In this document: positions 1 through 64,000 of the stretch, one piece after another
How positions within the stretch are numbered: position 1 is the first letter of the stretch
How the letters are laid out: each line of letters begins with the position of its first letter
Origin: an uncultured Acidobacteriota bacterium
GTDB lineage: Bacteria > Acidobacteriota > Vicinamibacteria > Vicinamibacterales > JAKQTR01
Length of the DNA: 64,000 nucleotides
Direction: 5' to 3'
Assembly (NCBI GenBank): GCA_963700065.1
Contig: CAVOWJ010000007.1
Location: 786,637-850,636 of the forward strand
Translations under genes and position numbers: made by a program
Notes under the pieces: generated by a model
What the model saw: the letters and a program-made list of their open reading frames with translations, nothing else
What the model was told of the DNA's origin: nothing
The model's database searches: none

Positions 1-9668: not shown

Positions 9669-12389
9669 TCAGTTTCGCTCCGGCGCCCGGCGCACGGTTG
9701 CGCGGGTGCGCCACGTCTTTTCTCCGATCTCCAGGACGACGACATACTCTCCCGGCGGCGCGAGCGCGGCCTGCACGCGCGGGCCCGGCGCGGCGGGCGT
9801 TTGTGTCTGCGCCCCGGCTGCCTGCGGCGGCGGTTGGGCGCCGGTGCGCCTGAAATCCCACACGACCGAGTTGAGGCCGGCCGCGCCCTTGCCCTCGAGC
9901 ACGGCAACCGGGTCGCCGGCCGCGTTCGTGACCCGGATCGCGACCTTGTCCTTCACCTCGCTCTTGAGGAAGTAGTTCACCGTCAACCCAACCGGCTCGT
10001 TCGGCGCCACGAACTGGCGGTCGCCGCCGATCGTGCCGCCGATGGCCCGGCGCGGCCACTGGATCTTCGGCTCGACCGCGACGAGGTGCACGTCCTTCGC
10101 CATCACCGCCGATGTCGCCTCTTGCAGCGGCGTGATGTCGGTCACGAAGATGCCGCGGCTGTGCGTGGCCACTACCAGATCGTGCTCGCGGGGGTGAATG
10201 AGCAGGTCGTGCACGATCGGATAGGGCGGCAGGCCCGTGCCGAACGGCGCCCATGTCTTCCCGCCGTCGAGCGTGGCGAACACGCCCATCTCGGACCCAC
10301 AAACAGCAGGTCCGCGTTCTTCCGGTCCTGCGCGAAGGCGTACACCGTGCCGTCGGGCAGGCCCTTGCCGATGGCCGTCCACGTGTCGCCGAAGTCGTCG
10401 GTGCGGAACACGAACGGCGTGTAGTCGTCGCGGTGCCAGCCGGTCTTCAGCACGAACGCCGTGCCCTCTTTGTGCGGCGACGCGACGACCCGCGTCACGT
10501 AATGATCCGCCGGGCCTCCGGCCGCCGTAATCTTCGCCGTCACGTCCTTCCACGCGCCGCCGCTGTCTCTCGTCACCTGCACCTTCCCATCGTCGGTCCC
10601 TATCCAGATGAGGCCCGGCGTGATCGGCGACTCCGCAATCGTCGTCAGCGTGCAGAACTCGATGTTGCCCTTGAGCTTCTCGAGGTCGTTCGTCGTGAGG
10701 TCGGGACTGATTTCCTGCCAGCTGTCGCCGCGGTTCACCGAGCGCAGCAGCACCTGCGCGCCCAGATAGACGATACGCGGGTTGTGGGGCGAGAGATGGA
10801 TGGGCGCCGTCCAGTGGAAGCGGTACGGCGCACCCGATCGTCGCGCCGGCGGACGGATCGATCGTGAGGTGCCCGCGCGCTGGTCCACGCGCTGGATCGC
10901 GCCGAGCTGCGAGGCGTTGAACAGCCACCGGCTGTCTTCCGGATCGACGACGTTGTACATGCCGTCGCCGCCGCCTACCGCCACCCAATCGTCGCGCGTG
11001 ATCGAGCCGCGCGGCCCGTTCGACGGGATCTTCACCGACCCGTTGTCCTGAAGGCCGCCGTAGACGTTGTAGGGCTCCTCCATGTCGACGCCCACCGCGT
11101 AGTACTGCGCGAGCGGCAGGTGATCGACCACGTCCCACGTGTCGCCGCCGTCCCACGAGAAGGCGAGGCCGCCGTCGCTTGCCAGGATCAGGTGCCGCGA
11201 GTCGCGCGGGTCCACCCAGAAGCCGTGGTAGTCCACGTGGAACGAGCGCGCCAGGTTCTCGGGGCCCTTCTTCCCCCATGTCTTGCCGCCATCGAGCGAG
11301 CGGTAGAAGCTCACGCTCGGCACGTACACCGTCTTGTCGTTGTTCGGGTCGACGTAGATCCAGCCGTACCACTTGCCGCCGCCGATGCTCTCGTCGGCCG
11401 AGTTGGTCTTCACCCACGTCTCGCCGCCGTTCTCGGAGCGGTAGACCTCGCCGCCAACGGGGCGCGGGGCCTGCGGGCGCGCGCCGGCCGGTTGTCCGCC
11501 CGTCGCCGGCTTCTCGGTTGCGGCCGGGCGCGGGTTCAGGTTGTCGACGACCGCGTACATGATCTTGGGGTTCTTCGGGTAGATGACGAGGCCGCTCCGC
11601 CCCAGCTTCCCCGTCGGCAGCCCGCCCGCCAGCCGCCGCCACGTCTTCCCATCGTCGGTCGACTTGTAGATCGCCGGTTTCGGGCCCGCCCTCGTCGAAG
11701 TCCCAGGGGATGCGCGTCTTGTCGTAGGTCACCGCGAACACCGTGGAGGGTTTCTTCGGATCGATCACCACGTCGACCACGCCCACGCGGTCGCCCTTGT
11801 CGAGGACCTTCGCCCAGGTCTTCCCGCCGTCGATCGTCTTGTAGAGCCCGCGGTCGGGAGAGTTCGAGAAGTGGTAGCCGACCGCCGCCACGTAGACGAT
11901 GTCGGGGTTGCGCGGGTGGATGGCGATGCGGCCGATGTGGCGGGTTTCGGTGAGGCCCATGTGGGCCCACGTCTTCCCCGCGTCCGCCGACTTCCAGACG
12001 CCGAACCCGCGCAGCGGGATGCGTCCGGACGCGGCGTCGCCGGTGCCCACCCAGATGATGTCGGGGTTGGAGGGCGCGAGCGCCGCGTGGCCGATCGAGA
12101 CGGCGCTCTTGTCGGGCAGGACCGACTCGAATGTCGTGCCGTTGTTCACCGTCTTCCAGAGGCCGCCCGTGGCAGGCGCCAGGTAGAAGGTCGAGGGCTG
12201 GCGCTCGTTGACGAGCACGTGCAGGATGCGGCCGTTCTGGCGCGCCGGGCCGAGATTGCGGAACGCCGGCGCGCCGAGCAGCGCGGCGGCGCCCGTCGGC
12301 GGCGCCTCCTGCGAGCCAAGCGGCGCGGCCGAGAAGACGGCGATCGCGCAAAGGCCGAGCAGGAACGTTACCAGGCGTCTCGTGGACAT
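9669..12389 (-). CDS. secreted VPS10/sortilin-like BNR (Asp-box) repeat glycosyl-hydrolase-family protein; two frame disruptions
   Basis: Signal peptide MSTRRLVTFLLGLCAIAVFSAAP. Asp-box motifs run across three abutting frame segments: SADAGKTW, TIDGGKTW, SENGGETW, SLDGGKTW, SWDGGDTW, TDDFGDTW, TLDGGKTW. The frame switches near 11683 and 10295 (ORFs 9669..12389 and 10172..11560). Confidence 0.75.
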   Translation of the reverse strand: MSTRRLVTFLLGLCAIAVFSAAPLGSQEAPPTGAAALLGAPAFRNLGPARQNGRILHVLVNERQPSTFYLAPATGGLWKTVNNGTTFESVLPDKSAVSIGHAALAPSNPDIIWVGTGDAASGRIPLRGFGVWKSADAGKTWAHMGLTETRHIGRIAIHPRNPDIVYVAAVGYHFSNSPDRGLYKTIDGGKTWAKVLDKGDRVGVVDVVIDPKKPSTVFAVTYDKTRIPWDFDEGGPETGDLQVDRRWEDVAAAGGRAADGEAGAERPRHLPEEPQDHVRGRRQPEPAPGRNREAGDGRTTGRRAPAGPAPRWRRGLPLRERRRDVGEDQLGRREHRRRQVVRLDLRRPEQRQDGVRAERELLPLARWRQDMGEEGPREPGALVPRGLPRLLGGPARLAAPDPGKRRRPRLLVGRRRHVGRGRSPAARAVLRGGRRHGGALQRLRRPSGQRVGEDPVERAARLDHARRLGGGRRRRRHVQRRRSGRQPVAVQRLAARRDPARGPARGHLTIDPSAGATIGCAVPLPLDGAHPSLAPQPAYRLSGRAGAAALGEPRRQLAGNQSRPHDERPREAQGQHRVLHADDDCGVADHAGPHLDRDRRWEGAGDERQRRRVEGRDGEDYGGRRPGGSLRDAGRRVAAQRGHGVRAEDRLAPRRLHAVRVPHRRLRRHVDGHRQGPARRHGVRLRAGPEERGPAVCGSEMGVFATLDGGKTWAPFGTGLPPYPIVHDLLIHPREHDLVVATHSRGIFVTDITPLQEATSAVMAKDVHLVAVEPKIQWPRRAIGGTIGGDRQFVAPNEPVGLTVNYFLKSEVKDKVAIRVTNAAGDPVAVLEGKGAAGLNSVVWDFRRTGAQPPPQAAGAQTQTPAAPGPRVQAALAPPGEYVVVLEIGEKTWRTRATVRRAPERN

Positions 12390-12400
12390 CTCAGTCTCCC

Positions 12401-12456
12401 GGGGTCGGGTCTATTTACGTGCGCGAAGCTCGATGAGCGACAACATTGTAATCGCC
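12401..12456 (-). promoter_or_regulatory. conserved ~55-nt upstream/leader element, copy A (11 nt upstream of the VPS10-like start)
   Basis: Minus-strand read: GCGATTACAATGTTGTCGCTCATCGAGCTTCGCGCACGTAAATAGACCCGACCCC. It matches 15407..15461 at 49 of 55 positions by hand alignment. Confidence 0.5.
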
Positions 12457-12540
12457 GACCCGAGGGTTCCCCGGAAAGACCAAGGGCCGCCCGCGCCATG
12501 CGGACGGCCCCGGGGACCGCCGAGCGGCGCCCCTCCCGCG

Positions 12541-14025
12541 TCAGGGCGCCTTGCGCTTACCGTCCGCGTCGTAGATTTCCACGGTCCCGAACTGCTTGAG
12601 CCCGCCGCCAATCTTCTGGCCATCGCCAACGGCCACGATCTGCAGCCTCGCGGGATCGAGGTACTTCACGGCGGCCGCCTGGACCTGCTCCCTGGTGATC
12701 GCCATCAGCCGCTCCGGGTACCTGTCCCAGTAGTCGGCCGGCAGGTTGAATCGCCGTGACGTGACGTAGTTGGCAAGAATGGCCGAGGGCGTCTCGAGCG
12801 ACAGCGCAAAGCTCGCCACCAGCGACCGCTTCTTGTCCATGAACTCGTTGTCGGGAACCGGCTCGGTGCGGATTCGCTTCACCTCGCCCAGGATTTCGCC
12901 GACGGCCTTGTCGGTCACGTCTCCCTTGACCTCGGTTTGCGCCGACCAGTCGCCGCGGTAGCGGGGCGCGTTGAGGCCGCTGTACGCCCCGTACGTCCAC
13001 CCCTTCTCCTCGCGGAGGTTGAGGAACAGCCGCCCGGTCGGGCCGCCGCCGATGATCGCGTTGACCAGCGTCATCACCTCGTAGTCCGGGCTGTTCCTGT
13101 TGATCGCCTGCGTCCCGACGACCAGGCTGGTCTGAACGGAACTGGGCCGATCGACGAGCAACACCTTGCCGGCGCCGGCGGGCGCCGGGTCCGGCGCGGG
13201 CGCCACGGCGGCGCCGGCCTTCTTCCAGCCGCCGAACCGCGCCTCGACTTTCTTGCGCGCCTCGGCCAGCGTGATGTCGCCGACGATGGCCACGATCGTC
13301 TGGTCGGGCGTGTACCGCGCCTTGTGAAACGCCACCAGCGCGTCGCGCGTGGCCCTGTCGATCGACTCGGCCGTGGCCATCACGCGACCGGCCGGGTGGT
13401 CGCCATACATCGCGCGGCCGTAGCGCTCGGCCGCCAGGAACTGGGGCATCGAGCGCACCTGCACCAGCTGTGCCTTCTGACGCGTCTTGTAGCGGGCCAG
13501 TTCGGCGTCGGGGAACGTCGGGGTCAGCACGATGTCGGCCGCCAGGTCGAGCGTCCGGTCGAGGTTGTCGGTGAGGCCGCTCGCCATGACCAGCGCGAAC
13601 TCGCTGGTCCCGCCGGTGCCCACCGACACGGTCGACGCCATCGCCTCGAGGTCCTGCGCGATCTGCTGCGAGGTGCGCGCGGCCGTGCCCTCGCTCATCA
13701 TCGCGGCGGTGAACGCGGCGAGGCCGGGCGCGTCGGCCGGATCGAACAGCCCTCCGGCGCCCGAGATGATCATCTGCACCGAGACCTGCGGGGCGCGATG
13801 ATCCTCGATCACCATCATGTGTATGCCGTTGGGGAGGTCCGCCTCCTGCGGGCGCGGCAGTTTCACCTTCAGGATGTCGTTCGACACCGGCGCCTTCCCC
13901 TTCTGGACCACCCCTTTGGTCGGCGAGGCCTGGCCGGGCGGCACCTGCGCGGCCGAGAGGACAAGCGGCAGCGCGCCCAGCGCGGCGATCGCGGCGGCGG
14001 CGGCAAGCGTTCTGGCGGCGTTCAT
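12541..14025 (-). CDS. M16 family peptidase-like protein, non-catalytic partner (no HxxEH)
   Basis: Only the C-terminal 494 aa of ORF 12541..15333 read sensibly, starting MNAARTLAAAAAIAALGAL (signal peptide). ATG 14025 overlaps the upstream stop (ATGA). The position equivalent to HxxEH reads GLAAFTAAMMSEGT. Confidence 0.85.
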   Translation of the reverse strand: MNAARTLAAAAAIAALGALPLVLSAAQVPPGQASPTKGVVQKGKAPVSNDILKVKLPRPQEADLPNGIHMMVIEDHRAPQVSVQMIISGAGGLFDPADAPGLAAFTAAMMSEGTAARTSQQIAQDLEAMASTVSVGTGGTSEFALVMASGLTDNLDRTLDLAADIVLTPTFPDAELARYKTRQKAQLVQVRSMPQFLAAERYGRAMYGDHPAGRVMATAESIDRATRDALVAFHKARYTPDQTIVAIVGDITLAEARKKVEARFGGWKKAGAAVAPAPDPAPAGAGKVLLVDRPSSVQTSLVVGTQAINRNSPDYEVMTLVNAIIGGGPTGRLFLNLREEKGWTYGAYSGLNAPRYRGDWSAQTEVKGDVTDKAVGEILGEVKRIRTEPVPDNEFMDKKRSLVASFALSLETPSAILANYVTSRRFNLPADYWDRYPERLMAITREQVQAAAVKYLDPARLQIVAVGDGQKIGGGLKQFGTVEIYDADGKRKAP

Positions 14026-15392
14026 CGCAGGCCTCCCTTCGCGGCGCCGGCCGCCGGCGCCTTCGGATTGGTGATCACGACGGTCCGGCTCCGCGGCCCG
14101 AAGTACCGGTTCGCGACGCGCTGGACGTCGGCCGCGGTGACCGCCGACAGCCGCTCGTACCTCGTGTTGATCAGATTGGGATCGTCGTAGTACACCGCGA
14201 GCTGCGAGAGCATCACCGCCCGCGACATCGAGCTGGTGAGGCTGCCGACGAAACCGCGCTTCGCGATGTTGCGCGCCTTCTCGATCTCCCACGCCTCGAT
14301 CGGGCCGGCCTTGAGGCGCTCGATCTCGGCGTAGATCGCCTGCTCGAGGTCGGCGATCGCCTTGCCGGGGTTCGCCATCCCGCCGAGGCGGAACAGCCCG
14401 GGCCCGCGGCTCTCGCCCGCCGACGCCATCACGCTCGACGACAGCTGCTTCTGGCGGACGACGTTCTCGTAGAGGCGGGAGCTGCGCCCGCTCGAGAGGA
14501 TCGTGGCGGCCACCGACAGCGCGTCGGCATCGGGCGTCATCGACGGCGGGATGGGGTACACGACGTCGACGCGCGGGAGCTTGGCGAGCGGGTCGTCGAT
14601 CGTCGCGCGCCGCTCCTCCGTCTGGGGCGGTTCGGTGATGTCGACGGGGGGCGGATCGGGCTGCCGGGGGATCGACTCGAAGTACTGGCGGACCTTCGCC
14701 AGGCAGTCGGCCGTCCTGACGTCGCCCGCGATGGCCAGCACCGCGTTGTTCGGCGCGTAATACATCTTGAAGAACGCCGCCACATCGTCGACCGTCGCCG
14801 CGCGCAGGTCGTCGATCGAGCCGATCACCGAGTGGCGGTACGCGGGGTTCCTGTAGGCCAGGTCCTCGAGGACCTCGGAGGTCCTGCCGTAGGGCTGGTT
14901 GTCGACGCCCTGGCGGCGTTCCTCCGACACGGTGGCGATCTGGTTGTCGAGGTTCTGCTTGTTGATGTCGAGGGCGCGCATGCGATCCGACTCGAGGAAC
15001 AGCGCCAGGTCGAGCTGATTGCTGGGCAGCCGCTCGAAGTAGTTGGTCCGCTCCTTGTTCGTCGTCCCGTTCATGTCGCCGCCGTTGTTGAAGACGAGCA
15101 GGAAGTGCTCGCCGCTGCCGACGTTCGGCGATCCCTTGAACATCATGTGCTCGAACAGGTGGGCGAAGCCGGTGCGGCCCGGCCGCTCGTTGCGCGAGCC
15201 GACGTTGTAGGTGACGGCAATCGAGAACACCGGGGCGAAGTGGTCCTCGGCGATGATCACGCGGAGGCCGTTCTTCAGGCGCGTGTCGGAGAACTGCACT
15301 TTCGGCGGGGCGGCCGCCAGCAGCGAGACGCACGCGGCCGCCGCCGTCGCGGCGCCCGTGAGCGCGAGTACGAGCTTCAGCCTGCTTCTCAT
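14022..15392 (-). CDS. M16 family zinc peptidase (insulinase/pitrilysin-like), catalytic subunit
   Basis: ORF track 456 aa. Signal peptide. Inverted zincin motif GFAHLFEHMMFKGS (HxxEH). SD AGGAGG upstream. Confidence 0.9.
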   Translation of the reverse strand: MRSRLKLVLALTGAATAAAACVSLLAAAPPKVQFSDTRLKNGLRVIIAEDHFAPVFSIAVTYNVGSRNERPGRTGFAHLFEHMMFKGSPNVGSGEHFLLVFNNGGDMNGTTNKERTNYFERLPSNQLDLALFLESDRMRALDINKQNLDNQIATVSEERRQGVDNQPYGRTSEVLEDLAYRNPAYRHSVIGSIDDLRAATVDDVAAFFKMYYAPNNAVLAIAGDVRTADCLAKVRQYFESIPRQPDPPPVDITEPPQTEERRATIDDPLAKLPRVDVVYPIPPSMTPDADALSVAATILSSGRSSRLYENVVRQKQLSSSVMASAGESRGPGLFRLGGMANPGKAIADLEQAIYAEIERLKAGPIEAWEIEKARNIAKRGFVGSLTSSMSRAVMLSQLAVYYDDPNLINTRYERLSAVTAADVQRVANRYFGPRSRTVVITNPKAPAAGAAKGGLR

Positions 15393-15406
15393 CAGTTCCT
15401 CCTGCA

Positions 15407-15461
15407 GGGGTCGGGTCTATTTACGTGCGCGACGCTCGACGAGCAACGGTATTGTAATCGC
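15407..15461 (-). promoter_or_regulatory. conserved ~55-nt upstream/leader element, copy B (14 nt upstream of the M16 operon start)
   Basis: Minus-strand read: GCGATTACAATACCGTTGCTCGTCGAGCGTCGCGCACGTAAATAGACCCGACCCC. Confidence 0.5.
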
Positions 15462-15551
15462 ACGGCCGGCCGGGCGACGGTCCGAGCGTATAATTCCGCC
15501 ACGCCCGCCGGACTTGTGCCCTCCGGCCGCGCTCTCAAACCTGGTGACGCC

Positions 15552-17010
15552 ATGCCCAACGCCTGCACGCCACGCCTCGTCTTTCTCGCTGCCTTGATCG
15601 CGCTGGTGCCGCTCGCCTCCGCCGGGCCGCTGGCCCAGGCGCCGCAGCCGGCCTCGCAGGCCCCGGCCGCGCGGGCCCAGGCGGCGGACCAGAAGCCCGC
15701 GCTCAACTGGCAGATGTCGCGCTCGGGCGATATCAACCGCATCCTGCCGCTGCGCGACCGCGCCCGCGTGCAGAACGAGATCCTCGAGTGGCGGCTCGAC
15801 AACGTTCTGCCCGCCATCATGCGCCGCGAAGGCCTCGAGCTGTGGCTCGTCGTCAACTTCGAGTACCGACGAGGACCCCGTCTACATGTCGCTGGTCGCG
15901 CAGCCGATGTTCTCGGCGCGGCGGCTCTCGATCCTCCTCTTCCACGACAGCAAGGACGGGTTCCGCAAGCTCACCGCCAACTGGCACGGCACGTCGACGT
16001 CGGGGCCGATGTACACGAACATCTTCACCGACCGGTCGAAGGGGGCCAACCACCAGTTCACCGTCGTCGCCGACTACATCCGGCAGCACGATCCGAAGAC
16101 GATCGGCATCAACTACGCGCCGCACTTCGACTACCACGACGAGTTCGCGCACGGCAACGGCCTCTCGGCCTTCCACAAGGCGAAGCTCGAGCAGGCCCTC
16201 GACAGGAAGTACGTCGATCGCCTCGTCTCGGCCGAGAAGGTGGCGATCGGCTGGTACGAGACGCGCAGCCCGCGCGAGCTGAGCCTCTACCGCCACCTCG
16301 CGGGCATCGGGCACGATCTCATCGCCGAGTTCTTCTCGAACCGCGCGATCACGCCCGACGTGACGACGGCCGACGACGTGGAGTGGTGGATCCGGCAGCG
16401 CATCACCACGCTGGGCCTCGACACGTGGTTCCACCCGTCGATCGACATCAAGCGGTCGCCGGCCGACCGCAAGCGCTACGGCGAGCGCGACACCGTCATC
16501 CGCCGCGGCGATCTGCTGCACTGCGACGTGGGCATCTCCTACCTGGGCTTGACGACCGACATGCAGCACAACGCCTACGTGCTGCGCCTGGGCGAGACCG
16601 AGGCGCCGGCCGGCCTGCGCGAACTGCTGCGCAAGGGCATCCGGCTCCAGGAGATTCACCTGGCGGAGATGCGCGAGGGCCGGACCGGCAACGACATCCT
16701 GCGCGCGATCCTCCAGCGCGGCCGCGCGGAAGGCCTGCTGCCGACCGTCTACACGCACCCCATCGGCCCGTACGGCCACGGGTCGGGCACCATGATCGGC
16801 ATGCCGGACAAGCAGGAGTCCGTGCCCGGCACGGGCGAGCACCCGCTTCACGCCGACACGGTCTACTCGATCGAGTTCTCGGTGGCGGCCGACATCCCGG
16901 AATGGGACAACGTCGAAGTGTCCACGGGCTTCGAAGACGAAGCCGTCTTCACTGGCGGCGCCGCGCGCTGGGTGGACGGCTACCCGCGGGCACTGTACCT
17001 GATCAGGTAG
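15552..17010 (+). CDS. secreted M24 family metallopeptidase (Xaa-Pro aminopeptidase/creatinase-like); frame disruption near 15868
   Basis: N-terminus MPNACTPRLVFLAALIALVPLASAG... lies in the frame of ORF 14832..17024 up to WLVVNFEY. It then continues DEDPVYMSLVAQ... in ORF 15886..17010. The C-terminal pita-bread-like region contains LLHCDVGISY, THPIGPYGHGSG and YSIEFSV. Confidence 0.75.
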
Positions 17011-17020
17011 CGGTGGCAAG

Positions 17021-17746
17021 GTGACAGGTCCCCTGCTGATCCTGGTGGCCGCCGGCCTGGGCGCGGGCGCCGCGGACGCCCAGGGGGTCGAGAAGCAGCG
17101 GGTGGTGTCGATCGGCTCGGATCAGATCAAGAACGGCATCGTCGCCGAGCTGATTTGGGTCGACGGCCAACTGATCGTGCAGGGCGCCTTCATCGACGCG
17201 TCGGGCCAGATCAAGGCCGACTACTACGTCATTCCTGCCGAGGGCACCGGGATCAGGCGCCTCGGCGGGCCGAACACTGCGGCCGAGGAGTACTGGAGGC
17301 GGAAAGCGAGCCGCGTGAGCCCGACCGGGCTCGGCCGGATCACCTCCGTGACCGACTCGAAGATGCCGTACATGGGGGTCGGCGCCCTCGACCGCCGGTT
17401 GAGGGATGCGGCCGACATGGGCGGCGTGCAGCAGCGCCACGTGCTCAGGATCGACCGTCTGATCCTGCTCGAGCGGACCAGCGACCAGCCGCCCTACGAC
17501 GGCGAGACGTACTCGTGGTCGCCGGCGGAGCTGAACCGCGTCGCGTACGTCGACGCCAAGGGCGACGTGTGGGTGGCGCGCGCCGACGGCGCGAAGCCGC
17601 AGCGCCTTCTGCGCGGCGACTACACGCTGCCGGCCTGGTCCGACGACGGGCGCGCCATTGCCGTCGCCGAGCGGAAAGACGGCGGCCGCCGATGGGACCT
17701 CTCCGTCGTCTACCTGCCGGAAGCCCTGCGCACGCCGCCGCGCTGA
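17021..17746 (+). CDS. hypothetical secreted protein
   Basis: ORF track 241 aa. N-terminus LLILVAAGLGAGAADA. Non-shadow amino-acid composition. No named domain recognised. Confidence 0.55.
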   Translation: MTGPLLILVAAGLGAGAADAQGVEKQRVVSIGSDQIKNGIVAELIWVDGQLIVQGAFIDASGQIKADYYVIPAEGTGIRRLGGPNTAAEEYWRRKASRVSPTGLGRITSVTDSKMPYMGVGALDRRLRDAADMGGVQQRHVLRIDRLILLERTSDQPPYDGETYSWSPAELNRVAYVDAKGDVWVARADGAKPQRLLRGDYTLPAWSDDGRAIAVAERKDGGRRWDLSVVYLPEALRTPPR

Positions 17747-17896
17747 CGCATGGCTGCGACGGTCCCGGGGCCGCGCGCGCAGCACCCGGCCGGCCGCAGG
17801 CGTTCAACCTCGTCCCGCAGCAGAGCACAGGCGGCAGGGCCCATTTCGGCGAGCGCGCCGGGCGGGCGACACGCCCAACGACGGAGCGGCCGGCGG

Positions 17897-19123
17897 CTAC
17901 GCAGGCCCGGTGGTCAACTCGTCGAACCAGGCCCCATCCGCTCGCAGGTACACGAAGCGGTCTCCGACCGAGAACTGGTAGAAGGGCATGCTCGGCGATG
18001 TTGACTCGCGGCACGGCTTCCAGACCAGCACCGGATGGCGCCCGATGGTCTCGCGGCGGACGAGCCGTGTCCCGACGCGGCGCAGCTCGGGCCCGCGGCT
18101 TTGCAGCCTGTCGATCGCACCCTCGGGATCCACAAATGGCGCCAGCTCCCCGCGCTCCTGGTTGGCCCCCGCGGCCTGGGAGAAGCGGCCGGTGCGCGCA
18201 TCGATCAGGATGCGCGCCGTCGCGCGCTGGCCGGTGTAGTAGGTGACGATGTACAAGTAGGTGTCGTGGCGGTCGAGGCGCTCCACCAGCAGAGGCTCCG
18301 ACCGGGCCATTGCCGCGTCCGTCAACGCGGGCGCCCAGCGCTCGGGCCGCTCCAGCATCCGCCTCACCTCCCGGTCGGCCGCCCTCTTTGCCGCCTCGGC
18401 CGGGATGAGCGCGTTCCCCGCCGGCGGCTTTTCGTCAGCCTTGCGCACCGGCGGCGCGCCGGGGCCCACGCCCGGCCGGGGCGCCGGCGCCGGGAAGGCG
18501 CCAACCGGCACCTTCCCGGCGCCGCCGACAACGACCACTTTGTCGCGGTACCGGCCGGCCGGCACGAACGACAGGTAGCCGAGATTCCAGTCCGCGATCG
18601 CCACCTCGTGGGTGTCGCCGAACTTCTTGTCGAGCGGGTCGCGCAGGCACACGTGGGTGGTCTCGCCGGCCGAGTCGGCGAGGTAGCCGTCCACGAGCAC
18701 CCAGTGCTGCCATCCGTACACGAGGGCCGCCCCGGGCACACCGCTATCGACGCATCGTCGCAGCTCGGCGGTGGCATCGCGCTCGTACTCGTGAGCGCTC
18801 ACGGCGTAGCTCGCCTTGCTCTGCCGCATGCCGAGCACCCGCTCGAGCGCGTCGGGCGTCGTCGACCAGCAGAACCAGTCCCCCTCGTACCGATCGCACT
18901 TCTGTTCCGGGAACGGGGGGCAGGCTGACGCGTCGTCGTCGGCCGACGAAGGACGCTTCGCGTTGGTCTCGGTCTGGATCTCGTCCCAGAGCCGCTCCTG
19001 CCAGGTTGGAGGCTGGCCCGGGTCGGCCGCTCCCAACGAGGTCAGGGCCATCTGGGCCACTGCGGGGCCGCAGAAGTAGCCGCGCTCCTGCGGCAGCCAG
19101 CCGACGCCAAGATCTTTCGACAT
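17897..19123 (-). CDS. hypothetical protein with N-terminal papain-fold (C39-like) cysteine peptidase motif
   Basis: ORF track 408 aa. The N-terminal RGYFCGPAVAQMAL resembles the catalytic-Cys context of C39-like peptidase domains, and a later GWQHWVLVDGY gives a candidate His. The product name is tentative. Confidence 0.55.
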   Translation of the reverse strand: MSKDLGVGWLPQERGYFCGPAVAQMALTSLGAADPGQPPTWQERLWDEIQTETNAKRPSSADDDASACPPFPEQKCDRYEGDWFCWSTTPDALERVLGMRQSKASYAVSAHEYERDATAELRRCVDSGVPGAALVYGWQHWVLVDGYLADSAGETTHVCLRDPLDKKFGDTHEVAIADWNLGYLSFVPAGRYRDKVVVVGGAGKVPVGAFPAPAPRPGVGPGAPPVRKADEKPPAGNALIPAEAAKRAADREVRRMLERPERWAPALTDAAMARSEPLLVERLDRHDTYLYIVTYYTGQRATARILIDARTGRFSQAAGANQERGELAPFVDPEGAIDRLQSRGPELRRVGTRLVRRETIGRHPVLVWKPCRESTSPSMPFYQFSVGDRFVYLRADGAWFDELTTGPA

Positions 19124-19165
19124 TGCTGTGCTCCGAATCCCGGGTCATTCCGCCGGGGCGAATGG

Positions 19166-19528
19166 TTACTGGCCCGGCGCCTCACCCGCCGGCGGACACC
19201 ATTCCCCGGAGCCAGGCCCGGGACAGCCCGGGTACCGCGCGATCGTGTCCGACGCGAGCTGGGCCGTCACCTTGCTGACGTGCTTCCCGTCGGTCAGGAC
19301 GCGCGCGACGGCGCCGAGCTTCTTCGCGGCCTTCAGGACCCGCTTCCTCGCCGACGCCCAGTCGCCGCCCGCAGCGAGCCGGTCGGTGATCGCCTTCGTG
19401 TACAGCTCCACCCAGTACTTCTGGGCCGGCGGGCTCATCTTCTTCTTTCCAAGGCCCTTGTTCACTTCCGCCTTGAGCTCCTTGAGAATCGACTTCACCG
19501 TCGGGTTCGCGGCCTTCTTCTTCGCCAT
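19166..19528 (-). CDS. small basic hypothetical protein (120 aa)
   Basis: ATG 19528 is preceded by a strong SD (CAGGAGGACGCT-ATG). Lys-rich start MAKKKAANPTVKSILKELK. Confidence 0.55.
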   Translation of the reverse strand: MAKKKAANPTVKSILKELKAEVNKGLGKKKMSPPAQKYWVELYTKAITDRLAAGGDWASARKRVLKAAKKLGAVARVLTDGKHVSKVTAQLASDTIARYPGCPGPGSGEWCPPAGEAPGQ

Positions 19529-19601
19529 AGCGTCCTCCTGGATCGCAGAGCGACCGGTCAATACGGGTGCTGGAGTGGCAGGTGTGCGCGCCGCCGCCAT
19601 T

Positions 19602-22081
19602 CTAGCCGATCAGCGCCCGCAGATCGCGCAGTTCCTTCTCCACAGCCCCGGCGTCGGCGTGGCGGCCAGCGGGCTCACGGCTGAAGGCTTGCGCGAAGAA
19701 GGCGTCGACCTCGGGGGGAACGTTCTCGCGCAGCGTCCCCGGCGGCGCCGCCAGTTCGGGCATGACCACGATCCCGTCGTTCGGGCCCGGGAACGGCCGG
19801 ATGCCGGTGAGGGCTTCGTAGAGCACCACCGACAGCGACCAGAGGTCGAAGGCCGGCCGTGGCGGCTGGCCCAGCAGCGCCTCCGGCGACATGTACGCGG
19901 GCGTGCCGACCACGGCGTGGGCGCGGTTGCGGTGGCGGCGGGCGTCGCCGCCCCTGGTCGTGTCCTCCGATGCGGACTCGGCGGCCTGCACAAGCTGCGC
20001 CACGCCGAAGTCGAGGAGCTTGGGCATGCCGGCCTGCGTGAAGCCGATGTTGCCCGGCTTGACGTCGCGGTGGATGATGCCGCGGTCGTGCAGGCGGCCC
20101 AGCACGTCGAGGAGCGTGAGGCCGAGATCGAGCGCGGCCGGGATCGCGATCGGGCCGTCCACGAGGCGGTCTGCCAGCGTGCCGCCAGGCAGGTACTCCT
20201 CGATCACGAACGGCACTCCGCGCCAGGTTTCGACGCCGTACACGACGGCGAGGTTCGGGTGGGTGACCGCAGCCATCGCGCGCGCTTCGGCCCTGAGGCT
20301 GGCCGCGCCCTCCGACGTCACGCGCGGCAGCGTCTTGACAGCCACGAGGCGGTCGAGTTCGAGGTCGCGGGCGAGGTAGACAATACCCATCCCCCCGGTG
20401 CCGAGGCGGCGCTCGAGGCGATAGACGCCGCGGAGCATGTAGGGCGCGGATCCGGTACCGTCCTGGCGCCGCACTGGCACAGGGCGGCGTCCGGCTGGCT
20501 GAGCCTCGTGCACACCTCGCACTCGCGCGCGTTCGGCGCCGGCGCGGCGTCCGGCGTCGTGCGCAGGCGCAGATTGTCGAGCGCCAGCGAGGTGGCCGCG
20601 CCCACGGCGGCCAGCAACTGCCGGTCCTCCTCCGTGTACTCGAGGCCGCTGCGCTTCTGGGTGAGCGCGATGAGGCCGCTGGGCCGGCCGTCGGGCCGCC
20701 TGAGGGCCAGCAGCAGCCTGAACCCGCCATCGAGCAGCCAGCGCTGCTCCTGCTCCGCGAGCCGCCTGAAGGGCGACCGATCGTTGCTCGGGTCCACATC
20801 CATCGGCTCCCTGTCGGCCGCGGCGAGCGTGACGAGGATGGCGTCCTCGGCGATCACGTCCGGCCCGCCGCCCGGGCGCTCGAACCGCCCGCGCGCCTCG
20901 TCGGCGACGAAGAGCGATGCCTCCGCGTGCAGGGATCGCTCGATGGCGTCGCGGAGGCGCCCGGCGAGGTCGCGCGTGTCAACCACGCGCAGGGCTTCGT
21001 GGGTGAGCCGCTCGAGGGTGAGGCGGGCGTCGTGCTGGTCGCGGAGGTACCGGCGGTCGAGCGCGGCCAGCCAGCCGCGCCGCAACCGGAGCGCCGCGAG
21101 CCCTGCGGCGGTGGTCAGGCCCAGCGCCACGGTCCGGGGCCCGGTGAGCAGTTCGGCCAGCGGCTGCTCGCGGTGTTCCACGAGCACCAGGACGAAGGCC
21201 GCGAACGGCACCAGGGTGACGCCGAGGATGGTGTACCGCGCGAGGCCGTACTGGAGAGCCGCGCGCAGGACGACTCGCAGATCGACCACCCGATCGAACA
21301 GCACGGAGTAGGCTGTCACGAGGGGTACCGCGGCGAGCGCGCCAAACAGCACGAGACCCACCGCCAGCTCCACGCCAGGCCGGTGCGAGAATGCCTTGTA
21401 CGACGGGATCGACTCCAGCAGCACCTGCAGGATGAGAGGCAGCGACCCGCCCACGAGCCCGGCGGTGAAGACCAACACCCGATGCCGCTCCTGCGCGCGG
21501 GCGCCCCACGCGCGCAGGACCAGCCACAGGAGCGCGGCGATGCTCAAGGCGTAGACGGTCAGGTAGTAGTAGCTCTGCGCGCCGACCAGGCGGATGAACG
21601 GACCGCGCCAGTCTGGAGGCGCCAGCGGCCACGCCAATGCCGAGAGGTTCACGAGCAGCAGTGCCAGGCCGACGCCCCCCGCCGCCTGCCACGCCAGGCG
21701 GGCGGCCCGCTCGGCGCGCCCGGTCAACCGGGATGGGAACTCGGCCGCGAAGCGCAGCAGCAGGGCCGGCAGAAACGCGTCGACGCGAACACTGAGCAGC
21801 CACTCGAAGCCGCGGGCCGCCGACCCCCGCAGCAGCGGCGTGGCGAGCTGCGTGGCGGCGAGGACGAACGCGCCGCCGAGCCAGAAGGCGCGCGCGTCGT
21901 GGCGGTTGGCGGCCGCCAGCGTCAGGCCCACCACGCAGAACGTCGCCGCCAGCGCCGCGTAGACTTCCAGCGGCAGGGGCGGGCGCACGCCGGCCGCGGC
22001 CGGGTCGGAGAGATAAAGGGCGTAGGTGAGCACCACCTTCGCGGCGGCGAGGGCAACCAGCACGCGAGACCAGATGGGCAC
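19602..22081 (-). CDS. multi-pass membrane sensor / GAF-like / zinc-ribbon / Ser-Thr protein kinase fusion; frame disruption near 20467
   Basis: The sensible part of ORF 20318..23119 starts at GVG... more precisely at GTG 22081 (VPIWSRVLVALAAAKVV...). It has about 10 hydrophobic helices, then a soluble region and CEVC...CQCG. It abuts kinase ORF 19602..20522 (GTGGMGIVYLARD, VAVK, HRDVKPGN, DFG). Confidence 0.7.
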
Positions 22082-22147
22082 GCGGTGATTATAAGGCCGC
22101 CGGTTCCCTGTAGAATGCTCCGTCGTGAAGCCACACGGATCCGGCGG

Positions 22148-23521
22148 ATGAGCGAGCGCGCCCCCGAGCTCCCCCGCACGCTCACCTTCCGCGACCTCCT
22201 CCTCTTCAAGCTCGTGGCCATCGTCAACGTGAGCCTGCTCACGCCGTCGGCCAGCCTCGGCAGGCCCGCGCTCTGGCTGTGGCTGGCGGCGTTCGCGCTG
22301 TTCTTCGTCCCCGAGGTCGTCGCGGTGCTGACGCTGGCGAAGCGGTATCCGGAGGAGGGCGGCATCTACACGTGGGCGGAACGGCGGTTCGGCCCGGCGC
22401 ACGGGTTCGTGTCGGGCTGGTGCTACTGGACGGGCAACCTCTTCTACTTCCCCATGCAGCTGGTCTACCTGGCCGGCGTGCTGGCGTACGCCGCGCAGGG
22501 ATCGGCCAGCGCGCTGGTGGACGACAAGACGTTCGTGGCCGCGGTGGCCGTGGCCTGGCTGGCGCTCGTGACCGTGCTGAACTTCGTCGGCCTCGGCGTC
22601 GGCAAGTGGCTGCCGAACGTCGGCGCCGTCTGCACGGCGTTCACGGCCGCGCTCATCGCCGGCGCGGGTGTCGTGGCGTGGCAAGCGGGCGCCGCGGCGC
22701 CGCCGAGGCCCGACCTGCCGTCGGCCGGCGAGGTCTTCTCGGGGCTGAGCGTCATGTGCTTCGCGTTCATGGGCGTGGAGCTCGTGTCGTCGATGGGCAG
22801 CGAGATCCGGCACCCGGACCGCGACCTGCCGCGCGCGGCGATGGCGGCCGGCGCCGCCACGCTCGGCATCTACCTCGCCGTCACGTGGTCGCTGCAGCAG
22901 CTGCTGCCGGCGTCGGACATCGGGGCGATCGAAGGCATCCTGCAGGGCGTCGATCTCGGCGTGAGGCGCCTGGGCCTCGAGCGCCTGGCCGCCCCGCTCG
23001 CCGGCGTGATGGCCGTGTCGCTCGCCGGCGGCCTCGCGGCCTGGTACGCCGGCTCGACGCGCATCCCGTTCGTGGCGGGCTTCAATCACGCGCTGCCCGC
23101 GGCGCTCGGCCGCGTGCATCCGCGATGGGGATCGCCCTACGTGGCGCTCCTCACGCAGGGCGCGCTCACGCTCGGCTTCATCGCGCTGACGATGTGGGGG
23201 TCGACCGTGCGGGAGGCGTATCAGGTGCTGCTGCGATCGTCGGTGGTCACCACGCTCATCCCGTTCAGCTACATGTTCCTCGTGCTGACCTTCCTGGATG
23301 GCGTGCCCGAGTGGAAGCGCGCGGCGGGCGTGGTGGGACTGCTGGTGAGCGTGGCCGGGATGATCGCCGCGTTCGTGCCCGGCAACGACGTGTCCAACGT
23401 GGCGTGGTACGAGGTGAAACTACTGGCCGGGTCCGTGCTGCCGCTGGCCGTGGGCCTGGCGTTCTTCCTGGCCGCCCGCTACCGGGCGCGGCAGGCCTTG
23501 CCTGCCCTGAGCGAGCGGTAG
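22148..23521 (+). CDS. APC superfamily amino-acid permease
   Basis: Only the part of ORF 20927..23521 from MSERAPELPRTLTFRDLLLFKLVAIVN reads sensibly. About 12 hydrophobic segments. It is divergent from the kinase gene. Confidence 0.85.
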   Translation: MSERAPELPRTLTFRDLLLFKLVAIVNVSLLTPSASLGRPALWLWLAAFALFFVPEVVAVLTLAKRYPEEGGIYTWAERRFGPAHGFVSGWCYWTGNLFYFPMQLVYLAGVLAYAAQGSASALVDDKTFVAAVAVAWLALVTVLNFVGLGVGKWLPNVGAVCTAFTAALIAGAGVVAWQAGAAAPPRPDLPSAGEVFSGLSVMCFAFMGVELVSSMGSEIRHPDRDLPRAAMAAGAATLGIYLAVTWSLQQLLPASDIGAIEGILQGVDLGVRRLGLERLAAPLAGVMAVSLAGGLAAWYAGSTRIPFVAGFNHALPAALGRVHPRWGSPYVALLTQGALTLGFIALTMWGSTVREAYQVLLRSSVVTTLIPFSYMFLVLTFLDGVPEWKRAAGVVGLLVSVAGMIAAFVPGNDVSNVAWYEVKLLAGSVLPLAVGLAFFLAARYRARQALPALSER

Positions 23522-23536
23522 CGAGTCAAAGGGCCC

Positions 23537-23564
23537 CTCGCCTCTCGCCTCTCGCCTCTCGCCT
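23537..23564. repeat. CTCGCCT heptamer x4 (plus degenerate copies) between convergent genes
   Basis: Direct reading: ctcgcct ctcgcct ctcgcct ctcgcct ctcccct. Confidence 0.6.
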
Positions 23565-23592
23565 CTCCCCTATCTCCTCTGGCCTCTTGCCA

Positions 23593-25398
23593 CTACCGGG
23601 CGAGGCCGACGGCGTCCGCGTTCCAGAGGATGGGCGGGCGGACGGGCGCTGGCGTGGCGCCGGCGACGCGCGTGCTCGTGGCCACGTAGACGCGCGGCAC
23701 GGCGAAGTAGATGATCGGCAGGTGCTCGGCGAGCAGTTTCTGCGCGTCGAGGAAGAGCTGGCGCCGGCGGCTCGGGTCGCGGTCGCCGGCCATCTGGGTC
23801 ATGAGCGTGTCGATCTGCTTCTCCCACGGCGTGGCCGGCACCGCCTGCTCCATGTTCCAGACGTGCGCGCCGCCCGAGCTGAGCCAGAAGTCCATGCTCA
23901 TCGCCGGGTCGGTGTCGGTGGTGAGGAAGCGGAAGTAGAGGGCGTCGTAGTCGCCCTTCGTCATGCGATCGACGAGCGCGCCCACCTCGAGCGGCACCAC
24001 GTCGACGGCGAGGCCCACCTTTTTCAGCTCGTCGCGGATGAGGGCCGCGCCCTTTTCGAGCGCCGTGTTCCCCTTCTGCGTCACCAGCGCGAAGCGCGCG
24101 GGCGCGCCGGCGGCGTCCTCGAGCATGCCGTCACTGTTCGCGTCGCGCAGGCCGAGGCCGGCGAGCAGCGTGCGCGCGCGGCCCATGTCGTAGGCCTCGC
24201 GGGTGATGGCGCCCTCCGGCGCGAACCACGCCGTGTTGGCCGGCGTGATCGGCCCCCACAGCGGCTCGGCCGCGCCCAGGAAGACCTCGTCGGCGAAGGC
24301 GCGCCGGTTCACGGCGTGCGACACGGCGCGGCGCAGCTCGACGCGCGAGAGCCACGGCCGGCCCTCGTGCGCCTTCGCGCCGGGCTTCAGGTTGAACCAG
24401 AACGCGTCGGCGTCGTAGGCCGTGCCGGCATCCACCAGGCGCAGCTTCCCGGCCGCCGCGTCACGCTTGAGCGCGGCGTAATCGTCGGGCCGGATCTCGC
24501 TCTGGGTGAGATCGGCCTGTCCGGCCTGCACGCGCAGCAGTTCGGCGTTCTGATCGGGCGTGATCTCGAGCGTGAGCCGGTCCAGATACGGCAGCGGCGT
24601 GCCCGCGCCGTCCTTCCGCCAGTACTTCGCGTTGCGCGCGAGCACCAGGCGCTGGCCGGGCTGGTAGGCTTCGATGACGAACGCCCCGAGGCCCACGATG
24701 TCGGAAGGCGGTGTGGCCGGGCCCCACTGCTGGCGGAGCGTGCCGGCCTTGAGCGCGGCCTCCAGCCTGTGCTTCGGCAGGATCGGCAGCATGTCGAGCA
24801 GGCGCAGGCCCGGGCCGAAGACCGACGGGAACGTCATCACCACCGTCTGTGCGTCGGGCGCTTTCACCGCGATGGGCTTGCCGCCCACGAGCAGGGCGTC
24901 GCCGAGGTGGCTGCCCGTCTTCTCGTCGTACGCCGCCTGGAACGAAAAGACGACGTCGGCCGACGTGAACGGCGCGCCGTCCGAGAACGTCACGCCCCGG
25001 CGCAGCTTCAGCGTGCACGACAGCGCATCGGGCGAGCAGGTGTACGACTCGGCCAGCCAGGGCTCCACCTCCTGCGTGGCGCGGTTGACGCGCAGCAGGC
25101 GCGCCTGCGTGAGCGAGACGACGAGCGTGGACGCGAAGTCGCGGCCGGCGTGCGGGTTGAACGTGCGCGGCTCGCTGCGCATGGTCGCGACGAGCGATCC
25201 GCCGCGAGCGGGTGCGGTCTGGATGGAGGTCGACCCTTCAGGGTCGACGCGCGTCGAGGCTGCCCTCGACTCCGCTCGGGCCGAGGAAGCCTCGACCTCC
25301 AGGTGCGCCGCTGCGCCGTACCACCCCCTCGGCCCGCTGGTGGTGGCCACCAGCCCTGCCATCGCCACAGCCACCCAGAGTCGAGACACAGTTGTCAT
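23593..25398 (-). CDS. ABC transporter substrate-binding protein, family 5 (peptide/nickel type)
   Basis: ORF track 612 aa. Preferred start is MTTVSRLWVAVAMAGLVA (signal peptide). Overall family-5 SBP-like sequence. No cognate permease or ATPase genes lie in the window. Confidence 0.8.
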   Translation of the reverse strand: MTTVSRLWVAVAMAGLVATTSGPRGWYGAAAHLEVEASSARAESRAASTRVDPEGSTSIQTAPARGGSLVATMRSEPRTFNPHAGRDFASTLVVSLTQARLLRVNRATQEVEPWLAESYTCSPDALSCTLKLRRGVTFSDGAPFTSADVVFSFQAAYDEKTGSHLGDALLVGGKPIAVKAPDAQTVVMTFPSVFGPGLRLLDMLPILPKHRLEAALKAGTLRQQWGPATPPSDIVGLGAFVIEAYQPGQRLVLARNAKYWRKDGAGTPLPYLDRLTLEITPDQNAELLRVQAGQADLTQSEIRPDDYAALKRDAAAGKLRLVDAGTAYDADAFWFNLKPGAKAHEGRPWLSRVELRRAVSHAVNRRAFADEVFLGAAEPLWGPITPANTAWFAPEGAITREAYDMGRARTLLAGLGLRDANSDGMLEDAAGAPARFALVTQKGNTALEKGAALIRDELKKVGLAVDVVPLEVGALVDRMTKGDYDALYFRFLTTDTDPAMSMDFWLSSGGAHVWNMEQAVPATPWEKQIDTLMTQMAGDRDPSRRRQLFLDAQKLLAEHLPIIYFAVPRVYVATSTRVAGATPAPVRPPILWNADAVGLAR

Positions 25399-25564
25399 CC
25401 TCGACACCTCGCTGTCGATGTATCGGCGCAACCGCCCTGTTCCCGCACGGTTTCAGCGGAACTTCAGCCGGCCGAACACCCGGCTCAGGCCGGGCGACAC
25501 GATCTGGGTGACCGACGCGAAGGGTCGGGAGGTCAAGGGCCGGATCCTGCCGCTCGGCAGCGAC

Positions 25565-25602
25565 GGGGACAGTCCCCTTTACCCGGGCAGGGGACAGTCC
25601 CC
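25565..25602. repeat. two copies of the palindrome GGGGACAGTCCCC, 25 bp apart (REP-like hairpins)
   Basis: 25565-25577 and 25590-25602. Each is a 6-bp inverted repeat around one base. Intergenic. Confidence 0.6.
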
Positions 25603-25790
25603 TTTTCGGTGCCACCGACCGCCGGCCGCCGCCCGGATGCGGGCCTGCGGATTGCCCCTTGGCCGACCGGCCAGGATCTTGGCCGGTCTCGCGAAGCCCG
25701 CCCCGGCCTCCCCGCCGGGCCTCTCCCCGTAAATGTCTCATTCTGATACAGTTCGCGCCCTCGACGGGAAATCCCTGATTTCTCTGCAGT

Positions 25791-25806
25791 TGGCATCGTC
25801 TTCGCT
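25791..25806 (+). promoter_or_regulatory. sigma-54 type -24/-12-like motif upstream of S8 protease 1
   Basis: TGGCATCGTCTTCGCT has the GG-N10-GC spacing of the TGGCAC-N5-TTGCW consensus. It lies about 107 nt before ATG 25913. Confidence 0.3.
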
Positions 25807-25912
25807 CAATGCGGGGCGGGGGCTCGTGTAGCGTCTTCCATCCCGGGAGGCGCCCACGGGTCCAGCAGACCCGGACGGACCAGTTGGACGCCACCGGGGC
25901 ACGGAGGACGAG

Positions 25913-27838
25913 ATGAGCGGCGGATTCTCGATGGTGCGGCGGTGGTTGGCGATGGTGCTGGGCGCGGCGCTCCTGGTGGCGCTGGCGATGCCGGCAGCGG
26001 CGCAGCACCGGGCGCGGCTGTCGAAGGACCTGTCCGACGAGCTGGGCTCGCCCACCCGCGCGGCGCTGCAGGTGATTGTGCAGGGCGACAGCGCGCAGGC
26101 GCAGCAGCTGGCGGCCCGCCTCGGCCTCCGCGTGAAGAAGGTGCTCGAGTCGGGGACCGTGCTCGAGGGCTCGGCCGGCCAGATCGAGGCCGCCGCCGCC
26201 GATCCCGAGGTTGGTCACCTCTCGCTCGACGCCGAGGTGAAGGGCCAGATGGCCGTCACCCGCGAGGCCATCGGCGCCTCGCTGGTCTACGGCAACTTCG
26301 TGCGTGAGCGCGGCTACACCGGCAAGAACGTCACCATCGCCGTCATCGACTCGGGCATCGACGCCGGCTACCCCGGCCTGCAGGGCCGCCTCGTCTACAG
26401 CAAGGACTTCACCGGCACAGGCCTCGACGACCAGTTCGGCCACGGCACGCACATCGTGGACCTCATCGCCGGCGCCGAGCACGGCGGCAACTTCGGCGGC
26501 GTGGCGCCCGAGGCGCGCATCGTGTCGCTGAAGGTGCTCAAGGCCGACGGCAGCGGGCAGACGAGCGACGTCCTCGCGGCCCTCGACTGGGTGCGCCAGA
26601 ACCGCGTCCGCTACCAGATCCGCGTCGTCAACCTCTCGCTCGGCCACCCCGTGTTCGAGTCGTACCAGGACGACCCGCTCGCGCAGGCTGTGCAGCGCCT
26701 CATCGACGACGGCGTGGTGGTGGTGGCCTCGGCGGGCAACTACGGCAAGGTGAAGGTGGACGGCGTGGACGTGCCCGTGTTCGGCGGCATCTCCTCGCCG
26801 GGCAACCTGCCGGACGTCATCACCGTGGGCGCGCTGAACACGTTCGGCACCGTCGACCGCGGCGACGACTCGGTGGCCACCTACAGCTCGAAGGGCCCGA
26901 GCGCGTTCGACAAGGTGCTCAAGCCGGATCTGGTGGCGCCCGGCAACAAGCTCTGGGCGTACATGGCGGCCGGCACCACCGTGCCCGGCGGCATTCCCGA
27001 GCAGTACCTGGGCACCGCGCCCGACGGCTCGCCGCTTATCGCCATGAGCGGCACCAGCGAATCGGCCGGCGTCGTCGCAGGCGTGGTCGCGCTGATGCTC
27101 GAAGCCAACCCGTCGCTGCGCCACGCGCACGTGAAGATGGCACTGCAGTTGTCGGCCGAGTTCCTGCCGGAAGGCGTGCTGGTAGGCGGCTCGGGCAGCC
27201 TGAACGCGGCCGGCGCCGTGTGGATGGCGAAGAACGGCCCGAGCCCGAAGGTGCCCACCGCGCTCATCGGCGGCGATGAGATCGCGGGGAGCGGGGTGCT
27301 GTTCTGGACCGGCAGGAAGAGCGGCCTGCGCGACATCGTCGATGGCGATCGCATCATCTGGGGCGACCGGATCATCTGGGGCGACCGGATCATCTGGGGC
27401 GACCGGATCATCTGGGGCGACCGGATCATCTGGGGCGATCGCATCATCTGGGGCGACCGGATCATCTGGGGCGACCGGATCATCTGGGGCGATCGCATCA
27501 TCTGGGGCGACCGGATCATCTGGGGCGACCGCATCATCTGGGGCGACCGGATCATCTGGGGCGACCGCATCATCTGGGGTGACCGCATCATCTGGGGCGA
27601 CCGGATCATCTGGGGCGACCGCATCATCTGGGGTGACCGCATCATCTGGGGCGACCGCATCATCTGGGGCGACCGCATCATCTGGGGCGACCGCATCATC
27701 TGGGGCGACCGCATCATCTGGGGCGACCGCATCATCTGGGGCGATCGCATCATCTGGGGCGACCGGATCATCTGGGGCGATCGCATCATCTGGGGCGACC
27801 GGATCATCTGGGGCGACCGCATCATCTGGGGCGACTGA
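25913..27838 (+). CDS. secreted S8 (subtilisin-like) serine peptidase with C-terminal (DRIIWG)x27 array
   Basis: ORF track 641 aa. SD GGAGGA. Signal peptide. Triad contexts VIDSGID, HGTHIVD and SGTSESAG. Confidence 0.9.
   Translation: MSGGFSMVRRWLAMVLGAALLVALAMPAAAQHRARLSKDLSDELGSPTRAALQVIVQGDSAQAQQLAARLGLRVKKVLESGTVLEGSAGQIEAAAADPEVGHLSLDAEVKGQMAVTREAIGASLVYGNFVRERGYTGKNVTIAVIDSGIDAGYPGLQGRLVYSKDFTGTGLDDQFGHGTHIVDLIAGAEHGGNFGGVAPEARIVSLKVLKADGSGQTSDVLAALDWVRQNRVRYQIRVVNLSLGHPVFESYQDDPLAQAVQRLIDDGVVVVASAGNYGKVKVDGVDVPVFGGISSPGNLPDVITVGALNTFGTVDRGDDSVATYSSKGPSAFDKVLKPDLVAPGNKLWAYMAAGTTVPGGIPEQYLGTAPDGSPLIAMSGTSESAGVVAGVVALMLEANPSLRHAHVKMALQLSAEFLPEGVLVGGSGSLNAAGAVWMAKNGPSPKVPTALIGGDEIAGSGVLFWTGRKSGLRDIVDGDRIIWGDRIIWGDRIIWGDRIIWGDRIIWGDRIIWGDRIIWGDRIIWGDRIIWGDRIIWGDRIIWGDRIIWGDRIIWGDRIIWGDRIIWGDRIIWGDRIIWGDRIIWGDRIIWGDRIIWGDRIIWGDRIIWGDRIIWGDRIIWGDRIIWGDRIIWGDRIIWGD
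27347..27835 (+). repeat. 18-bp in-frame tandem repeat x27 encoding DRIIWG
   Basis: 489 nt. Unit variants are GGCGACCGG/GGCGATCGC/GGCGACCGC/GGTGACCGC + ATCATCTGG. All the differences are synonymous. Confidence 0.95.
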
Positions 27839-28085
27839 CCGGGCGTAGCCCTGCTCTTCACGCCGCACCCGCCGGTGCTTCTTCATCTTTCGGCCGGCGG
27901 TTGCGGCGTTCGTTTGTCTGCCAGCCGGCCCCTGGCCTACGCGTGCCGCCCGGCAACGGCCTCGAAGCATTGCGCCTGGACCCCGAATCCGGCTGGTCCG
28001 GATCCGATCACGCATTGCCAGCAGGGGTCGAACTTCTGCTCGGGCACAAGCTCGGGTCGCGGTACGCGGTGGTACTACGAGTGTG

Positions 28086-28262
28086 ATGGCGAGTGTCGTC
28101 TCATCCGGATCGAATGAGTGTAAGCTGCCCACGGCGCCTATCGGCGACGATGAGATCGCGGGGAGCGGGGTGCTGTTCTGGACCGGCCAGACGACCGGCC
28201 TGCGCGACATCGTCGACGGCGACAGGATCATCTGGGGCGATCGGATTATCTGGGGCGACTGA
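28086..28262 (+). pseudogene. remnant of an S8 protease C-terminus (tail plus 2 IIWGD units), preserved as a 58-codon mini-ORF
   Basis: From 28125 it reads LPTAPIGDDEIAGSGVLFWTGQTTGLRDIVDGDRIIWGDRIIWGD*. This is collinear with 27250-27360 of S8 gene 1. Confidence 0.6.
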
Positions 28263-28644
28263 GGGGCTGCTGTCTTGCGACCGGGCACTGAGTGCGTTAC
28301 TCGTCGCGCTTGGCACCGTCATGTTGCGCGCGGGGATTCAAGCGAGGTCACGGGGGCACATCACCCCGCGTCGAGACCGACGGGTGCAGCATGACATTGT
28401 CGAAGGCAACGCAGTTCGCAGCGGACGCCGCGGTAGTGACCCTCTGTGTCGGTGTGGCGGTACAACTGCTTCACCATGCAACACCGAGGACGAGTGCCAT
28501 CGAGGAACGAAGCCGTCTCTCGGGGCGCATCAGGCGTGCGTCGGGATTCGTCCGGATTGGCTGGAAGTACCGCACCGACGGGAGCGGTGCTCGCGGTACT
28601 GCATTGTCACGGTGTCACCTCCAATGCTCCGTCAGTAGGCGCTA

Positions 28645-28660
28645 TGGCACCAATCCGGCA
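28645..28660 (+). promoter_or_regulatory. weak sigma-54 type -24/-12-like motif upstream of 28704 gene
   Basis: TGGCACCAATCCGGCA has GG-N10-GC spacing, but the -12 region is a poor match. It lies about 44 nt before the ATG. Confidence 0.2.
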
Positions 28661-28703
28661 AACCGTAGAGTGGAGTTGGTAGGATCGCATCCAAGGAGTT
28701 CTT

Positions 28704-29171
28704 ATGAAAGCGATCGCGAAGCTGGTGGTAGTCCTTGTTACCTGTATTCCGCTCGCGGCACAGGCCCCGCACGATCTCTCCGGGACCTGGCGCTTGGACC
28801 CGATACAATCGGGCGGACCCCGCCCCGCAGGTCAGCTCCCTGTCGTGCTGATCGTTCAGCAGGACGCCGATCGGTTGACGATGGAGCATAGAAGCGGAGA
28901 CAAGTCGATAACTTCGACGTACAGTTTCGACGGCTCTCCGATCTCGACGACGAGTTCGATCGGGCGTCAGACCGTGGGCAAGGCAAGATGGGAGAAGGAC
29001 ACGCTTGTCATCGAGGGAGCGGAGAAAACCCCCGGCGGCGGTACGCTTGTGTTGAGGGTAGAGGTTGAACGCTCGGCGGACGGGAATACCCTGCTTGTTA
29101 CGGAAACCCGAGACAACGGCAATACTCGCTTTACGTCGAAGTCGGTATTCGTGAAGGAGTCTGCTCGCTAG
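28704..29171 (+). CDS. small secreted hypothetical protein (lipocalin-like size, beta-rich)
   Basis: ORF track 155 aa. SD AAGGAG. Signal peptide MKAIAKLVVVLVTCIPLAAQA. GC is visibly lower than in the flanks. Confidence 0.7.
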   Translation: MKAIAKLVVVLVTCIPLAAQAPHDLSGTWRLDPIQSGGPRPAGQLPVVLIVQQDADRLTMEHRSGDKSITSTYSFDGSPISTTSSIGRQTVGKARWEKDTLVIEGAEKTPGGGTLVLRVEVERSADGNTLLVTETRDNGNTRFTSKSVFVKESAR

Positions 29172-29229
29172 CCCATAGCCCCGGTGGACGGCCGCGGGCG
29201 AGGCCCGGGGCGTCCACTCGCACACGGCC

Positions 29230-29377
29230 AGGACATGCCCGTGTTCGGCGGCGTCTCGTCGCCGGGCAACCTGCCCGATGTCACCACCGCGGCCGCGCTG
29301 AACACGTTCGGCACCGTCTCCCGCACAGACGATTCGGCGGCCACATCCGGGGCGATTGCATCATCTGGGGCGACTGA
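29230..29377 (+). pseudogene. remnant of an S8 protease core fused by internal deletion to a terminal IIWGD unit
   Basis: DMPVFGGVSSPGNLPDVTTAAALNTFGTVSRTDDS is collinear with VDVPVFGGISSPGNLPDVITVGALNTFGTVDRGDDS of gene 1. It then jumps to ...GATTGCATCATCTGGGGCGACTGA, out of frame. Confidence 0.6.
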
Positions 29378-29436
29378 AAGACCGCAGTCAGGGCCTGCAG
29401 GCATCCGAGCGCGGGCTCTGAAGGCGCTTACAACGG

Positions 29437-29781
29437 TCAGAGCAACAGCGGCACCTGCTTCGCCGATTCCGGCGTCATCAGCAGCAGGGCGCGGAATGCC
29501 TGCCGGTGCGCGCCGAGGTCGGGAGACGGCGCGATGAACTCGGCCGCCACGAGGTCGCGCCACCGGAGCAGCTCTTTCCGGCGGGTTGAGGTCGCCTCCG
29601 CCACCGTGAGATCGGTCAACTGCAGCACGCGCTCGTAGCACCCGCGCGCCTGATCGACCGCCGGCCCGGCCAGCAGCGACGACGCCCGGTTCATCTCGTT
29701 CGCGATCATCAGCACCTGCGTGGGAAAGGGAAACTGGCGCCATCGTTCGGGCGAGAGCCCCCGGTGCTGCGGCGCGGTCAC
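29437..29781 (-). CDS. hypothetical protein (114 aa)
   Basis: Only the C-terminal part of ORF 29437..30075 reads sensibly. GTG 29781 overlaps the upstream stop (GTGA). Confidence 0.45.
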   Translation of the reverse strand: MTAPQHRGLSPERWRQFPFPTQVLMIANEMNRASSLLAGPAVDQARGCYERVLQLTDLTVAEATSTRRKELLRWRDLVAAEFIAPSPDLGAHRQAFRALLLMTPESAKQVPLLL

Positions 29782-30158
29782 AGAGCCTCGCCCGTCCCGA
29801 TCAGGCCTTCCACCAGGCGGCGGACCTGCTCCCGGACGTCCTGGCTCTGGATCTCCATGCTTCGGTTGCCCTGGCCCGGGCGGATGTTGATGAGCGCCGT
29901 GTACTCGACGCATCGCTCGGGGCCCAGCCCCGGGAAGTAGTTCGCGCCCCACAGATCTTCCTGCCTGCTGCCCCGGTCGAGCAGCAGCGCTTCGGCGTCC
30001 GCGTGCAGCTCGCCGCCGGCGGCCACCAGACCGCGCCGCACGTCGACGACGATCTTGACCATGTCGCCGAACCACGCGGCGACCAGGCGACGCAGCTGCT
30101 CTGGCGGGATCGGCGCTGCCGCGATCACAATCGACGGGGCGCTGTCGGGGCCTGCCAT
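29778..30158 (-). CDS. DUF5674-like hypothetical protein (126 aa)
   Basis: Sensible sequence starts at MAGPDSAPSIVIAAAP... It contains IVVDVRRGLVAAGGELHADAEALLLDRGSRQEDLWGANYFP, which I recall as DUF5674-like. The family name is tentative. Confidence 0.5.
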   Translation of the reverse strand: MAGPDSAPSIVIAAAPIPPEQLRRLVAAWFGDMVKIVVDVRRGLVAAGGELHADAEALLLDRGSRQEDLWGANYFPGLGPERCVEYTALINIRPGQGNRSMEIQSQDVREQVRRLVEGLIGTGEAL

Positions 30159-30304
30159 GCGCCTCAGATTATCCCATGGCCGTGCGGATGCCAACGCCGG
30201 GGCACGCGCCTGCCGCACCAGCCGGCGGCCCCGCGTCCGCGCCTCCGCGAGGCGCCTCAACAGGCCCCCGAACCGGCTACACTACCCGGAACGGGAGCCT
30301 TCAC

Positions 30305-32356
30305 ATGACCATCGCCACCCGGGCCGGCCGCGCCGCGGCCGCGATTGCCGCCGTCACGCTGTTCGCCCTCGCTTCTCTCGGCGCCGCCCAGCCCGCGTCC
30401 GACTGGATGCTCTACCGCGCCGCCATCGCCGCCGCCAGCGGCGCGCTGCGCCTGCACGAAACCTCCGACGCCAAGCGCTGGCTGGCCGACGCGCCCGCCG
30501 CGCACCGCGGCTGGGAGTGGCGCTACCTGAACGGCCTGGCCGACGAGAGCGTCGCCGCGCGCAAGGCGCACGACGCGGTCATCACCGGCCTCGCCGCCAG
30601 CCTCGACGGCCGCCTGCTCGCCACCACTTCCGCCGACAAGTCGGTGAAGCTGTGGGACGCGCAATCGGGCGCGCCCGTCGCCACCCTCGCCGGCCACACC
30701 GCCGCCACGTGGTCGCCCGCCTTCCGGCCGGGCGGCGCGCACCTGGCGACGATGGGGTCGGACGGCGCCGTGCGGGTGTGGTCCGTCGCCGACGCGCGCG
30801 AGGCGCGCGAAGCCCGCGCGTACGAGAAGCTCGGCAACGGCATGGGCGCCGTGGCCTGGAGCCCCGACGGCGCGCTGCTGGCCGCCGCCACGTGGACCTT
30901 CGAGCGCGGCGCGGGCGTCAAGGGCTGGCTGCATCTCTGGGATTTCGAAAAGAACGCCCTGCTCTGGAAGGCCGAGTACGGCGTGAAGCCGATCGTGTCG
31001 CTCGCGTTCCATCCCGACGGCACGCGCTTCGCCGCGGGCACGTGGGACGGATGGGTGGGCGTGTTCCCCGTTGACGGGGGCGGCAAGCCGGCGGCGGAGG
31101 CGAAGCAGACGGCGGTGGACGGCTCCTACCCTGCCGTCCAGGCCGTGGCGTACGCGCCCGACGGCAACACGCTGGCCGTCGCGTTCAAGGACAACATGGT
31201 CCGCCTCTACGACGCGCGCACCGCCGGGTTGCGCCACGAGCTGCGCGGTCATCCGCGCTGGGCCAACGCCGTGGCGTTCGGGCCTGGCGGCGCGTGGCTG
31301 GCGTCGGGGTCGTCGGACGAGACGCTGCGCATCTGGGACGCCGCCACCGGCCGCGAGCGGCGCGTCCTGCGCGGCCACACGGCGTCGGTCAATGCCGTGG
31401 CCGTCGTGCCGCAGCACGCGCGCGCCGTCACCGGCGCCGCCGACGGCACGCTCCGCTGGTGGGACATGGCGAAGGCCGGGTCGCCGCGCGATCGCTGGAC
31501 GCACGAGGGCGACGTCTACGGCTTCGCGTTCTCGCCCGACGGCAGGCTGGCCGCGTCCGCGTCCTGGGGCGGCGCCGTGAAGCTATGGGACACCGCCACC
31601 GGCCGCGAGCGCTGGAGCAAGCCGATTCACCAGAGCTCGGCCAACGCCGTGGCCTTCAGCCCCGACGGCGCGCGCCTCGTGAGCGGCGGCAACGACGGCC
31701 GGCTGCAGCTGGTGAACGCGGCCGACGGCGCCGTCATCGCCACGTGGGAAACCGTGAAGGACGGCCGCGCCGCCGCCATCGCGTGGAGCGCCGACGGCCG
31801 CACCGTCTTCTGCCCGTCGTCGCGCCCCACGGGCAAGGTGTGGGACGCGGCCACGGGCCAGGTGCTGCACACGCTCACCGGCGGCACCGGCGAGATCTAC
31901 GACGCCGCGTTCTCGCCCGACAGCCGGCTCGTCGCTCTCGGCTGGACCGGCGGCGAGGCCATCGTCTTCGATCGGGCCACCGGCGCGCCCATCGTCGGCC
32001 TTCCGATACAGGCGGGGGGTGTCTGGGCCGTGGCGTTCCATCCCAACGGCAGAGTGCTGGCCACCGGCAGCGGCGGCCGGGTGATTGCGCTCTGGGAGAT
32101 GCCGTCGGGCACACCCGTGCGCTCGCTCGAAGGCCACACCGAACTCGTCTACGACCTGCACTTCTCGCCCGACGGCGCGCGGCTCGCGTCGGCGAGCACC
32201 GATCAGAGCGTGCGGCTGTGGGAGCCCGGTTCGGGCGCGCACCTGCTGACGATTCCCTATCCCGTCCAGGTGTACGGCGTGCGGTTCAGCCCCGACGGCC
32301 GCACGCTGGCCGTGGCGCCCATGGACAGCAGCATCCGCCTGCTCGAAGCGAAATAG
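30305..32356 (+). CDS. secreted WD40 repeat protein
   Basis: Start MTIATRAGRAAAAIAAVTLFALASLGAAQP. Many WD repeats: SADKSVKLWD, GSDGAVRVWS, SSDETLRIWD, ADGTLRWWD, WGGAVKLWD, STDQSVRLWE. Confidence 0.85.
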   Translation: MTIATRAGRAAAAIAAVTLFALASLGAAQPASDWMLYRAAIAAASGALRLHETSDAKRWLADAPAAHRGWEWRYLNGLADESVAARKAHDAVITGLAASLDGRLLATTSADKSVKLWDAQSGAPVATLAGHTAATWSPAFRPGGAHLATMGSDGAVRVWSVADAREAREARAYEKLGNGMGAVAWSPDGALLAAATWTFERGAGVKGWLHLWDFEKNALLWKAEYGVKPIVSLAFHPDGTRFAAGTWDGWVGVFPVDGGGKPAAEAKQTAVDGSYPAVQAVAYAPDGNTLAVAFKDNMVRLYDARTAGLRHELRGHPRWANAVAFGPGGAWLASGSSDETLRIWDAATGRERRVLRGHTASVNAVAVVPQHARAVTGAADGTLRWWDMAKAGSPRDRWTHEGDVYGFAFSPDGRLAASASWGGAVKLWDTATGRERWSKPIHQSSANAVAFSPDGARLVSGGNDGRLQLVNAADGAVIATWETVKDGRAAAIAWSADGRTVFCPSSRPTGKVWDAATGQVLHTLTGGTGEIYDAAFSPDSRLVALGWTGGEAIVFDRATGAPIVGLPIQAGGVWAVAFHPNGRVLATGSGGRVIALWEMPSGTPVRSLEGHTELVYDLHFSPDGARLASASTDQSVRLWEPGSGAHLLTIPYPVQVYGVRFSPDGRTLAVAPMDSSIRLLEAK

Positions 32357-32597
32357 GACCCGCTCGATCCGGACTCGGATGCACAGTTCTACGCCGAATC
32401 CTGGCCGCCCGGCACGAAACCTCGCCGCCGTGCGCAGTTGCGCGCACCCGGCGCCGGTTGACCGGTTGTCCTACTGGCCAACTCGTTGTCCGGCATGCAG
32501 TTAACCAAGCACGACCCTCGCCGGCACTCTCCACGCTAACTGCCTCAGCCTGACGCACTTTCGGCCGCCCGGCCTCGACGATCCCGGCCGCTCCCAC

Positions 32598-32613
32598 TGG
32601 CACCATTTTCGCT
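32598..32613 (+). promoter_or_regulatory. sigma-54 type -24/-12-like motif upstream of the HTH gene and S8 protease 2
   Basis: TGGCACCATTTTCGCT has one mismatch to TGGCAC-N5-TTGCW and the correct GG-N10-GC spacing. It lies about 29 nt before GTG 32642. Confidence 0.3.
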
Positions 32614-32641
32614 GCGTTACCACGCCGGGTGGAGGTGTCGG

Positions 32642-32851
32642 GTGGACCGCCACAACAACAAAGTCCAGACTCTCAAGGAGTTTACGATCCGCAGCCTGTC
32701 GCTGGCCCAGACGAGCGAGGCCCTCGGCGTCTCGCGCCGCACACTCTATTACTGGATCAAGCGGGGCCGCCTGAAGACGCGGCGCACCTCGATGGGCTCT
32801 CAGCGCGTGCTGCTCGATTCGTTGAAGGCCAGCTGGGTGCAGCGGCACTAG
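32642..32851 (+). CDS. excisionase/MerR-type helix-turn-helix DNA-binding protein
   Basis: ORF track 69 aa. LAQTSEALGVSRRTLYYWIKRGRLK is a typical excisionase-family HTH. SD GGAGGTG. Confidence 0.7.
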   Translation: MDRHNNKVQTLKEFTIRSLSLAQTSEALGVSRRTLYYWIKRGRLKTRRTSMGSQRVLLDSLKASWVQRH

Positions 32852-32921
32852 CGCCGGGTCGATAGACAACTGGATGAGTTTCGCACGGGCACCTGTGGGC
32901 GCATGCCCGCGGAGGAGCGAT

Positions 32922-34595
32922 ATGAACGGCAGGTTCTCGATCGTGCGGCGGGCGGTGACCCTGGCACTGGGCGCGGCCCTCGTCGCCGGGCTGGCGCTGC
33001 CCGCCTCGGCGCAGCACCGGGCGCGGCTGTCGAAAGACCTGGCCGCCGAGCTGGCATCGCCCACGCGCGCGGCCCTCCAGGTGATCGTGGAGGGCGACGA
33101 CGCGCGGGTGAAGACGCTGGCGGCGCGCTACGGCTTCCGCGTCACGAAGATGCTCGACGGCGCCGCGGTTCTCGAGGGCTCGGCCAACCAGGTCGACGCG
33201 GCCGCCGGCGATCCCGACATCGCGCGCCTCTCGCTCGACGCCGACGTGCGCGGCCAGATGGCCGTCACGCGCGAGACCATCGGCGCCGACCTCGCCTACG
33301 GCGGCTTCGGCGGCGTGCCTGGCGTTACCGGCAGCGGTGTCGTCGTGGCCGTCATCGACTCGGGCGTCGATCGCACCAATCCCGCCGCCGCGGGCAAGGT
33401 GCTCGAGACGGTCGACTTCACCGCCACCGGCGACAACGATCTTTTCGGCCACGGCACGCACCTCACCAGCGTGATTGCCGGCAACGAGCTGGGCGGCAAC
33501 TACGGCGGCGTCGCCCCCGGCGCGCGCATCGTCTCGCTCAAGGTGCTCGAGGCCGACGGCTCGGGCAAGACCAGCAACGTCATCCGCGCCCTCAGGTGGG
33601 TGCGCGAGAACGCCCGGCGCCTCAACATCCGCGTGGTCAACGTGTCGCTCGGCCACCCCGTGTTCCAGTCGTACAAGGACGACCCGCTGGCGCAGGCCGT
33701 GCAGAAGACCATCGACGCGGGCCTGGTGGTGGTGGCCTCGGCGGGCAACTACGGCAAGGTGACCATCGACGGCAAGGACGTGCCCGTGTATGGCGGCATC
33801 TCGTCGCCGGGCAACCTGCCCGACGTCATCACCGTGGGCGCGCTCAACACCAGGGGCACCGTCAACCGGTTCGACGATCAGGTGACGACGTACAGCTCGA
33901 GGGGGCCGAGCGCGATCGACCGGGTGATCAAGCCCGATCTCGTGGCGCCGGGCAACAAGGTGTATGGCGCGCTGGTGACTGGCAGCACCGTGGACCAGAC
34001 CGCGCCGGCGGGCACCGAGATGCCGTCGCCGAACGGCACGCCCATGGTGGCCATGAGCGGGTCGAGCGTGTCGGCGGGCGTTGTGACCGGTGTCGTGGCG
34101 CTGATGCTCGAGGCCAACCCGTCGCTCGGCCAGCGGCACGTGAAGATGGCGCTGCAGCTCTCGGCGCAGTTCATGCCCGAGGGCGTGCTCGTCGCCGGGT
34201 CGGGGAGCCTGAACGCGGCGGGGGCCGTGTGGATGGCGAAGAACGGACCCAGCCCGAAGGTGCCCAAGGCGCTCATCGACGTGGACGAGATTGCGGGCAG
34301 CGGGGTGCTCTTCTGGAGCGGGAAGAAGAGCGGGCTGAAGGACATCCTGCACGGGAGCCGGATCATCTGGGGCGATCGCATCATTTGGGGCGATCGCATC
34401 ATCTGGGGCGATCGCATCATCTGGGGCGATCGCATCATCTGGGGCGACCGGATCATCTGGGGCGACCGCATCATCTGGGGCGACCGCATCATCTGGGGCG
34501 ACCGCATCATCTGGGGCGACCGCATCATCTGGGGCGATCGCATCATCTGGGGTGACCGGATCATCTGGGGCGACTGCCTCGCTTCGGGGGAATAG
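32922..34595 (+). CDS. secreted S8 (subtilisin-like) serine peptidase with C-terminal ([SD]RIIWG)x12 array; paralogue of 25913..27838
   Basis: Start MNGRFSIVRRAVTLALGAALVAGLALPASA follows SD GGAGGAG. Triad contexts VIDSGVD, HGTHLTS and SGSSVSAG. Confidence 0.9.
   Translation: MNGRFSIVRRAVTLALGAALVAGLALPASAQHRARLSKDLAAELASPTRAALQVIVEGDDARVKTLAARYGFRVTKMLDGAAVLEGSANQVDAAAGDPDIARLSLDADVRGQMAVTRETIGADLAYGGFGGVPGVTGSGVVVAVIDSGVDRTNPAAAGKVLETVDFTATGDNDLFGHGTHLTSVIAGNELGGNYGGVAPGARIVSLKVLEADGSGKTSNVIRALRWVRENARRLNIRVVNVSLGHPVFQSYKDDPLAQAVQKTIDAGLVVVASAGNYGKVTIDGKDVPVYGGISSPGNLPDVITVGALNTRGTVNRFDDQVTTYSSRGPSAIDRVIKPDLVAPGNKVYGALVTGSTVDQTAPAGTEMPSPNGTPMVAMSGSSVSAGVVTGVVALMLEANPSLGQRHVKMALQLSAQFMPEGVLVAGSGSLNAAGAVWMAKNGPSPKVPKALIDVDEIAGSGVLFWSGKKSGLKDILHGSRIIWGDRIIWGDRIIWGDRIIWGDRIIWGDRIIWGDRIIWGDRIIWGDRIIWGDRIIWGDRIIWGDRIIWGDCLASGE
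34356..34574 (+). repeat. 18-bp in-frame tandem repeat x12 encoding [SD]RIIWG
   Basis: 219 nt. The synonymous unit variants match those of the 27347 array. It is followed by CLASGE and a stop. Confidence 0.95.
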
Positions 34596-34715
34596 GCTCT
34601 CCTACTGAGCTAGCCCTCAAGGGTTAGCACTACTTCGTCAGACTCGATCCTTCATACCACGCAATCCGATGTTGGCTACTGGTACAAATGACGCGAATTC
34701 TCTACGATTGTATGC

Positions 34716-35365
34716 GTGACGGAGGTCGAAGCCCGCGCGGTGCTGCAACGCTTCGGCGCCGTTGCAGAACGGTTCGCGCCCTGCTTCGGTCGGCACATGC
34801 AGCGCGATGAGGCGAGTCGCTACCTGGCGGGCCTCGTCAACGATAGCGCGCGCAATTCAATGCAGGCGATGCATGGCCGGTCGAGCGACGCGGGGTCGTA
34901 CCAAGCACTGCAGCACTTCATTACGCACTAGCAGTGGGCCGTCGGTCCTGTCAGGGCGCGCCTGCGCGCCGCGATCGCGGACCGCAGCGGCATTCTCGCG
35001 TTCGACGATACGGGGTTCCCGAAACAGGGCACGCACTCGGTGGGCGTGAGGCGGAACTACTGCGGGGCGCTTGGGAAGACGGGCAACTGCCAGGTCGGCG
35101 TGTCGACCCCCTTAGTTGGGCCAGCGATCGTGTGGCCGACGAGTTGCGAGTTGTACCTGGCGGTCGACTGGGCGGTGGATCCCGACCAGCTCGACCAGGC
35201 GCGCTTGCCGCGCATGGTCCGCTCCCGCGAGAAATGGTCCATCGTCTTGGCGCACATTCGCGAGGTCGTGAAGGCCGGCTTCACGATCGAGGCCGTGGTC
35301 GCCGACGTCGACTATGGCACGACGACCGTGTTTCGCACCGGGCTGGAGCGGCTGGGCCTGCCGTC
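34716..35365 (+). mobile_element. IS701-family transposase gene, 5' ~216 codons, with in-frame TAG (34929) and 3' truncation
   Basis: AFDDTGFPKQGTHSVGVRRNYCGALGKTGNCQVGVS is a classic IS701-type DDE N-terminal motif. The same frame continues across the TAG. Homology ends at GLERLGLP, where the IS21 fragment begins. Confidence 0.75.
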
Positions 35366-35374
35366 CCGACCCCA

Positions 35375-35968
35375 CCGCAGCGCGGTGGTTTTCGGGCGGT
35401 CGAAGACCGCGACCAAGGGGATGCCGCCGAAAGCAGCCAGATGGGCCACGAGGGTCCGCACCAGCGTCTCGACGCGCTCGTCGGGCACCCGCGTCACCTC
35501 GACCCACCGGTAGTACTCCAGCCGCGAGGCAAAGAAGTGAACCTTCTCCTCCCCGCCGTCCTGATACCGGACGATCACCTCGCCGAAGTAGTGCTGGGAG
35601 AACTGGCCCGCCAGCGCTTCAAACCGCACCAGCGGCGTCACCACCCGGCCGCGCAACGTCTGCGCCAAGGCATATCGCGCCGTCTCGCCGCCCGTGTAGC
35701 CTGCTCCGCGGGCGCGGTGGAGCAACTCGATCGTCCGCAGCGTCGCATCCTCCGCCAACACCCCCCAGAAAACCTCGAGATACGCCTGCGCCTTGGGCTG
35801 ACGCCCGATCTGCCGCCGGTCCCGCTCCGCATCGTTATCGACCGTCGTGACCGCGGCTTCGTCCACGACCCGCCGGACCGTCCCGACGAATACGCCGCTG
35901 AGCGCCGCCACCTCGGTCAGGGTGTGCCCCGCCCGCCGCAGCACCTGGATTTCGCGTCGCTTGAGCAT
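35375..35968 (-). mobile_element. IS21-family istA transposase, 5' fragment (HTH plus start of the catalytic region)
   Basis: MLKRREIQVLRRAGHTLTEVAALSG...PLVAVFDRPKT. The remainder of ORF 35312..35968 reads through into IS701 DNA. Confidence 0.65.
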
Positions 35969-37234
35969 CTAGATCATCCTTGGAAGTGTCAACGATCTTT
36001 CGCACTCTCTGCGGTGACCTCTGCCTGATTGCAACGCGATCTTGGCACGAGCCTCGTCGGTAAACACCAATGCCGCGGTCAGGTAGCGTCGAGATCCCCA
36101 GCGCCTCGCGGCCACATGCCGCAGACGCGCGGCGACGAGCATCAAGGCCGATTGGCCGTTCGGGAACGCCCCGACGACCCGTGTCCGTCGGAGGATCTCG
36201 CGAATGATCCGCTCCAGCGGGTTGTTGGTGCGTGTCTGGCGCCAGTGCGTGCAGGGAGACGCATCGTAGGTCAGCGTGTCGCCGACGGCCTCCTGGATGA
36301 GCTTGGCCGCCTTGCCCAGCTTCATTCTCTCGAGCTTCGATGCCACCTCCTTCGCCTTGGCCTTCGCGGCCGTCCGGTCTTCCTGCGCGTGAATCGCCTT
36401 CAGCATCCGGACGACATCCGCGAACTTGCCATCGGGGATCAGGCTGAACACATTCCGGTACCCGTGCACGACGCAGCGCTGCCACCGCACGTCGGGAAAG
36501 ACCTCCGCGGCGGCATCCACGAGGCCGACGCAGGCATCGCTGACAATGAGCTGCACGCCGTTCAACCCGCGGTCTTTGAGGTGCCGGCGGGACCCCAGCC
36601 AGCCGCTGCGGCTTCCTTGTCGCGCTCGGCAACGCCCAGGATGTGTCGATAGCCATCGATCCCGATGCCGATCGCCACCAGCACCGAGACGTTGCGCACT
36701 TCGCCGGGCCAGCTCCGCGTCAGCACGAGCCCATCGAGGAACACCTAGAAATGGCTCCCATCGATCGGTTTGGTGCGCCAGGTTTTAGTCTGGGCGTAGA
36801 TCCGCTGATTCAAGCGGCGGACGGTCCCGGAGCTCACCCGCGTACCCCAGAGGGCTTCGGTGATGTCTTCGACCCGGCGCACACTGACTCCAGCAAGATA
36901 CCTCTCGACCAAGGCCTCTTCGACCGAGGCTTCTCGACGGCGGTACCGCTCGATGATCGCCGTTTCGAAGGCGAGCCGGCGCAGCTTCGGCACCTTCAGG
37001 GTGACTTCGCCCGCCATCGTCTCGAGCTGCCGCTCGTAATGACGGGCCCGGGTGTCCACCCGTTCCGGTGACCGCTCGTACCGCTGGGCGCGGCAGATGC
37101 GATCGGCTTCCGCATCCAAGATGCGTATTCAGCGTCTCTTCCGCAATGCCGAGCACGACCTCATCGACGCGCACCTTGAGCTTCGTCTCGTCAACGGATA
37201 CCGCCTCGAGCCGGGTAGTGGTATCGTCCTGCAC
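35969..37234 (-). mobile_element. IS256-family (mutator-type) transposase pseudogene
   Basis: The pieces are ORFs 36785..37234, 36745..37119, 36562..36744 and 35969..36565 (SVLVAIGIGIDGYRHILGV, LIVSDACVGL, WQRCVVH, RTNNPLER). It has an in-frame TAG at 36745 and frame shifts near 37125 and 36600. Confidence 0.8.
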
Positions 37235-37478
37235 GGTGGCCTCCTCTCGGGTCTGGTCATGGGCGTTTTGGCGAACACCATTGAACCAGACAGAAGGTCA
37301 CCACTCAAAAGTGCGAAGGAATCGGTACGTTATCTCTTCCTTGTTCTCGCCGGAGATGGAGTCTCCAGCGATTCTCCGCCCGGAGAACGCTACGGAAAGG
37401 TGGTCAGAATTCCCTGAAGAGGCGTGATCAGAATTCTCGGAACCCGCAAGTGCTAAGCAATAGGCGCAGCGACTCGAT

Positions 37479-40331
37479 CTAGCCGTACCAGAGAAACCCG
37501 AGCCGCTGACGCTTCAGGTACAGCCCCTTCCGCGAGAGTCCGAGTCTCCTCGCTGCAACATCCAATCTTCCTTCAGAGCATTCCAAGGCATACGTGATGG
37601 CCGCGCGTTCGACTGCTTGAAGACTCACTTCCAGTGGCCTGTCGATCCTAACGGTAATAGTCGGCACTCCAGAGACTGGCTGTTCAACTGGCTCCCGTGA
37701 GTGCCCCCTGATCCTCGCGTCTAGGTCTATGACATCGATGACCGAATCCGAGTTACCCAACGCCACGAGGCGGCGAATCTCGTGCGAGAGTTCCCTAACG
37801 TTGCCGGGCCATGGGTACAACAGAAGATGCTCCATCGCCGCTTCTGAAAGGCTAATCCTGTGCTTCCCGCACTCAGAGGCGTACCTCGAGAGGAACATCG
37901 CAATCAACGGAGCTACCTCTTCACGCCGCTCCCTGAGAGGCGGCAAGCGGAAGCGCACTACATTCAGACGGTAGAATAGATCTTCGCGAAAGCGGCCTTC
38001 CGCTACCAGAGCCTCGAGATTCGCGTTTGTGGCGGCGATGATCCGGACCTTGACTCTCCGCGGAACGGCTTCTCCAAGAGCTTGCACTTCGCCGGTGTCC
38101 AAGAAACGGAGAAGTTTCGGCTGGGTTTCCAGCGGGAGCTCCCCCACCTCGTCGAGCAGCAGCGTTCCACCTTCTGCTGCATGGATCACTCCCTTGAATC
38201 CTTGGGCCGCTCCTGTGAACGCCCCCCTTCGATACCCGAACAGTTGGCTGTCCACCATGTCGCGTGGCACAGTCGAGCAGTTGAACGCTACAAAACGAGC
38301 GTCCGACTCTCCCGACGCCCGATGGATGCTTCGGGCAATCACCTCTTTGCCGGTGCCGCTTTCACCCGTCAGCAGGACAGTTATGCCGAGCGGTGCAACC
38401 CGTCTTGCAGATGCGAGCAAGTTGAGCATCGCCGGGGAACGAAACAGGCCCTCTGCGTCGCTGGAGTGGGACCGATTGCTCTCTTCGCCGACTCGTATTG
38501 ATACCCGCTGTTCTGACACTCTCGACCGTCGAATGACCGACAACAACCTAGCCAAGCCATAGCAACCACTCAGGGACCTATCGGAGTCGGCCGGCGAGAT
38601 CAGCAAGTCATAGCTATGGGATTGTCGTGAACCCAAGCAGATTCTGATGGTGCCTTCAGGTCGTCCGACTTCCAAGCTGCTTGGAGCCGACGCCGTGACT
38701 GGATAGTCACACGTAGAAACTGGCGAGACCATCGTGCCCGACGTCTCGAGAACCGCTCCCGAGCGAATCCACCCAATGGAGACCAGACTCCTCAGTGCTT
38801 CCTCACCCAAGGACAACGGATCTGTCGCAAGGTCCATCAGTGAGCAAAGCAGCGTCGCAAGGTCGTCTGTCTCGCAGTGCGGTCGACCAAGAACGGAACT
38901 TGTCGCGTCAAGATGGCAACGTATGATAGTTGGTTTCCAAACCGAATCTCGTGCGCCAGTCGCGCTCCTTGTAGCGCTCTGAGAACCAAGCCGGCCCGCC
39001 AACTCCAATAACTGGTCGACCGCTTCGACGACACTGCTTGCCTCGCCGGTAGCTCCTACCACACGAAGTGCCTGGATGCTGAGGGATACCGCCCCCCGGT
39101 CGCCCGCGGCGGCGGCCAGCATTGCGTGAGTAGCCGACAGGGTGACCGTCGGACCAGATTTCGGTGCTTCCAGGTCGGAGCGCAGGTAGGCTTCAACAGT
39201 CGAACGCGCGCCACTTCGTTTGTTCAGCCGAGCAAGCGCCAGGACCTCCAGGGCGCCCAGTTGAACTCGCGGGAACGAACGCGATTGCAGATGCTCACGC
39301 GGTTCGGCGGTGCGAATGAGTTCCAGCGACTCCTGCCAGAGGCCAAGCCGTTGGAGGAGGCGCGCCTCGGTGCGCAGGTTCCAGTTTCGATGCCATGCGG
39401 ACCTCAACTGGGAGTGACGTGTGCTCATTTCGTGCGCAGTCTTCAGCGAAGCCGCACAACCTTCGACGTCACCGCTGACAAGCTGGGCTTCGGCGAGCGT
39501 TTCAAGGAGCAGGCCCCAGACCTGTTCTTCTTTGCTCGGCTTGCGGAGAGCGACGGACAGGCAGGTCGTTGCCCGGGCAGCCTGCCCGACCGCCAAGTAC
39601 GCCGCGGCCATGTCAGCTAAGGCAATCACGCCGGTCAGCGCGTGGCCGGACTCTGCAGAGGAAGCCAGTGCATGCCTCGCGGCATCGAGCGAGTCGAGGT
39701 AACGCCCCTCCAAGTAGTTGAGGCAGGACTCGTGTAGATCCAGAAGGCCCCGGAGCCAGTGGTTAGGAAAACTCCTGAGAAGCGAACATGCTATATCGGT
39801 ATGATGTCTCGACGTGTCCAAGTCTCCCCGCTTGGCGTAGTACTCAGCAAAGAAGATCTGATGGGCGATCGACACGGCCGGAACAGCCGCCTGTTCTACG
39901 TTGCATCTAAGAATAGAGAGAACATCAACATCGAGATCTCTGCCATCGAGATCTGCGGAGACGCTCAAGAGGCGAAGCTGGCTCCAAGCTCGGAGTTCGG
40001 GTGAGTCGATCTGCTCTGCGATTTGGTAGGCTCTCCGGAAGGACCGCACCGAGTCATCTAGGTGTCCCAACTGCTTCGACACTAGCCCCTCGACCATCAT
40101 GCACCGAATTCGATCGGACTCGGTGAGTCGTGGGGTCTTCCGCAGAGCGTTGATCTGGACCCGCGCCTCGGCTAGGTGACCTGTTCTCTCGAGCAGTTCA
40201 GCCATGAGCAGCCTATCGCCCGAGCCAGATCCTGGTCCGCTGGCCACCGGATGCTGCCTTAGGAGGTCAATCGCCGCCTGAAACCTCCCCTCGGAAGCAA
40301 GGGACCTCGCGTGAAGCGTTTGGTCGGGCAT
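37479..40331 (-). CDS. sigma-54-dependent transcriptional activator (bEBP) with ~600-aa TPR-like N-terminal region
   Basis: ORF track 950 aa. Walker A GESGTGKE, GAFTGA intact (RRGAFTGAAQG), Walker B LLLDEVGE, PWPGNVREL, and C-terminal Fis-type HTH RLGLSRKGLYLKRQRLG. No receiver, PAS or GAF domain recognised. GC is visibly lower. Confidence 0.9.
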   Translation of the reverse strand: MPDQTLHARSLASEGRFQAAIDLLRQHPVASGPGSGSGDRLLMAELLERTGHLAEARVQINALRKTPRLTESDRIRCMMVEGLVSKQLGHLDDSVRSFRRAYQIAEQIDSPELRAWSQLRLLSVSADLDGRDLDVDVLSILRCNVEQAAVPAVSIAHQIFFAEYYAKRGDLDTSRHHTDIACSLLRSFPNHWLRGLLDLHESCLNYLEGRYLDSLDAARHALASSAESGHALTGVIALADMAAAYLAVGQAARATTCLSVALRKPSKEEQVWGLLLETLAEAQLVSGDVEGCAASLKTAHEMSTRHSQLRSAWHRNWNLRTEARLLQRLGLWQESLELIRTAEPREHLQSRSFPRVQLGALEVLALARLNKRSGARSTVEAYLRSDLEAPKSGPTVTLSATHAMLAAAAGDRGAVSLSIQALRVVGATGEASSVVEAVDQLLELAGRLGSQSATRSATGARDSVWKPTIIRCHLDATSSVLGRPHCETDDLATLLCSLMDLATDPLSLGEEALRSLVSIGWIRSGAVLETSGTMVSPVSTCDYPVTASAPSSLEVGRPEGTIRICLGSRQSHSYDLLISPADSDRSLSGCYGLARLLSVIRRSRVSEQRVSIRVGEESNRSHSSDAEGLFRSPAMLNLLASARRVAPLGITVLLTGESGTGKEVIARSIHRASGESDARFVAFNCSTVPRDMVDSQLFGYRRGAFTGAAQGFKGVIHAAEGGTLLLDEVGELPLETQPKLLRFLDTGEVQALGEAVPRRVKVRIIAATNANLEALVAEGRFREDLFYRLNVVRFRLPPLRERREEVAPLIAMFLSRYASECGKHRISLSEAAMEHLLLYPWPGNVRELSHEIRRLVALGNSDSVIDVIDLDARIRGHSREPVEQPVSGVPTITVRIDRPLEVSLQAVERAAITYALECSEGRLDVAARRLGLSRKGLYLKRQRLGFLWYG

Positions 40332-40674
40332 GGTGGGTCGTCGCCGCTTTAGTAGATTGATATTCTGTGTATTTTCATTCTTAACTTCCTGGTAATCAAG
40401 TGCCCGTATCGAGCCATTAGTTGTGCGCGGGGGGCATCATCGCGCAGGAAATCGGTTTGCCCTCCAAAAGGAGGAGCAGGGGTTGGCCCTTGAGGAATTG
40501 ACTCTGTTTCAGGCTTCATCCGAGATGCCGCCCGTTGGAGTCCCTGCACATGGTGGAGATTTGGTAGGCCGCTGAGTCTAGACAGGGCACGCGGCCATCG
40601 GGCATCGTTCCGTGAGTTCTCTTTGGCGGAAGGACACACACGGAGGGAGATGCCGATGGCCAAGCCTAGGATCG

Positions 40675-40809
40675 GATCTGAGTGCGTTCGTTGGCAAGCT
40701 TCTCGAAGAGCAGGACGGGGATGTACTCCGAGAGGGCATCCGGGTGCTGTCGCAGGCGTTGATAGAGAGCGAAGTGGCCGGTCTAATCGGCGCCGAGCGG
40801 TACGAGTGA
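40675..40809 (+). mobile_element. IS256-family transposase N-terminal fragment
   Basis: DLSAFVGKLLEEQDGDVLREGIRVLSQALIESEVAGLIGAERYE, followed by a stop. Confidence 0.5.
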
Positions 40810-40845
40810 ATCGTACCGGGAATCTCGGAGGGCGGGTTCTGTGAG

Positions 40846-40935
40846 TCAGGCTACCTTGGCCTGCTCATAGTAACGCGCTTCGCACTCCGCCAGCGGCACG
40901 TGGCCCAGCGGTGCTAGCAGGCCCCGGATCGTGAA
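40846..40935 (-). mobile_element. IS3-family (rve integrase) C-terminal fragment
   Basis: The tail LGHVPLAECEARYYEQAKVA resembles IS3-type OrfB C-termini. The rest of ORF 40846..41307 does not read as protein. Confidence 0.35.
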
Positions 40936-41249
40936 GCAACCCAGCCAAGGCATCCTACCCGCCACTTTGACTCGGCTCTTTCCCAATCGCGCAACTGTAC
41001 GTCCGTGGCGCCAGGGATTCGGAAGGCCCGACGCTCCATCTCCATCACTGCCGCCGTGGACAACGGGCGCGGCGCCGTCGACCAGCACCGGAAGCAGCCG
41101 CAGCTCGGCGCGCAGCGCATCCGCCACGTCGCTCCGCGCCGCCTCGACCGGGTCTTCCCCATCGTCGGCGCGGGCCAGCCAGCGCGGGCGGATCAGCAGC
41201 GGCAGCACGTCGGCGGCCGCCGCCGGCGACTCCGCCGGGGGCGGTGTCG

Positions 41250-44200
41250 TCAGGCCGTGGCCTCCCGCTCCGACGCCTTGCGCTGCAGCCGTCGCCAGGT
41301 GTGCCACTCATGACCGGTGACCAGCGAGTAGCGCGCCACCTCCGCCACCTCGCTTGCGCACTGGCCCACGGTGGCCTTGATACCCATGGCCCCAAGCTTG
41401 TCGGCCAGCCCGATCCATTCCGCGGACGGCCCGGCCGCCTCGCCGGCGGCGTCCGCGACCGGCGTGCGCAGCGCCTTTACCAGCGTCACGCCCTCCTTGT
41501 CGAACGGCGCGGTCTGCTCGGCCAGCCCGCGCAGCAACTCGGTCGCGACGGCCGGCCGCCCGAACAGCACGGCCAGCATCAGCAGGCAGGGCTGCACGCG
41601 GCCGGCGCGCTCGAAGGCCTCGAGCGACTCGACCGACTTGCTGGCCTTGAGCACCCGGTACACGTTGACCAGCCGCTTAGCGATGCGCGGCGTGGGCAGC
41701 AGCGGGAGCAGCTGGCCGATGAACTCGCGCTCGTCCTCGCTGAACTGCACCGGTGCGGAGGCGGGAAGCGGCCGGCCGGCGTCCTTGCGCTGGACCGCGG
41801 GTTGCGTTGACGGCGTGGGCGGCGGCGTGCCCGTGACCGTCGGCGCCGACCCGGTCGAGCCGGTTGGCGTCGGCAGTGCCGAGCCGCCGCGGTCCGCGCC
41901 GGGTGCCGGTACAGGTGCGGGGACACCCCGCGCAGCGACCGCAGGCACGGCCTGGCTGTCCTGCGTGAGGAAGTCGACGTAGCCCTGGAAGTGCTTCTGG
42001 TTCATTGGTGCCAGCGCATAGGTGATCTGGAAGATCTTCTCCAGGTAGTTCTGCGCGGTCGACGCCCGCAGTCCGTCGCGCTCGTCACGCCCGTTGTGGC
42101 GGTCGTCCTCGGCGCCGAGCAGGTCGGCGTAGTACACGTCGAGCGAGCGTGTGAGCCAGCGCGAGTCCACCGCCACGATCACCACGAACAGATCCAGCGC
42201 CAGCAGCAGGTGCACCGCCTCTAGCATGTTGACCACGTGCGCCGGGCGGCAGCGGTCCAGATCGTCGACATACAGCACGATGCGGTCGATCGGCCGGATG
42301 GCCTGCTTGCCGTCACTGGGCGACTCGCCGCGCGCGGCATCGCGCAGTTCCTTCATCACCCGCGCCAGCTCGCGGAAGTCCTTGTGCACCAGCGAAATGA
42401 TTCCCTGCTGGGAGCGGTACTGCGTGGACTGCACGCGCTCGCGGATGAACGCGCCCAGCCGCTGCAGCGGCTGCAGCGCGGCCTGCTGCGTCAGCAGCTC
42501 GGCCAGCCGCGCCCTAGCGGTCTTTACGCTCGCCTGCACGCTCTCCAGCTCGCGGCGCGCCTTGTCCACCGCCTCGGCCTTGTCGATGCGGCCCTGGTCC
42601 TTGCTGGTGCGCGCCTCCTTCAGCTGTTCGTCGTACTTGCGGTTCACGCTGGCCAGCTCGCCGGCCAGCGCATCCAGCTTCTGGCGCGCTGTGCCCAGCG
42701 GGGCCACCAGCGTGCCGACGAAGCCCGCCACGGCCACCAGCGCCTTGGAGGCGGCTTCCTCCCAGTCCTGCAGCATGCTGGCATCCACCAGCAGCCACAC
42801 CCCCGCCGTCAGCGCCAGCACGCCGGCGGTAGGCACCGCGATGTGGCGCACCGGCTTGTTCAGCAGCACGGTGGCCAGCGTGCGCAGCCGGCTGCCCGAG
42901 GCGGCCAGCTCGCGCGCGGCCGTCTCCACGTCCTTGATCGTGTCGATCGACTGGTGCCAGCCGGTCGCGCGCACCAGCGCCTGCAGCTTGTCGAGCCCCT
43001 CCTGCCGCAGGTAGCCGTTGAGCGCCAGGATCTCCTGCTTCTTCTTCAGGTCCTCCTCGGCCAGTTCGAGCGCCTTCTCGCCCGCCTGCACCTGCACCTC
43101 GGCCTGGTGCACGGCGCCGCGCGCCTCCTCGATCATCTTGCGCAGCAGCTCGCGCGCATCCTCGCCGGTGTCCTGCGCGGGGCGCACCGCGTCCCAGATG
43201 CGGTCGAAGATCTCGGTGATCAAGCTCGCCCACAGGTTGGCGTCAGACGCGTGCCAGGCGTTGAACTCGATCTCCACCACGCGCTGGTGCAACTCCGGCC
43301 GCCCTTCGTCCTGCAGTGCCTTCACCGACTTCTTGATCTGCTCGATGAAGAACGACTTGCCCGAGCCCCAGTCGCCCAGCAGGCCGATCGACAGCGGCGG
43401 ATGCACGTCCTTGTCGAGGATCAGCCGCGCGAACGCGCTCGCCTCGGCCTCCACCCCCAGCTTGTCGTCGCCCTGGTCGGTCTCCAGCGCGTAACCGGCG
43501 CGTCGCGGCCCGGGCAGCGGCACGCCGGCGCGCTGCCACCACGCCGACCACTGCGCTGCGCTGCGATGCGCGATGTCGGCGCTGGCGAACGCGTACCACT
43601 GGTCGCGCACGCGGGCGAGGTCGCGGTCGGCGGCGGCGACGGCCGGGGCCACCTCGGCATCGGGGCCGAGCAGCGCCGCGGTCACGAGGTCGCGGCCCCA
43701 CAGCGGCTGCGGCTTGTCGCCAGGCGCGGCGGGCCGCTGCGCCCAGGCGAGCGCATCGCGCAGCGCCGGGCTCAGCAGCGCCTGCAGCGCGGCGGCTGCC
43801 ATCTTGGGCACGCTGGGCGCGCCGGTGGCCGGGCTGCCCAGCAGCTCGGCCAGTCGCACGAACGCCGGTGACTTGACCCTCGGCGCCAGCTGTGCCACCG
43901 CCGCCAGCACCTGCGCGCAGCCGACCGGGTCGCCGCCCGCCAGCTGCGCGGCCAGCCGCAGCGCCTCCAGCACGTGCGGCTCCACGCCGTCGGCGGCGAG
44001 CTGCAGCGTCCATTCGGCGCCGCCCTGCGCCGGCGCCGCGGCGGACGAACTCGTTCCTCCCAAGCTCGCGGCCGCGGGCGCCTTGCCGGCGGTGGTTTGC
44101 GCCCGCGCGCCGGCCGAAACCGCGGCGGCATCATGCAGCAGCGCGCGCAGCAGGTCCCCGCAGTCGTCGTTCCAGCGCGCCTCGGAGATCTCGAACGCAG

Positions 44201-44612
44201 CGCGCCGCGCGAGCGGCTTCAGGTCGTCCGGCAGTTGGTCGCTGCGCGGCATCTTTGCGCCTTGCACCAGCACAGGCACCACGCGCACGCCGTCCTTCTT
44301 CAGCGCAGTGGCGAGTTCCAGCCGCACGAAATCCTCGGGGTCGTCGAGCCGGCGGCGGCCGTCGCCGTCGGCGGCGCTGGCCCAGTCGCGGCCGATCACC
44401 GCCAGCACCTCGGAGCCGGCCAGCACCTTCTCCAGCGCCACCACGAAGTCGACGCCGGGCTCGATGCCGTCGACGTCCATGAACACGCTGTCGGTGCCGA
44501 GCCGCTCGGCGAAGAAGTCGAACAGCCGGCCCGCGTGGCCGGCGCTGTCCTCGCGCCGGTAGCTGATGAAGAGGCGCTTCGAACCGTCGGGCCGCTGGCG
44601 TTGTTCATCCAT
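41250..44612 (-). CDS. TIR domain / KAP family P-loop NTPase fusion protein (1120 aa)
   Basis: TIR: RLFISYRREDSAGHAGRLFDFF...VFMDVDGIEPGVDF...DFVRLELATALKK. KAP: Walker A LSIGLLGDWGSGKSFF, two hydrophobic helices inserted in the NTPase (AVPTAGVLALTAGVWLLV, ALVAVAGFVGTLVAPLG), Walker B IVLYVDDLDRC, and C-terminal TPRIAKRLVNVYRVL. Confidence 0.85.
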   Translation of the reverse strand: MDEQRQRPDGSKRLFISYRREDSAGHAGRLFDFFAERLGTDSVFMDVDGIEPGVDFVVALEKVLAGSEVLAVIGRDWASAADGDGRRRLDDPEDFVRLELATALKKDGVRVVPVLVQGAKMPRSDQLPDDLKPLARRAAFEISEARWNDDCGDLLRALLHDAAAVSAGARAQTTAGKAPAAASLGGTSSSAAAPAQGGAEWTLQLAADGVEPHVLEALRLAAQLAGGDPVGCAQVLAAVAQLAPRVKSPAFVRLAELLGSPATGAPSVPKMAAAALQALLSPALRDALAWAQRPAAPGDKPQPLWGRDLVTAALLGPDAEVAPAVAAADRDLARVRDQWYAFASADIAHRSAAQWSAWWQRAGVPLPGPRRAGYALETDQGDDKLGVEAEASAFARLILDKDVHPPLSIGLLGDWGSGKSFFIEQIKKSVKALQDEGRPELHQRVVEIEFNAWHASDANLWASLITEIFDRIWDAVRPAQDTGEDARELLRKMIEEARGAVHQAEVQVQAGEKALELAEEDLKKKQEILALNGYLRQEGLDKLQALVRATGWHQSIDTIKDVETAARELAASGSRLRTLATVLLNKPVRHIAVPTAGVLALTAGVWLLVDASMLQDWEEAASKALVAVAGFVGTLVAPLGTARQKLDALAGELASVNRKYDEQLKEARTSKDQGRIDKAEAVDKARRELESVQASVKTARARLAELLTQQAALQPLQRLGAFIRERVQSTQYRSQQGIISLVHKDFRELARVMKELRDAARGESPSDGKQAIRPIDRIVLYVDDLDRCRPAHVVNMLEAVHLLLALDLFVVIVAVDSRWLTRSLDVYYADLLGAEDDRHNGRDERDGLRASTAQNYLEKIFQITYALAPMNQKHFQGYVDFLTQDSQAVPAVAARGVPAPVPAPGADRGGSALPTPTGSTGSAPTVTGTPPPTPSTQPAVQRKDAGRPLPASAPVQFSEDEREFIGQLLPLLPTPRIAKRLVNVYRVLKASKSVESLEAFERAGRVQPCLLMLAVLFGRPAVATELLRGLAEQTAPFDKEGVTLVKALRTPVADAAGEAAGPSAEWIGLADKLGAMGIKATVGQCASEVAEVARYSLVTGHEWHTWRRLQRKASEREATA

Positions 44613-44799
44613 ATGGCCTCGCCACTGGCGGTGTATGACGCGATTCTAACGCCATTCCACGAGATCCGCTCCCCTCCCCGTTTCCGAGTTCCCGAGGTGA
44701 AGGAGCAAGGACATGGAGCGCGAGCGACGACGGATGGAATCGCCGCGCGAAGACGGCTGACGAGAGGCGTCCGCGCGGGGTGCGTCGTCGTTGGCGCGG

Positions 44800-45030
44800 C
44801 TACTGCGTGCGGTAGTCAGTGCGTTCGGGCTCGTCGGAGGTCACGCCGGGCACGCTGAAGAGCGCGGCAATTCCAGCGCTTGGCACACTGCCGGTGAGGA
44901 TGCCGACGGCCGGGAGCGTCTGCTTCAGGCGGAACCCCTTCGCCATCAACGTGCGCGCCATGCCCGGCAGGTCGTCCCTGTGAGCGTCGTCCACGAGCAC
45001 CGTGACGTCGATGAGCTTCGTCGCTGCCAT
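44800..45030 (-). CDS. small hypothetical protein (76 aa)
   Basis: MAATKLIDVTVLVDDAHRDDLPGMARTLMAKGFRLKQTLPAVGILTGSV... has protein-like composition. No named domain. Confidence 0.4.
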   Translation of the reverse strand: MAATKLIDVTVLVDDAHRDDLPGMARTLMAKGFRLKQTLPAVGILTGSVPSAGIAALFSVPGVTSDEPERTDYRTQ

Positions 45031-45121
45031 GGCTGAAGGCGAAGTCTCCACCCCGGAAACGGCCGGGGCGGTACTGCCAGTCTCGCAGAGGTGCGCGGAG
45101 GAATGGCCCCGCACCGGCGCC

Positions 45122-45720
45122 CTACACCGGCGCCTGCGCCAACCCCGCGCCCACGTCCCTGTTGACCAGCGTCAGGCGCCGCGCGTTCGACGTGACCAAC
45201 GGCCAAAGGGCCGCCGCGGTCGTGCCGTCGCCCTTCGCCTCTAGCCACAGCGCCGCGAGGCCTGCCATGTGCGGCGTCGCAATGCTGGTGCCGGAAGTCG
45301 TGTGATAGCGCGCCGGCCACGGCCGGCCCGGGCCCTGCGGCTGGACCGACGCCGGGAACGGGTACGGCACCGACGAGAAGACGGCGGACCCGGGGCCGGC
45401 GATGTCCACGCCGCCGCCATTCGCGTTGATCCCGCCGTTCGAGAACGGCGAGACGCGAAGCGCTGAATCGAGCGACGCCATCGCTAGGATCGAGGGGCAG
45501 TTGGCCGGGCGGCCCACCGGGCGCGGCGACTCGAGACGCTGGTCGGTCACCGGGTCGCAGCTCTCGTTCCCCGCCGCGGCCACGATCAGCGTGCCTGGCG
45601 CGGACTGCAGCGCGCGCCGCGCCACCGTCTCCTACACCGTGGAAAACGCCTCGCCGGGCTGCACCGGGGCGCCGAGCGACACGAGACCGTTGCGGCGAGG
45701 AGAATGCGGAATGCGGAAGA
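45122..45720 (-). pseudogene. S8 subtilase pseudogene (C-terminal half; in-frame TAG and TGA upstream, Asp/His region lost)
   Basis: LIVAAAGNES ... TSGTSIATPHMAGLAALW is the catalytic Ser context. Upstream, the same frame reads SLGAPVQPGEAFSTV-TAG-ETVARRALQ and then degenerates. Confidence 0.65.
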
Positions 45721-45919
45721 GGTGTTTGAGAACTGCGGGCGGTGGCAGGTTCGGCGTCCCAATTCAGGTCACCGTGGCGGGCGTCATGAGGCGTGACCCC
45801 GGCGACCGGAACGTTCGAGCGGGAAAGGGCGAGCGAGTGTATGATGTGGCCGATCCTCGAAAGCCAAGTCGGCAATGTCGGACAATCGGGCACGGGTGCC
45901 CGCACGCGTGAGGTTCGAT

Positions 45920-46309
45920 ATGGCTGTAACTCGTGTACACCACGTTCCCAACCCCGGAAGCGTCGCGGTGTCGCCGTCGCGCGGCGAGTTCCTCTTCTTC
46001 CGCATCACGGCGAACGGGCCGATGCCCCGATTCCAATTCACGAGCGATGTAAAGGGCCAGATGCTGAATCAGGGAATGTTCCCCTCAGATCCCGCGCCTT
46101 TGTATGAGTGGACGTATCTCCGCGATCCGTCCGACGTTCAGCAGTTCGAGCTCCTGTCGGTCGCGCTGCTGTTCGCCGCGAATTCCGACTACCGCTACAT
46201 CGTCGAGCAGCGGGGCGCGGGCGGGACGATCCGGACTGTCGTCGACGTCTCGTACTCGGGGCTCGCGACCGACTTCGACACCGAAGTCTTTCGCGTGCTG
46301 ATCGTATGA
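45920..46309 (+). CDS. hypothetical protein (129 aa), first gene of a 3-gene operon
   Basis: MAVTRVHHVPNPGSVAVSPSRGEFLFFRITANG... An alternative start lies at 45875. The stop overlaps the next start (ATGA). Confidence 0.5.
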   Translation: MAVTRVHHVPNPGSVAVSPSRGEFLFFRITANGPMPRFQFTSDVKGQMLNQGMFPSDPAPLYEWTYLRDPSDVQQFELLSVALLFAANSDYRYIVEQRGAGGTIRTVVDVSYSGLATDFDTEVFRVLIV

Positions 46310-47676
46310 GAGGCGCGATGATGAAACACCTGCACTGCTCCGCCGCCGCGGCCCTCGTCATGTGCGTAACCGCGCTCCTCCCGTGCGCCGCGTCAGCACA
46401 GCCGGCCACGCCTGACACGTTCGTCACGTGGATCGAAGCGCGCGTGCAGGCGGCCATCGCGGCGAAAAAGGCCGCCGCACAGGCCGCCGCGGAAAAGAAA
46501 AAGGTGGGCGACAACGGCAACGGAATCGCCAATCAGAAGGAGGCGCCGAGCAGTGACAGCGCGTCGACGTCTCTCGTGGACAACAGCGCCGCGAGCGATT
46601 TCGTCTCGCTGGCGTTGAGCCTTACCGGCCTGACACCGACAGCGGACGACGAGTCGAAGCCGAAATCGGGCTCCATCACCGTGACGGCCTACAGCCTCGC
46701 GGCGGGGATCAAGGGCGTCGGGCTGACGGACCCGGAGTTCTACAAGAATGCGACGAACTGGCGTCGCCTTGCTCTCACGATCGGATCCGAGGCCTCCAAG
46801 CCCGAAGACGTCTTCACCGACAAGCCTTCGACGAACATCGGTGCCAAGTTCCTGATCATCAACAGCCGCGACGTCTACAGCACCTACGCCAAGGACGAAT
46901 TCAAGACGATGGACGCTGCGGTCGGCGTATTTCAGCAACTCGAACTCAACGACAGAAACCGGCTCGAATGCGTGATCTTCCGCGCGGTAACCGGACGCGT
47001 GGTTTCCACCCCAGACTGCCGGACGACCGACGCGACGGCGTTCGCCGCGTTCCTGGCAACGAATCCGTTCGACCTGGCGCAATGGCCGAGTAACCGCGCC
47101 GCGCTCGAGAAGCACGCCGACGCGATGGCCGCCGTCAACGGCATCGTCGAGAGCATTGCTGCCGCCAAGGTGATCGCGCTCGACAGTGTGGCCGAGGCTG
47201 TCGAACGAATTCAGAAGGCGCGGCAGTTGTCGGTCGCGTACTTCACGAAGCAGCGCCAGGACGAGGGCACCAACGAGCATCGTCTCGAGCTGATCTTCGA
47301 CTACGGGCTGAGCGATCGCCTGAACTGGACCGTGAACGGCAGCTACGACCACAAGGATCGGAAGAAGGCGGAGATGAAGGACTCGGACAGCGGCCGGCTT
47401 GCGACGGAGTTCCAAGCGAAGCTGACCGGTCGCGGCAGCCAGGTGTGGAGCGCAGCGCCGGTCCTCATCGCGGGATCTGCCGAAGCGTCGAAGGAGTCGG
47501 GCGCCGACTGGCTGGTCCGCACGCAGGTCAAGGTGACGATTCCGGTCGCAGCAGGCATCACCATCCCCGTGGCCCACACGTACGCGAGCCGCGCCTCTGA
47601 GGGCATCGAGGCGGGATCGGCGTTCAGGTTCTCGCTGAGCATCGACCCCGTTCGCCTGCGCGAGCGCTTCCGTTAG
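46306..47676 (+). CDS. secreted protein with Ala/Lys-rich helical N-region and beta-barrel-like C-terminus (putative outer-membrane protein)
   Basis: Signal peptide MRGAMMKHLHCSAAAALVMCVTALLPCAASA. The C-terminal ~170 aa show alternating hydrophobic strands (LELIFDYGL, LNWTVNGSY, VKVTIPV, SAFRFSLSI). Confidence 0.6.
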   Translation: MRGAMMKHLHCSAAAALVMCVTALLPCAASAQPATPDTFVTWIEARVQAAIAAKKAAAQAAAEKKKVGDNGNGIANQKEAPSSDSASTSLVDNSAASDFVSLALSLTGLTPTADDESKPKSGSITVTAYSLAAGIKGVGLTDPEFYKNATNWRRLALTIGSEASKPEDVFTDKPSTNIGAKFLIINSRDVYSTYAKDEFKTMDAAVGVFQQLELNDRNRLECVIFRAVTGRVVSTPDCRTTDATAFAAFLATNPFDLAQWPSNRAALEKHADAMAAVNGIVESIAAAKVIALDSVAEAVERIQKARQLSVAYFTKQRQDEGTNEHRLELIFDYGLSDRLNWTVNGSYDHKDRKKAEMKDSDSGRLATEFQAKLTGRGSQVWSAAPVLIAGSAEASKESGADWLVRTQVKVTIPVAAGITIPVAHTYASRASEGIEAGSAFRFSLSIDPVRLRERFR

Positions 47677-47689
47677 TTGCGAGGGCGCC

Positions 47690-49042
47690 ATGCCGATTCG
47701 CGACATCCTTGCACCCGGCGCAGTCGTGGTGGGCATGGCGACGGCAGCCCTCCTCGGCCAGAACCAGCTGCAGATTGTGAAGGGCACCGCGCGATCCGAC
47801 GTTCCGCCGGTTCCATCGAGCGCGCCGGCAGTGCCAGGCGCCGCCGGCGCGACTCCCGGATTGACCGGCGTTTCCTTCTCTGGGCGCGTGGGATTTGGCG
47901 ACGCGAGGCTGACGCTCAACCGCATGGTCGGCGGCGCCTACGTCTCCGACTTCTTCGTGACGAACCCGGAATGCTCCGATCAGGTCGTGTCGTTTTCGGT
48001 GCTGATCCTCGATCGGAACCGCCAGCGGCTCGGAGTAAATTCCGTCGTGACGCGCGTCGAGCGGAATCCCGTTCCCTCCGAAGTCCCTCAAGAGCCAGCC
48101 GGACAGTGGCGGCTGACGCCGGGAGAGGCCGACCTCTTCAGGGTCACGATCGCCCCACCGTTGGCGAGCGGTCCAGCCCAGGGTTGGTTCGACCTGGCGT
48201 GGAGCGCGCTCCGCAGCGCGCCGATGAACTACGGCCACTGGACGGGACATCTGCCTTCCACCGGCATTCTTCTCCTCACGCGCCATTCGGCGCCGGGAGA
48301 GCTCAAGAACGAGAACAATGGCACGAGCTGCGTGAAGGGCATGACGCTGATCAGCCGCGCGGCCCTGCCGCTCCTCCTCGATCCTCCGCTGCCGTCGGGC
48401 CTGGATACCGGCGTCCTCTTCGCCTCTCTTATTCTGGCGTCGGGCGTGACGCTGCTCTGCGTGGTATTCGTCTTCCGCAGCTCCACGAACTTCTGGGATC
48501 CGATGCCGGCCGTGCCGTTCGACCTCAAGAACAGCTGGGCCGCTAACCTCGCTGTCGGCGGAGGACTGATTACCGCGCTCATGACCACCGCGATTCTGTC
48601 GGCGGATCGCTATTCGACTAACAGCTCGTCGTACGGCGTGCTCGCCGCTCTCTTCGCCGCCCTCGTGCCTCTGGGCGCGGCGCTGTATGGACTGTCCCGG
48701 CCGGCCTCCGGGCCCGCGCAGGGTGACGGATACGTCGTCAGTTTTCTGGGAACGACGCTGATCGTGCTGTGGGGGGCCTTCGGTCAGATGCTGCTGATCG
48801 GCATGTTCCTCCGGGAGCTGGACTTGGCCGGCGTCCTCACGCCTTTTTCGGCGGGAGTGCTCATCGTCACGACAAAGGTCGTGATTATCAGCCTGGCAAT
48901 CTATGCCGTCATTGGATCGCTTGGCACCATCGCGGAGGGTGCGCCGGCACCTCAGCCAGCCAAACCAGCGACGGATGGACAGGACCAGGCACCGCAGCGG
49001 CCCGCCCTCCCCGCGAATCGCCGGCCCGCCGCGATGATCTGA
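47690..49042 (+). CDS. integral membrane protein (soluble N-domain plus ~5 TM helices)
   Basis: ORF track 450 aa. Starts 13 nt after the upstream stop. TM stretches include VLFASLILASGVTLLCVVFVF, LAVGGGLITALMTTAIL, VLAALFAALVPLGAALYGL and FLGTTLIVLWGAFGQMLLIGMF. Confidence 0.65.
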   Translation: MPIRDILAPGAVVVGMATAALLGQNQLQIVKGTARSDVPPVPSSAPAVPGAAGATPGLTGVSFSGRVGFGDARLTLNRMVGGAYVSDFFVTNPECSDQVVSFSVLILDRNRQRLGVNSVVTRVERNPVPSEVPQEPAGQWRLTPGEADLFRVTIAPPLASGPAQGWFDLAWSALRSAPMNYGHWTGHLPSTGILLLTRHSAPGELKNENNGTSCVKGMTLISRAALPLLLDPPLPSGLDTGVLFASLILASGVTLLCVVFVFRSSTNFWDPMPAVPFDLKNSWAANLAVGGGLITALMTTAILSADRYSTNSSSYGVLAALFAALVPLGAALYGLSRPASGPAQGDGYVVSFLGTTLIVLWGAFGQMLLIGMFLRELDLAGVLTPFSAGVLIVTTKVVIISLAIYAVIGSLGTIAEGAPAPQPAKPATDGQDQAPQRPALPANRRPAAMI

Positions 49043-49393
49043 CGTGAGCGAAGGCGGGCACGTCGGGCATACGTTTGCCGTGCACCGCGCCGAGCGTCCA
49101 AGTCTCAACAACACTGCCCGGAGCCCTGCCGGGAACGTAGGTATTCTTGGATGTTGGAATTGCGCGCGGCCGGCGATTCGACTCAGGAATGAGGGGGGTG
49201 AGCTGGGCGGAGCCAATTGTGGCGATGAGTCTGGTCCACGACGCTGCGTGCGTCCCGAGAACGCTGCCTGACGTCTGGAACCAGCCCCGGTCAGATGAAC
49301 TGCAGTGAGACCTGCGCTGTTCTGGCAGTGCCCGCAATCAGGAGATACCAGCCAAACCCCTGGCCGACTCGGCGTCAGGCGTTTAGTTCCGAC

Positions 49394-49936
49394 CTATCGC
49401 CCCCCAACCGGGCCCGGGAACGGCACCACATACCGCACCCGCCGGAGGAAGGCGCTGTCGATGTCTTCCCGACGATTGGTGGATAGGATGACTATGCCCT
49501 CATGCGCTTCCAGCTTCTGCAGCAGATAGCCGATTTCGAGGTTGGCGTAGCGATCGTGACTGTCCTTCACCTCGGTGCGCGTGCCGAACAGCGCATCGGC
49601 CTCGTCGAAGAACAAAACGGCCCCGGTGCGTTCGGCCTCCTCGAAGAGCCGCGCCAGGTTCTTCTCCGTTTCGCCGATGTACTTGCTCACCACGAGGGAG
49701 AGGTCGACCCGGTGGAGCTCGAGGCGCAGCCGGAGTGCGAGCAGTTCAGCCGCCATCGTCTTGCCGGGGCCGCTCGGGCCGACGAACAGGACGAAGAGGC
49801 AAGCCGCGATGGTGCCATCGGCGGAGGCGCCCCGATCTGAGCGCCGGCTCGAACGCTCCCGCCACTCTGCCGCGATGTCGTTCAGTGACCGACGCTGGGG
49901 CTCAGGGATGCCGTCGGGATTGCCCATGCTGAACAC
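49394..49936 (-). pseudogene. truncated AAA+ ATPase, core only; paralogue of the eCIS ATPase at 60105..61448
   Basis: FVGPSGPGKT ... LSLVVSKYIGETEKNLARLFEEA ... VLFFDEADALFG ... DSHDRYAN is collinear with the ATPase core at 60105..61448. It lacks the long N-domain and the C-terminal lid. Confidence 0.6.
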
Positions 49937-50327
49937 CCTCCTGGCTCTGCGTCATCCCGCCGCCTCGCGGAACGCCTCGCAACAGGTAGTTGGCGCCAGT
50001 TTCCCGGTGGGCGACCGGTCGCATGGGCTGTCCGAGCATGGCGGTGGTCAACGACATTCTCGCCCCAGGTGACGTTGCCAACAAGTGCTTTCCCGGCGGG
50101 AGCTTCAGGGTGTCCTGGTGCGCATCGACTGCGGATTGCCGCCGGCAGCAGAAGTTGGGAATCGACGCGTTGGCCGGATGGAGCCAATCATCGGCGATGT
50201 GTCTGGCTCGAGACGTTGCGTGCGTCCCAAGAACGCCGCCTGGAGCGCGGGAGGCAGGGATCATACAATGCCGCCGCGCCCGCTCGCGCCGGGAGGCGTC
50301 GGCGGTCCGGTGCTCCCTGAGGTCAAC

Positions 50328-51633
50328 ATGAAGACGCCTTGCCGCCTGTCACACGCCCGGTCTGGCCGGCCGCCCGTCCGCGGCGGGCTCGGGTGTCTCG
50401 TCGTCGCCGCCGCCGTGGTCGCCTCGGCCGGGCCCGCCGCTCAACAGTCCGCCAGGGTCACACAGATCACGCACGGCCCCCTGCATCACTACTTCGGGTA
50501 CATCGGCCAGAGCCGCACCGTGCCGTGGAACGCCGACGGCCGCTACCTGCTGGCGCTGCAGGTGCCCTACCAGGACCGGCTGCCCGGCGCCGGCGATGCC
50601 GCAGAGGTGTGCCTGATCGACACGCGCAACAACTACGCCGTGCGGGTCGTGGACCGCACGCTCGGCTGGAACCCCCAGCAGGGCACGATGTTCTACTGGA
50701 ACCCCGAGCACCCGGAAACGCAGTTCTTCTTCAACGATCGCGACCCGGCCACGGGCAAGGTGTTCACGGTGCTGTTCGACATCAGCGCCGACGGCGGCCG
50801 GGGCGGGCGCGTGCGCGAGTACCGCTTCGACGACACGCCGGCGGCCAACGCCGGCGTGGCGCAGAACGGCGGCTATTTCACCGCGATCAACTACGCGCGG
50901 ATGGCCCGGCTTCGTCCGGTGACCGGCTACCGCGACGCGTGGGACTGGACGAAGGGCGTGGGCGCGCCCGCCGACGATGGGGTGTTCCGCGTGGACGTCG
51001 GCACGGGCCAGAAGACGCTCATCGTCTCCTTCGCGCAACTGAAGGAGGCGCTTCGCGGGACGGTCGAGAACCTCGACGCCAGGCACTTCTTCATCAACCA
51101 CACCCTGAACAACCGCAACAACGATCTGATCTACTTCTTCTGCCGCGCCGACTTCGAGCAGCAGGTGGACGGGCCGCGCGTCAACGCGGTCTTCACCGTA
51201 CGCCCGGATGGATCCGAGCTGACCCGCCACGAGGTGTTCATCGGGGGGCACCCGGAGTGGGGATGGGGCCCGGGAGATCATCGGCTCGCGCGAAGGCCGC
51301 CAGGCGGTGTACGACACGGCGCGCCGGCAGGTGGTCCGATCGCTCGGCGGCCCGGAGGTGTTCAAGGCGCCCGAGGGCGACATCTCGCTGAGCCCCGACG
51401 GCAGCTGGTTCGTCAACGGCCATCGCGAAGGCCAGCACCACTCCTACACGTTCCTCGAGATGCGCACGGGCCGGGTGATCACGTCGCCGCCCGTATTCCT
51501 GTCCACGTGGAACAGCGGCCCGCTTCGGCTCGATCCGGCCCCGGCCTGGAACCGGACAAGCGACGCCATCGTCGTGCCCGGCATCGCGCCCGACGGCACG
51601 AGGCAGATGTTCCTGATCGACCTCACGCGGTGA
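50328..51633 (+). CDS. hypothetical secreted protein (beta-propeller-like); frame disruption near 51270
   Basis: Start MKTPCRLSHARSG...CLVVAAAVVASAGPAAQ. It reads sensibly in ORF 50085..51719 up to GGHPEWGWG, then continues EIIGSREGRQAVYD... in ORF 51307..51633. Confidence 0.6.
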
Positions 51634-51693
51634 GGCCGGCCCCGGGCCGCCGACGCGGCCGCCCTTGGCGCCACAGCCGGCAGGCGCCCGTCA

Positions 51694-53166
51694 TCAGAAC
51701 CGCGACCGGACTTTCCTGACCTGCCACGTGTTGTGCTTCTCGTTCAGCGTGGCGCACAGGATCGTCTCGCCGTCGGTGCGGACGTTGACCAGGCCGTAGA
51801 TCAGGCCGGCGACGATGAACGTGTCGGCCAGGGACCGCTGCACACGCGTGGGCCGCAGGTCGCCGGCCTTGGTCACCTCTGCGTGCACCACGACCGACCG
51901 CAGGTCGGTGATCTCCGACGTCTGGCCGCTCTGCGTCACCGTCACCTTCTTGGGCTCGCCGAGATTGATGCTCCTGGCCAGTTCCGTCGAGTACACCAGC
52001 GGGCTCACGATCCGGTCCCTGTCGATGGCCAGGTAGCCGGTCGTCGCGCTGGCGGCCACAACCGCGGGGCGCGGGTGGTCGTGCCCCTCGGCGTCGCCGG
52101 AGGAGATGATCGTGACGGCGGGGCGCATCGCGCTGAGGAACTCGTACGACACGTCGTCGCTGCCGTGGTGGCAGGCCTTGGCCACGTCGCACTGGAACTC
52201 GATGCGCCGGCCCGTGTAGTCGTTGAGCAGCGCCTGCTGGCTCTCCGCGTTGAGGTCGCCCGTGAGCAGGACGCGGACGCGCCCGTAGTCGAGCCGCAGC
52301 AGGAGACTGTTGCCGTTCGTGTTCTTCGAGTCGGACGAGAACCGCCGGACGGCCGGCTGGCCGTTCGCCTCCTGATCGACCGGCGCCAGCACGCGAAGGG
52401 CAACGCCGCCGCCGGCCCCGTCGAACCCGGGCACGCAGCCGTCCCGCTCGCTGAGGCGGGCGATCGGCGTGGGCTTGCCGTCTCCGCCCCGGGCCGTGGT
52501 GACCTTGCGGAGGAAACCGGCCCACTCACCCTGCAGCTTCGGCTCGCCGTCGTCTTTCAGCGCCGCCAGCACCTGGGGCCGCTTGCCGAGCAGCTGTGTC
52601 AGGAAACGGCCGTCGGCCGACGGCGGGCCCAGCCACCGCTTGCCGGTGGCCGGATTGACCCACCACGCCACGCCGGCGTGGTAGAAGGCGTCCACGTGGA
52701 CCTGGTCTGCGTCGAGTTCCTCGTCCTGCGCCGTGTCGAGCAGGTCGTTCAGGCCGCCGTAGTGGTCGGCGTCGTTGTGCGACGCGATCATCGCGTCGAG
52801 ATGAATGGTGTCGGCGCCGTAGTCCTTCGCGAACTTCCAGTCCACGAAGTCCGCCGCGCTCTTGCCCGTCGGCTGGCTCGCGCGGGTGTAGCCGCCGTCG
52901 ATCAGCACGTGCCGGTTGTCGGGCGTGCGGATGAGGACGCCGTCGCCCTGGCCCACGTCGATGAAATACAGCTCGAGGAGCGACTGGTCGCCGATCGCCC
53001 CGCTGTCGACGTACCCCAGCTTGCCCCGCGCCCGCACCTTGACGCGCGGGCCCGAGTTGTCGACGACGATCACATGATCGCCCCACAGCAGCTCGAGCAG
53101 CGTATCCTTGCCGGCGGGAGCCGCGTAGAGAGGCGTGGTGTCCGCAGCGACGTACTTCACAGCCAT
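51694..53166 (-). CDS. MBL-fold metallo-hydrolase (ComEC C-terminal-like) with N-terminal SH3-like segment
   Basis: ORF track 490 aa. YFIDVGQGDGVLI, IASHNDADHYGGL, LLTGDL and ACHHGSDD. Confidence 0.75.
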   Translation of the reverse strand: MAVKYVAADTTPLYAAPAGKDTLLELLWGDHVIVVDNSGPRVKVRARGKLGYVDSGAIGDQSLLELYFIDVGQGDGVLIRTPDNRHVLIDGGYTRASQPTGKSAADFVDWKFAKDYGADTIHLDAMIASHNDADHYGGLNDLLDTAQDEELDADQVHVDAFYHAGVAWWVNPATGKRWLGPPSADGRFLTQLLGKRPQVLAALKDDGEPKLQGEWAGFLRKVTTARGGDGKPTPIARLSERDGCVPGFDGAGGGVALRVLAPVDQEANGQPAVRRFSSDSKNTNGNSLLLRLDYGRVRVLLTGDLNAESQQALLNDYTGRRIEFQCDVAKACHHGSDDVSYEFLSAMRPAVTIISSGDAEGHDHPRPAVVAASATTGYLAIDRDRIVSPLVYSTELARSINLGEPKKVTVTQSGQTSEITDLRSVVVHAEVTKAGDLRPTRVQRSLADTFIVAGLIYGLVNVRTDGETILCATLNEKHNTWQVRKVRSRF

Positions 53167-53259
53167 CGGTCACCTCCAGGAAGACACGCATCAGCAGACG
53201 CCGGGCACGCGTCTCCGGCGAACCTCTCGCCTGTACTCCGCCTGGCCGGGCTGCCGCCG

Positions 53260-53520
53260 CTAGACCGGGGAGGGGCGCGCGCGCACGCGCCGCAGGTTCG
53301 GCACGGCGGTCAGGGACGGCGCGTCGACAACATCCACGACGACGCGCGACCCTTGGTGCTCGAACCGATACTGGCGGCCCGTGTACGGCCCGAACACCGT
53401 GAGCGCCGTCGGGCCGACGTACTCGAACCGCGCCTGCCGCCCCGGCGGAATGGGCCCAGCCGTGCGGCCGGTGTCGCCGGCCGCAGCGAACGGTCTGTCA
53501 GGAGCCTGCCGAACCGACAT
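53260..53520 (-). CDS. small hypothetical protein (86 aa)
   Basis: Sensible sequence starts at MSVRQAPDRPF...ARFEYVGPTALTVFGPYTGRQYRFEHQGSRVVVDVVDA. It overlaps the upstream gene by 23 nt. Confidence 0.4.
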   Translation of the reverse strand: MSVRQAPDRPFAAAGDTGRTAGPIPPGRQARFEYVGPTALTVFGPYTGRQYRFEHQGSRVVVDVVDAPSLTAVPNLRRVRARPSPV

Positions 53521-53866
53521 CGTCGCGCGGCCGCAACACGCCATCGTCGGCCTCCTTGTCCTCGGAGTACGGCGCTGCCAGAACGTCTTCATTGCGCGCA
53601 CTCCAACGTTCGAGAAGGCTCGCGCCTCCCGATAGTGCGAGCCACAGCAGGAAGGTCTCACGCCAGGATTCACCCAGCATCAGGGAAAACGGAGCGGCCA
53701 CCCAGAGGCTGAGGCAGTAGAAGCACGCGAACAGGGTTCCTCCGAGTCCGGTGCCCAAGCGGCGGCGGAAGCGGGCCACGATCTCCCACGGCCCATCCTC
53801 GGCGTTGAGCAGATGCGTGATCCGCCAGACGCCGAGCACCCCGAGCATGAACCAGTAGAGCGCCAT
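53498..53866 (-). CDS. DUF1360-like small membrane protein
   Basis: MALYWFMLGVLGVWRITHLLNAEDGPWEIVARFR...LFACFYCLSLWVAAPF. The RITHL plus C..C.S.W pattern is recalled as DUF1360. Confidence 0.6.
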   Translation of the reverse strand: MALYWFMLGVLGVWRITHLLNAEDGPWEIVARFRRRLGTGLGGTLFACFYCLSLWVAAPFSLMLGESWRETFLLWLALSGGASLLERWSARNEDVLAAPYSEDKEADDGVLRPRDDVGSAGS

Positions 53867-54514
53867 GGCTCGTTGTGACCGCTTGCCCGGCAGGCCGCGT
53901 TCGGCCGAGAAGCTGCGCGCGCGAGAATCAGCCGGGCTCGTGCGGAGTATACCGGGGGGTTGTGCCTGTCACAAGCGGCGCCGCGCGGCCGCGCTGGCGG
54001 ATTGCCAGGTACCGGAATTCGCGCGCCTGCATCGCGCGTGGCGACAAGAGGCATGCCAGTGAAGTCGCGGATTGCACACTGACTCGCGGAGCGGAAATTC
54101 ACTGTGCAGTCGCTTGAAAACACCGATCGCGCGCCGGATACTGTACTCGCTCTCCGAGGTCAACATGGGCATGCCGTGCTCGGCAGTTCGCGCGGGACGC
54201 GGCGTCGGCCGGTTCGGCGGCAGGCGCTCGCGGCGGCCGTTCAGGCCGGCAGTCCCGGCGCGCGCGGCAGCGGGCACGCGACGCCCTCGCCTCAGATCGT
54301 GTGCGGCACGCACAGGGCGGGAATCCGGGCATCGGCAGATGGCCTGACGGCGTTCCCGGCGCCGCCCTGCGTCCGACCCGCGGTCAGCCCGGCCAGCGCC
54401 GGGCGCCGCCCCGTCGGACTCGGCTGTCGAGGCCGGCCTCCCAATTCGCCCGGCGCCGGCGTCACCGTTCTGCAAAGCCCCAGCGGTCCGGCGCAGTCCC
54501 GGAAGGAGTGAGAC

Positions 54515-55582
54515 ATGCCACAGAAGCGCGCGCAAGGTTTGTTGGCGGCAATTCGCGCCAAGGGCTACGACTGGGCTGTTGACGAGGCCCAGCCCCTCGC
54601 CAGACTGAGCGTGAAGGAACAGCGTTCCTACCTCGGCCTGTCGGTCACCGAAGAGGAGATGAAAGCGACGGCCGCGGCGATCAAGGCGCAGACGGCGTTC
54701 GCGGCGCTCCAGGCGGTCACCGCCCCTGCGGCGATCGACTGGCGCAACAACGGCGGCAACTGGACGACGCCGGTGAAGGACCAGGCGAGCTGCGGGAGCT
54801 GCGTGGCGTTCGGCACCTGCGGCACCCTCGAGGCCCGGATCAAGATCGCGTGCAAGAGCGCGTCGATGATGCCCGACCTCTCCGAGGCGCACCTCTTCTA
54901 CTGCGGGTGCGGGAACTGCTGCAACAACGGGTGGAACTTCCCGCCGGCGCTCGACTTCTGCAAGAACACCGGCGTCGCGCAGGAGTCGGCGTTCCCGTAC
55001 ACGCCCGGGAACCAGCCCTGCAAGACCGGGCTGACGCCGTACATCAAGCTGACGGGCTGGTCGGCCGTCCTCGCCGTCACCGACCGCAAGAACGTGCTGG
55101 CGGCGAAGGGACCCATGGTGGCCGGCATGGCCGTCTACCAGGACTTCTTCGCCTACCGCGCGGGCGTCTACCGGCACGTCAGCGGCGGGCTGTCCGGCTA
55201 CCACGCCATCAGCGTCGTCGGCTACGACAATGCGCAGGAGTGCTGGATCTGCAAGAACAGCTGGGGCACGACCTGGGGCGACGGCGGCTGGTTCCGCATC
55301 GGCTACGGCCAGTGCGGCATCGATACCAGCTTCGCGTTCTACGACGTGAGCCTGGAGTGCCCGGACGGCGGTGACTGCCGGAAGTACATGCCGTACCTGG
55401 TGCGCGTGCTGCAGGCGGCCAGGACCAACCCGAGCCTGCGCGCGTGCCTGCGATACTACGTCTGCCGGCGGCTCCCGCGGCCGATCTGCAACCCGGGGTA
55501 TCTCAACGTGGTCCGCGCCGTGCTGGCCATCCTCAGGAAGTGCCCGCAGTACCGGCTCGCGTTCTGCAGAGGCCTGGAGTAG
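54515..55582 (+). CDS. papain-family (C1A) cysteine peptidase with Cys-rich C-terminal extension; no signal peptide seen
   Basis: SD GGAAGGAG. IDWRNNGGNWTTPVKDQASCGSCVAFG (Cys), GYHAISVVGYD (His), CKNSWGTTWGDGGWFRI (Asn/Trp). Confidence 0.9.
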   Translation: MPQKRAQGLLAAIRAKGYDWAVDEAQPLARLSVKEQRSYLGLSVTEEEMKATAAAIKAQTAFAALQAVTAPAAIDWRNNGGNWTTPVKDQASCGSCVAFGTCGTLEARIKIACKSASMMPDLSEAHLFYCGCGNCCNNGWNFPPALDFCKNTGVAQESAFPYTPGNQPCKTGLTPYIKLTGWSAVLAVTDRKNVLAAKGPMVAGMAVYQDFFAYRAGVYRHVSGGLSGYHAISVVGYDNAQECWICKNSWGTTWGDGGWFRIGYGQCGIDTSFAFYDVSLECPDGGDCRKYMPYLVRVLQAARTNPSLRACLRYYVCRRLPRPICNPGYLNVVRAVLAILRKCPQYRLAFCRGLE

Positions 55583-55629
55583 CCTTGAGCTGACGCGGCG
55601 GTTGAAACCCGAATGGGAAGGAGCCAGCC

Positions 55630-55942
55630 ATGTCCGATACGAGTGAGATCCTGCTGCTGGATCCGGCAGGAGAGTTCGGCGCACTCGAGTACCGGGGATT
55701 TCGAGGGCGGCGTCACCGCCTTCGCCGAGATTCCCGCGCTCGAGACCCTGGATGCTGACCTCAGCGCCGCCGTGGCGGCCGACGAGGGCGGAGAACTGGA
55801 GCAGGCCCTGGCCGAGAGCGAACTCAGCCCGGAGGAGGAACTGGCGTTCGCCGAGTTCGAGACGCCCGCGGCCACGGCGCTCGACGAGCTGGTCGCCGCC
55901 CTGCAGCGGCACCCGGGACTGAAGATCACGATCTCGTTCTGA
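55630..55942 (+). CDS. small acidic hypothetical protein; probable frame disruption near 55693
   Basis: ATG 55630 gives MSDTSEILLLDPAGEFGALEY. The sensible continuation GDFEGGVTAFAEIPALETLDADLS...LKITISF lies in ORF 55613..55942. Confidence 0.35.
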
Positions 55943-55987
55943 ACCTGTCGCCCGCCCGGTCCGGGGGCCGGGCGGGCGCTGCTCCGA

Positions 55988-56335
55988 TTGCCCCCGGAGC
56001 CGCGAGGTGCGGTCGCCGTGCCCACTCCCATCGACAAACCCGTGACGGCCGCGGCCGGGACGCAGTTCACGATCGAACTCGAGTCCAACCCGACGACCGG
56101 CTACGAATGGCAACCCGTGTTCAGCCCCGAGAAGGTCCGGCTGGTCCGCCGCCAACTGTTGCGCGGCGGACGGCAGGCGGACGGCGAGGGGCCCGCGTTC
56201 GGCGCCGGGGGCACCGCGCGGTTCGTGTTCGAGGCGCTCGCCGCGGGCACGACGACCATCCGGATGGCGCTCAAGCGGTCCTGGGAGCCGGCCGCCATCG
56301 TGGAGCGCAGCTATCGCGTCGTCGTCCGCCGCTGA
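55988..56335 (+). CDS. chagasin-family (I42) cysteine peptidase inhibitor
   Basis: The three chagasin loop motifs are present: NPTTGYEW, FGAGGT and KRSWE. The start is uncertain (TTG 55988 or GTG 56018). No signal peptide seen. Confidence 0.8.
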   Translation: MPPEPRGAVAVPTPIDKPVTAAAGTQFTIELESNPTTGYEWQPVFSPEKVRLVRRQLLRGGRQADGEGPAFGAGGTARFVFEALAAGTTTIRMALKRSWEPAAIVERSYRVVVRR

Positions 56336-56425
56336 CGATCCCCCGGCAGCGCCGGGGGCCTCCCGTGGCGGCTAGCCGCCAGGCGGTGAACCAATCGTCT
56401 CGCGCCAGCCACCCTCCGTGACCGG

Positions 56426-56980
56426 CTACCGAGTGAGCTGTGCCAGAATCCCCAGGTGTTCCCGCACCGCGACCCGGCGCAGGGTATCCGCGGTTCCCGG
56501 ACCGCCGAGCGCCAGCGCGGGCTCGAACGCGTAGCATTCGTCGCGCGTCGGCGGCCCGAGCCGGGCGACTGCTTCGCGATACAGGGACACGCGGAGGATC
56601 TTCTCCGCGATCTCCTTGTCGCACAGCAGCGTGAAGATGCGGTGGATCCGCTTTGTCACTTCACTGATGCTCCCCCCGTGCACATCCAGGCTGTAGACCG
56701 CGCCGTTGTGCCAGAAGTAGAGATGACCGAACGCGGTACGAAGGAAGACCAGCGGCTTCGTTGCCGTCACTTCGATCCAGTCTTCGAGGATGCCGTCGAA
56801 CTGGCGCGGATCGGTCAGCCAGAGCAGGCCGTTTCCGTACGAACACCAGCCCGCCTCGCGCCACTGGGCGATCAACTGCTCGGGTAGCGCGGCCTGAAAC
56901 GCCTCGTATGCGTCCTCGCCCGGTGTCTGGCATTCCGCCGGCGGTCCGTACCGCTGCTCGAAGTCCTGGAATTGCCCCAT
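56426..56980 (-). CDS. GAD-like + DUF1851 immunity protein (Tdi-type)
   Basis: ALPEQLIAQWREAGWCSYGNGLLWLTDPRQF is GAD-like. FLRTAFGHLYFW...DECYAFEPALALGGPG...HLGILAQL is DUF1851-like. It starts 27 nt after the toxin stop. Confidence 0.8.
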   Translation of the reverse strand: MGQFQDFEQRYGPPAECQTPGEDAYEAFQAALPEQLIAQWREAGWCSYGNGLLWLTDPRQFDGILEDWIEVTATKPLVFLRTAFGHLYFWHNGAVYSLDVHGGSISEVTKRIHRIFTLLCDKEIAEKILRVSLYREAVARLGPPTRDECYAFEPALALGGPGTADTLRRVAVREHLGILAQLTR

Positions 56981-57007
56981 CGCATTCTCCCCTTTCGCGA
57001 ACCGTTG

Positions 57008-60000
57008 TCACGGCGTGAAGCCCTTGGCTATCAGTGTGACGTTGATCCGTCGCTTCGGCTTGTCTTTTTCGTCCAGGGCATCGACGGCGCCCTGCAGCTT
57101 CGTGGCCCTGGTCTTCCACTGGGAACCGATGGAAGAGTTTATGTAGCGCGAACCGAGCTTGGCAATGACATTGAACCCGCCGGCGATGAGATCCGGTTCG
57201 TGCAGCGCGGCCAGGCGCTCCAGCTCGTCCTCGACTTCCTGCGCCGTCTTCTTTGGATGTCGAGCCGCCAGGTCCTTGCGATAGAGATCGCGTACTTCGT
57301 CCTGCGGAACGCCCGAGCCGCGGCCCTGATCGGCATAGGCGGCGCGGTTCTTCAGCCAGTCGGTAACGGAGATGGCGTTCAGGCCCGACGCCTGGCCATC
57401 GAGTTGGGCCTGGTAGGTGGCCAGCACGTACTTGTTCAGATTGCAGTCGAAGGGAATCGAGACCAGCTTCATCGGCTTCAGTGTGCTGGGCTCCGGCACA
57501 TCCTCGCCCGGCGCGGCAACCGGCGTCTTGGTCACCACCTTGATGCCCAGGTTGCGTTCCTTCTTGGGGCTGGCCGACGCCTCGACCCACCACGAGCCGC
57601 CGCGCTCGAACGCGCTGATCGACTTCAGCTGGTAGCGGACGCTGATGCCGGCGAGCGCCGGCTGCAGCAGCGCCTTGGTGAAGCGGTTGCCCAGCACTCT
57701 GGCGGAGGTGACCGCCGCGCCGAGCGCGAGATCGGTCCGCTTGCCGGGATCTTGCGGCACACCGGCCTGGAGCAGGAACTTGCCCAGCTTCTTCGCCAGG
57801 TTGACGATGAAGTTCACCAGCCAGTCCAGCGCCTTGTCGATCGGGGCGCGGATCTTCGCGATGACGCCCATGATCTTGCTGGCGACGTTGCCCAGGCCGG
57901 CGAAGCCGGCCAGGAAGCTGATCGCCAGCGACAGCAGCCCGGCGAGGATCGACTCGACCTTCGCCGCGGCGGCGCCGATGTTGCCGGCGGCGATCTGGAC
58001 AATCGAGCCGATGAAGGCGTTGACCACCTCGATGATCCTCGAGATCTTCTCCACGAAGACCATCACCGTGCCGTAGATCGAGATGATCGCCGAGATGAAG
58101 CCCGCGCCGGGGATGAACATGGCGATCAGCCTCGGGACTGCCTTCTTGACCACGGCATCCACCACCAGGTCGGTGATGCCGCCAATCACCATGTCCTTCA
58201 GATTGGCCAGCTGCTCCTTGATTCTGTCCCACGCCGCCGCCGGGCCCTTCGTCACCAGGGTGACGACGATGTCGAAGCCTTTCTCCATCGCCGAGACGAC
58301 GGTTTCGCTGGTCGCCTTCACCAGCTTCTGGCGGATGTTGGCCCACGTCAGGCCGAGCACCGAGAACGCGAACTTGGCGATCTCCGGCAGCGTGAGCGCC
58401 TTCGGGATGTAGATGCCCGGCAGCGACCCGGTGAGCCACTCGATCAGACCGGCCTTGAGATGCTGCAGGAAGCGGCCGGCGAAGCCGGTGAACCCGGCCT
58501 TGGCCGCGGCGACGAGATTGCCCACGAACGGGATCGGGTTCTTGAGAATGCTCTTCAGCGCGGCGCCGGTCCGCTGCACGTAGCCCCACGCGCCCGGGCT
58601 GACGACGTCGAAGACGATCTCCAGCAGCTTCCACGCGGTGTCGGCAGCCCACGAGATGAAGCGGCCGACGAAGTCGCCGAACACCTTGCCGACCTTCACG
58701 AACGCCAGCGGCAGCAGGATGATGTCGGCGAGTTCGAGCGACGTGAGCGCCTTGATGAAGAGCGCCGGGATCTCCCTGACGAACCCGCCCAGCTGCTCCA
58801 TCGCCGTCTGGAACCACGTCCAGGCGCGCGAGACGGCATTGGCCTCCTGCATCTTCGCCCACACGTCGCCCTGGCCGGCGAGCTTCATGAAGCCGCCGAT
58901 CACGGTATCGGGCGTGCGCGGGTACGACTCGCCGGTGACCGGGTCCTTCTTGAGCACCGCCTTGAGCAGGTCGTAGCCGGGCAGCCCCTGCGCCAGGCCG
59001 CCGAGGGGCCGGAGAATCGCGTCCTTGATCAGCTCGATGAAGCCGCTGGCGAGCCCCACGATGAAGGTTTTCGCCTGGTCGATGGGACCCGTGAAGAGCC
59101 TCTTGGCCCGTTCCCAGGTCTTGAACGGGCTGAGGAGGATGTCGTCGCCGCCGATGCTGTTGATGAAGCCGACGATCGCATCGCGAATCGCGCCGCCGAG
59201 CGACTTCAGGGTGGCGATCTGCGCCATGAACCAGGCCGCGGCCCTGTCGATGATGCCGTGGTTGTCCAGGGCGCGGACAATCAGCCCGCCGCCCGGGACG
59301 AGTTCGATCAGCGCGCGCAGCACGTTGGCCGGCGTGCGATCGGCCGCGCTCATGTTGATCGGGTTGACGCCAACGATGATCGTGAACAGCCGGAAGCCCG
59401 GGATGTCGTTGGCCTTGCCCGCCACCCAGTCCAGCCCCTCGCTGAGCCACGAGCCCTGGATCATCTCGGGCGTCGAGTGGGAGACCGTCACGTCCTCGCT
59501 GCGCTGCACCGCCGCACCCTGCTGAATCGTGTGCGTCAGCTCGTGGGCGATCAGCTCCTGGCCTTCGGCGGTCTCCGGCCTGAAGCGGTCCTTGCCGAAG
59601 AACACCTGGTTGCCGAACGCGAAGGCGCGCGCCCCCACCTGCCGGGTGAGCGCGGCCGCCTTGTCGCCGGTGTGGACGCGCACCTTGCCGAAGTCGGCAC
59701 GAAAGCGCGGCTCCATGAAGCGCTTCACGCGCTCCGGCAGGGGCCGGCCCGCCAGCTTCGCCGCCGCCAGCTCCGCCGCGAAACCGGGGCCTGCCTGCGC
59801 CGGCGCCGCGTCGGCCTTGCGTGCGACCGACCGCGCCGCGCGGCCGATCTGCAGGTGCGCGAACCGCGCGGTGTACGGCGATTCCCACGACCGAGCCACG
59901 GCCGCCTCGCGCGCGGCCATGCGCATCACCTTCCTGGCGGCCGATTCGGCCTCTTTCTCCTCGGGATCCGACGGCTTCGAAACGCGCACCGCGGCCGCCG

Positions 60001-60097
60001 CCTGCAGCCGCGGCGCAGCGGCGGCGCGCACCACCGGCGGCGTGGGCGCCGGCGCCCCGGTACGGCCGATGGATTTCTGCTGCAGCGCCGCGCCCAT
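57008..60097 (-). CDS. DUF4157 (eCIS-type zincin-like N-domain) polymorphic toxin with C-terminal Ntox15/toxin_43-like HxxD nuclease domain
   Basis: Preferred start MGAALQQKSIGRTG (ATG 60097, 7 nt after the ATPase stop). DUF4157 signature: PLPERVKRFMEPRFRADFGKVRVHTGDKAA...GARAFAFGNQVFFG...LIAHELTHTIQQ. Long hydrophobic-helical middle region. C-terminus reads LAALHEPDLIAGG (HxxD). Confidence 0.85.
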   Translation of the reverse strand: MGAALQQKSIGRTGAPAPTPPVVRAAAAPRLQAAAAVRVSKPSDPEEKEAESAARKVMRMAAREAAVARSWESPYTARFAHLQIGRAARSVARKADAAPAQAGPGFAAELAAAKLAGRPLPERVKRFMEPRFRADFGKVRVHTGDKAAALTRQVGARAFAFGNQVFFGKDRFRPETAEGQELIAHELTHTIQQGAAVQRSEDVTVSHSTPEMIQGSWLSEGLDWVAGKANDIPGFRLFTIIVGVNPINMSAADRTPANVLRALIELVPGGGLIVRALDNHGIIDRAAAWFMAQIATLKSLGGAIRDAIVGFINSIGGDDILLSPFKTWERAKRLFTGPIDQAKTFIVGLASGFIELIKDAILRPLGGLAQGLPGYDLLKAVLKKDPVTGESYPRTPDTVIGGFMKLAGQGDVWAKMQEANAVSRAWTWFQTAMEQLGGFVREIPALFIKALTSLELADIILLPLAFVKVGKVFGDFVGRFISWAADTAWKLLEIVFDVVSPGAWGYVQRTGAALKSILKNPIPFVGNLVAAAKAGFTGFAGRFLQHLKAGLIEWLTGSLPGIYIPKALTLPEIAKFAFSVLGLTWANIRQKLVKATSETVVSAMEKGFDIVVTLVTKGPAAAWDRIKEQLANLKDMVIGGITDLVVDAVVKKAVPRLIAMFIPGAGFISAIISIYGTVMVFVEKISRIIEVVNAFIGSIVQIAAGNIGAAAAKVESILAGLLSLAISFLAGFAGLGNVASKIMGVIAKIRAPIDKALDWLVNFIVNLAKKLGKFLLQAGVPQDPGKRTDLALGAAVTSARVLGNRFTKALLQPALAGISVRYQLKSISAFERGGSWWVEASASPKKERNLGIKVVTKTPVAAPGEDVPEPSTLKPMKLVSIPFDCNLNKYVLATYQAQLDGQASGLNAISVTDWLKNRAAYADQGRGSGVPQDEVRDLYRKDLAARHPKKTAQEVEDELERLAALHEPDLIAGGFNVIAKLGSRYINSSIGSQWKTRATKLQGAVDALDEKDKPKRRINVTLIAKGFTP

Positions 60098-60104
60098 GTC
60101 GTCC

Positions 60105-61448
60105 CTACGGCGCGCGGCCGTCCTTGAGGAACTCGCGGCGCACGCCGTCCTCGAGGTCATCGAGCGCGATGGCGGCGCCGCCGCGGCTGATCGCCATCAG
60201 CGACGCGTAGCGGACCACGTTCATGATCGTGCCGCCCGACAGCTCGTACCGCTCGGCGATGCGGCCGAGATCGATGCGGTCGTCGAGCGTCGCGTGCCGC
60301 GGGAACGCATCACGCCAGATGCGCAGGCGTTCGGGCGGCTTCGGCATGGGGAACTGCACGACCGACTGGAACCGTCGAACGAACGCGTCGTCGATGTTGG
60401 CGCGGAAGTTCGAGGCCAGGATGACGACGCCGTCGAACTCCTCGATGCGCTGCAGCAGGAAGCTGACCTCCTGGTTGGCGTACCGATCGTGGGAGTCCTC
60501 GACGCGCGTTCGCTTGCCAAAGAGCGCGTCCGCTTCGTCGAAGAACAGGATCCAGCCCTTGTGCTCGGCCGCGTCGAAGATCCGCGACAGGTTCTTCTCG
60601 GTCTCGCCGATGTACTTCGACACGATCAGGCTGAGATCGACCTTGTAGACGTCGCAGCCGCAGTGCTTGCCGACCAGGCACGCCGACAGCGTCTTGCCGG
60701 TGCCCGGGGGGCCGACGAACAGGCTGGTGAACCCCGGTGCCAGCTTCGCGCCCAGGCCCCAATCGCCGAGCAAGGTCCGCCCGTGCTGCACCCACTTGCG
60801 GATCTCGTCCAGCTCGGCGCGGGTCGCCGCCGGCAGCACCAGGTCGTCCCAGTCGAGCTCGGTGCGGATCAGGCGCGCCGGAAAGTCGCCGCGGAACCCG
60901 GGCTTGCGCAGCGCGCCGCTGGTGAAACGATGCAGGAAGTCGGTGCCAATCGTGAGCAGCCCGGCCAGCTGTGACTCGCCCGGGCCGACCGGCGCCAGGT
61001 GGACCACGTTGAGCCGGGCGAGGAACCCGTCGGCGGCGAACAGGCGCATGGTCTCGAAGCGCGCCGCGAGGTCGTCGCCGGCGAGCAGGAACGCGGCGGT
61101 CTCCCCGGTGGGCAGGAACCCGCCGTGGCTCGCGGCGTGCAGGCCGCCGAACTCCGCGAAGCCGCGCTGGGTGGTTTCGTTTCGCGTGCACAGCACGTCG
61201 AGCAGTTGCGGCCGGACGTGCGGGATGAGGGCCAGCAACACGATCAGCCGGACGCGCGGATCCACCTGGTGCTGGCCCAGGAAGCTCGCGTAGGGGGACG
61301 CTCCCTCCAGGGCCGGCGGCGGCAGGTAGGAATGGCCGTTGTCCGCCGCGCGGTCGAAGTACGCCTTGAGGCGCGCCTCGAGCACGGTGGCGAACCACTC
61401 GAGGTCCCGCTCGAGATCCCGCGCGTTGGCGATCAGCTCCGCGCCCAT
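60105..61448 (-). CDS. eCIS-associated AAA+ ATPase (Afp15/Pvc15-like)
   Basis: Only the C-terminal 447 aa of ORF 60105..62705 read sensibly (MGAELIANARDLERDLEWF...). Walker A GPPGTGKT, IVSKYIGETEKNL, Walker B ILFFDEADALFG, and ELSGGTIMNV. Confidence 0.85.
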   Translation of the reverse strand: MGAELIANARDLERDLEWFATVLEARLKAYFDRAADNGHSYLPPPALEGASPYASFLGQHQVDPRVRLIVLLALIPHVRPQLLDVLCTRNETTQRGFAEFGGLHAASHGGFLPTGETAAFLLAGDDLAARFETMRLFAADGFLARLNVVHLAPVGPGESQLAGLLTIGTDFLHRFTSGALRKPGFRGDFPARLIRTELDWDDLVLPAATRAELDEIRKWVQHGRTLLGDWGLGAKLAPGFTSLFVGPPGTGKTLSACLVGKHCGCDVYKVDLSLIVSKYIGETEKNLSRIFDAAEHKGWILFFDEADALFGKRTRVEDSHDRYANQEVSFLLQRIEEFDGVVILASNFRANIDDAFVRRFQSVVQFPMPKPPERLRIWRDAFPRHATLDDRIDLGRIAERYELSGGTIMNVVRYASLMAISRGGAAIALDDLEDGVRREFLKDGRAP

Positions 61449-62959
61449 TCCGTGAACAGCAGCGTGGTCATCCATGGCAGCTTGATGGGACCCAGGGCCC
61501 AGGGCAGGCGATCGATCAGCATGTCGAACGAATCCGGCTCCACGCGCAGGCGCCAGCCGCCGTCGATCGCGGTCAGCAGGCCCCGGCGCTGCAGGAACGA
61601 GCCGCGCAGGCCGGCGATCGAGGTGTGCTTCAGCGCCTGCCAGTGCTCGACCACCGACTCGAGCAGGGCGTCCACTTCGCCGCGCTCGGCAGCGCTCAGT
61701 GTCCCGGCCGGCGTGAGCACGACCGCTTCGGGACGCACGCCGAGCAGCACCTTGATCAACCCGAGTTCGAAGTCGAGCGGCTGGTCGTCGCCGAGGGCGG
61801 CGTAGGCCAGGAACGCCGCCGCGCGCGGCAACGATCCGGAATCGAGCGCGCGTGCGCCCTGAGGCGCGACTCCGAGGCGCTCGAACAGGCGAGGCAGGAA
61901 CGGATGGAGCAGGATGAGCCCGGCATGGTCCACGACGAGGCCGGGCAGGTCGTCGTCCTCGGCGACGTCGCCTGCCCGCGCTTCGAGGGGACCGGCCGGG
62001 GATACCTCTGGCGGTCGCACGGCCACGTCCGGCGGTGCGGGGCGCGAGGATGACGGCGGTGTGCCCGGCGATCCCGTGCGCGGGGCGGCTGGCCGCTCGG
62101 CCGCCAGGTCCATGAGCCGGGCCGCCGTCCACGCCGCAACTGGTGCGGGCAGGAGGGCCCGCGCAGACGCGAGTGCGGCGCCGGGCCCATTGGCCGCAAT
62201 CGGGGTCATCGGCGCAAAGAGCGAGGAGAGCTGCGACAGTGCGATTGGCACCGCACGTCGATCCAGATGCGCCACCGCCAGAATGGCCGCGGCCACTGTG
62301 CCCGGTGCCGCGCCCGCCAGGCGCGGGCCGGATCCCGCAGCGACGGCGGCGAGCGCCGCGAGCGGTTCGACGACATCCGGCGCCGGCGGCGGGCCGCCGA
62401 CCAGTCGGGCGATCGCCGTCCACTCCGCGGGCGGCGACACCTGCAGCCACCGGAACGCGTAGGCCACCGCAGCGTCGAGGGACGCAGGCATGTCCGTCGC
62501 CAGGCGGTCGCGATGCGCGAGGGCCAGGCTCATCACGTGGTCGCGTGTGGCGGTCCTGTCCAGGTTGGTGAGCGGCCACGGCAGGACGCCGGTGCGCAAA
62601 TAGTCGAGCAGCCCGTCGATGCCAGCCAGTGCGTGTTCCGCCGCCGGCCGCGATGCACGATCCTCGGCCGGCCCCGGCGGCGCCGCACGAGCCGGCGTGT
62701 CCCACACGTCCGGCCGGGCGAGCGCCTGCGCCAGCGCCGCGCCGATCCCGTCGATGTCAGGCACGATCACCGCCAGCTCGAGGCGCGGTAAATGAACGAC
62801 GGCATCGCCGGGGCCGGCGGCATCGAACGCGCGCTCGAACACGGCGAGCAGGTCCCGCTGGTGCAGCTGCCGCAGGCGCGCGCGTACCTCGAACGCCGCG
62901 TCGCGGGATCCGGCCCGGACGCGCCAGCGCAGGCGGCGGACGCGATGTGCAGCCGGCAT
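61433..62959 (-). CDS. contractile-injection-system tape-measure-like protein (Afp14-like position)
   Basis: ORF track 508 aa. The C-terminal block VVDHAGLILLHPFLPRLFERLGV...SIAGLRGSFLQRRGLL...IKLPWMTTLLFTEW matches what I recall of proteins annotated this way. It sits directly upstream of the ATPase. Confidence 0.55.
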   Translation of the reverse strand: MPAAHRVRRLRWRVRAGSRDAAFEVRARLRQLHQRDLLAVFERAFDAAGPGDAVVHLPRLELAVIVPDIDGIGAALAQALARPDVWDTPARAAPPGPAEDRASRPAAEHALAGIDGLLDYLRTGVLPWPLTNLDRTATRDHVMSLALAHRDRLATDMPASLDAAVAYAFRWLQVSPPAEWTAIARLVGGPPPAPDVVEPLAALAAVAAGSGPRLAGAAPGTVAAAILAVAHLDRRAVPIALSQLSSLFAPMTPIAANGPGAALASARALLPAPVAAWTAARLMDLAAERPAAPRTGSPGTPPSSSRPAPPDVAVRPPEVSPAGPLEARAGDVAEDDDLPGLVVDHAGLILLHPFLPRLFERLGVAPQGARALDSGSLPRAAAFLAYAALGDDQPLDFELGLIKVLLGVRPEAVVLTPAGTLSAAERGEVDALLESVVEHWQALKHTSIAGLRGSFLQRRGLLTAIDGGWRLRVEPDSFDMLIDRLPWALGPIKLPWMTTLLFTEWARS

Positions 62960-62968
62960 CCCCCGGGC

Positions 62969-64000
62969 CTAGAGCTGCAGCCCCCTGAGCAGGCCGCCGA
63001 TCATGTGCTTCATTTCCGGCCTGACGCTGGTCGGCGCCACGGTCTCTTTGAGCTTCGCCGCAACGGCGGCCGCCGCCCGGCCGCTCAGCGCGGACGTCGC
63101 CCCGGCCATCAGCGACACCGCTGCGGCGCCGTCGGTAGCGGCGTCCACGTTCGGTCCCGTGACGACGCGCCCGACCTCCGTGATCGCCTCGGCCAGTTCG
63201 GCCTCCTGCCGCAGGATTCCGGTCGCGATCTCCCTCTGCCTGGCCGGGTCGAGGGCCGGGTCGAGCAACAACTGACGCTGCTGCGCCAGACTCTGCGATC
63301 TGCCGAGCATTGATTCGACCGCCGCGCCGAGCTGCTTGTCGGTGAACGCCGGCGTCCGGGGACCCGCCTGCGAGGTCGGCATGGTGGTCTTCTTGAGGAT
63401 CTCCGTCGACTGCTGCAATGCCTTGAAGTAGGTCTCGGGGAACTTCAGCGTCGACTGCTTGAACGGCTCGAGCTCCAGCGACTTGAACTCGCCGAGGTCC
63501 ACCTTCCAACGCAGGTCCCATGGCTTGCGCACCTTCCAGGGCTTCTTCGGGATCGGCAGCGGGAGCGGCTTCGGCAGCGGCCGCGGCGCCGGCTCGGGCT
63601 CGGCGTCCTCCGGCCAGTGATACGGCAGCGTCACATCGCCGACCACCGTGCCGCCCTCGACGTAGATCAGGACGAAGGTGCCGCCGCGCGCCACGCCGCC
63701 GAGGTGCTCGGCCGCCGGATGGCGCGCGATGAAGCTCTTGAAGAGGAGCTTGTCGTCCTCATCGTCGTTCTTGTGGCCGATGATCGTGTCGAGCCACTCG
63801 GGCCAGACGGGCTTCCACGTCGTGTAGAGCGAATCGACGGGCCACCCAACCTCGGCCTTGGTGATGTCGCCCAGCGTCATGCGCATGCCGGCCGCTTGCT
63901 CGACGACGACGTCCGCGTTCTGCTTCCAGGACGTCGCGCGGTAGTCCGAGTACTTCATGTCCAGCCCGGCGACGGCGGCATCCGCCGACTTCGACACCTT
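62969..64000 (-). CDS. hypothetical eCIS-locus protein, C-terminal part only (continues past window end)
   Basis: The frame is open to the window end and has protein-like composition (DITKAEVGWPVDSLYTTWKPVWPEWLD...). The track start MSKS is an edge artefact. Confidence 0.55.
   Translation of the reverse strand, partial: KVSKSADAAVAGLDMKYSDYRATSWKQNADVVVEQAAGMRMTLGDITKAEVGWPVDSLYTTWKPVWPEWLDTIIGHKNDDEDDKLLFKSFIARHPAAEHLGGVARGGTFVLIYVEGGTVVGDVTLPYHWPEDAEPEPAPRPLPKPLPLPIPKKPWKVRKPWDLRWKVDLGEFKSLELEPFKQSTLKFPETYFKALQQSTEILKKTTMPTSQAGPRTPAFTDKQLGAAVESMLGRSQSLAQQRQLLLDPALDPARQREIATGILRQEAELAEAITEVGRVVTGPNVDAATDGAAAVSLMAGATSALSGRAAAAVAAKLKETVAPTSVRPEMKHMIGGLLRGLQL

Follow-up and report, generated by a model that had tools for sequence, protein, structure and literature searches.

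Soils and sediments count Acidobacteriota and Gemmatimonadota among their most abundant bacteria, and the rate at which protein nitrogen is turned over there is set by secreted peptidases. A 64,000-nucleotide stretch of DNA from an uncultured acidobacterium (here called the window) contains two paralogous subtilase genes that end in long arrays of the hexapeptide DRIIWG. This raises the question of what such a tail is and what it does for the protease. Two answers had been put forward in an original prediction made from the letters of the sequence: a β-solenoid with three hexapeptides per turn, or a multi-core reservoir of short tryptophan peptides.

Two subtilase genes end in hexapeptide arrays

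The features of the locus are collected in Table 1. Both gene products belong to the S8 subtilases, since gene A (Table 1) and gene B (161.4 bits) exceed the PF00082 cutoff of 21.8. The columns of the catalytic Asp, His, and Ser and of the oxyanion Asn are invariant in an alignment of 83 sequences; gene A has the motifs VIDSG, GHGTH, and SGTS, and gene B has D162, H193/H196 in its GHGTH motif, N256, and S398 (573-aa numbering). The closest solved relative of the catalytic part is Tk-SP from Thermococcus kodakarensis (PDB 3afg, E = 7e-45). The N termini of A and B show a hydrophobic stretch ending in PAAAQ and PASAQ, respectively. AlphaFold predicted for gene B, with high pLDDT, a helix (residues 22 to 40) and then a β-α-β-β-α-β unit (residues 68 to 121); the core of this model had a pLDDT above 90, and values of 86 to 96 extended up to about residue 480. 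No I9 Pfam match was obtained for either gene. A and B are probably Sec-exported pre-pro-subtilases as judged from these putative signal peptides and the predicted domain order. Tk-SP is likewise a pre-pro-S8 protease with a C-terminal extension; however, its extension is globular, a β-jelly roll, whereas that of A and B is a tandem hexapeptide array.

Table 1. Features of the subtilase locus, with positions counted from the first nucleotide of the window
Feature	Positions	Strand	Description
SBP_bac_5 gene	23593-25431	-	Opp/Dpp-type solute-binding protein, divergent from gene A; PF00496, 255 bits; NCBIfam Opp/Dpp/Nik
Promoter-like site, gene A	25791-25806	+	sigma-54-type -24/-12 site TGGCATCGTCTTCGCT, 122 bp 5' of the gene A start codon
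Gene A	25913-27838	+	pre-pro-subtilase, 641 aa: putative signal peptide, propeptide-like α/β region, S8 domain, linker, 27 DRIIWG units
S8 catalytic domain, gene A	26321-27157	+	aa 137-415; Pfam PF00082, 159.9 bits
Linker, gene A	27158-27346	+	conserved, β-rich (…AKNGPSPKVP…DEIAGSGVLFWTG…DIVDG), leads into the array
Array A	27347-27835	+	27 x 18 bp, (DRIIWG)27 plus terminal Asp; stop codon at 27836-27838
Remnant 1	28083-28262	+	C-terminal part of a gene with linker, 2 units, and stop codon; decayed third copy
Remnant 2	29224-29377	+	mid-S8 fragment fused, in another frame, to about 2 final units of an array and its stop codon
Promoter-like site, gene B	32598-32613	+	sigma-54-type site TGGCACCATTTTCGCT, 324 bp 5' of the gene B start codon
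HTH_17 small ORF	32642-32851	+	69 aa, starts with GTG; located 5' of gene B, after its promoter-like site; PF12728, 33.4 bits (cutoff 27)
Gene B	32922-34595	+	paralogous pre-pro-subtilase, 557 aa; ends in 12 units plus DCLASGE
Array B	34356-34574	+	SRIIWG plus 11 x DRIIWG, plus Asp
Transposase fragment	35969-36565	-	Mutator family, between gene B and the activator gene; PF00872, 122 bits, partial match
Sigma-54 enhancer-binding protein	37479-40331	-	roughly 620-aa uncharacterized N-terminal region (weak TPR match), AAA+ activator domain, HTH_8; Pfam and NCBIfam

The gene A reading frame has a GC3 of 0.96, and its product shares 96% identity with a partial S8 peptidase from a Gemmatimonadales MAG, the contig of which ends just short of the array; a search of public assemblies for the exact gene A sequence found no record. 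For gene B, the mechanically called ORF begins at 32874; the ATG at 32922 is more likely to be the start because the ribosome-binding sequence GGAGGA in front of it aligns with that of gene A. Outside the array, the two proteins are about 70% identical, and synonymous differences between the genes are numerous as far as the border of the array. In the linker, amino acid identity reaches about 90%, but only about 69% of the identical residues share a codon, which points to purifying selection and not to recent gene conversion. Recent conversion between A and B was likewise rejected as the sole cause of their identity because of the many synonymous differences in the flanks.

The arrays lie in frame and are translated as part of the protease. 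Tandem Repeats Finder reported a period of 18 for both, with 27.3 copies at 27344-27835 (score, 858) in gene A and 12.1 copies at 34358-34574 in gene B. In-frame cutting placed 27 units at 27347-27832, with GAC and TGA behind them, and 12 at 34356-34571, with DCLASGE and a stop codon behind them. Both methods bore out the predicted counts of 27 and 12, and unit-by-unit translation confirmed that DRIIWG is invariant save for Ser in the first unit at 34356. Array A is built from four types of DNA unit (GACCGG, 11 times; GACCGC, 9 times; GATCGC, 5 times; GACCGC..GGT, twice), all encoding DRIIWG; array B has six types, of which five encode DRIIWG and the first (AGC-CGG…) encodes SRIIWG. Variation had been described at GAC/GAT, CGG/CGC, and GGC/GGT only. 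It is indeed synonymous, but ATC/ATT in array B, a synonymous variant as well, had been overlooked. The 39 units of the two arrays otherwise show four polymorphic sites, all synonymous; given a neutral expectation of 20% (11/54) synonymous changes, the probability of four such sites is roughly 0.002.

The unit is conserved while array length varies

A survey of 588 DRIIWG units from 60 sources (59 metagenome contigs and the window) found 514 units (87%) to be exactly DRIIWG. Codon differences from the consensus were synonymous in 414 cases and nonsynonymous in 131, against the neutral expectation of 20% synonymous changes. As a codon-level signature, these counts show purifying selection on the DRIIWG amino acid sequence, and together with the retention of the unit in diverged paralogs they support the earlier claim of selection on every unit.

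Spanned DRIIWG arrays contained 8, 9, 11, 12, 15, 16, 18, 18, 20, 20, 23, 24, 26, and 27 units. Judged from these contigs, array length is hypervariable among relatives (8 to 27 units), and copy number changes freely, as would be expected if the 18-bp units slip or recombine unequally. The idea that copy number is kept to multiples of three was refuted by these lengths and by the copy numbers of 95 homologs, of which 33 were divisible by three, exactly the chance expectation. Because relatives follow no such rule, the divisibility of both 27 and 12 by three is due to chance and uninformative. Most of the examined proteins with Trp-type arrays terminate at …IIWGD-COOH.

DRIIWG is the purest form of a widespread repeat tail

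Nearly all full-length members among 3,118 homologs bear [ILV][ILV]WG repeats, in 3 to 22 copies and with a spacing of 6 to 22 residues. S8 peptidases of Acidobacteriota and Gemmatimonadota that end in [DN]-[SNT]-[IV]-V-W-G repeats number in the thousands, and A and B are the idealized extreme. A period of 6 is dominant in 80 family loci that cover all main acidobacterial classes, and the closest homologs have periods of 8, 10, and 12 residues. In a position profile of 166 proteins, the turn positions are polar, two positions are aliphatic, Trp never varies, and Gly reaches 69%; across the family, the first unit position is D, N, S, or T and the second is S, N, T, or R. Different proteins share irregular inserts such as …WGNQ[LV][FY]YNDPAWA..RIVWGD, and such recurrence is typical of a folded domain. 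Homologs thus do carry the degenerate, variable-length repeats that the original prediction had counted against itself, but these do not belong to a known anchoring or propeller domain, as it had envisaged.

All Trp-type arrays that were checked sit on an S8 protease or on a fragment of a split S8 gene. A profile of 24 synthetic unit types, run against 5.8 billion proteins, gave 38 short matches, which were frameshift-split pieces of S8 genes and are uninformative on non-S8 carriers. The same profile matched nothing at an E value of ≤10 among PDB sequences, profile searches of Pfam and NCBIfam returned no matching model for the Trp-type tail, and a literature search found no description of it, so that the repeat is rightly regarded as being without a named domain. 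Matches to Lysostaphin_N and DUF963 were rejected as low-complexity artifacts. What is new here is an unnamed, protease-specific, length-variable Trp repeat tail common in the two phyla, with DRIIWG as its purest example; thousands of S8 proteases carry it without a domain model, a structure, or literature.

DRIIWG-type proteases lie in a putative sigma-54 context

Genes A and B are preceded by sigma-54-type promoter-like sites (Table 1) and lie by genes for a predicted sigma-54 activator and a predicted Opp-type peptide-binding protein. At the sequence level, they have what marks a sigma-54-dependent gene, a -24 GG/-12 GC element on the sense strand and an AAA+ activator nearby. Upstream of DRIIWG-clade genes, the motif was found in 16 of 19 cases on the sense strand versus 0 of 19 on the antisense strand, at a similar distance in most loci. 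Scanning the 80 wider-family loci gave no enrichment (20 motifs upstream versus 26 inside genes), and we therefore restrict the sigma-54 claim to the DRIIWG clade, for which it offers a testable regulatory handle. In 16 of 36 metagenome contigs that extend at least 1.5 kb beyond the array, the DRIIWG-type S8 gene has an ortholog of the activator next to it; the ortholog is also present in 12 of the 80 loci. The N-terminal domain of the activator gave no meaningful match to the PDB.

The neighbors in the window are a kinase, an amino acid permease, SBP_bac_5, a WD40 protein, DUF5674, the transposase, and the activator, and M16/M24 peptidases are also nearby. SBP_bac_5 recurs in 17 of the 80 family loci and in 5 DRIIWG-type contigs. 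Within the 80 loci, other genes that recur as neighbors encode an HD-GYP/GAF protein, the activator, and a GNAT protein; no HD-GYP neighbor was detectable in the window by tblastn. A nutritional and regulatory context is suggested by SBP_bac_5, the permease, the M16/M24 peptidases, the sigma-54 motifs, and the activator.

The tail as a possible structural appendage

We give an even chance to the reading that the tail is a β-rich structural appendage of a sigma-54-controlled nutritional protease and not primarily a peptide store. It would fold as a β-rich repeat module with four-residue strands (R-I-I-W) and two-residue turns (G-D). The units may stack as a β-solenoid, in a pattern akin to hexapeptide β-helix repeats, or as a β-ribbon, and ladders of Trp would be displayed either way. 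Such a tail could serve as a terminal self-association or anchoring module, the length of which would set reach or avidity. By holding the protease to the envelope of the cell, to matrix, or to particles, it might allow freed peptides to be taken up. Whether the tail is anchored or shed would alter models of extracellular proteolysis in these phyla, with a cell-bound enzyme in the one case and a freely diffusing enzyme in the other.

The arrangement invites comparison with the RTX tails of serralysin-type proteases. These consist of calcium-binding nonapeptides (GGxGxDxUx) that form a β-solenoid outside the cell, and they precede a type I secretion signal in proteins without a Sec signal peptide. 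A and B are similar in joining a secreted protease to a C-terminal array of short Gly- and Asp-containing repeats, but their signal peptide is putatively of the Sec type and their repeat is a Trp hexapeptide, and the members of their family usually end at the last unit.

Models of the tail gave limited guidance on its fold. When gene B was modeled with the 83-sequence alignment, the tail had a pLDDT of 34 to 51 and no reliable fold; with the tail alone, one of five models was confident (pTM, 0.39) and showed a strict EEEE-- period of 6. A Foldseek search of that model against the PDB found nothing at an E value of ≤0.001 (best E = 2.2) and no left-handed β-helix. Less probably, the tail would be a new Trp-ladder β-solenoid or Trp/Arg-zippered β-ribbon with a geometry unrelated to that of known hexapeptide helices. 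A structure would reveal either a hexapeptide β-helix with Trp in each unit or a new repeat fold, and the idealized, length-variable arrays are natural "designed" repeat proteins that would be useful in protein engineering.

We consider it unlikely that the tail is a strict left-handed β-helix with three hexapeptides per 18-residue coil and Trp ladders, possibly as an LpxA-like trimer. The arrays share with Hexapep (PF00132; e.g., LpxA-type acyltransferases) and YdcK (PF18836) proteins the six-residue period, exact in all 27 and 12 hexapeptides, as well as Gly by the turn, a polar turn, and alternating aliphatics. Trp-less tails of the GDGVLI and GDGVLV types, located at the same position in homologous S8 proteases, match Hexapep with 57.4 and 40.7 bits (cutoff 27), and one more Trp-less tail scored 24.3 bits, below the cutoff. 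The pure array, used as a phmmer query, retrieved in addition YdcK β-solenoid proteins, in which an aromatic residue precedes Gly, along with Hexapep and bactofilin-type proteins. However, neither the gene A tail nor an STMVWG tail matched Hexapep at an E value of ≤1. The hexapeptide rule [LIV]-[GAED]-x2-[STAV]-x (aliphatic B3, small B1) is not followed by DRIIWG: the register W-G-D-R-I-I places Trp at B3, and I-W-G-D-R-I places Arg at B1 and Trp at B4. Under each register, the family consensus satisfies two constraints out of three. A core of Trp or Arg would be at odds with solved left-handed β-helices, which have almost only Ile, Val, or Leu at B3 (preprint 10.1101/2023.06.27.546660). Copy numbers that are not multiples of three, the outcome of the Foldseek search, and the 8-, 10-, and 12-residue periods of the closest homologs, incompatible with 18-residue coils, also speak against this fold. 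Further unlike Hexapep proteins, the tail has Trp in every unit and is fused C-terminally to a secreted protease instead of being part of a transferase. Of the predicted solenoid, a kinship with hexapeptide repeats is thus plausible through the Trp-less homologs, whereas three units per turn found no support in the Trp-type tails, the unstable AlphaFold models, or the periods of relatives.

The 7- and 8-residue DNILWGS tails of homologs match LbR_Ice_bind (PF21300), the ice-binding β-roll of Lolium perenne, with 44.5 and 30.2 bits (threshold 30), and both have 7- to 8-residue repeats of the x-x-N-x-V-x-G type. The β-roll lacks Trp and a protease, genes A and B with their DRIIWG tails remain unmatched by the model, and the likeness may be one of periodic composition only.

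Alternatives to a structural role

It is decidedly unlikely that the tail is a C-terminal pro-region or pseudosubstrate that assists the enzyme in folding or export, or keeps its active site blocked as long as it is inside the cell, and that is afterwards trimmed off and has no function of its own. Many secreted subtilases have removable C-terminal extensions, Tk-SP carries an extra C-terminal domain, and repeated hydrophobic-Trp-Gly would suit a subtilisin as substrate. Such a pro-region would have no need for a hypervariable run of 8 to 27 perfect units, though, and neither a strict period nor selection on the turn residues is expected of a disposable substrate. The AlphaFold prediction, in which the tail is unmodeled, gave no sign of contact with the active site.

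The second original hypothesis, a multi-core reservoir, is highly improbable in our estimate. Here the subtilase or another protease would cut each unit, for example after Trp, and free hexapeptides of the GDRIIW or IIWGDR type as a signal or bioactive compound, which might then be reimported by the Opp-type protein and sensed by the N-terminal region of the activator. There are precedents: the cyanobactin precursor PatE is cut by the S8 proteases PatA/PatG, fungal repeat precursors are processed by Kex2, and Phr-type peptides are processed by subtilisin-like proteases, imported by Opp, and sensed by TPR receptors. A and B resemble these systems in their tandem identical short peptides, S8 protease, variable copy number, Opp-like protein, and regulator with a weak TPR match, the last two adjoining genes behind sigma-54 promoter-like sites. 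Conservation of all six residues under synonymous drift, Asp and Arg included, fits a released peptide equally well, spanned arrays stop exactly at a unit boundary, and the invariant run of two hydrophobic residues and Trp, with a small residue after it, resembles a P3-P1/P1' site as expected from established subtilisin specificity.

Several findings weaken the multi-core hypothesis nevertheless. No tailoring enzymes, maturation genes, or dedicated exporter were found in the window neighborhood or among the recurrent neighbors of the 80 loci, and the wider family's commonest neighbor is the HD-GYP/GAF membrane protein, not the activator. The proteases are not of the PatA/PatG type (TIGR03895, 34.3 and 40.6 bits versus a cutoff of 421), and they carry the repeat on their own chain. 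Units abut directly, with no recognition sequences flanking the cores, and the Asp-Arg boundary is not conserved, only hydrophobic-hydrophobic-Trp-Gly being invariant family-wide. Homologs have degenerate, structural-type repeats with irregular spacing and conserved nonrepeat inserts, and Trp-less members resemble ordinary hexapeptide β-helix repeats. Finally, a chain of which Ile and Trp make up 50% would probably not remain unfolded. There is a very slight chance that the subtilase cuts its own (DRIIWG)n after each Trp and that the hexapeptide, imported by the Opp-type protein, binds the N-terminal region of the activator, which then activates the protease genes from their sigma-54 promoters; if true, this would be a gram-negative, protease-encoded analog of Phr/RRNPP signaling, with copy number as signal dose.

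That the arrays are an assembly artifact or a neutral, recent microsatellite-like expansion without function is hardly credible, since, although top database matches end at the array edge and most metagenome matches sit at contig ends, arrays of 15 to 27 units are spanned independently in many contigs, the unit types are interspersed in nonuniform order, and two diverged paralogs and many diverged orthologs keep the peptide with a strong synonymous excess. Because short-read assemblies break at arrays, the copy number in a single assembly is uncertain, and their systematic removal of the tail leaves it underrepresented in databases.

Decayed copies of the tail

The window also holds two decayed remnants that had been noted as still ending in IIWGD, and alignment to gene A together with translation showed both to be real. 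In remnant 1, positions 28122-28262 are 89% identical to nucleotides 1336-1473 of gene A and read …DGDRIIWGDRIIWGD followed by a stop codon. In remnant 2, positions 29224-29344 are 86% identical to nucleotides 848-968 of gene A, and the out-of-frame part at 29344-29377 reads …CIIWGD followed by a stop codon.

Conserved repeat arrays at the C termini of two subtilases

The DRIIWG array is a translated, selected and S8-specific C-terminal module whose length is hypervariable, even between close relatives. In the window, arrays A and B form the C termini of two paralogous subtilases (genes A and B), which matched PF00082 with about 160 bits in Pfam and no other domain model in Pfam or NCBIfam. 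Tandem Repeats Finder resolved 27.3 copies of 18 bp for array A (score, 858) and 12.1 copies for array B. In frame, 27 DRIIWG units make up array A and 12 units make up array B; the stop codon comes after Asp in the former and after DCLASGE in the latter (see the table). The DNA units (four types in array A and six in array B) vary only at synonymous third positions: GAC/GAT, CGC/CGG, and GGC/GGT, as the original prediction had claimed from the sequence alone, and one further ATC/ATT. The sole exception, also foreseen, is AGC in the first unit of array B, which yields SRIIWG. Since only 11 of the 54 possible single-base changes in a unit are synonymous, chance is an unlikely reason for silent changes at all four polymorphic sites (roughly 0.002). 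The G+C content of the window is high (0.60 to 0.75). Long open reading frames (ORFs) in other frames or on the other strand of the arrays, with SPQMMR... and SSGATG... repeats, were rejected as genes because they are mechanical by-products of the repeat; other-frame readings also appear as mistranslations in some metagenome contigs (L117 and L136).

A search with a DNA pattern of 2.5 IIWGDR units retrieved 59 metagenome contigs. Arrays that were spanned on both sides contained 8, 9, 11, 12, 15, 16, 18, 18, 20, 20, 23, 24, 26, and 27 units (the 15 units, for example, in a gene B-like protein), and arrays of the size found in the window are thus seen independently. Exact DRIIWG accounted for 514 of 588 units; the others were mostly DRIVWG, DRVIWG, or a second type, DTLVWG/T. 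Codon differences from the consensus were synonymous in 414 cases and nonsynonymous in 131, a count that is somewhat biased by the pattern search but that still represents a large excess over 20%. Both figures bear out the proposed selection on the units. Most DRIIWG-type proteins terminated exactly at ...IIWGD, which indicates that the tail is a terminal module and not a stalk to a further domain. In mosaic arrays, DTLVWG/T or STVVWG units were interleaved with DRIIWG, and elsewhere DRVIWG and DRIVWG alternated in a higher-order pattern (L108, L111, L137, and L094/L122). Judged by sequence, unit types apparently recombine inside one array.

A homology search with gene B yielded 3118 relatives, which belong to Vicinamibacterales, to other Acidobacteriota, and to Gemmatimonadales. 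Almost every full-length relative ended in [ILV][ILV]WG[NSDQT] repeats with a spacing of 6 to 22 (modes 8, 10, 12, and 6) and 3 to 22 copies. The suggestion that copy numbers are kept at multiples of three failed, as the spanned arrays include 8, 11, 16, and 20 units and 33 of 95 relatives, the proportion expected by chance, had copy numbers divisible by three. Scanning one genome per species gave 80 loci (L001 to L080) from all main acidobacterial classes. Period 6 was dominant (STMVWG x17, ENIVWG, DNVVWG, NSVVWG, NTLIWD, DGVVWS, and NTIVWT), and Trp-less units (GDGVLI, GDGVLV, DGVILS, and DGVITG) occupied the same position in Pyrinomonadaceae, Blastocatellia, and Chloracidobacterium. A profile drawn from 166 proteins had D/N/S/T/E/Q at unit position 1, S/N/T/R/A/G at position 2, I/V/L/A at position 3, V/L/I at position 4, W (100%) at position 5, and G (69%), S, or A at position 6.

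With the pure array as the query, phmmer returned 1464 matches among 1.84 billion representatives. All Trp-type arrays that were checked belonged to an S8 protease or to part of an S8 gene split by a frameshift, one match being a read-through into an adjoining GNAT gene, and the matches without Trp were hexapeptide proteins of the YdcK beta-solenoid, Hexapep, and bactofilin types. In several loci (L081, 4360-6171; L082, 7488-8150), the next gene downstream of the S8-repeat gene encodes a GNAT acetyltransferase (Acetyltransf_3), and one database protein (P0240) is a GNAT fused to an array fragment. Short-read public assemblies stop at or inside the arrays (database proteins P0002, P0003, and P0008 and most of contigs L083 to L141); as a result, databases often contain family proteins in truncated form and underrepresent the tail. 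The tail is widespread yet invisible to current annotation.

Fold and possible role of the tail

The protease part is ordinary. The catalytic Asp, His, and Ser and the oxyanion Asn were invariant in an alignment of 83 sequences, AlphaFold reached a pLDDT above 90 both for the catalytic core and for the propeptide-like unit, and the closest solved structure was Tk-SP (PDB 3afg). The Trp-type tail matched no Pfam model, NCBIfam model, or PDB sequence, in agreement with the initial impression that the repeat is not a named domain. Trp-less homologue tails matched Pfam Hexapep with 57.4 and 40.7 bits (cutoff, 27), and tails with 7/8-residue DNILWGS repeats matched the grass antifreeze beta-roll model, which points to beta-solenoid-type repeats. 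DRIIWG itself fits the left-handed beta-helix rule poorly: the core residue is Trp in one register and Arg in the other, and solved left-handed beta-helices have almost nothing but Ile, Val, or Leu at this position (preprint 10.1101/2023.06.27.546660). In AlphaFold runs with the family alignment, the tail reached a pLDDT of 34 to 51. When the tail was modeled alone, one of the five models was confident (pLDDT, 78; pTM, 0.39), and it showed strands of four residues in strict succession with turns of two. A Foldseek search with this model gave no match in the PDB, and in particular no left-handed beta-helix. The Hexapep matches of Trp-less homologue tails speak for the strictly periodic solenoid proposed originally, and the Foldseek result and the copy numbers speak against it; among the fold signals, only that of a periodic, beta-rich structure is consistent. 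Irregular inserts were conserved within the arrays of different homologues, which argues for a folded domain. The tail is predicted to be an undescribed variant of beta-solenoid-type repeats with a short period. As a structural appendage rich in beta strands, it would form a solenoid or a ribbon that carries Trp ladders, and it would probably serve the presumably secreted enzyme in self-association or attachment.

The other reading offered at the outset, a multicore reservoir of short peptides, loses ground. It would suit the selection at the residue level, the subtilisin-like hydrophobic-Trp/Gly junction, and the Opp-type binding protein and activator encoded nearby. However, maturation genes are missing (no radical-SAM, YcaO, lanthipeptide, prenyl, or cyclase genes and no exporter in the window), there are no recognition sequences, the Asp-Arg boundary is not conserved, and the repeats of homologues are degenerate.

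History and regulation of the locus

Most likely, gene B starts at ATG 32922, as its ribosome binding site lines up with that of gene A. Upstream of the arrays, the two proteins share about 70% identity without gaps. The final 58 residues preceding the array are 90% identical, and the same codon is used at only about 69% of the identical residues, which indicates that the paralogues are old and that the array-adjacent region was not recently homogenized. Despite these diverged codons, the arrays share their peptide as well as their codon variants. Gene A is 96% identical to a partial S8 peptidase of a Gemmatimonadales metagenome-assembled genome, on a contig that ends just before the array; an exact look-up found no record of the gene A protein. 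The two decayed remnants noted originally between the genes are real and proved to be fragments of further S8-repeat gene copies. In remnant 2, the S8 piece is fused out of frame to the final units and stop codon of an array, with an internal deletion. The locus has, to judge from these copies, gone through duplication and decay.

Features of the window around genes A and B
Feature	Position	Strand	Remark
M16 peptidase	14022-15389	-	
M24 peptidase	15886-17007	+	
Ser/Thr kinase	19602-20522	-	
Amino-acid permease	about 22236-23521	+	
Opp/Dpp-type binding protein (SBP_bac_5)	23593-25431	-	Divergent from gene A
Sigma-54-type promoter-like site	25791-25806		Upstream of gene A; TGGCATCGTCTTCGCT
Gene A	25913-27838	+	S8 subtilase
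Repeat-derived ORF	26881-27861	-	
Repeat-derived ORF	27276-27848	+	
Array A	27344-27835	+	In frame, 27347-27832
Remnant 1	28083-28262		28122-28262, 89% copy of gene A linker and first units; reads ...DGDRIIWGDRIIWGD and stop
Remnant 2	29224-29377		29224-29344, 86% copy of mid-S8 segment
DUF5674 protein	29778-30260	-	
WD40 protein	30176-32356	+	
Sigma-54-type promoter-like site	32598-32613		Upstream of gene B; TGGCACCATTTTCGCT
HTH_17 ORF	32642-32851		69 aa; between promoter-like site and gene B
Gene B	32922-34595	+	S8 subtilase
Repeat-derived ORF	33878-34564	-	
Array B	34358-34574	+	In frame, 34356-34571
Mutator-family (IS256-like) transposase fragment	35969-36565, probably also 35312-35968	-	Between gene B and activator gene
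Sigma-54 enhancer-binding protein (activator)	37479-40331	-	Large uncharacterized N-terminal region (weak TPR match)

In the DRIIWG clade, the arrays are part of protease genes with predicted sigma-54-type regulation, which have genes for peptide uptake and for peptidases around them. TGGCAC-N5-TTCGCT was present in the sense orientation in 16 of 19 upstream regions from contigs of the clade and in the antisense orientation in none of the 19, mostly about 315 to 345 bp from the S8 gene, as for gene B; the sigma-54 motif was not enriched in the wider acidobacterial loci. An activator orthologue adjoined the S8 gene in 16 of the 36 contigs with enough flank. Together, the promoter-like sites, the HTH_17 ORF, and the recurrent activator look like a conserved regulatory module of the DRIIWG clade.

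Across the wider acidobacterial loci, the commonest neighbor was a multipass membrane protein with HD-GYP (HD_5) and GAF domains (51 of 80 loci, as a rule immediately downstream and in the same orientation; e.g., L001, 10122-12059), which in L081 (1-2026) also carries MASE9 and GGDEF. This neighbor hints at a link between the protease family and c-di-GMP signaling; no HD-GYP/GAF gene was found in the window. Elsewhere in the window, G+C falls to 0.60 to 0.62 across 36 to 40 kb, and 8.4 tandem copies of the 7-bp unit GCCTCTC (23533-23591) lie in the short gap between the ends of the permease and SBP_bac_5 genes. A tandem duplication of roughly 3.5 kb (742-3708 and 4237-7213; 78 to 100% identity, spacing of about 3500 bp) encodes products with Glucodextran_B/Big_7 Ig-like domains. 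A 1120-aa protein (41250-44612, minus strand) combines an N-terminal TIR domain with a KAP-family P-loop NTPase in a defense-like architecture.

Follow-up and report, generated by a model that had tools for sequence, protein, structure and literature searches.

What is the function of a gene that joins a TIR domain to a membrane-associated P-loop NTPase in a single polypeptide? The question is raised by a 64,000-nucleotide stretch of DNA from an uncultured Acidobacteriota bacterium (the whole of which is referred to here as the window), in which one long reading frame encodes a TIR domain followed by an NTPase of the KAP family. A sequence-only reading of this DNA had suggested that the product, TIR-KAP, is a membrane-tethered NTPase switch which controls a TIR effector and acts as a single-gene defence or conflict system. 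The most likely role of TIR-KAP, according to the analysis presented here, is in defence against phages or in biological conflict, as a one-gene system of a widespread type. We lean towards a membrane KAP NTPase switch that would control a TIR NADase, although the relatives of the protein suggest that this may describe just part of how it works.

Architecture of the TIR-KAP protein

The gene occupies positions 41250..44612 of the window on the minus strand (1120 codons plus stop), and every feature given below with coordinates lies on the same strand. It starts with ATG and encodes a product of 1120 aa. GC3 in this frame is 0.93, similar to that of the adjoining host genes, and the long ORFs on the opposite strand are therefore shadows of a GC-rich gene. 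An NCBI contig of 1.04 Mb and a Logan contig both carry the identical protein (P0001). Pfam searches, which had been suggested as a check on the domain assignments, place both domains above the curated cut-offs: TIR_2 matches aa 15-125 (31.7 bits against a cut-off of 28) and KAP_NTPase matches aa 390-885 (92.1 bits against 20).

The TIR domain spans aa 12-160 (44133..44579) and is of the SARM1 type, a profile of the TIR subfamily matching the SARM1 TIR across the full domain with E=3.5e-16. The conserved glutamate context DFVRLELATAL is located at aa 94-104 and, together with the TIR_2 match, bears out the earlier assignment of an N-terminal TIR. Within it, the predicted catalytic glutamate E99 (codon 44316..44318) aligns with SARM1 E642 (DFVRLE versus DWVHKE) and is invariant in an alignment of 17 TIR sequences. 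Residues Y18, D46 and G53 are also invariant and align with SARM1 Y568, D594 and G601 respectively, the last two of which belong to the BB loop of SARM1. The E642A substitution in SARM1 causes the largest loss of activity, and mutations of Y568, D594 and G601 lower its NADase activity (PMC8266388); the residue numbering used here was checked against the mutagenesis primers in that paper. This signature suggests that the TIR of TIR-KAP is a NADase of the SARM1-like type and would cleave NAD+. In the AlphaFold model of the full-length protein, residues 1-196 have pLDDT <50, and because the alignment in this part is non-homologous the TIR portion of the model is unreliable.

Between the TIR and KAP domains, the sequence-only reading had described an Ala-rich region of about 250 aa to which it assigned no function. 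Only aa 161-204 (44001..44132; pLDDT <50) are of low complexity, forming an Ala/Gly/Ser linker which holds the putative domain-swap junction discussed below, whereas the remainder, approximately aa 205-365 (43518..44000), is a folded helical domain. An isolated AlphaFold model of this domain contains nine helices (pLDDT 91.6), and its top Foldseek matches are nearly all Clp N-domains (ClpC, ClpB, Hsp104 and SMAX1), at values that are not significant (probability at most 0.93, TM-scores of 0.4-0.5, E 0.1-5). Using hhalign, the domain weakly matches the Clp_N-like N-terminal domain of relatives, and we refer to it as a divergent Clp_N-like domain. All 61 members of the clade conserve it, W305, G306, R307 and D308 showing little or no variation, and it is a candidate protein or peptide binding module.

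The KAP P-loop core is divided into two halves by a long insert. The first half, aa 383-480 (43173..43466), contains the Walker A motif GDWGSGKS at aa 413-420 (nt 43353-43376), which is invariant in 61 homologues. The second half, aa 771-885 (41958..42302), has modelled strands at 777-783 and 809-815 and contains the Walker B motif LYVDDLDRC at aa 780-788 (nt 42249-42275), whose residues Y781 and D783-C788 do not vary among 61 homologues. Both halves are covered by the Pfam KAP_NTPase match. The insert, aa 481-770 (42303..43172), thus lies between Walker A and Walker B and is helical and coiled-coil-like in the AlphaFold model, its helices (484-762) mostly having pLDDT >85. Within it are two hydrophobic segments, predicted TM helix 1 (aa 590-611, 42780..42845; Kyte-Doolittle maximum 2.05 over 19 residues) and predicted TM helix 2 (aa 620-643, 42684..42755; maximum 1.88), both of which are helical in the model. 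Since the loop between them is just 8 residues long, the two are predicted to form a hairpin. The hydrophobic pair recurs between Walker A and Walker B in most homologues checked, and hydropathy and the model together suggest that the hairpin inserts in the membrane. The profile match, the Walker A (GxxGxGKS) and Walker B (hhhhDDxDR) motifs and the predicted inserted TM helices are all characteristic of the KAP family, in agreement with the original assignment.

The 250-aa C-terminal region named in that reading is present but is not one unit, comprising instead a linker, the KAP lid and a helical C-terminal domain. The linker, aa 886-955 (41748..41957; pLDDT <50), is disordered, rich in Pro, Ala, Gly and Thr (P16, A13, G8 and T8 of 70 residues) and variable in length among homologues. 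The lid and the C-terminal helical domain together span aa 956-1120 (41253..41747) with pLDDT mostly >90. The lid motif TPRIAKRLVNVYR, aa 974-986 (nt 41655-41693), is conserved in 61 homologues, in which P975, R976, K979, R980, N983 and R986 are invariant, and in relatives the Pfam KAP profile reaches position 290 of 293 within the lid region.

Distribution and exchange of the N-terminal module

The fusion of TIR to KAP is neither rare nor unusual. No other recognisable domain is as common at the N terminus of the KAP subfamily as TIR, which Pfam detects in about one quarter of the members (20 of 78 sequences and 19 of 77 species genomes), and TIR-KAP proteins occur across many phyla. Other N-terminal modules in the subfamily include PG_binding_1, Clp_N, Trypsin_2, Peptidase_C1 and Metallophos, and such variation is typical of conflict systems.

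The closest relatives of the window protein (approximately 67 sequences, 40-70% identical) all carry a Clp_N-like or Macro domain where the TIR sits. Their middle, KAP and C-terminal domains and the TM hairpin are all conserved (40-70% identity), and the homology starts at about aa 179-210. In the KAP tree the TIR-bearing proteins are scattered and P0001 is nested among Clp_N-type sisters. The nearest TIRs, 57-71% identical, are found instead in TIR-TM-PASTA proteins. Because the close relatives have no TIR and the nearest TIRs reside in this other family, the comparison indicates that this copy is a recent chimera, formed by an N-terminal module swap with its join in the low-complexity linker: a TIR of the TIR-TM-PASTA receptor-like family has apparently replaced the Clp_N-like N-terminal domain of a typical clade member. 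Among about 15 billion proteins this precise chimera occurs only once, which weakens any argument from selection for its function. Since the close relatives carry a non-catalytic Clp_N-like domain or a Macro domain, the KAP chassis must be able to work without a TIR.

Genomic neighbourhood

The gene had been placed in a typical defence island, between IS remnants and a protease pseudogene. The pseudogene is indeed there: directly upstream of TIR-KAP is a C-terminal fragment of an S8 peptidase (45122..45625) which covers only positions 142-288 of the 288 in the Peptidase_S8 profile and is just 25% identical to the other S8 genes of the window. The IS remnants, however, lie on one side only, as two out-of-frame fragments of an IS256/Mutator transposase (35969..37119), matching Transposase_mut profile positions 224-371 at 35969-36565 and 38-157 at 36745-37119. 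The window also holds a partial, truncated IetA-like AAA fragment and an MBL-fold protein with partial matches to defence models. The window ORFs tested yielded no known defence system in complete form, and those scanned include no SIR2/SLOG neighbour. With fragments, pseudogenes and partial defence matches making up the picture, the defence-island context was overstated.

Across 80 homologous loci there is no conserved neighbour gene family, the most-shared families occurring in no more than 8 of the 80 and at varying positions and strands, and a one-gene system therefore fits. A conserved housekeeping context was likewise looked for among the homologues and none was found; several close homologues adjoin metabolic genes. 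The clearest defence-gene context is a Pantoea locus with the order RES - TIR-KAP - Dsr1 beside guaA, where Dsr1 is full-length (5.8e-102) and the other flank is a RES-domain protein. Other TIR-KAP loci include an SspH-like protein, HEC-04, mad genes and AriA/GajA-like matches, and integrases are found near two of the homologues (P0072 and P0083). The homologue search returned no phage matches and few plasmid matches.

Relation to known defence systems

Scoring against models of known systems gave partial matches throughout. The best PADLOC and NCBIfam match is to QatA, which scores 83.6 bits where the curated cut-off is 600 and is matched only around Walker B; at this score, and with no QueC-like or TatD-like Pfam matches on the neighbouring window ORFs scanned, membership of QatABCD was rejected. 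PDC-S20 (aa 774-830 only, 55 bits) and PifA (aa 379-528 only, the Walker A half, 36 bits) were rejected as neither PADLOC model is matched at full length. Thoeris (ThsA with ThsB) was rejected on sub-threshold TIR matches (ThsB1, partial, 25 bits; ThcB4, 36 bits against a cut-off of 220) and on the lack of a conserved neighbour at the 80 loci.

TIR-KAP does have the architecture of the KAP-fusion class, namely a TM-bearing KAP domain with a variable module and no obligatory partner (PMC13552941). EF_KAP and three KAP proteins from gut metagenomes are antiphage fusions of this class (PLoS Biol 2026, PMC13552941). KAP NTPase fusions protect E. faecalis from phages in a manner that requires Walker B, and the antiphage proteins are found in mobile or variable regions (PMC13552941). 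The antiphage activity of KAP fusion proteins was shown in 2025-26. TIR-KAP resembles these proteins in being encoded by one gene and in having a KAP NTPase with TM helices and a fused variable module. Their variable module, however, is C-terminal and of unknown fold, whereas that of TIR-KAP is an N-terminal SARM1-type TIR followed by the Clp_N-like domain, and in sequence the two are far apart. A literature search found no experiment on any TIR-KAP, as the sequence-only reading had supposed.

Several other proteins share parts of this design. PifA of the F plasmid, which excludes phage T7, is also a KAP-family NTPase and acts at the membrane, but is without a TIR and reportedly without TM helices; QatA of QatABCD is likewise a KAP-like ATPase of a defence system. 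Tmn, another P-loop NTPase with a role in defence, is embedded in the membrane and has its TM helices within the NTPase domain; it forms oligomers and detects a phage protein, but it belongs to the separate YobI NTPase family, has no TIR and has ATP turnover and Mg2+ export as its output. Proteins of the TIR-STAND/Avs type (bacterial NLR-like proteins and plant TNLs) follow the same plan, in which a single chain starts with a TIR effector, has a P-loop NTPase switch at its centre and carries further sensor domains. In TIR-KAP, by contrast, the NTPase is KAP rather than STAND, is predicted to be membrane-inserted via the hairpin inside it, and is not accompanied by a repeat-type (TPR, LRR or WD40) sensor. 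KAP domains have been predicted to be able to replace STAND NTPases in effector-NTPase systems (PMC8195603). The closest parallel for the TIR itself is SARM1, with which it aligns end to end, the catalytic Glu and the equivalents of Tyr568, Asp594 and Gly601 being conserved. Membrane association and activation through oligomerisation are expected of both, but SARM1 has no NTPase and is regulated by its ARM and SAM domains, whereas in TIR-KAP control would fall to the KAP NTPase.

Proposed mechanism and alternatives

In the mechanism towards which we lean, the N-terminal SARM1-type TIR would be a cytoplasmic NAD+-cleaving effector, the KAP P-loop NTPase would be the switch, and the Clp_N-like and C-terminal helical domains would be candidate ligand-binding (sensor) surfaces. 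The TM hairpin, at the tip of the long helical insert, would anchor the protein in the inner membrane. The TIR domains would be held apart in the resting state. On sensing a trigger, which may be a phage protein or a disturbance of the membrane, NTP binding or hydrolysis would cause the KAP domains to oligomerise, the TIR domains would come side by side and NAD+ would be cleaved, and the infected cell would stop growing or die. Active SARM1 and other TIR NADases need their TIR domains side by side. The domains present, the catalytic, Walker and lid residues, the predicted TM hairpin and the lack of a partner gene are all consistent with the proposal that the switch controls the TIR. So are the swapping of N-terminal modules, the defence or mobile-element genes beside some TIR-KAP loci, the antiphage activity of KAP fusions and the predicted replacement of STAND by KAP. 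The ability of the close relatives' chassis to work without a TIR weighs against the proposal as a full account. Also counting against it is EF_KAP, a tested KAP protein, which did not act as an abortive-infection system, including when the multiplicity of infection was high (PMC13552941), whereas abortive behaviour is what one would expect of a TIR NADase. The same is true of the window itself, whose tested ORFs include no complete defence system, of the partial, sub-threshold PADLOC and NCBIfam matches, of the singleton status of the chimera and of the unreliable TIR part of the full-length model.

As approximately 67 relatives have no recognisable enzymatic effector, the chassis itself must produce some output, and what sits at the N terminus of KAP proteins is not necessarily 'the effector'. 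It is conceivable, if unlikely, that this output dominates here too and that the TIR is an accessory: the activated, membrane-inserted KAP oligomer would damage or gate the membrane, and the N-terminal module (Clp_N-like, Macro or TIR) would be a sensor, regulator or secondary effector. The conservation of all other parts at 40-70% identity in relatives without an enzymatic N-terminal domain would be explained in this way, and the best structural probabilities of the full model are to ring-forming ATPases (RdrA 0.97, ORC/Cdc6). There are precedents in PifA, which causes leakage and depolarisation, and in Tmn of the YobI family, which drains ATP and exports Mg2+; PifA acts at the membrane and Tmn is a decameric membrane assembly (PMC13001434). 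On the other hand, the TIR has a complete SARM1-like catalytic signature, for which a scaffold alone would have no use. At the same position, other members of the subfamily have clear effector enzymes (a metallophosphatase and proteases of the trypsin-like and papain-like kinds), and each subunit would contribute only two rather weakly hydrophobic helices.

A further possibility, to which we give little weight, is Thoeris-like signalling, in which the TIR would make a cyclic ADP-ribose isomer or related nucleotide for an effector encoded elsewhere and bulk NAD+ would be kept. Bacterial Thoeris TIRs reportedly act by producing such a signal (Ofir et al. 2021, as cited in PMC13552941), and the weak partial matches to the ThsB (25 bits) and ThcB4 (36 bits) models point in the same direction. 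The Macro domains at the same position in sister proteins also hint at ADP-ribose-related chemistry around the chassis, Macro domains being modules that bind or hydrolyse ADP-ribose. Yet no ThsA-like, SLOG, SIR2 or other partner is conserved beside TIR-KAP genes, the ThcB4 score is far under the cut-off of 220, and the TIR is nearest to that of SARM1, which consumes NAD+. We think it very improbable that TIR-KAP has no role in defence, whether because it serves in membrane signalling or quality control outside immunity (for example in envelope stress or in developmental cell death) or because it is a recent chimera that is neutral or non-functional and decaying. Its singleton status would be in keeping with this, as would the pseudogene-rich region with its flanking fragmented transposase, truncated S8 protease and truncated AAA gene, the close homologues among metabolic genes, and the lack of phage and scarcity of plasmid matches. 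Against these stand an intact 3.4 kb ORF with host-like codon bias, in which every invariant family residue is kept. The family also shows traits typical of conflict genes: it is spread patchily across phyla, swaps its modules and has integrases, transposases and defence genes as neighbours.

Beyond the NTPase-controlled NADase favoured here, the KAP subfamily as a whole might be a general membrane-embedded immune 'socket' in which the N-terminal module (TIR, Macro, Clp_N-like, protease, phosphoesterase or peptidoglycan-binding) is freely exchanged, an idea that we put forward tentatively. If it were correct, the window would have caught this exchange almost in the act, with a SARM1-type TIR taken from a TIR-TM-PASTA receptor. 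TIR-KAP would then be a membrane-tethered NADase gated by an NTPase, sensing what happens at the inner membrane, for instance the injection of a genome or damage to the envelope, and not phage proteins in the cytoplasm. It would be the bacterial equivalent of membrane-anchored SARM1, although controlled by an entirely different module.

Gene and domain assignment

The open reading frame that the sequence-only reading had placed at 41250–44612 is a genuine, uninterrupted gene and lies on the minus strand. It runs for 1120 codons from an ATG start, and its product (TIR-KAP) recurs unchanged on an NCBI contig of 1.04 Mb and, independently, on a Logan contig. GC3 in this frame is 0.93 as in the host-like genes nearby, and long ORFs in the antisense direction are for this reason interpreted as shadows typical of 70% GC DNA. 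The quoted motifs lie where that reading put them (DFVRLELATAL at residues 94–104, Walker A GDWGSGKS at 413–420 and Walker B LYVDDLDRC at 780–788), and the suggested Pfam searches recovered both domains: TIR_2 at residues 15–125 (31.7 bits, cut-off 28) and KAP_NTPase at residues 390–885 (92.1 bits, cut-off 20). The predicted transmembrane helix pair inside the NTPase was likewise found, as hydrophobic segments 590–611 and 620–643 which lie between the Walker motifs and are separated by an 8-residue loop. Every sequence feature tested places the protein in both the KAP family and the TIR superfamily. It belongs to no named defence system: the PADLOC and NCBIfam models gave partial matches only, with QatA (83.6 bits, cut-off 600) and ThcB4 (36 bits, cut-off 220) falling below threshold and the PifA and PDC-S20 models matching short stretches, and neither a ThsA-like nor a QatBCD-like partner turned up in the ORFs scanned.

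The TIR domain resembles that of SARM1

A profile made from an alignment of the window TIR and its closest relatives matched the TIR domain of human SARM1 over its full length (E=3.5e-16), and no other TIR structure was matched nearly as well. The invariant Glu99 aligned on SARM1 Glu642 (DFVRLE versus DWVHKE), with Tyr18, Asp46 and Gly53 aligned on Tyr568, Asp594 and Gly601, respectively; the SARM1 residue numbers were verified against mutagenesis primers in PMC8266388. Since all four SARM1 residues are matched, the domain has, in sequence, the hallmarks of an active NADase, and this activity is predicted for it.

The closest TIRs (57–71% identical) stand at the N-terminus of membrane proteins that form a very large family, most of them single-pass and many with extracytoplasmic PASTA or ASH domains; the window TIR was probably acquired from this receptor-like TIR-TM-PASTA/ASH family. 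Across all contexts of the SARM1-type TIR, 33,303 cluster representatives matched the query at E≤0.001; among the 149 closest TIR representatives there was no significant KAP match, the best being marginal (E=1.2e-4, 14 bits). Members P0096–P0119 and P0247 of the protein-cluster search appear receptor-like, with a cytoplasmic SARM1-type TIR at residues 1–160, mostly one transmembrane segment at about 190–213, and ASH or PASTA domains outside.

Structure of the KAP chassis

The rest of the protein comprises a chassis, common to sister proteins, of middle domain, KAP NTPase, transmembrane hairpin and C-terminal domain. An AlphaFold model of the whole protein, for which 61 homologues were aligned, has pLDDT mostly above 90 for residues 200–885 and 946–1120, and its TIR part is poor because the alignment is non-homologous there. 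Aligning KAP relatives together with whole TIR-PASTA proteins in MAFFT misaligned the TIRs (1/13 identities), hence the poor TIR part of the full-length model; that joint alignment was dropped.

The Ala-rich middle, to which the earlier reading had assigned no function, is only in part what that description implied. One part of it is a low-complexity linker (residues 161–204), but residues ~205–365 form a folded domain of nine helices in the models, with pLDDT 91.6 when modelled alone. Nearly every Foldseek neighbour of this domain is a Clp N-terminal domain (ClpC, ClpB, Hsp104, SMAX1), with probabilities up to 0.93 and non-significant E-values. A profile of the domain found no match in the PDB by sequence, and hhalign against the Clp_N-like N-terminal domain of relatives returned 19% probability only, so that the modelled domain is called Clp_N-like with reserve, on the strength of consistent, non-significant Foldseek matches. 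Clp N-domains bind adaptors and substrates, and by analogy the middle domain is therefore a candidate recognition surface.

A long helical insert (~481–770) splits the NTPase and carries the transmembrane hairpin. The 250-residue C-terminal region described earlier is not a single unit: a disordered linker rich in Pro, Ala, Gly and Thr (886–955) follows Walker B and is succeeded by a conserved KAP lid motif, TPRIAKRLVNVYR (974–986), and a helical C-terminal domain. Searched with Foldseek against the PDB, the full-length model had no match at E≤0.001; the top probabilities, which are hints only, went to RdrA of RADAR and to ORC/Cdc6-type AAA+ proteins, all of them ring-forming. A whole-protein sequence search against PDB chains gave nothing except a coiled-coil artefact.

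Origin of the fusion

Searching 5.8 billion protein clusters identified ~67 homologues of similar length, 40–70% identical, in which homology starts only at about residue 180–210 and none of which carries a TIR. Their N-terminal 180 residues are either Clp_N-like (profile against ClpC2, E=4e-4) or Macro domains (profile against the macrodomains of TTHA0132 and PARP9, E ~1e-4). The Macro domain occupies the exact place of the TIR in sisters P0038, P0044, P0053, P0055, P0056, P0058, P0061–P0064, P0067 and P0068. Macro domains bind or hydrolyse ADP-ribose, and because one stands where the window protein has its TIR, the comparison hints that NAD+/ADP-ribose chemistry may recur on this chassis. 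A rough neighbour-joining tree built from the KAP core places the window protein within a group of sisters of the Clp_N type, and the protein is a singleton in the protein-cluster collection. This placement, the singleton status, the TIR-less relatives and the kinship of its TIR with the membrane family together identify it, at the level of sequence, as a recent chimera in which a TIR has taken the place of a Clp_N-like module, with the join in the low-complexity linker.

Distribution of TIR-KAP proteins

The fusion is no rarity. Scanning one genome per species with two family motifs yielded at least 569 KAP-subfamily loci in many phyla. Among the best 77 of these, window excluded, 19 have an N-terminal TIR by Pfam TIR_2 and 21 by an iterated TIR profile, which makes TIR-KAP frequent in a set drawn from the best 80 loci as ranked by similarity to a TIR-containing query, with the match beginning in the KAP part in 79 of the 80. 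Other N-terminal domains in the same best 77 of at least 569 loci are PG_binding_1 (6), Clp_N (4), Trypsin_2 (4) and Peptidase_C1 (2), with one case each of Metallophos, EVE, Jacalin, LRR, WD40 and nSTAND1. TIR_2 was also present on 6 of ~27 distant KAP matches from the independent protein-cluster search. Since TIR-bearing members are scattered over the KAP tree, the domain appears to have been gained repeatedly; the TIRs are of several subtypes, some of which, in a rough alignment, lack the Glu at the aligned position.

Gene neighbourhoods

The proposal of a single-gene system is consistent with the clustering of all flanking ORFs from the best 80 of at least 569 loci: no family occurred in more than eight loci, and the few shared by up to eight varied in distance and strand, so that with no conserved partner a one-gene system fits. 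At 21 TIR-KAP loci we compared 143 neighbouring genes, called crudely, with PADLOC (E≤1e-10; TIR-KAP loci alone), obtaining matches to Dsr1, SspH-like, HEC-04, mad2/3/8 and AriA/GajA/PtuA-like ATPases, several of which are probably the same proteins. No conserved housekeeping context was seen: the surroundings of close relatives are unrelated to one another and include metabolic genes, transposase fragments and, nearby, a toxin–antitoxin antitoxin. Integrase genes lie within a few kb of two distant TIR-KAPs. The clearest case is the chromosome of the culturable enterobacterium Pantoea sp. FN060301, where a segment (locus L035 of the genome scan, 2694–16506) encodes guaA, two ORFs without a Pfam match, a RES-domain protein, TIR-KAP and a full-length Dsr1 (SIR2), thus placing three predicted NAD+-targeting conflict proteins next to one another. 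A phage collection held no match to TIR-KAP, and plasmids gave nine weak matches, none spanning both domains.

For the window itself, the IS-flanked defence island of the sequence-only reading stands in part: IS256 and pseudogene fragments are indeed near, but the defence evidence is weaker than at other loci. Downstream lies a fragmented IS256-type transposase, and between it and TIR-KAP is a gene for a 950-aa sigma-54 activator with N-terminal TPR repeats (37479–40331, minus), whose GC of ~0.60, against ~0.70 around it, suggests recent acquisition. We considered this activator as a partner, as it resembles activators near two myxobacterial KAP genes (there on the opposite strand); such regulators are abundant, and the resemblance was therefore put down to coincidence.

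Upstream are a truncated S8 protease (45122–45625, minus; sharing only 25% identity with the other S8 genes in the window), three genes without a family match (45920–49042, plus) and a truncated 180-aa AAA gene (49394–49936, minus) with a partial PADLOC match to IetA (1.1e-22). The AAA and S8 fragments may be remnants of an IetA/IetS-like ATPase–protease pair split by the three genes, and the IetA match may itself be generic. A 50-nt direct repeat (84% identical; 49221–49270 and 50193–50242) flanks the AAA gene. Further along, a 490-aa MBL-fold (metallo-beta-lactamase) protein (51694–53166, minus) has partial PADLOC matches to Avs1a, LmuA, RTasMBL and PDC-M48B (E 1e-17 to 1e-12), and partial matches to DRT models as well. 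Towards the right window end, a 1050-aa protein with eCIS_core (PF13699) and C-terminal Ntox15 domains (57008–60160, minus) adjoins a contractile-injection-system tape-measure gene (PF19268; 61433–62959, minus), and by these domain matches the region 57008–62959 resembles a locus for an extracellular contractile injection system that carries a toxin cargo, 12 kb from TIR-KAP.

Elsewhere, thirteen tandem 18-nt units (34304–34627) occupy the 3' end of an S8 peptidase gene (32874–34595), encode a 6-residue repeat and run ~30 nt past its stop codon, and the best named relatives of an M16 peptidase (14022–15392, minus) are 69–79% identical and all from Vicinamibacterales MAGs, which makes an acidobacterium of that order the probable host. 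An Rfam scan of the window found no RNA family, and a repeat search turned up neither direct nor inverted repeats that would bound an island.

Proposed mechanism and alternatives

We favour, with modest confidence, an inner-membrane KAP switch in which NTP-driven oligomerisation clusters TIR domains and depletes NAD+. The hairpin would anchor the protein in the inner membrane, either of the helical domains (Clp_N-like or C-terminal) or the membrane segment would sense a trigger, and the ensuing NTP-dependent oligomerisation of the KAP domain would bring the TIRs together for NAD+ consumption. In this proposed mode of working the protein is closest to the KAP fusion proteins discussed below and to the TIR-STAND proteins of bacteria and plants, in which a TIR at the N-terminus is likewise combined with an NTPase switch in the centre and with sensor domains.

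It is unlikely, though the most tangible of the alternatives, that the chassis itself is the effector at the membrane and the TIR an add-on; sister proteins without any enzyme at the N-terminus speak for it, as may the analogy with PifA and, from a different family, Tmn, both described as such. Thoeris-like signalling by the TIR we regard as improbable. A non-defence role, or a chimera in decay, seems more improbable still.

Implications

A role for KAP NTPases in phage exclusion was predicted twenty years ago. Computational work has since indicated that KAP can stand in for STAND in such systems (PMC8195603), and in 2025–26 KAP fusion proteins, to which the switch proposed for TIR-KAP is alike in working mode, were shown to protect Enterococcus from phage in a Walker-B-dependent manner, with no function assigned to the fused modules (PMC13552941). 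Our literature search turned up no description or test of TIR-KAP and no paper that uses this name, and the 2020 eLife paper on conflict systems does not discuss KAP. The earlier interpretation, a membrane-tethered NTPase switch controlling a TIR effector, is thus reasonable but not proven, and TIR-KAP is a widespread architecture in a class with recent experimental support rather than a categorically new one.

Its value lies in predictable effector chemistry (SARM1-like NAD+ cleavage, with E99, K419 and D783/D784 as key residues), in homologues from culturable Pantoea and Mucilaginibacter, M. rubeus among them, and in a natural module-swap series: sisters alike in all but the module at the N-terminus, which is a TIR, a Macro or a Clp_N-like domain, constitute a ready-made modularity experiment. 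The relation to SARM1 adds evolutionary interest. TIR-KAP is therefore a tractable system in which to ask what sets off a KAP switch inserted in the membrane, by what route the switch activates its payload and whether immunity can be launched from the membrane.

Follow-up and report, generated by a model that had tools for sequence, protein, structure and literature searches.

At the end of a 64,000-nucleotide stretch of DNA (the window), a AAA+ ATPase gene is followed by a DUF4157 toxin gene, which raises the question of whether the two belong to a complete contractile injection system (CIS) and, if so, of which kind. The host belongs to the Vicinamibacteria (Acidobacteriota), as its RpoC is 86% identical to that of a Vicinamibacterales MAG and 62-63% identical to those of Gemmatimonadota. 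The locus is the single CIS locus in the genome, and its distribution is patchy, with one of 40 relatives carrying it. It is very probably a complete AlgoCIS/tCIS-type (clade Ib-like) operon that ends in a DUF4157-led Ntox15 toxin and a Tdi1-type immunity gene and works as proposed below. The system is a typical representative of a family that is already well described, and its kind is known.

The operon and its structural genes

The initial annotation described a minus-strand series of a large protein, a tape measure, an ATPase, a DUF4157 toxin and an immunity gene, and expected structural genes past position 64000. All of these genes were confirmed, with junctions exactly as described (a 16-nt overlap at 61433-61448 and a 7-nt gap at 60098-60104), and the contig beyond the window carries sheath, two tube, initiator, spike, PAAR, gp25, Baseplate_J, gp7-like and cap genes on the same strand. 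The operon spans ~22.6 kb and comprises 18-19 genes, of which the window contains the 3' third (56426-64000, minus strand). All genes lie on the minus strand and are tightly packed, also beyond 64000, with junctions of -16 to +108 nt. Seven gene lengths (1016, 844, 902, 508, 447, 1029 and 184 aa) recur in L099, an independent contig from a soil metagenome with 94.5% DNA identity to this locus, and this identity of lengths places the gene string far above chance.

Coordinates past the window refer to locus L003 (G000:C7:850000-869999), which overlaps the window at 63364-64000 and is converted to window coordinates by adding 63363. Proceeding upstream, the minus-strand genes are Cis12 (gp7-like, 844 aa; L003 2347-4881), with PDB matches to Alg12 (E 6.9e-115), tCIS (6e-104), SalCis12 (2e-32) and Afp12 (1.4e-16; Afp12/Pvc12 ~1e-16), and Cis11 (gp6-like; 4878-7928), a Baseplate_J protein in Pfam with PDB matches to AlgoCIS (1.6e-128), tCIS (4.5e-108) and Afp11 (1.3e-32). 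Pfam assigns the genes for gp25 (7931-8371), PAAR (8373-8675), a VgrG-like spike (8676-10313/10421), a CIS_tube plus LysM-like tube initiator (10422-11090), DUF5908 (11091-11261) and two gp19 tubes (11262-11705 and 11712-12143). These are followed by one sheath gene in two frames (12159-13758), which matches AlgoCIS (4.5e-105), tCIS (1.6e-103) and Pvc2 (2.6e-58) in the PDB and contains a Pro/Thr tandem repeat at 13309-13463, and by a conserved unknown gene (342 aa; 13777-14805; 40% identity in relatives). A Pvc16_N cap gene (Pfam), also in two frames, forms the 5' end of the operon (14802-15369), next to a DUF3467-like small ORF (15362-15637), both on the minus strand.

The large protein at the window edge is present and partial, as annotated, but is no longer unknown: it is an Alg19/Cis19-type baseplate fibre ("crown"). 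Its C-terminal 343 codons occupy 62969-64000 (minus strand; GC3 0.93), where the ORF leaves the window, and the complete gene encodes 902 aa and extends to L003 2314 (extrapolated window coordinate 65677). The whole protein has no Pfam match, and its PDB matches are limited to the AlgoCIS-type entry 9wt0 (chain a, E 5.5e-47 over residues 13-484; the entry also holds Alg12) and Cis19 of the Anabaena tCIS (All3314, 7b5h_AA, E 3.7e-29); the names come from PMC8894136 and PMC8894135. About 30 loci encode a protein 34-43% identical to it, likewise upstream of the tape measure.

The next gene (61433-62959, minus strand) encodes a Cis14/Afp14-type tape measure of 508 aa, and the initial reading of it is borne out by a CIS_TMP match (PF19268, E 2.5e-74) spanning the whole profile (2-463 of 463). 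It overlaps by 16 nt the start of the gene for a Cis15/Alg15-type AAA+ ATPase (60105-61448, minus strand; 447 aa; PF00004, E 3.6e-26, and AAA_lid_3). The ATPase consists of a ~230-aa N-terminal domain, one AAA+ module and a lid, with Walker A (GPPGTGKT) and Walker B (FFDEAD) motifs, and its PDB matches (Cdc48/p97-type) are confined to residues 232-431. It is 60-82% identical to equally placed ATPases in 80 loci, and its start (ATG at 61448) is supported by the alignment of these homologues from residues 1-8. A second, truncated copy of an eCIS ATPase lies 10 kb from the locus and points to a past rearrangement.

Cargo toxin, immunity gene and proposed mechanism

The gene after the ATPase (57008-60097, minus strand; ATG at 60097, MGAALQQ...) encodes a 1029-aa protein with Pfam matches to eCIS_core/DUF4157 (E 1.1e-29) and Ntox15 (E 2.3e-24). 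By its domains it is a DUF4157-led polymorphic toxin with an exchangeable, predicted DNase tip, in keeping with the nuclease cargo noted initially. An Ala/Arg/Pro-rich disordered N-terminus (residues 1-118) precedes the DUF4157/eCIS_core domain with its HELTH motif (119-195), a conserved all-helical core (~205-775) with a hydrophobic hairpin at 657-735, a variable linker and the Ntox15 tip (892-1022). The tip matches PDB 8fzz_A (E 1.8e-18), with ALHEPDLIAGG aligned to ALHNPDQIAGG, so that HEPD retains the HxxD motif. The toxin's hydropathy peaks at 2.0-2.2. Its AlphaFold2 model, only moderately confident (pLDDT 66, pTM 0.31), has pLDDT <50 in residues 1-36 and 62-100, is helical from 217 to 822 and matched no PDB fold. 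The core is 50-63% identical in loci of other phyla, in which the Ntox15 tip is swapped for others; it has at least 2190 homologues and weak matches to tape-measure PHROGs (E about 3e-4). In at least 49 of 80 related loci, the gene directly after that for the ATPase encodes a DUF4157 protein.

The last gene of the operon (56426-56980, minus strand; 184 aa), 27 nt past the toxin stop with a ribosome-binding site (GGGGAG), encodes a Tdi1-type immunity protein with GAD-like (E 3.5e-20) and T6SS_Tdi1_C/DUF1851 (E 1.9e-16) Pfam matches. Further matches are to the Tdi1 chains in the Tde1-Tdi1 complexes of Bacteroidales (8g0k_B, E 6.7e-11; also 8fzz_B).

By analogy with known systems, the tape measure would set tube length, and the ATPase would recognise the cargo by its disordered N-terminus and thread the unfolded protein into the tube lumen, as shown for Alg15 and Cgo of AlgoCIS and for Pvc15. 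Likewise, Alg19-type fibres would attach the particle to its target, and sheath contraction would push spike and tube across the envelope, expelling the cargo. The hydrophobic, glycine-rich hairpin of the helical core may then enter the target membrane and help the DNase tip to reach the cytoplasm, where the tip would degrade DNA, again by analogy. This role in membrane passage is proposed from hydropathy, conservation and the weak PHROG matches. The immunity protein would, as in related pairs, neutralise the DNase in producer and kin, and such protection indicates bacterial targets.

Site of action, frameshifts and the 3' flank

The particle is predicted here from its genes, and "extracellular" is an assumption, since clade Ib also holds cell-bound systems (T6SSiv and the thylakoid-anchored tCIS). 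It is possible, if rather doubtful, that the CIS acts inside or on the producer cell, like T6SSiv, the Anabaena tCIS or the cytoplasmic Streptomyces CIS, and that the DNase is used for self-lysis, for releasing eDNA or for contact-dependent killing. The cell-anchored tCIS is among the closest solved relatives, modes of action are mixed within clade Ib (PMC8894135), and the DUF4157-nuclease effector Tme of Streptomyces davawensis attacks the producer's own DNA (PMC11126660); in addition, the analysis identified no genes for lysis or release, and no lysis cassette adjoins the operon. However, the locus lacks both a Cis13-like gene with a transmembrane helix and the membrane-contact extension of the tCIS Cis12, it encodes an Alg19-type downward fibre, as does the released AlgoCIS, and the cognate immunity gene suits protection of kin from incoming toxin.

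The sheath and cap genes each contain one frame switch (near L003 13238 and 15085, respectively), and if these were real, no particle could form. Both are most likely assembly errors, as the essential rpoC is likewise frameshifted. A decaying, non-functional remnant with true mutations is improbable, although two frame breaks within 22.6 kb both hit indispensable structural genes and the truncated ATPase copy attests to rearrangement. Relatives at 88-94% DNA identity have uninterrupted sheath and cap frames, and the remaining operon genes are all full length with GC3 of 0.85-0.95. In 1.04 Mb there are at least 14 strict candidates for genes split in this way, among them those for a TonB-dependent receptor, an AMP-ligase and a GAF-PP2C protein, and marker completeness is only 87.5% despite an assembly of 15 contigs.

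A papain-like C1 protease (54515-55582, plus strand) and a chagasin inhibitor (55943-56335, plus strand) adjoin the operon's 3' end, and the protease had been suggested as a second cargo. Delivery of this pair by the CIS as a second effector and immunity protein is very unlikely. The pairing resembles toxin-immunity logic, the protease is devoid of a signal peptide and is extended C-terminally by a Cys-rich segment, and another locus (L027) has such a pair ≤4 kb from a CIS ATPase. Nevertheless, the genes are convergent with the operon, the protease lacks DUF4157 and an Ala/Pro-rich disordered N-terminus, and the L027 pair is set apart from its CIS by glgB and is only 22-24% identical. Similarity to L099 stops at 56375, about 50 nt downstream of the immunity gene, and beyond the break L099 has integrase and OLD/UvrD-type genes and no protease pair.

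A prophage tail or tailocin, or a stand-alone ATPase-toxin module, is refuted by the genes past base 64000 and has a negligible probability: the window itself stops before any structural gene and the tail-like Pfam families are common to phages, but CIS-specific markers (CIS_TMP, CIS_tube, Pvc16_N, DUF5908, eCIS_core and the AAA+ loader) are contiguous, the sheath matches CIS sheaths at ~1e-105 and those of T4 (gp18) and pyocin at 1e-6 and 8e-5, and operon and flanks (a sigma-54 activator, a beta-lactamase-fold gene and the protease/chagasin pair) contain no capsid, terminase or portal genes.

Comparison with known systems

The Serratia antifeeding prophage (Afp) and Photorhabdus virulence cassettes (PVC) form clade Ia (PDB 6rao, 6j0n) and use an N-terminal signal loaded by the ATPase (PMC11495950, PMC9054023). 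They share superfamily and overall logic with this locus, and the Afp/PVC-type reading of the initial annotation holds for the distal order of tape measure (Afp14), ATPase (Afp15) and toxins. The architecture, in contrast, is AlgoCIS/tCIS-like, as indicated by one sheath gene (three in Afp/PVC), an Alg19/Cis19-type rather than Afp13-type fibre, a cap gene that lies at the operon's 5' end and does not follow the ATPase, and an ATPase with one AAA+ module, whereas Pvc15 has D1 and D2. PVC payloads lack the DUF4157 of this cargo, and Afp/PVC matches are far weaker (1e-16 to 1e-58).

The toxin tip and its neighbour resemble the T6SS Ntox15 DNase-immunity pairs Tde1-Tdi1 and Tde2-Tdi2 of Agrobacterium (Ma et al. 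2014, PMC4096383) and Bacteroidales (PMC10470768; PDB 8fzz, 8g0k): an Ntox15 domain with HxxD makes up the C-terminal 130 aa, and the adjacent gene is a GAD-like/DUF1851 Tdi1 homologue. Tde proteins are delivered by T6SS VgrG/adaptors, whereas here a 1029-aa polymorphic toxin with a CIS-type carrier (DUF4157 and helical core) ends in Ntox15. The tape-measure-related effector Tme of the S. davawensis CIS (Nagakubo et al. 2024, PMC11126660) shares DUF4157 at the N-terminus, a long region that is predicted to contain transmembrane helices and is remotely similar to tape measures (weakly here), a C-terminal endonuclease and membership of a family with exchangeable tips across phyla. Unlike the mostly ordered, helical toxin described here, Tme has 2247 aa, is about 70% disordered, has an EndA-like nuclease and is the largest ORF, upstream of baseplate genes; this toxin follows a separate, bona fide CIS_TMP protein as the last gene of the structural operon.

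Among solved systems, AlgoCIS and the Anabaena tCIS (clade Ib) are closest in sequence, ranking first and second, respectively, for sheath, Cis11, Cis12 and fibre. The thylakoid-anchored tCIS of Anabaena sp. PCC 7120 (Weiss et al. 2022, PMC8894136; PDB 7b5h) has a homologous Cis19 "crown" (All3314), and Cis12, Cis19 and the distal genes adjoin in the same order. The host here has no thylakoids, the locus has no Cis13 with a transmembrane helix and no identified second cap protein, and Cis12 has 844 rather than 1335 aa, its match being limited to residues 20-580, which indicates that the membrane-contact extension is missing. AlgoCIS, the clade Ib eCIS of Algoriphagus machipongonensis (Xu et al. 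2022, PMC8894135; PDB 7adz, 7aeb, 9wt0), has a Bacteroidota rather than an Acidobacteriota host and two cargo genes rather than one. The fibre here has no PKD/Ig match in its C-terminal half, the sheath has a Pro/Thr-rich repeat insertion, and the cargo has a 570-aa conserved helical core, a known DNase tip and a cognate immunity gene, none of which is reported for Cgo1/Cgo2. AlgoCIS and this locus both have one sheath gene, a large Cis11 and an Alg19-type fibre that points downward and is TssK-like in its N-terminal part. They also share a cargo composed of an N-terminal domain (NTD) that is disordered, DUF4157 and a C-terminal domain, and in Cgo1/Cgo2 the NTD is needed for Alg15-mediated loading into the tube lumen (preprint 10.64898/2026.05.27.728243; PMC8894135).

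Gene content of the operon

The 3' third of a minus-strand contractile injection system (CIS) operon of ~22.6 kb occupies positions 56426-64000. True frames were chosen by third-position G+C content (GC3) in the window, which has 70% G+C, and five frames were recovered in the minus-strand order proposed by the initial annotation, four of them assigned by Pfam. They are the C-terminal part of a fibre gene, open at the window edge (62969-64000; 343 codons, GC3 of 0.93); a 508-aa CIS_TMP tape measure (61433-62959; PF19268 at full length, E 2.5e-74); a 447-aa AAA+ ATPase with a lid domain (60105-61448; PF00004, E 3.6e-26); a 1029-aa toxin starting at an ATG that gives MGAALQQ (57008-60097; eCIS_core/DUF4157, PF13699, E 1.1e-29, plus Ntox15); and a 184-aa predicted immunity protein (56426-56980; GAD-like plus T6SS_Tdi1_C). 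The 16-nt overlap at 61433-61448 and the 7-nt gap at 60098-60104 were both exact as annotated, and junctions across the operon range from that 16-nt overlap through a 108-nt gap. The toxin gene is the longest of the operon, barely exceeding Cis11 (1016 aa).

The window corresponds to positions 786637-850636 of contig C7; the next 40 kb past its end was retrieved and genes were read upstream on the same strand. Upstream of 64000 lie, in order, the remainder of the fibre gene (902 aa in total), an 844-aa Cis12, a 1016-aa Baseplate_J protein, gp25, PAAR, a VgrG-like spike (Phage_GPD plus Phage_base_V), a CIS_tube protein with a Phage_tail_X/LysM-like end, DUF5908, two gp19 tubes, one sheath, a conserved 342-aa gene, a Pvc16_N/DUF4255 cap and a small DUF3467-like open reading frame (ORF). 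The sheath carries Phage_sheath_1 and Phage_sheath_1C, both tube genes match Phage_T4_gp19 (E 1e-42 to 1e-45), and the cap matches PF14065 (Pvc16_N/DUF4255) at E 4.1e-20 and 5e-29. The baseplate and spike set is fully represented (VgrG-like spike, PAAR, gp25, gp6/Baseplate_J, gp7-like and tube initiator), as are the markers specific to extracellular CIS (eCIS), namely, CIS_TMP, the AAA+ ATPase, the Pvc16_N/DUF4255 cap and the DUF4157 protein. The sheath, tube, baseplate and spike genes predicted to lie past 64000 were therefore found, as was the PAAR gene to be sought there, and, because they adjoin the window, the alternative of an adjacent sequence free of tail genes fails and the interpretation as a CIS stands. 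The last 4 kb of the window, read without tools, correctly foretold 15 kb of unseen genes. No phage head, terminase, portal or replication genes stand beside the tail module in the ~5 kb examined on each side, where the flanking genes are a sigma-54 activator, a beta-lactamase-fold gene, a C1 protease and a chagasin. Searched genome-wide, the host yielded only this one set of sheath, tube and baseplate genes, and Rfam gave no match within window positions 54000-64000.

Between the cap and sheath genes, on the minus strand, is the 342-aa gene, at 13777-14805 of L003, the locus fetched beyond the window (extrapolated window coordinates 77140-78168, obtained by adding 63363). No Pfam, PHROG or PDB entry matches it, and 40%-identical counterparts occur at the equivalent position in loci of Vicinamibacterales, Sorangium and Thermoanaerobaculia. 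Judged by this shared position and identity, it belongs to the conserved gene set of this CIS lineage.

The sheath gene is read in two frames, with the switch ~15 codons after a Pro/Thr-rich insertion, and the cap gene likewise reads in two; the cap protein was read through its break for one Pfam search, and the sheath was searched as separate pieces. Among relatives, the sheath frame is continuous in five and the cap frame in three of those five, and two contigs with 88 to 90% DNA identity show a single-base length difference from the sheath site here. The assembly comprises 15 contigs with 87.5% marker completeness, and a frameshift also interrupts the essential gene rpoC (contig C10, 9105-13808, minus strand). 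A GC3-periodicity HMM scan of C7, the contig that holds the operon, found at least 14 further split genes under strict settings (e.g., C7 475839-479680 and 950196-952648); a loose version gave 60 candidates per Mb, including false positives in Ala/Gly/Pro-rich segments (e.g., window 15598-17010). Five split genes were inspected manually, encoding a TonB-dependent receptor, an AMP-ligase, a GAF-PP2C phosphatase, a Ser/Thr kinase and a repeat protein. Given the frameshifted rpoC, the other split genes and the intact relatives, the breaks in sheath and cap most likely reflect indel errors of long-read assembly, not decay of the locus. Programmed frameshifting in either gene was rejected because the frames of relatives are continuous. 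Readers of ORFs from this host genome should expect single-frameshift splits.

The sheath gene also contains a 48-nt tandem repeat of ~3 copies on the minus strand (L003 13309-13463; extrapolated window coordinates 76672-76826), which encodes the ~70-aa Pro/Thr-rich insertion (TATPTATPTPTVTATS units) in a sheath loop. At this site, the Vicinamibacterales relative carries 17 Pro/Ala-rich residues and Sorangium none. Two short-read contigs from close relatives are interrupted at precisely this repeat.

Host, distribution and neighboring genes

RpoC, compared up to its frame break, is 86% identical to that of a Vicinamibacterales metagenome-assembled genome (MAG), 77% to Acidobacteriaceae, 74% to Thermoanaerobaculia and 62 to 63% to Gemmatimonadota, which identifies the host as an acidobacterium of the class Vicinamibacteria. 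Vicinamibacteria are abundant but barely cultured soil Acidobacteriota. Only one of 40 sampled relatives has a homologue of the tape measure, and that one is 44% identical. Equivalent loci with ATPases of 48 to 82% identity are found in many other groups, including Myxococcota, Cyanobacteria, Burkholderiales, Gemmatimonadota, Bacteroidota, Desulfobulbus, Nitrospirota and Chloroflexota. As sampled by these homologues, the distribution is the patchy, horizontally spread pattern usual for eCIS.

A soil metagenome contig (L099) shares 94.5% DNA identity with the operon over 13.7 kb, with seven gene lengths the same. Similarity stops ~50 nt past the immunity gene, at window position 56375, so that the operon's 3' end is also where the shared module ends. 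Beyond the break, L099 carries an rve_3 integrase and an OLD-TOPRIM/UvrD (Gabija-like) pair (L099 13723-23090), and these differing neighbors indicate that, in both genomes, the CIS borders on variable DNA of a defence or mobile kind. Elsewhere in the window, a minus-strand reading frame at 49394-49926 encodes part of an AAA+ module of the eCIS type (177 aa), 60% identical to residues 243 to 369 of the operon ATPase, with neither the N-terminal domain nor the lid. The fragment is bracketed by 50-nt direct repeats of 84% identity (49221-49270 and 50193-50242) and may be a remnant of another or earlier CIS locus.

Convergent with the operon are a papain-family C1 protease (54515-55582, plus strand), leaderless and with a Cys-rich C-terminal extension, and a chagasin-family (I42) inhibitor (55943-56335, plus strand). 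The initial annotation had raised the possibility of a protease cargo, for which no support was found. The pair is on the opposite strand. It lies outside the block shared with L099 and is hence an independent module. The C1 protease was rejected as a cargo; in the only other locus bearing such a pair near a CIS (L027), glgB lies between the pair and the CIS. The HExxH motif of DUF4157 is protease-like yet dispensable for toxicity of Cgo1 (PMC8894135).

The operon is immediately preceded, on its own strand, by a gene for a sigma-54 enhancer-binding protein (L003 15714-17843, minus strand). Two GG-N10-GC-like sites (L003 15616-15647, minus strand) lie within the 347-nt gap before the first ORF; each has two mismatches to TGGCAC-N5-TTGC, and such sites are no commoner than in shuffled sequence. 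The activator does not adjoin the operon in three relatives, and sigma-54 control of the operon is a weak lead.

Toxin, immunity gene and helical core

The toxin begins with an Ala/Arg/Pro-rich N terminus (residues 1 to 118; pLDDT of <50 across 1 to 36 and 62 to 100), followed by DUF4157 (119 to 195, motif HELTH), an all-helical core (~205 to 775), a short beta unit, a linker and a C-terminal Ntox15 domain (892 to 1022; 86.6 bits against a Pfam cutoff of 22.5). The Ntox15 tip matches the Bacteroidales Tde1 chain 8fzz_A (E 1.8e-18), with ALHEPDLIAGG aligned on ALHNPDQIAGG; HEPD thus falls on HNPD, and the HxxD motif is retained. The adjoining immunity gene, of the GAD-like/DUF1851 type, matches the Tdi1 chains 8g0k_B and 8fzz_B. 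HxxD-dependent DNase activity and Tdi immunity are established for type VI secretion system (T6SS) effectors of Agrobacterium and Bacteroidales (PMC4096383, PMC10470768). The nuclease cargo expected by the initial annotation was borne out as a predicted DNase, through the Ntox15 tip with HxxD and the adjoining Tdi1-type gene.

A DUF4157 protein directly follows the ATPase in at least 49 of 80 related loci. Pfam assigned the C-terminal domains of 33 full-length homologues to Endonuclea_NS_2 (7), Ntox15 (6), Ntox4 (1) and HHH (1), leaving the remainder without assignment. As predicted from these domains, the layout is that of a polymorphic toxin, with a C-terminal domain that differs from locus to locus. 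G+C content is 0.63 to 0.67 over window positions 56500-59000, spanning the immunity gene together with two-thirds of the toxin gene (its 3' part), versus 0.70 to 0.75 for the remaining operon. Such a drop is consistent with later exchange of the toxin-immunity cassette. A sigma-70-like site, GTGACA-16-GAGAAT (56984-57011, minus strand), overlaps the toxin stop just upstream of the immunity gene and, as a consensus match only, may be a candidate internal promoter for independent expression of immunity.

The helical core contains strongly hydrophobic, glycine-rich helices at residues 657 to 675 and 717 to 735, predicted to be membrane helices from hydropathy alone (peaks of 2.0 to 2.2). No Pfam model covers the core, and a profile search of the core against PDB sequences gave no match. 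An AlphaFold2 model of the toxin, from a 33-sequence alignment, had a pLDDT of 66 and a pTM of 0.31, and Foldseek comparison of its fold with the PDB returned no match below E 0.7. Weak matches to phage tape measures were obtained for residues 271 to 768 (phrog_1535, E 3.4e-4; phrog_1272, E 3.9e-4), and one member of the core family weakly matches Tape_meas_lam_C (E 4e-4). Searched alone, the core retrieved at least 2,190 protein clusters at E ≤1e-10; among the matches listed, nearly all combine DUF4157 with assorted tips, including Mesorhizobium Mlr6568 and proteins of Nostoc and Actinobacteria MAGs.

Identity between this locus and others was measured locus by locus. The core is 50 to 63% identical in most loci, between phyla, compared with 63 to 80% for the ATPase, 58 to 76% for DUF4157, 64 to 71% for the C-terminal part of the sheath, 42 to 55% for Cis11, 37 to 52% for Cis12, 34 to 43% for the fibre and 30 to 52%, at partial coverage, for the tape measure. 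Core identity therefore lies behind that of the ATPase and sheath and exceeds that of the baseplate proteins, fibre and tape measure of the same loci. The stretch between DUF4157 and the tip was named a "very long linker" by Geller et al. (PMC8213781); with 50 to 63% identity across phyla, it is a strongly constrained region and, by this measure, among the most constrained parts of the system. The core represents a large unnamed domain family, which might be tried as an all-purpose vehicle for engineered payloads, and its measured conservation is the most useful by-product of this analysis and may merit separate attention.

The gene set and domain composition are read directly, and from them we infer how the system may work. 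In AlgoCIS, two DUF4157 cargos reside in the tube lumen, and their loading needs a disordered N terminus but not DUF4157; the AAA+ protein Alg15 mediates cargo loading, probably via unfolding (PMC8894135; preprint 10.64898/2026.05.27.728243). Pvc15 of PVC has the same loading part (PMC11495950). Here, the toxin (1029 aa) would enter the tube by way of its N terminus, loaded by the 447-aa ATPase, the 508-aa tape measure would set tube length, and contraction of the sheath would expel the toxin. Hydropathy, conservation and the precedent of Tde1, whose translocation is glycine-zipper dependent (PMC10240207), suggest that the hydrophobic hairpin of the core may help the DNase to cross the target membrane. 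A more specific reading, which we offer tentatively and consider somewhat improbable, is that the ~570-aa core is a conserved tape-measure-derived module that travels in the lumen and then inserts its glycine-rich hairpin, carrying the attached nuclease tip across the target membrane. From the presence of an immunity gene it follows that the cytoplasm of producer-like cells is within the toxin's reach, which suggests a bacterial target.

The core with its weak tape-measure matches recalls Tme of the Streptomyces davawensis CIS, a DUF4157-led, membrane-helix-containing, tape-measure-related endonuclease effector (PMC11126660). Like Tme, the toxin has an N-terminal DUF4157, membrane helices predicted from hydropathy and a C-terminal nuclease. 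Tme differs in being twice the length, disordered for the most part and located in the tape-measure position, whereas the toxin gene here follows the ATPase at the 3' end of an operon with a separate CIS_TMP gene.

Relationship to known injection systems

The locus is complete and of a well-known family. Catalogued eCIS loci span 1,249 genomes (PMC8213781) and, later, 2,585 loci (PMC12923769), and with thousands of such loci listed in surveys, and DUF4157, Ntox15 and Tdi commonly found together, the locus itself is unsurprising. It adds a complete AlgoCIS-type system to Vicinamibacteria, and the pairing of a predicted bacterial-type DNase with immunity is in line with the idea that many eCIS of environmental bacteria serve in conflict among bacteria and not as devices against animals (PMC8213781).

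Matches to solved structures rank AlgoCIS first for the sheath, Cis11 and Cis12, followed by tCIS, Salmonella CIS and then PVC/AFP. For Cis12, these were Alg12 of AlgoCIS (E 6.9e-115), All3315 of the Anabaena tCIS (6e-104), SalCis12 (2e-32) and Afp12/Pvc12 (~1e-16); the sheath matches that of AlgoCIS at E 4.5e-105. The first 480 residues of the fibre match only two PDB chains, 9wt0_a (E 5.5e-47), a PKD-domain protein whose entry also holds Alg12, and 7b5h_AA (All3314; E 3.7e-29). All3314 is Cis19, the tCIS "crown," which has no AFP homologue (PMC8894136). Alg19 is the downward-pointing AlgoCIS tail fibre with a TssK-like base, absent from AFP/PVC and MACs (PMC8894135), and its association with DUF4157 was noted earlier (PMC12210884).

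The match ranking, together with an Alg19-type fibre, one sheath, a 5' cap, a single AAA+ module and a DUF4157 cargo, places the locus as AlgoCIS/tCIS-like (clade Ib), an assignment made from ranked structural matches and gene content. The Afp/PVC type (clade Ia) proposed in the initial annotation is not borne out, as there is one sheath, without a genomic paralogue, versus three (Afp2-4) in that type. In Afp/PVC loci, moreover, the fibre is Afp13, Afp16 follows Afp15 and the ATPase is of the tandem-AAA Pvc15 type, whereas this locus has an Alg19-type fibre, a cap gene at the operon 5' end and an ATPase with a single AAA+ module (residues 232 to 431). Unlike tCIS, it has neither a Cis13 with a transmembrane helix nor a long Cis12 extension. 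With these tCIS-specific membrane anchors absent, the system, judged by its genes, looks more like the released AlgoCIS than the anchored tCIS.
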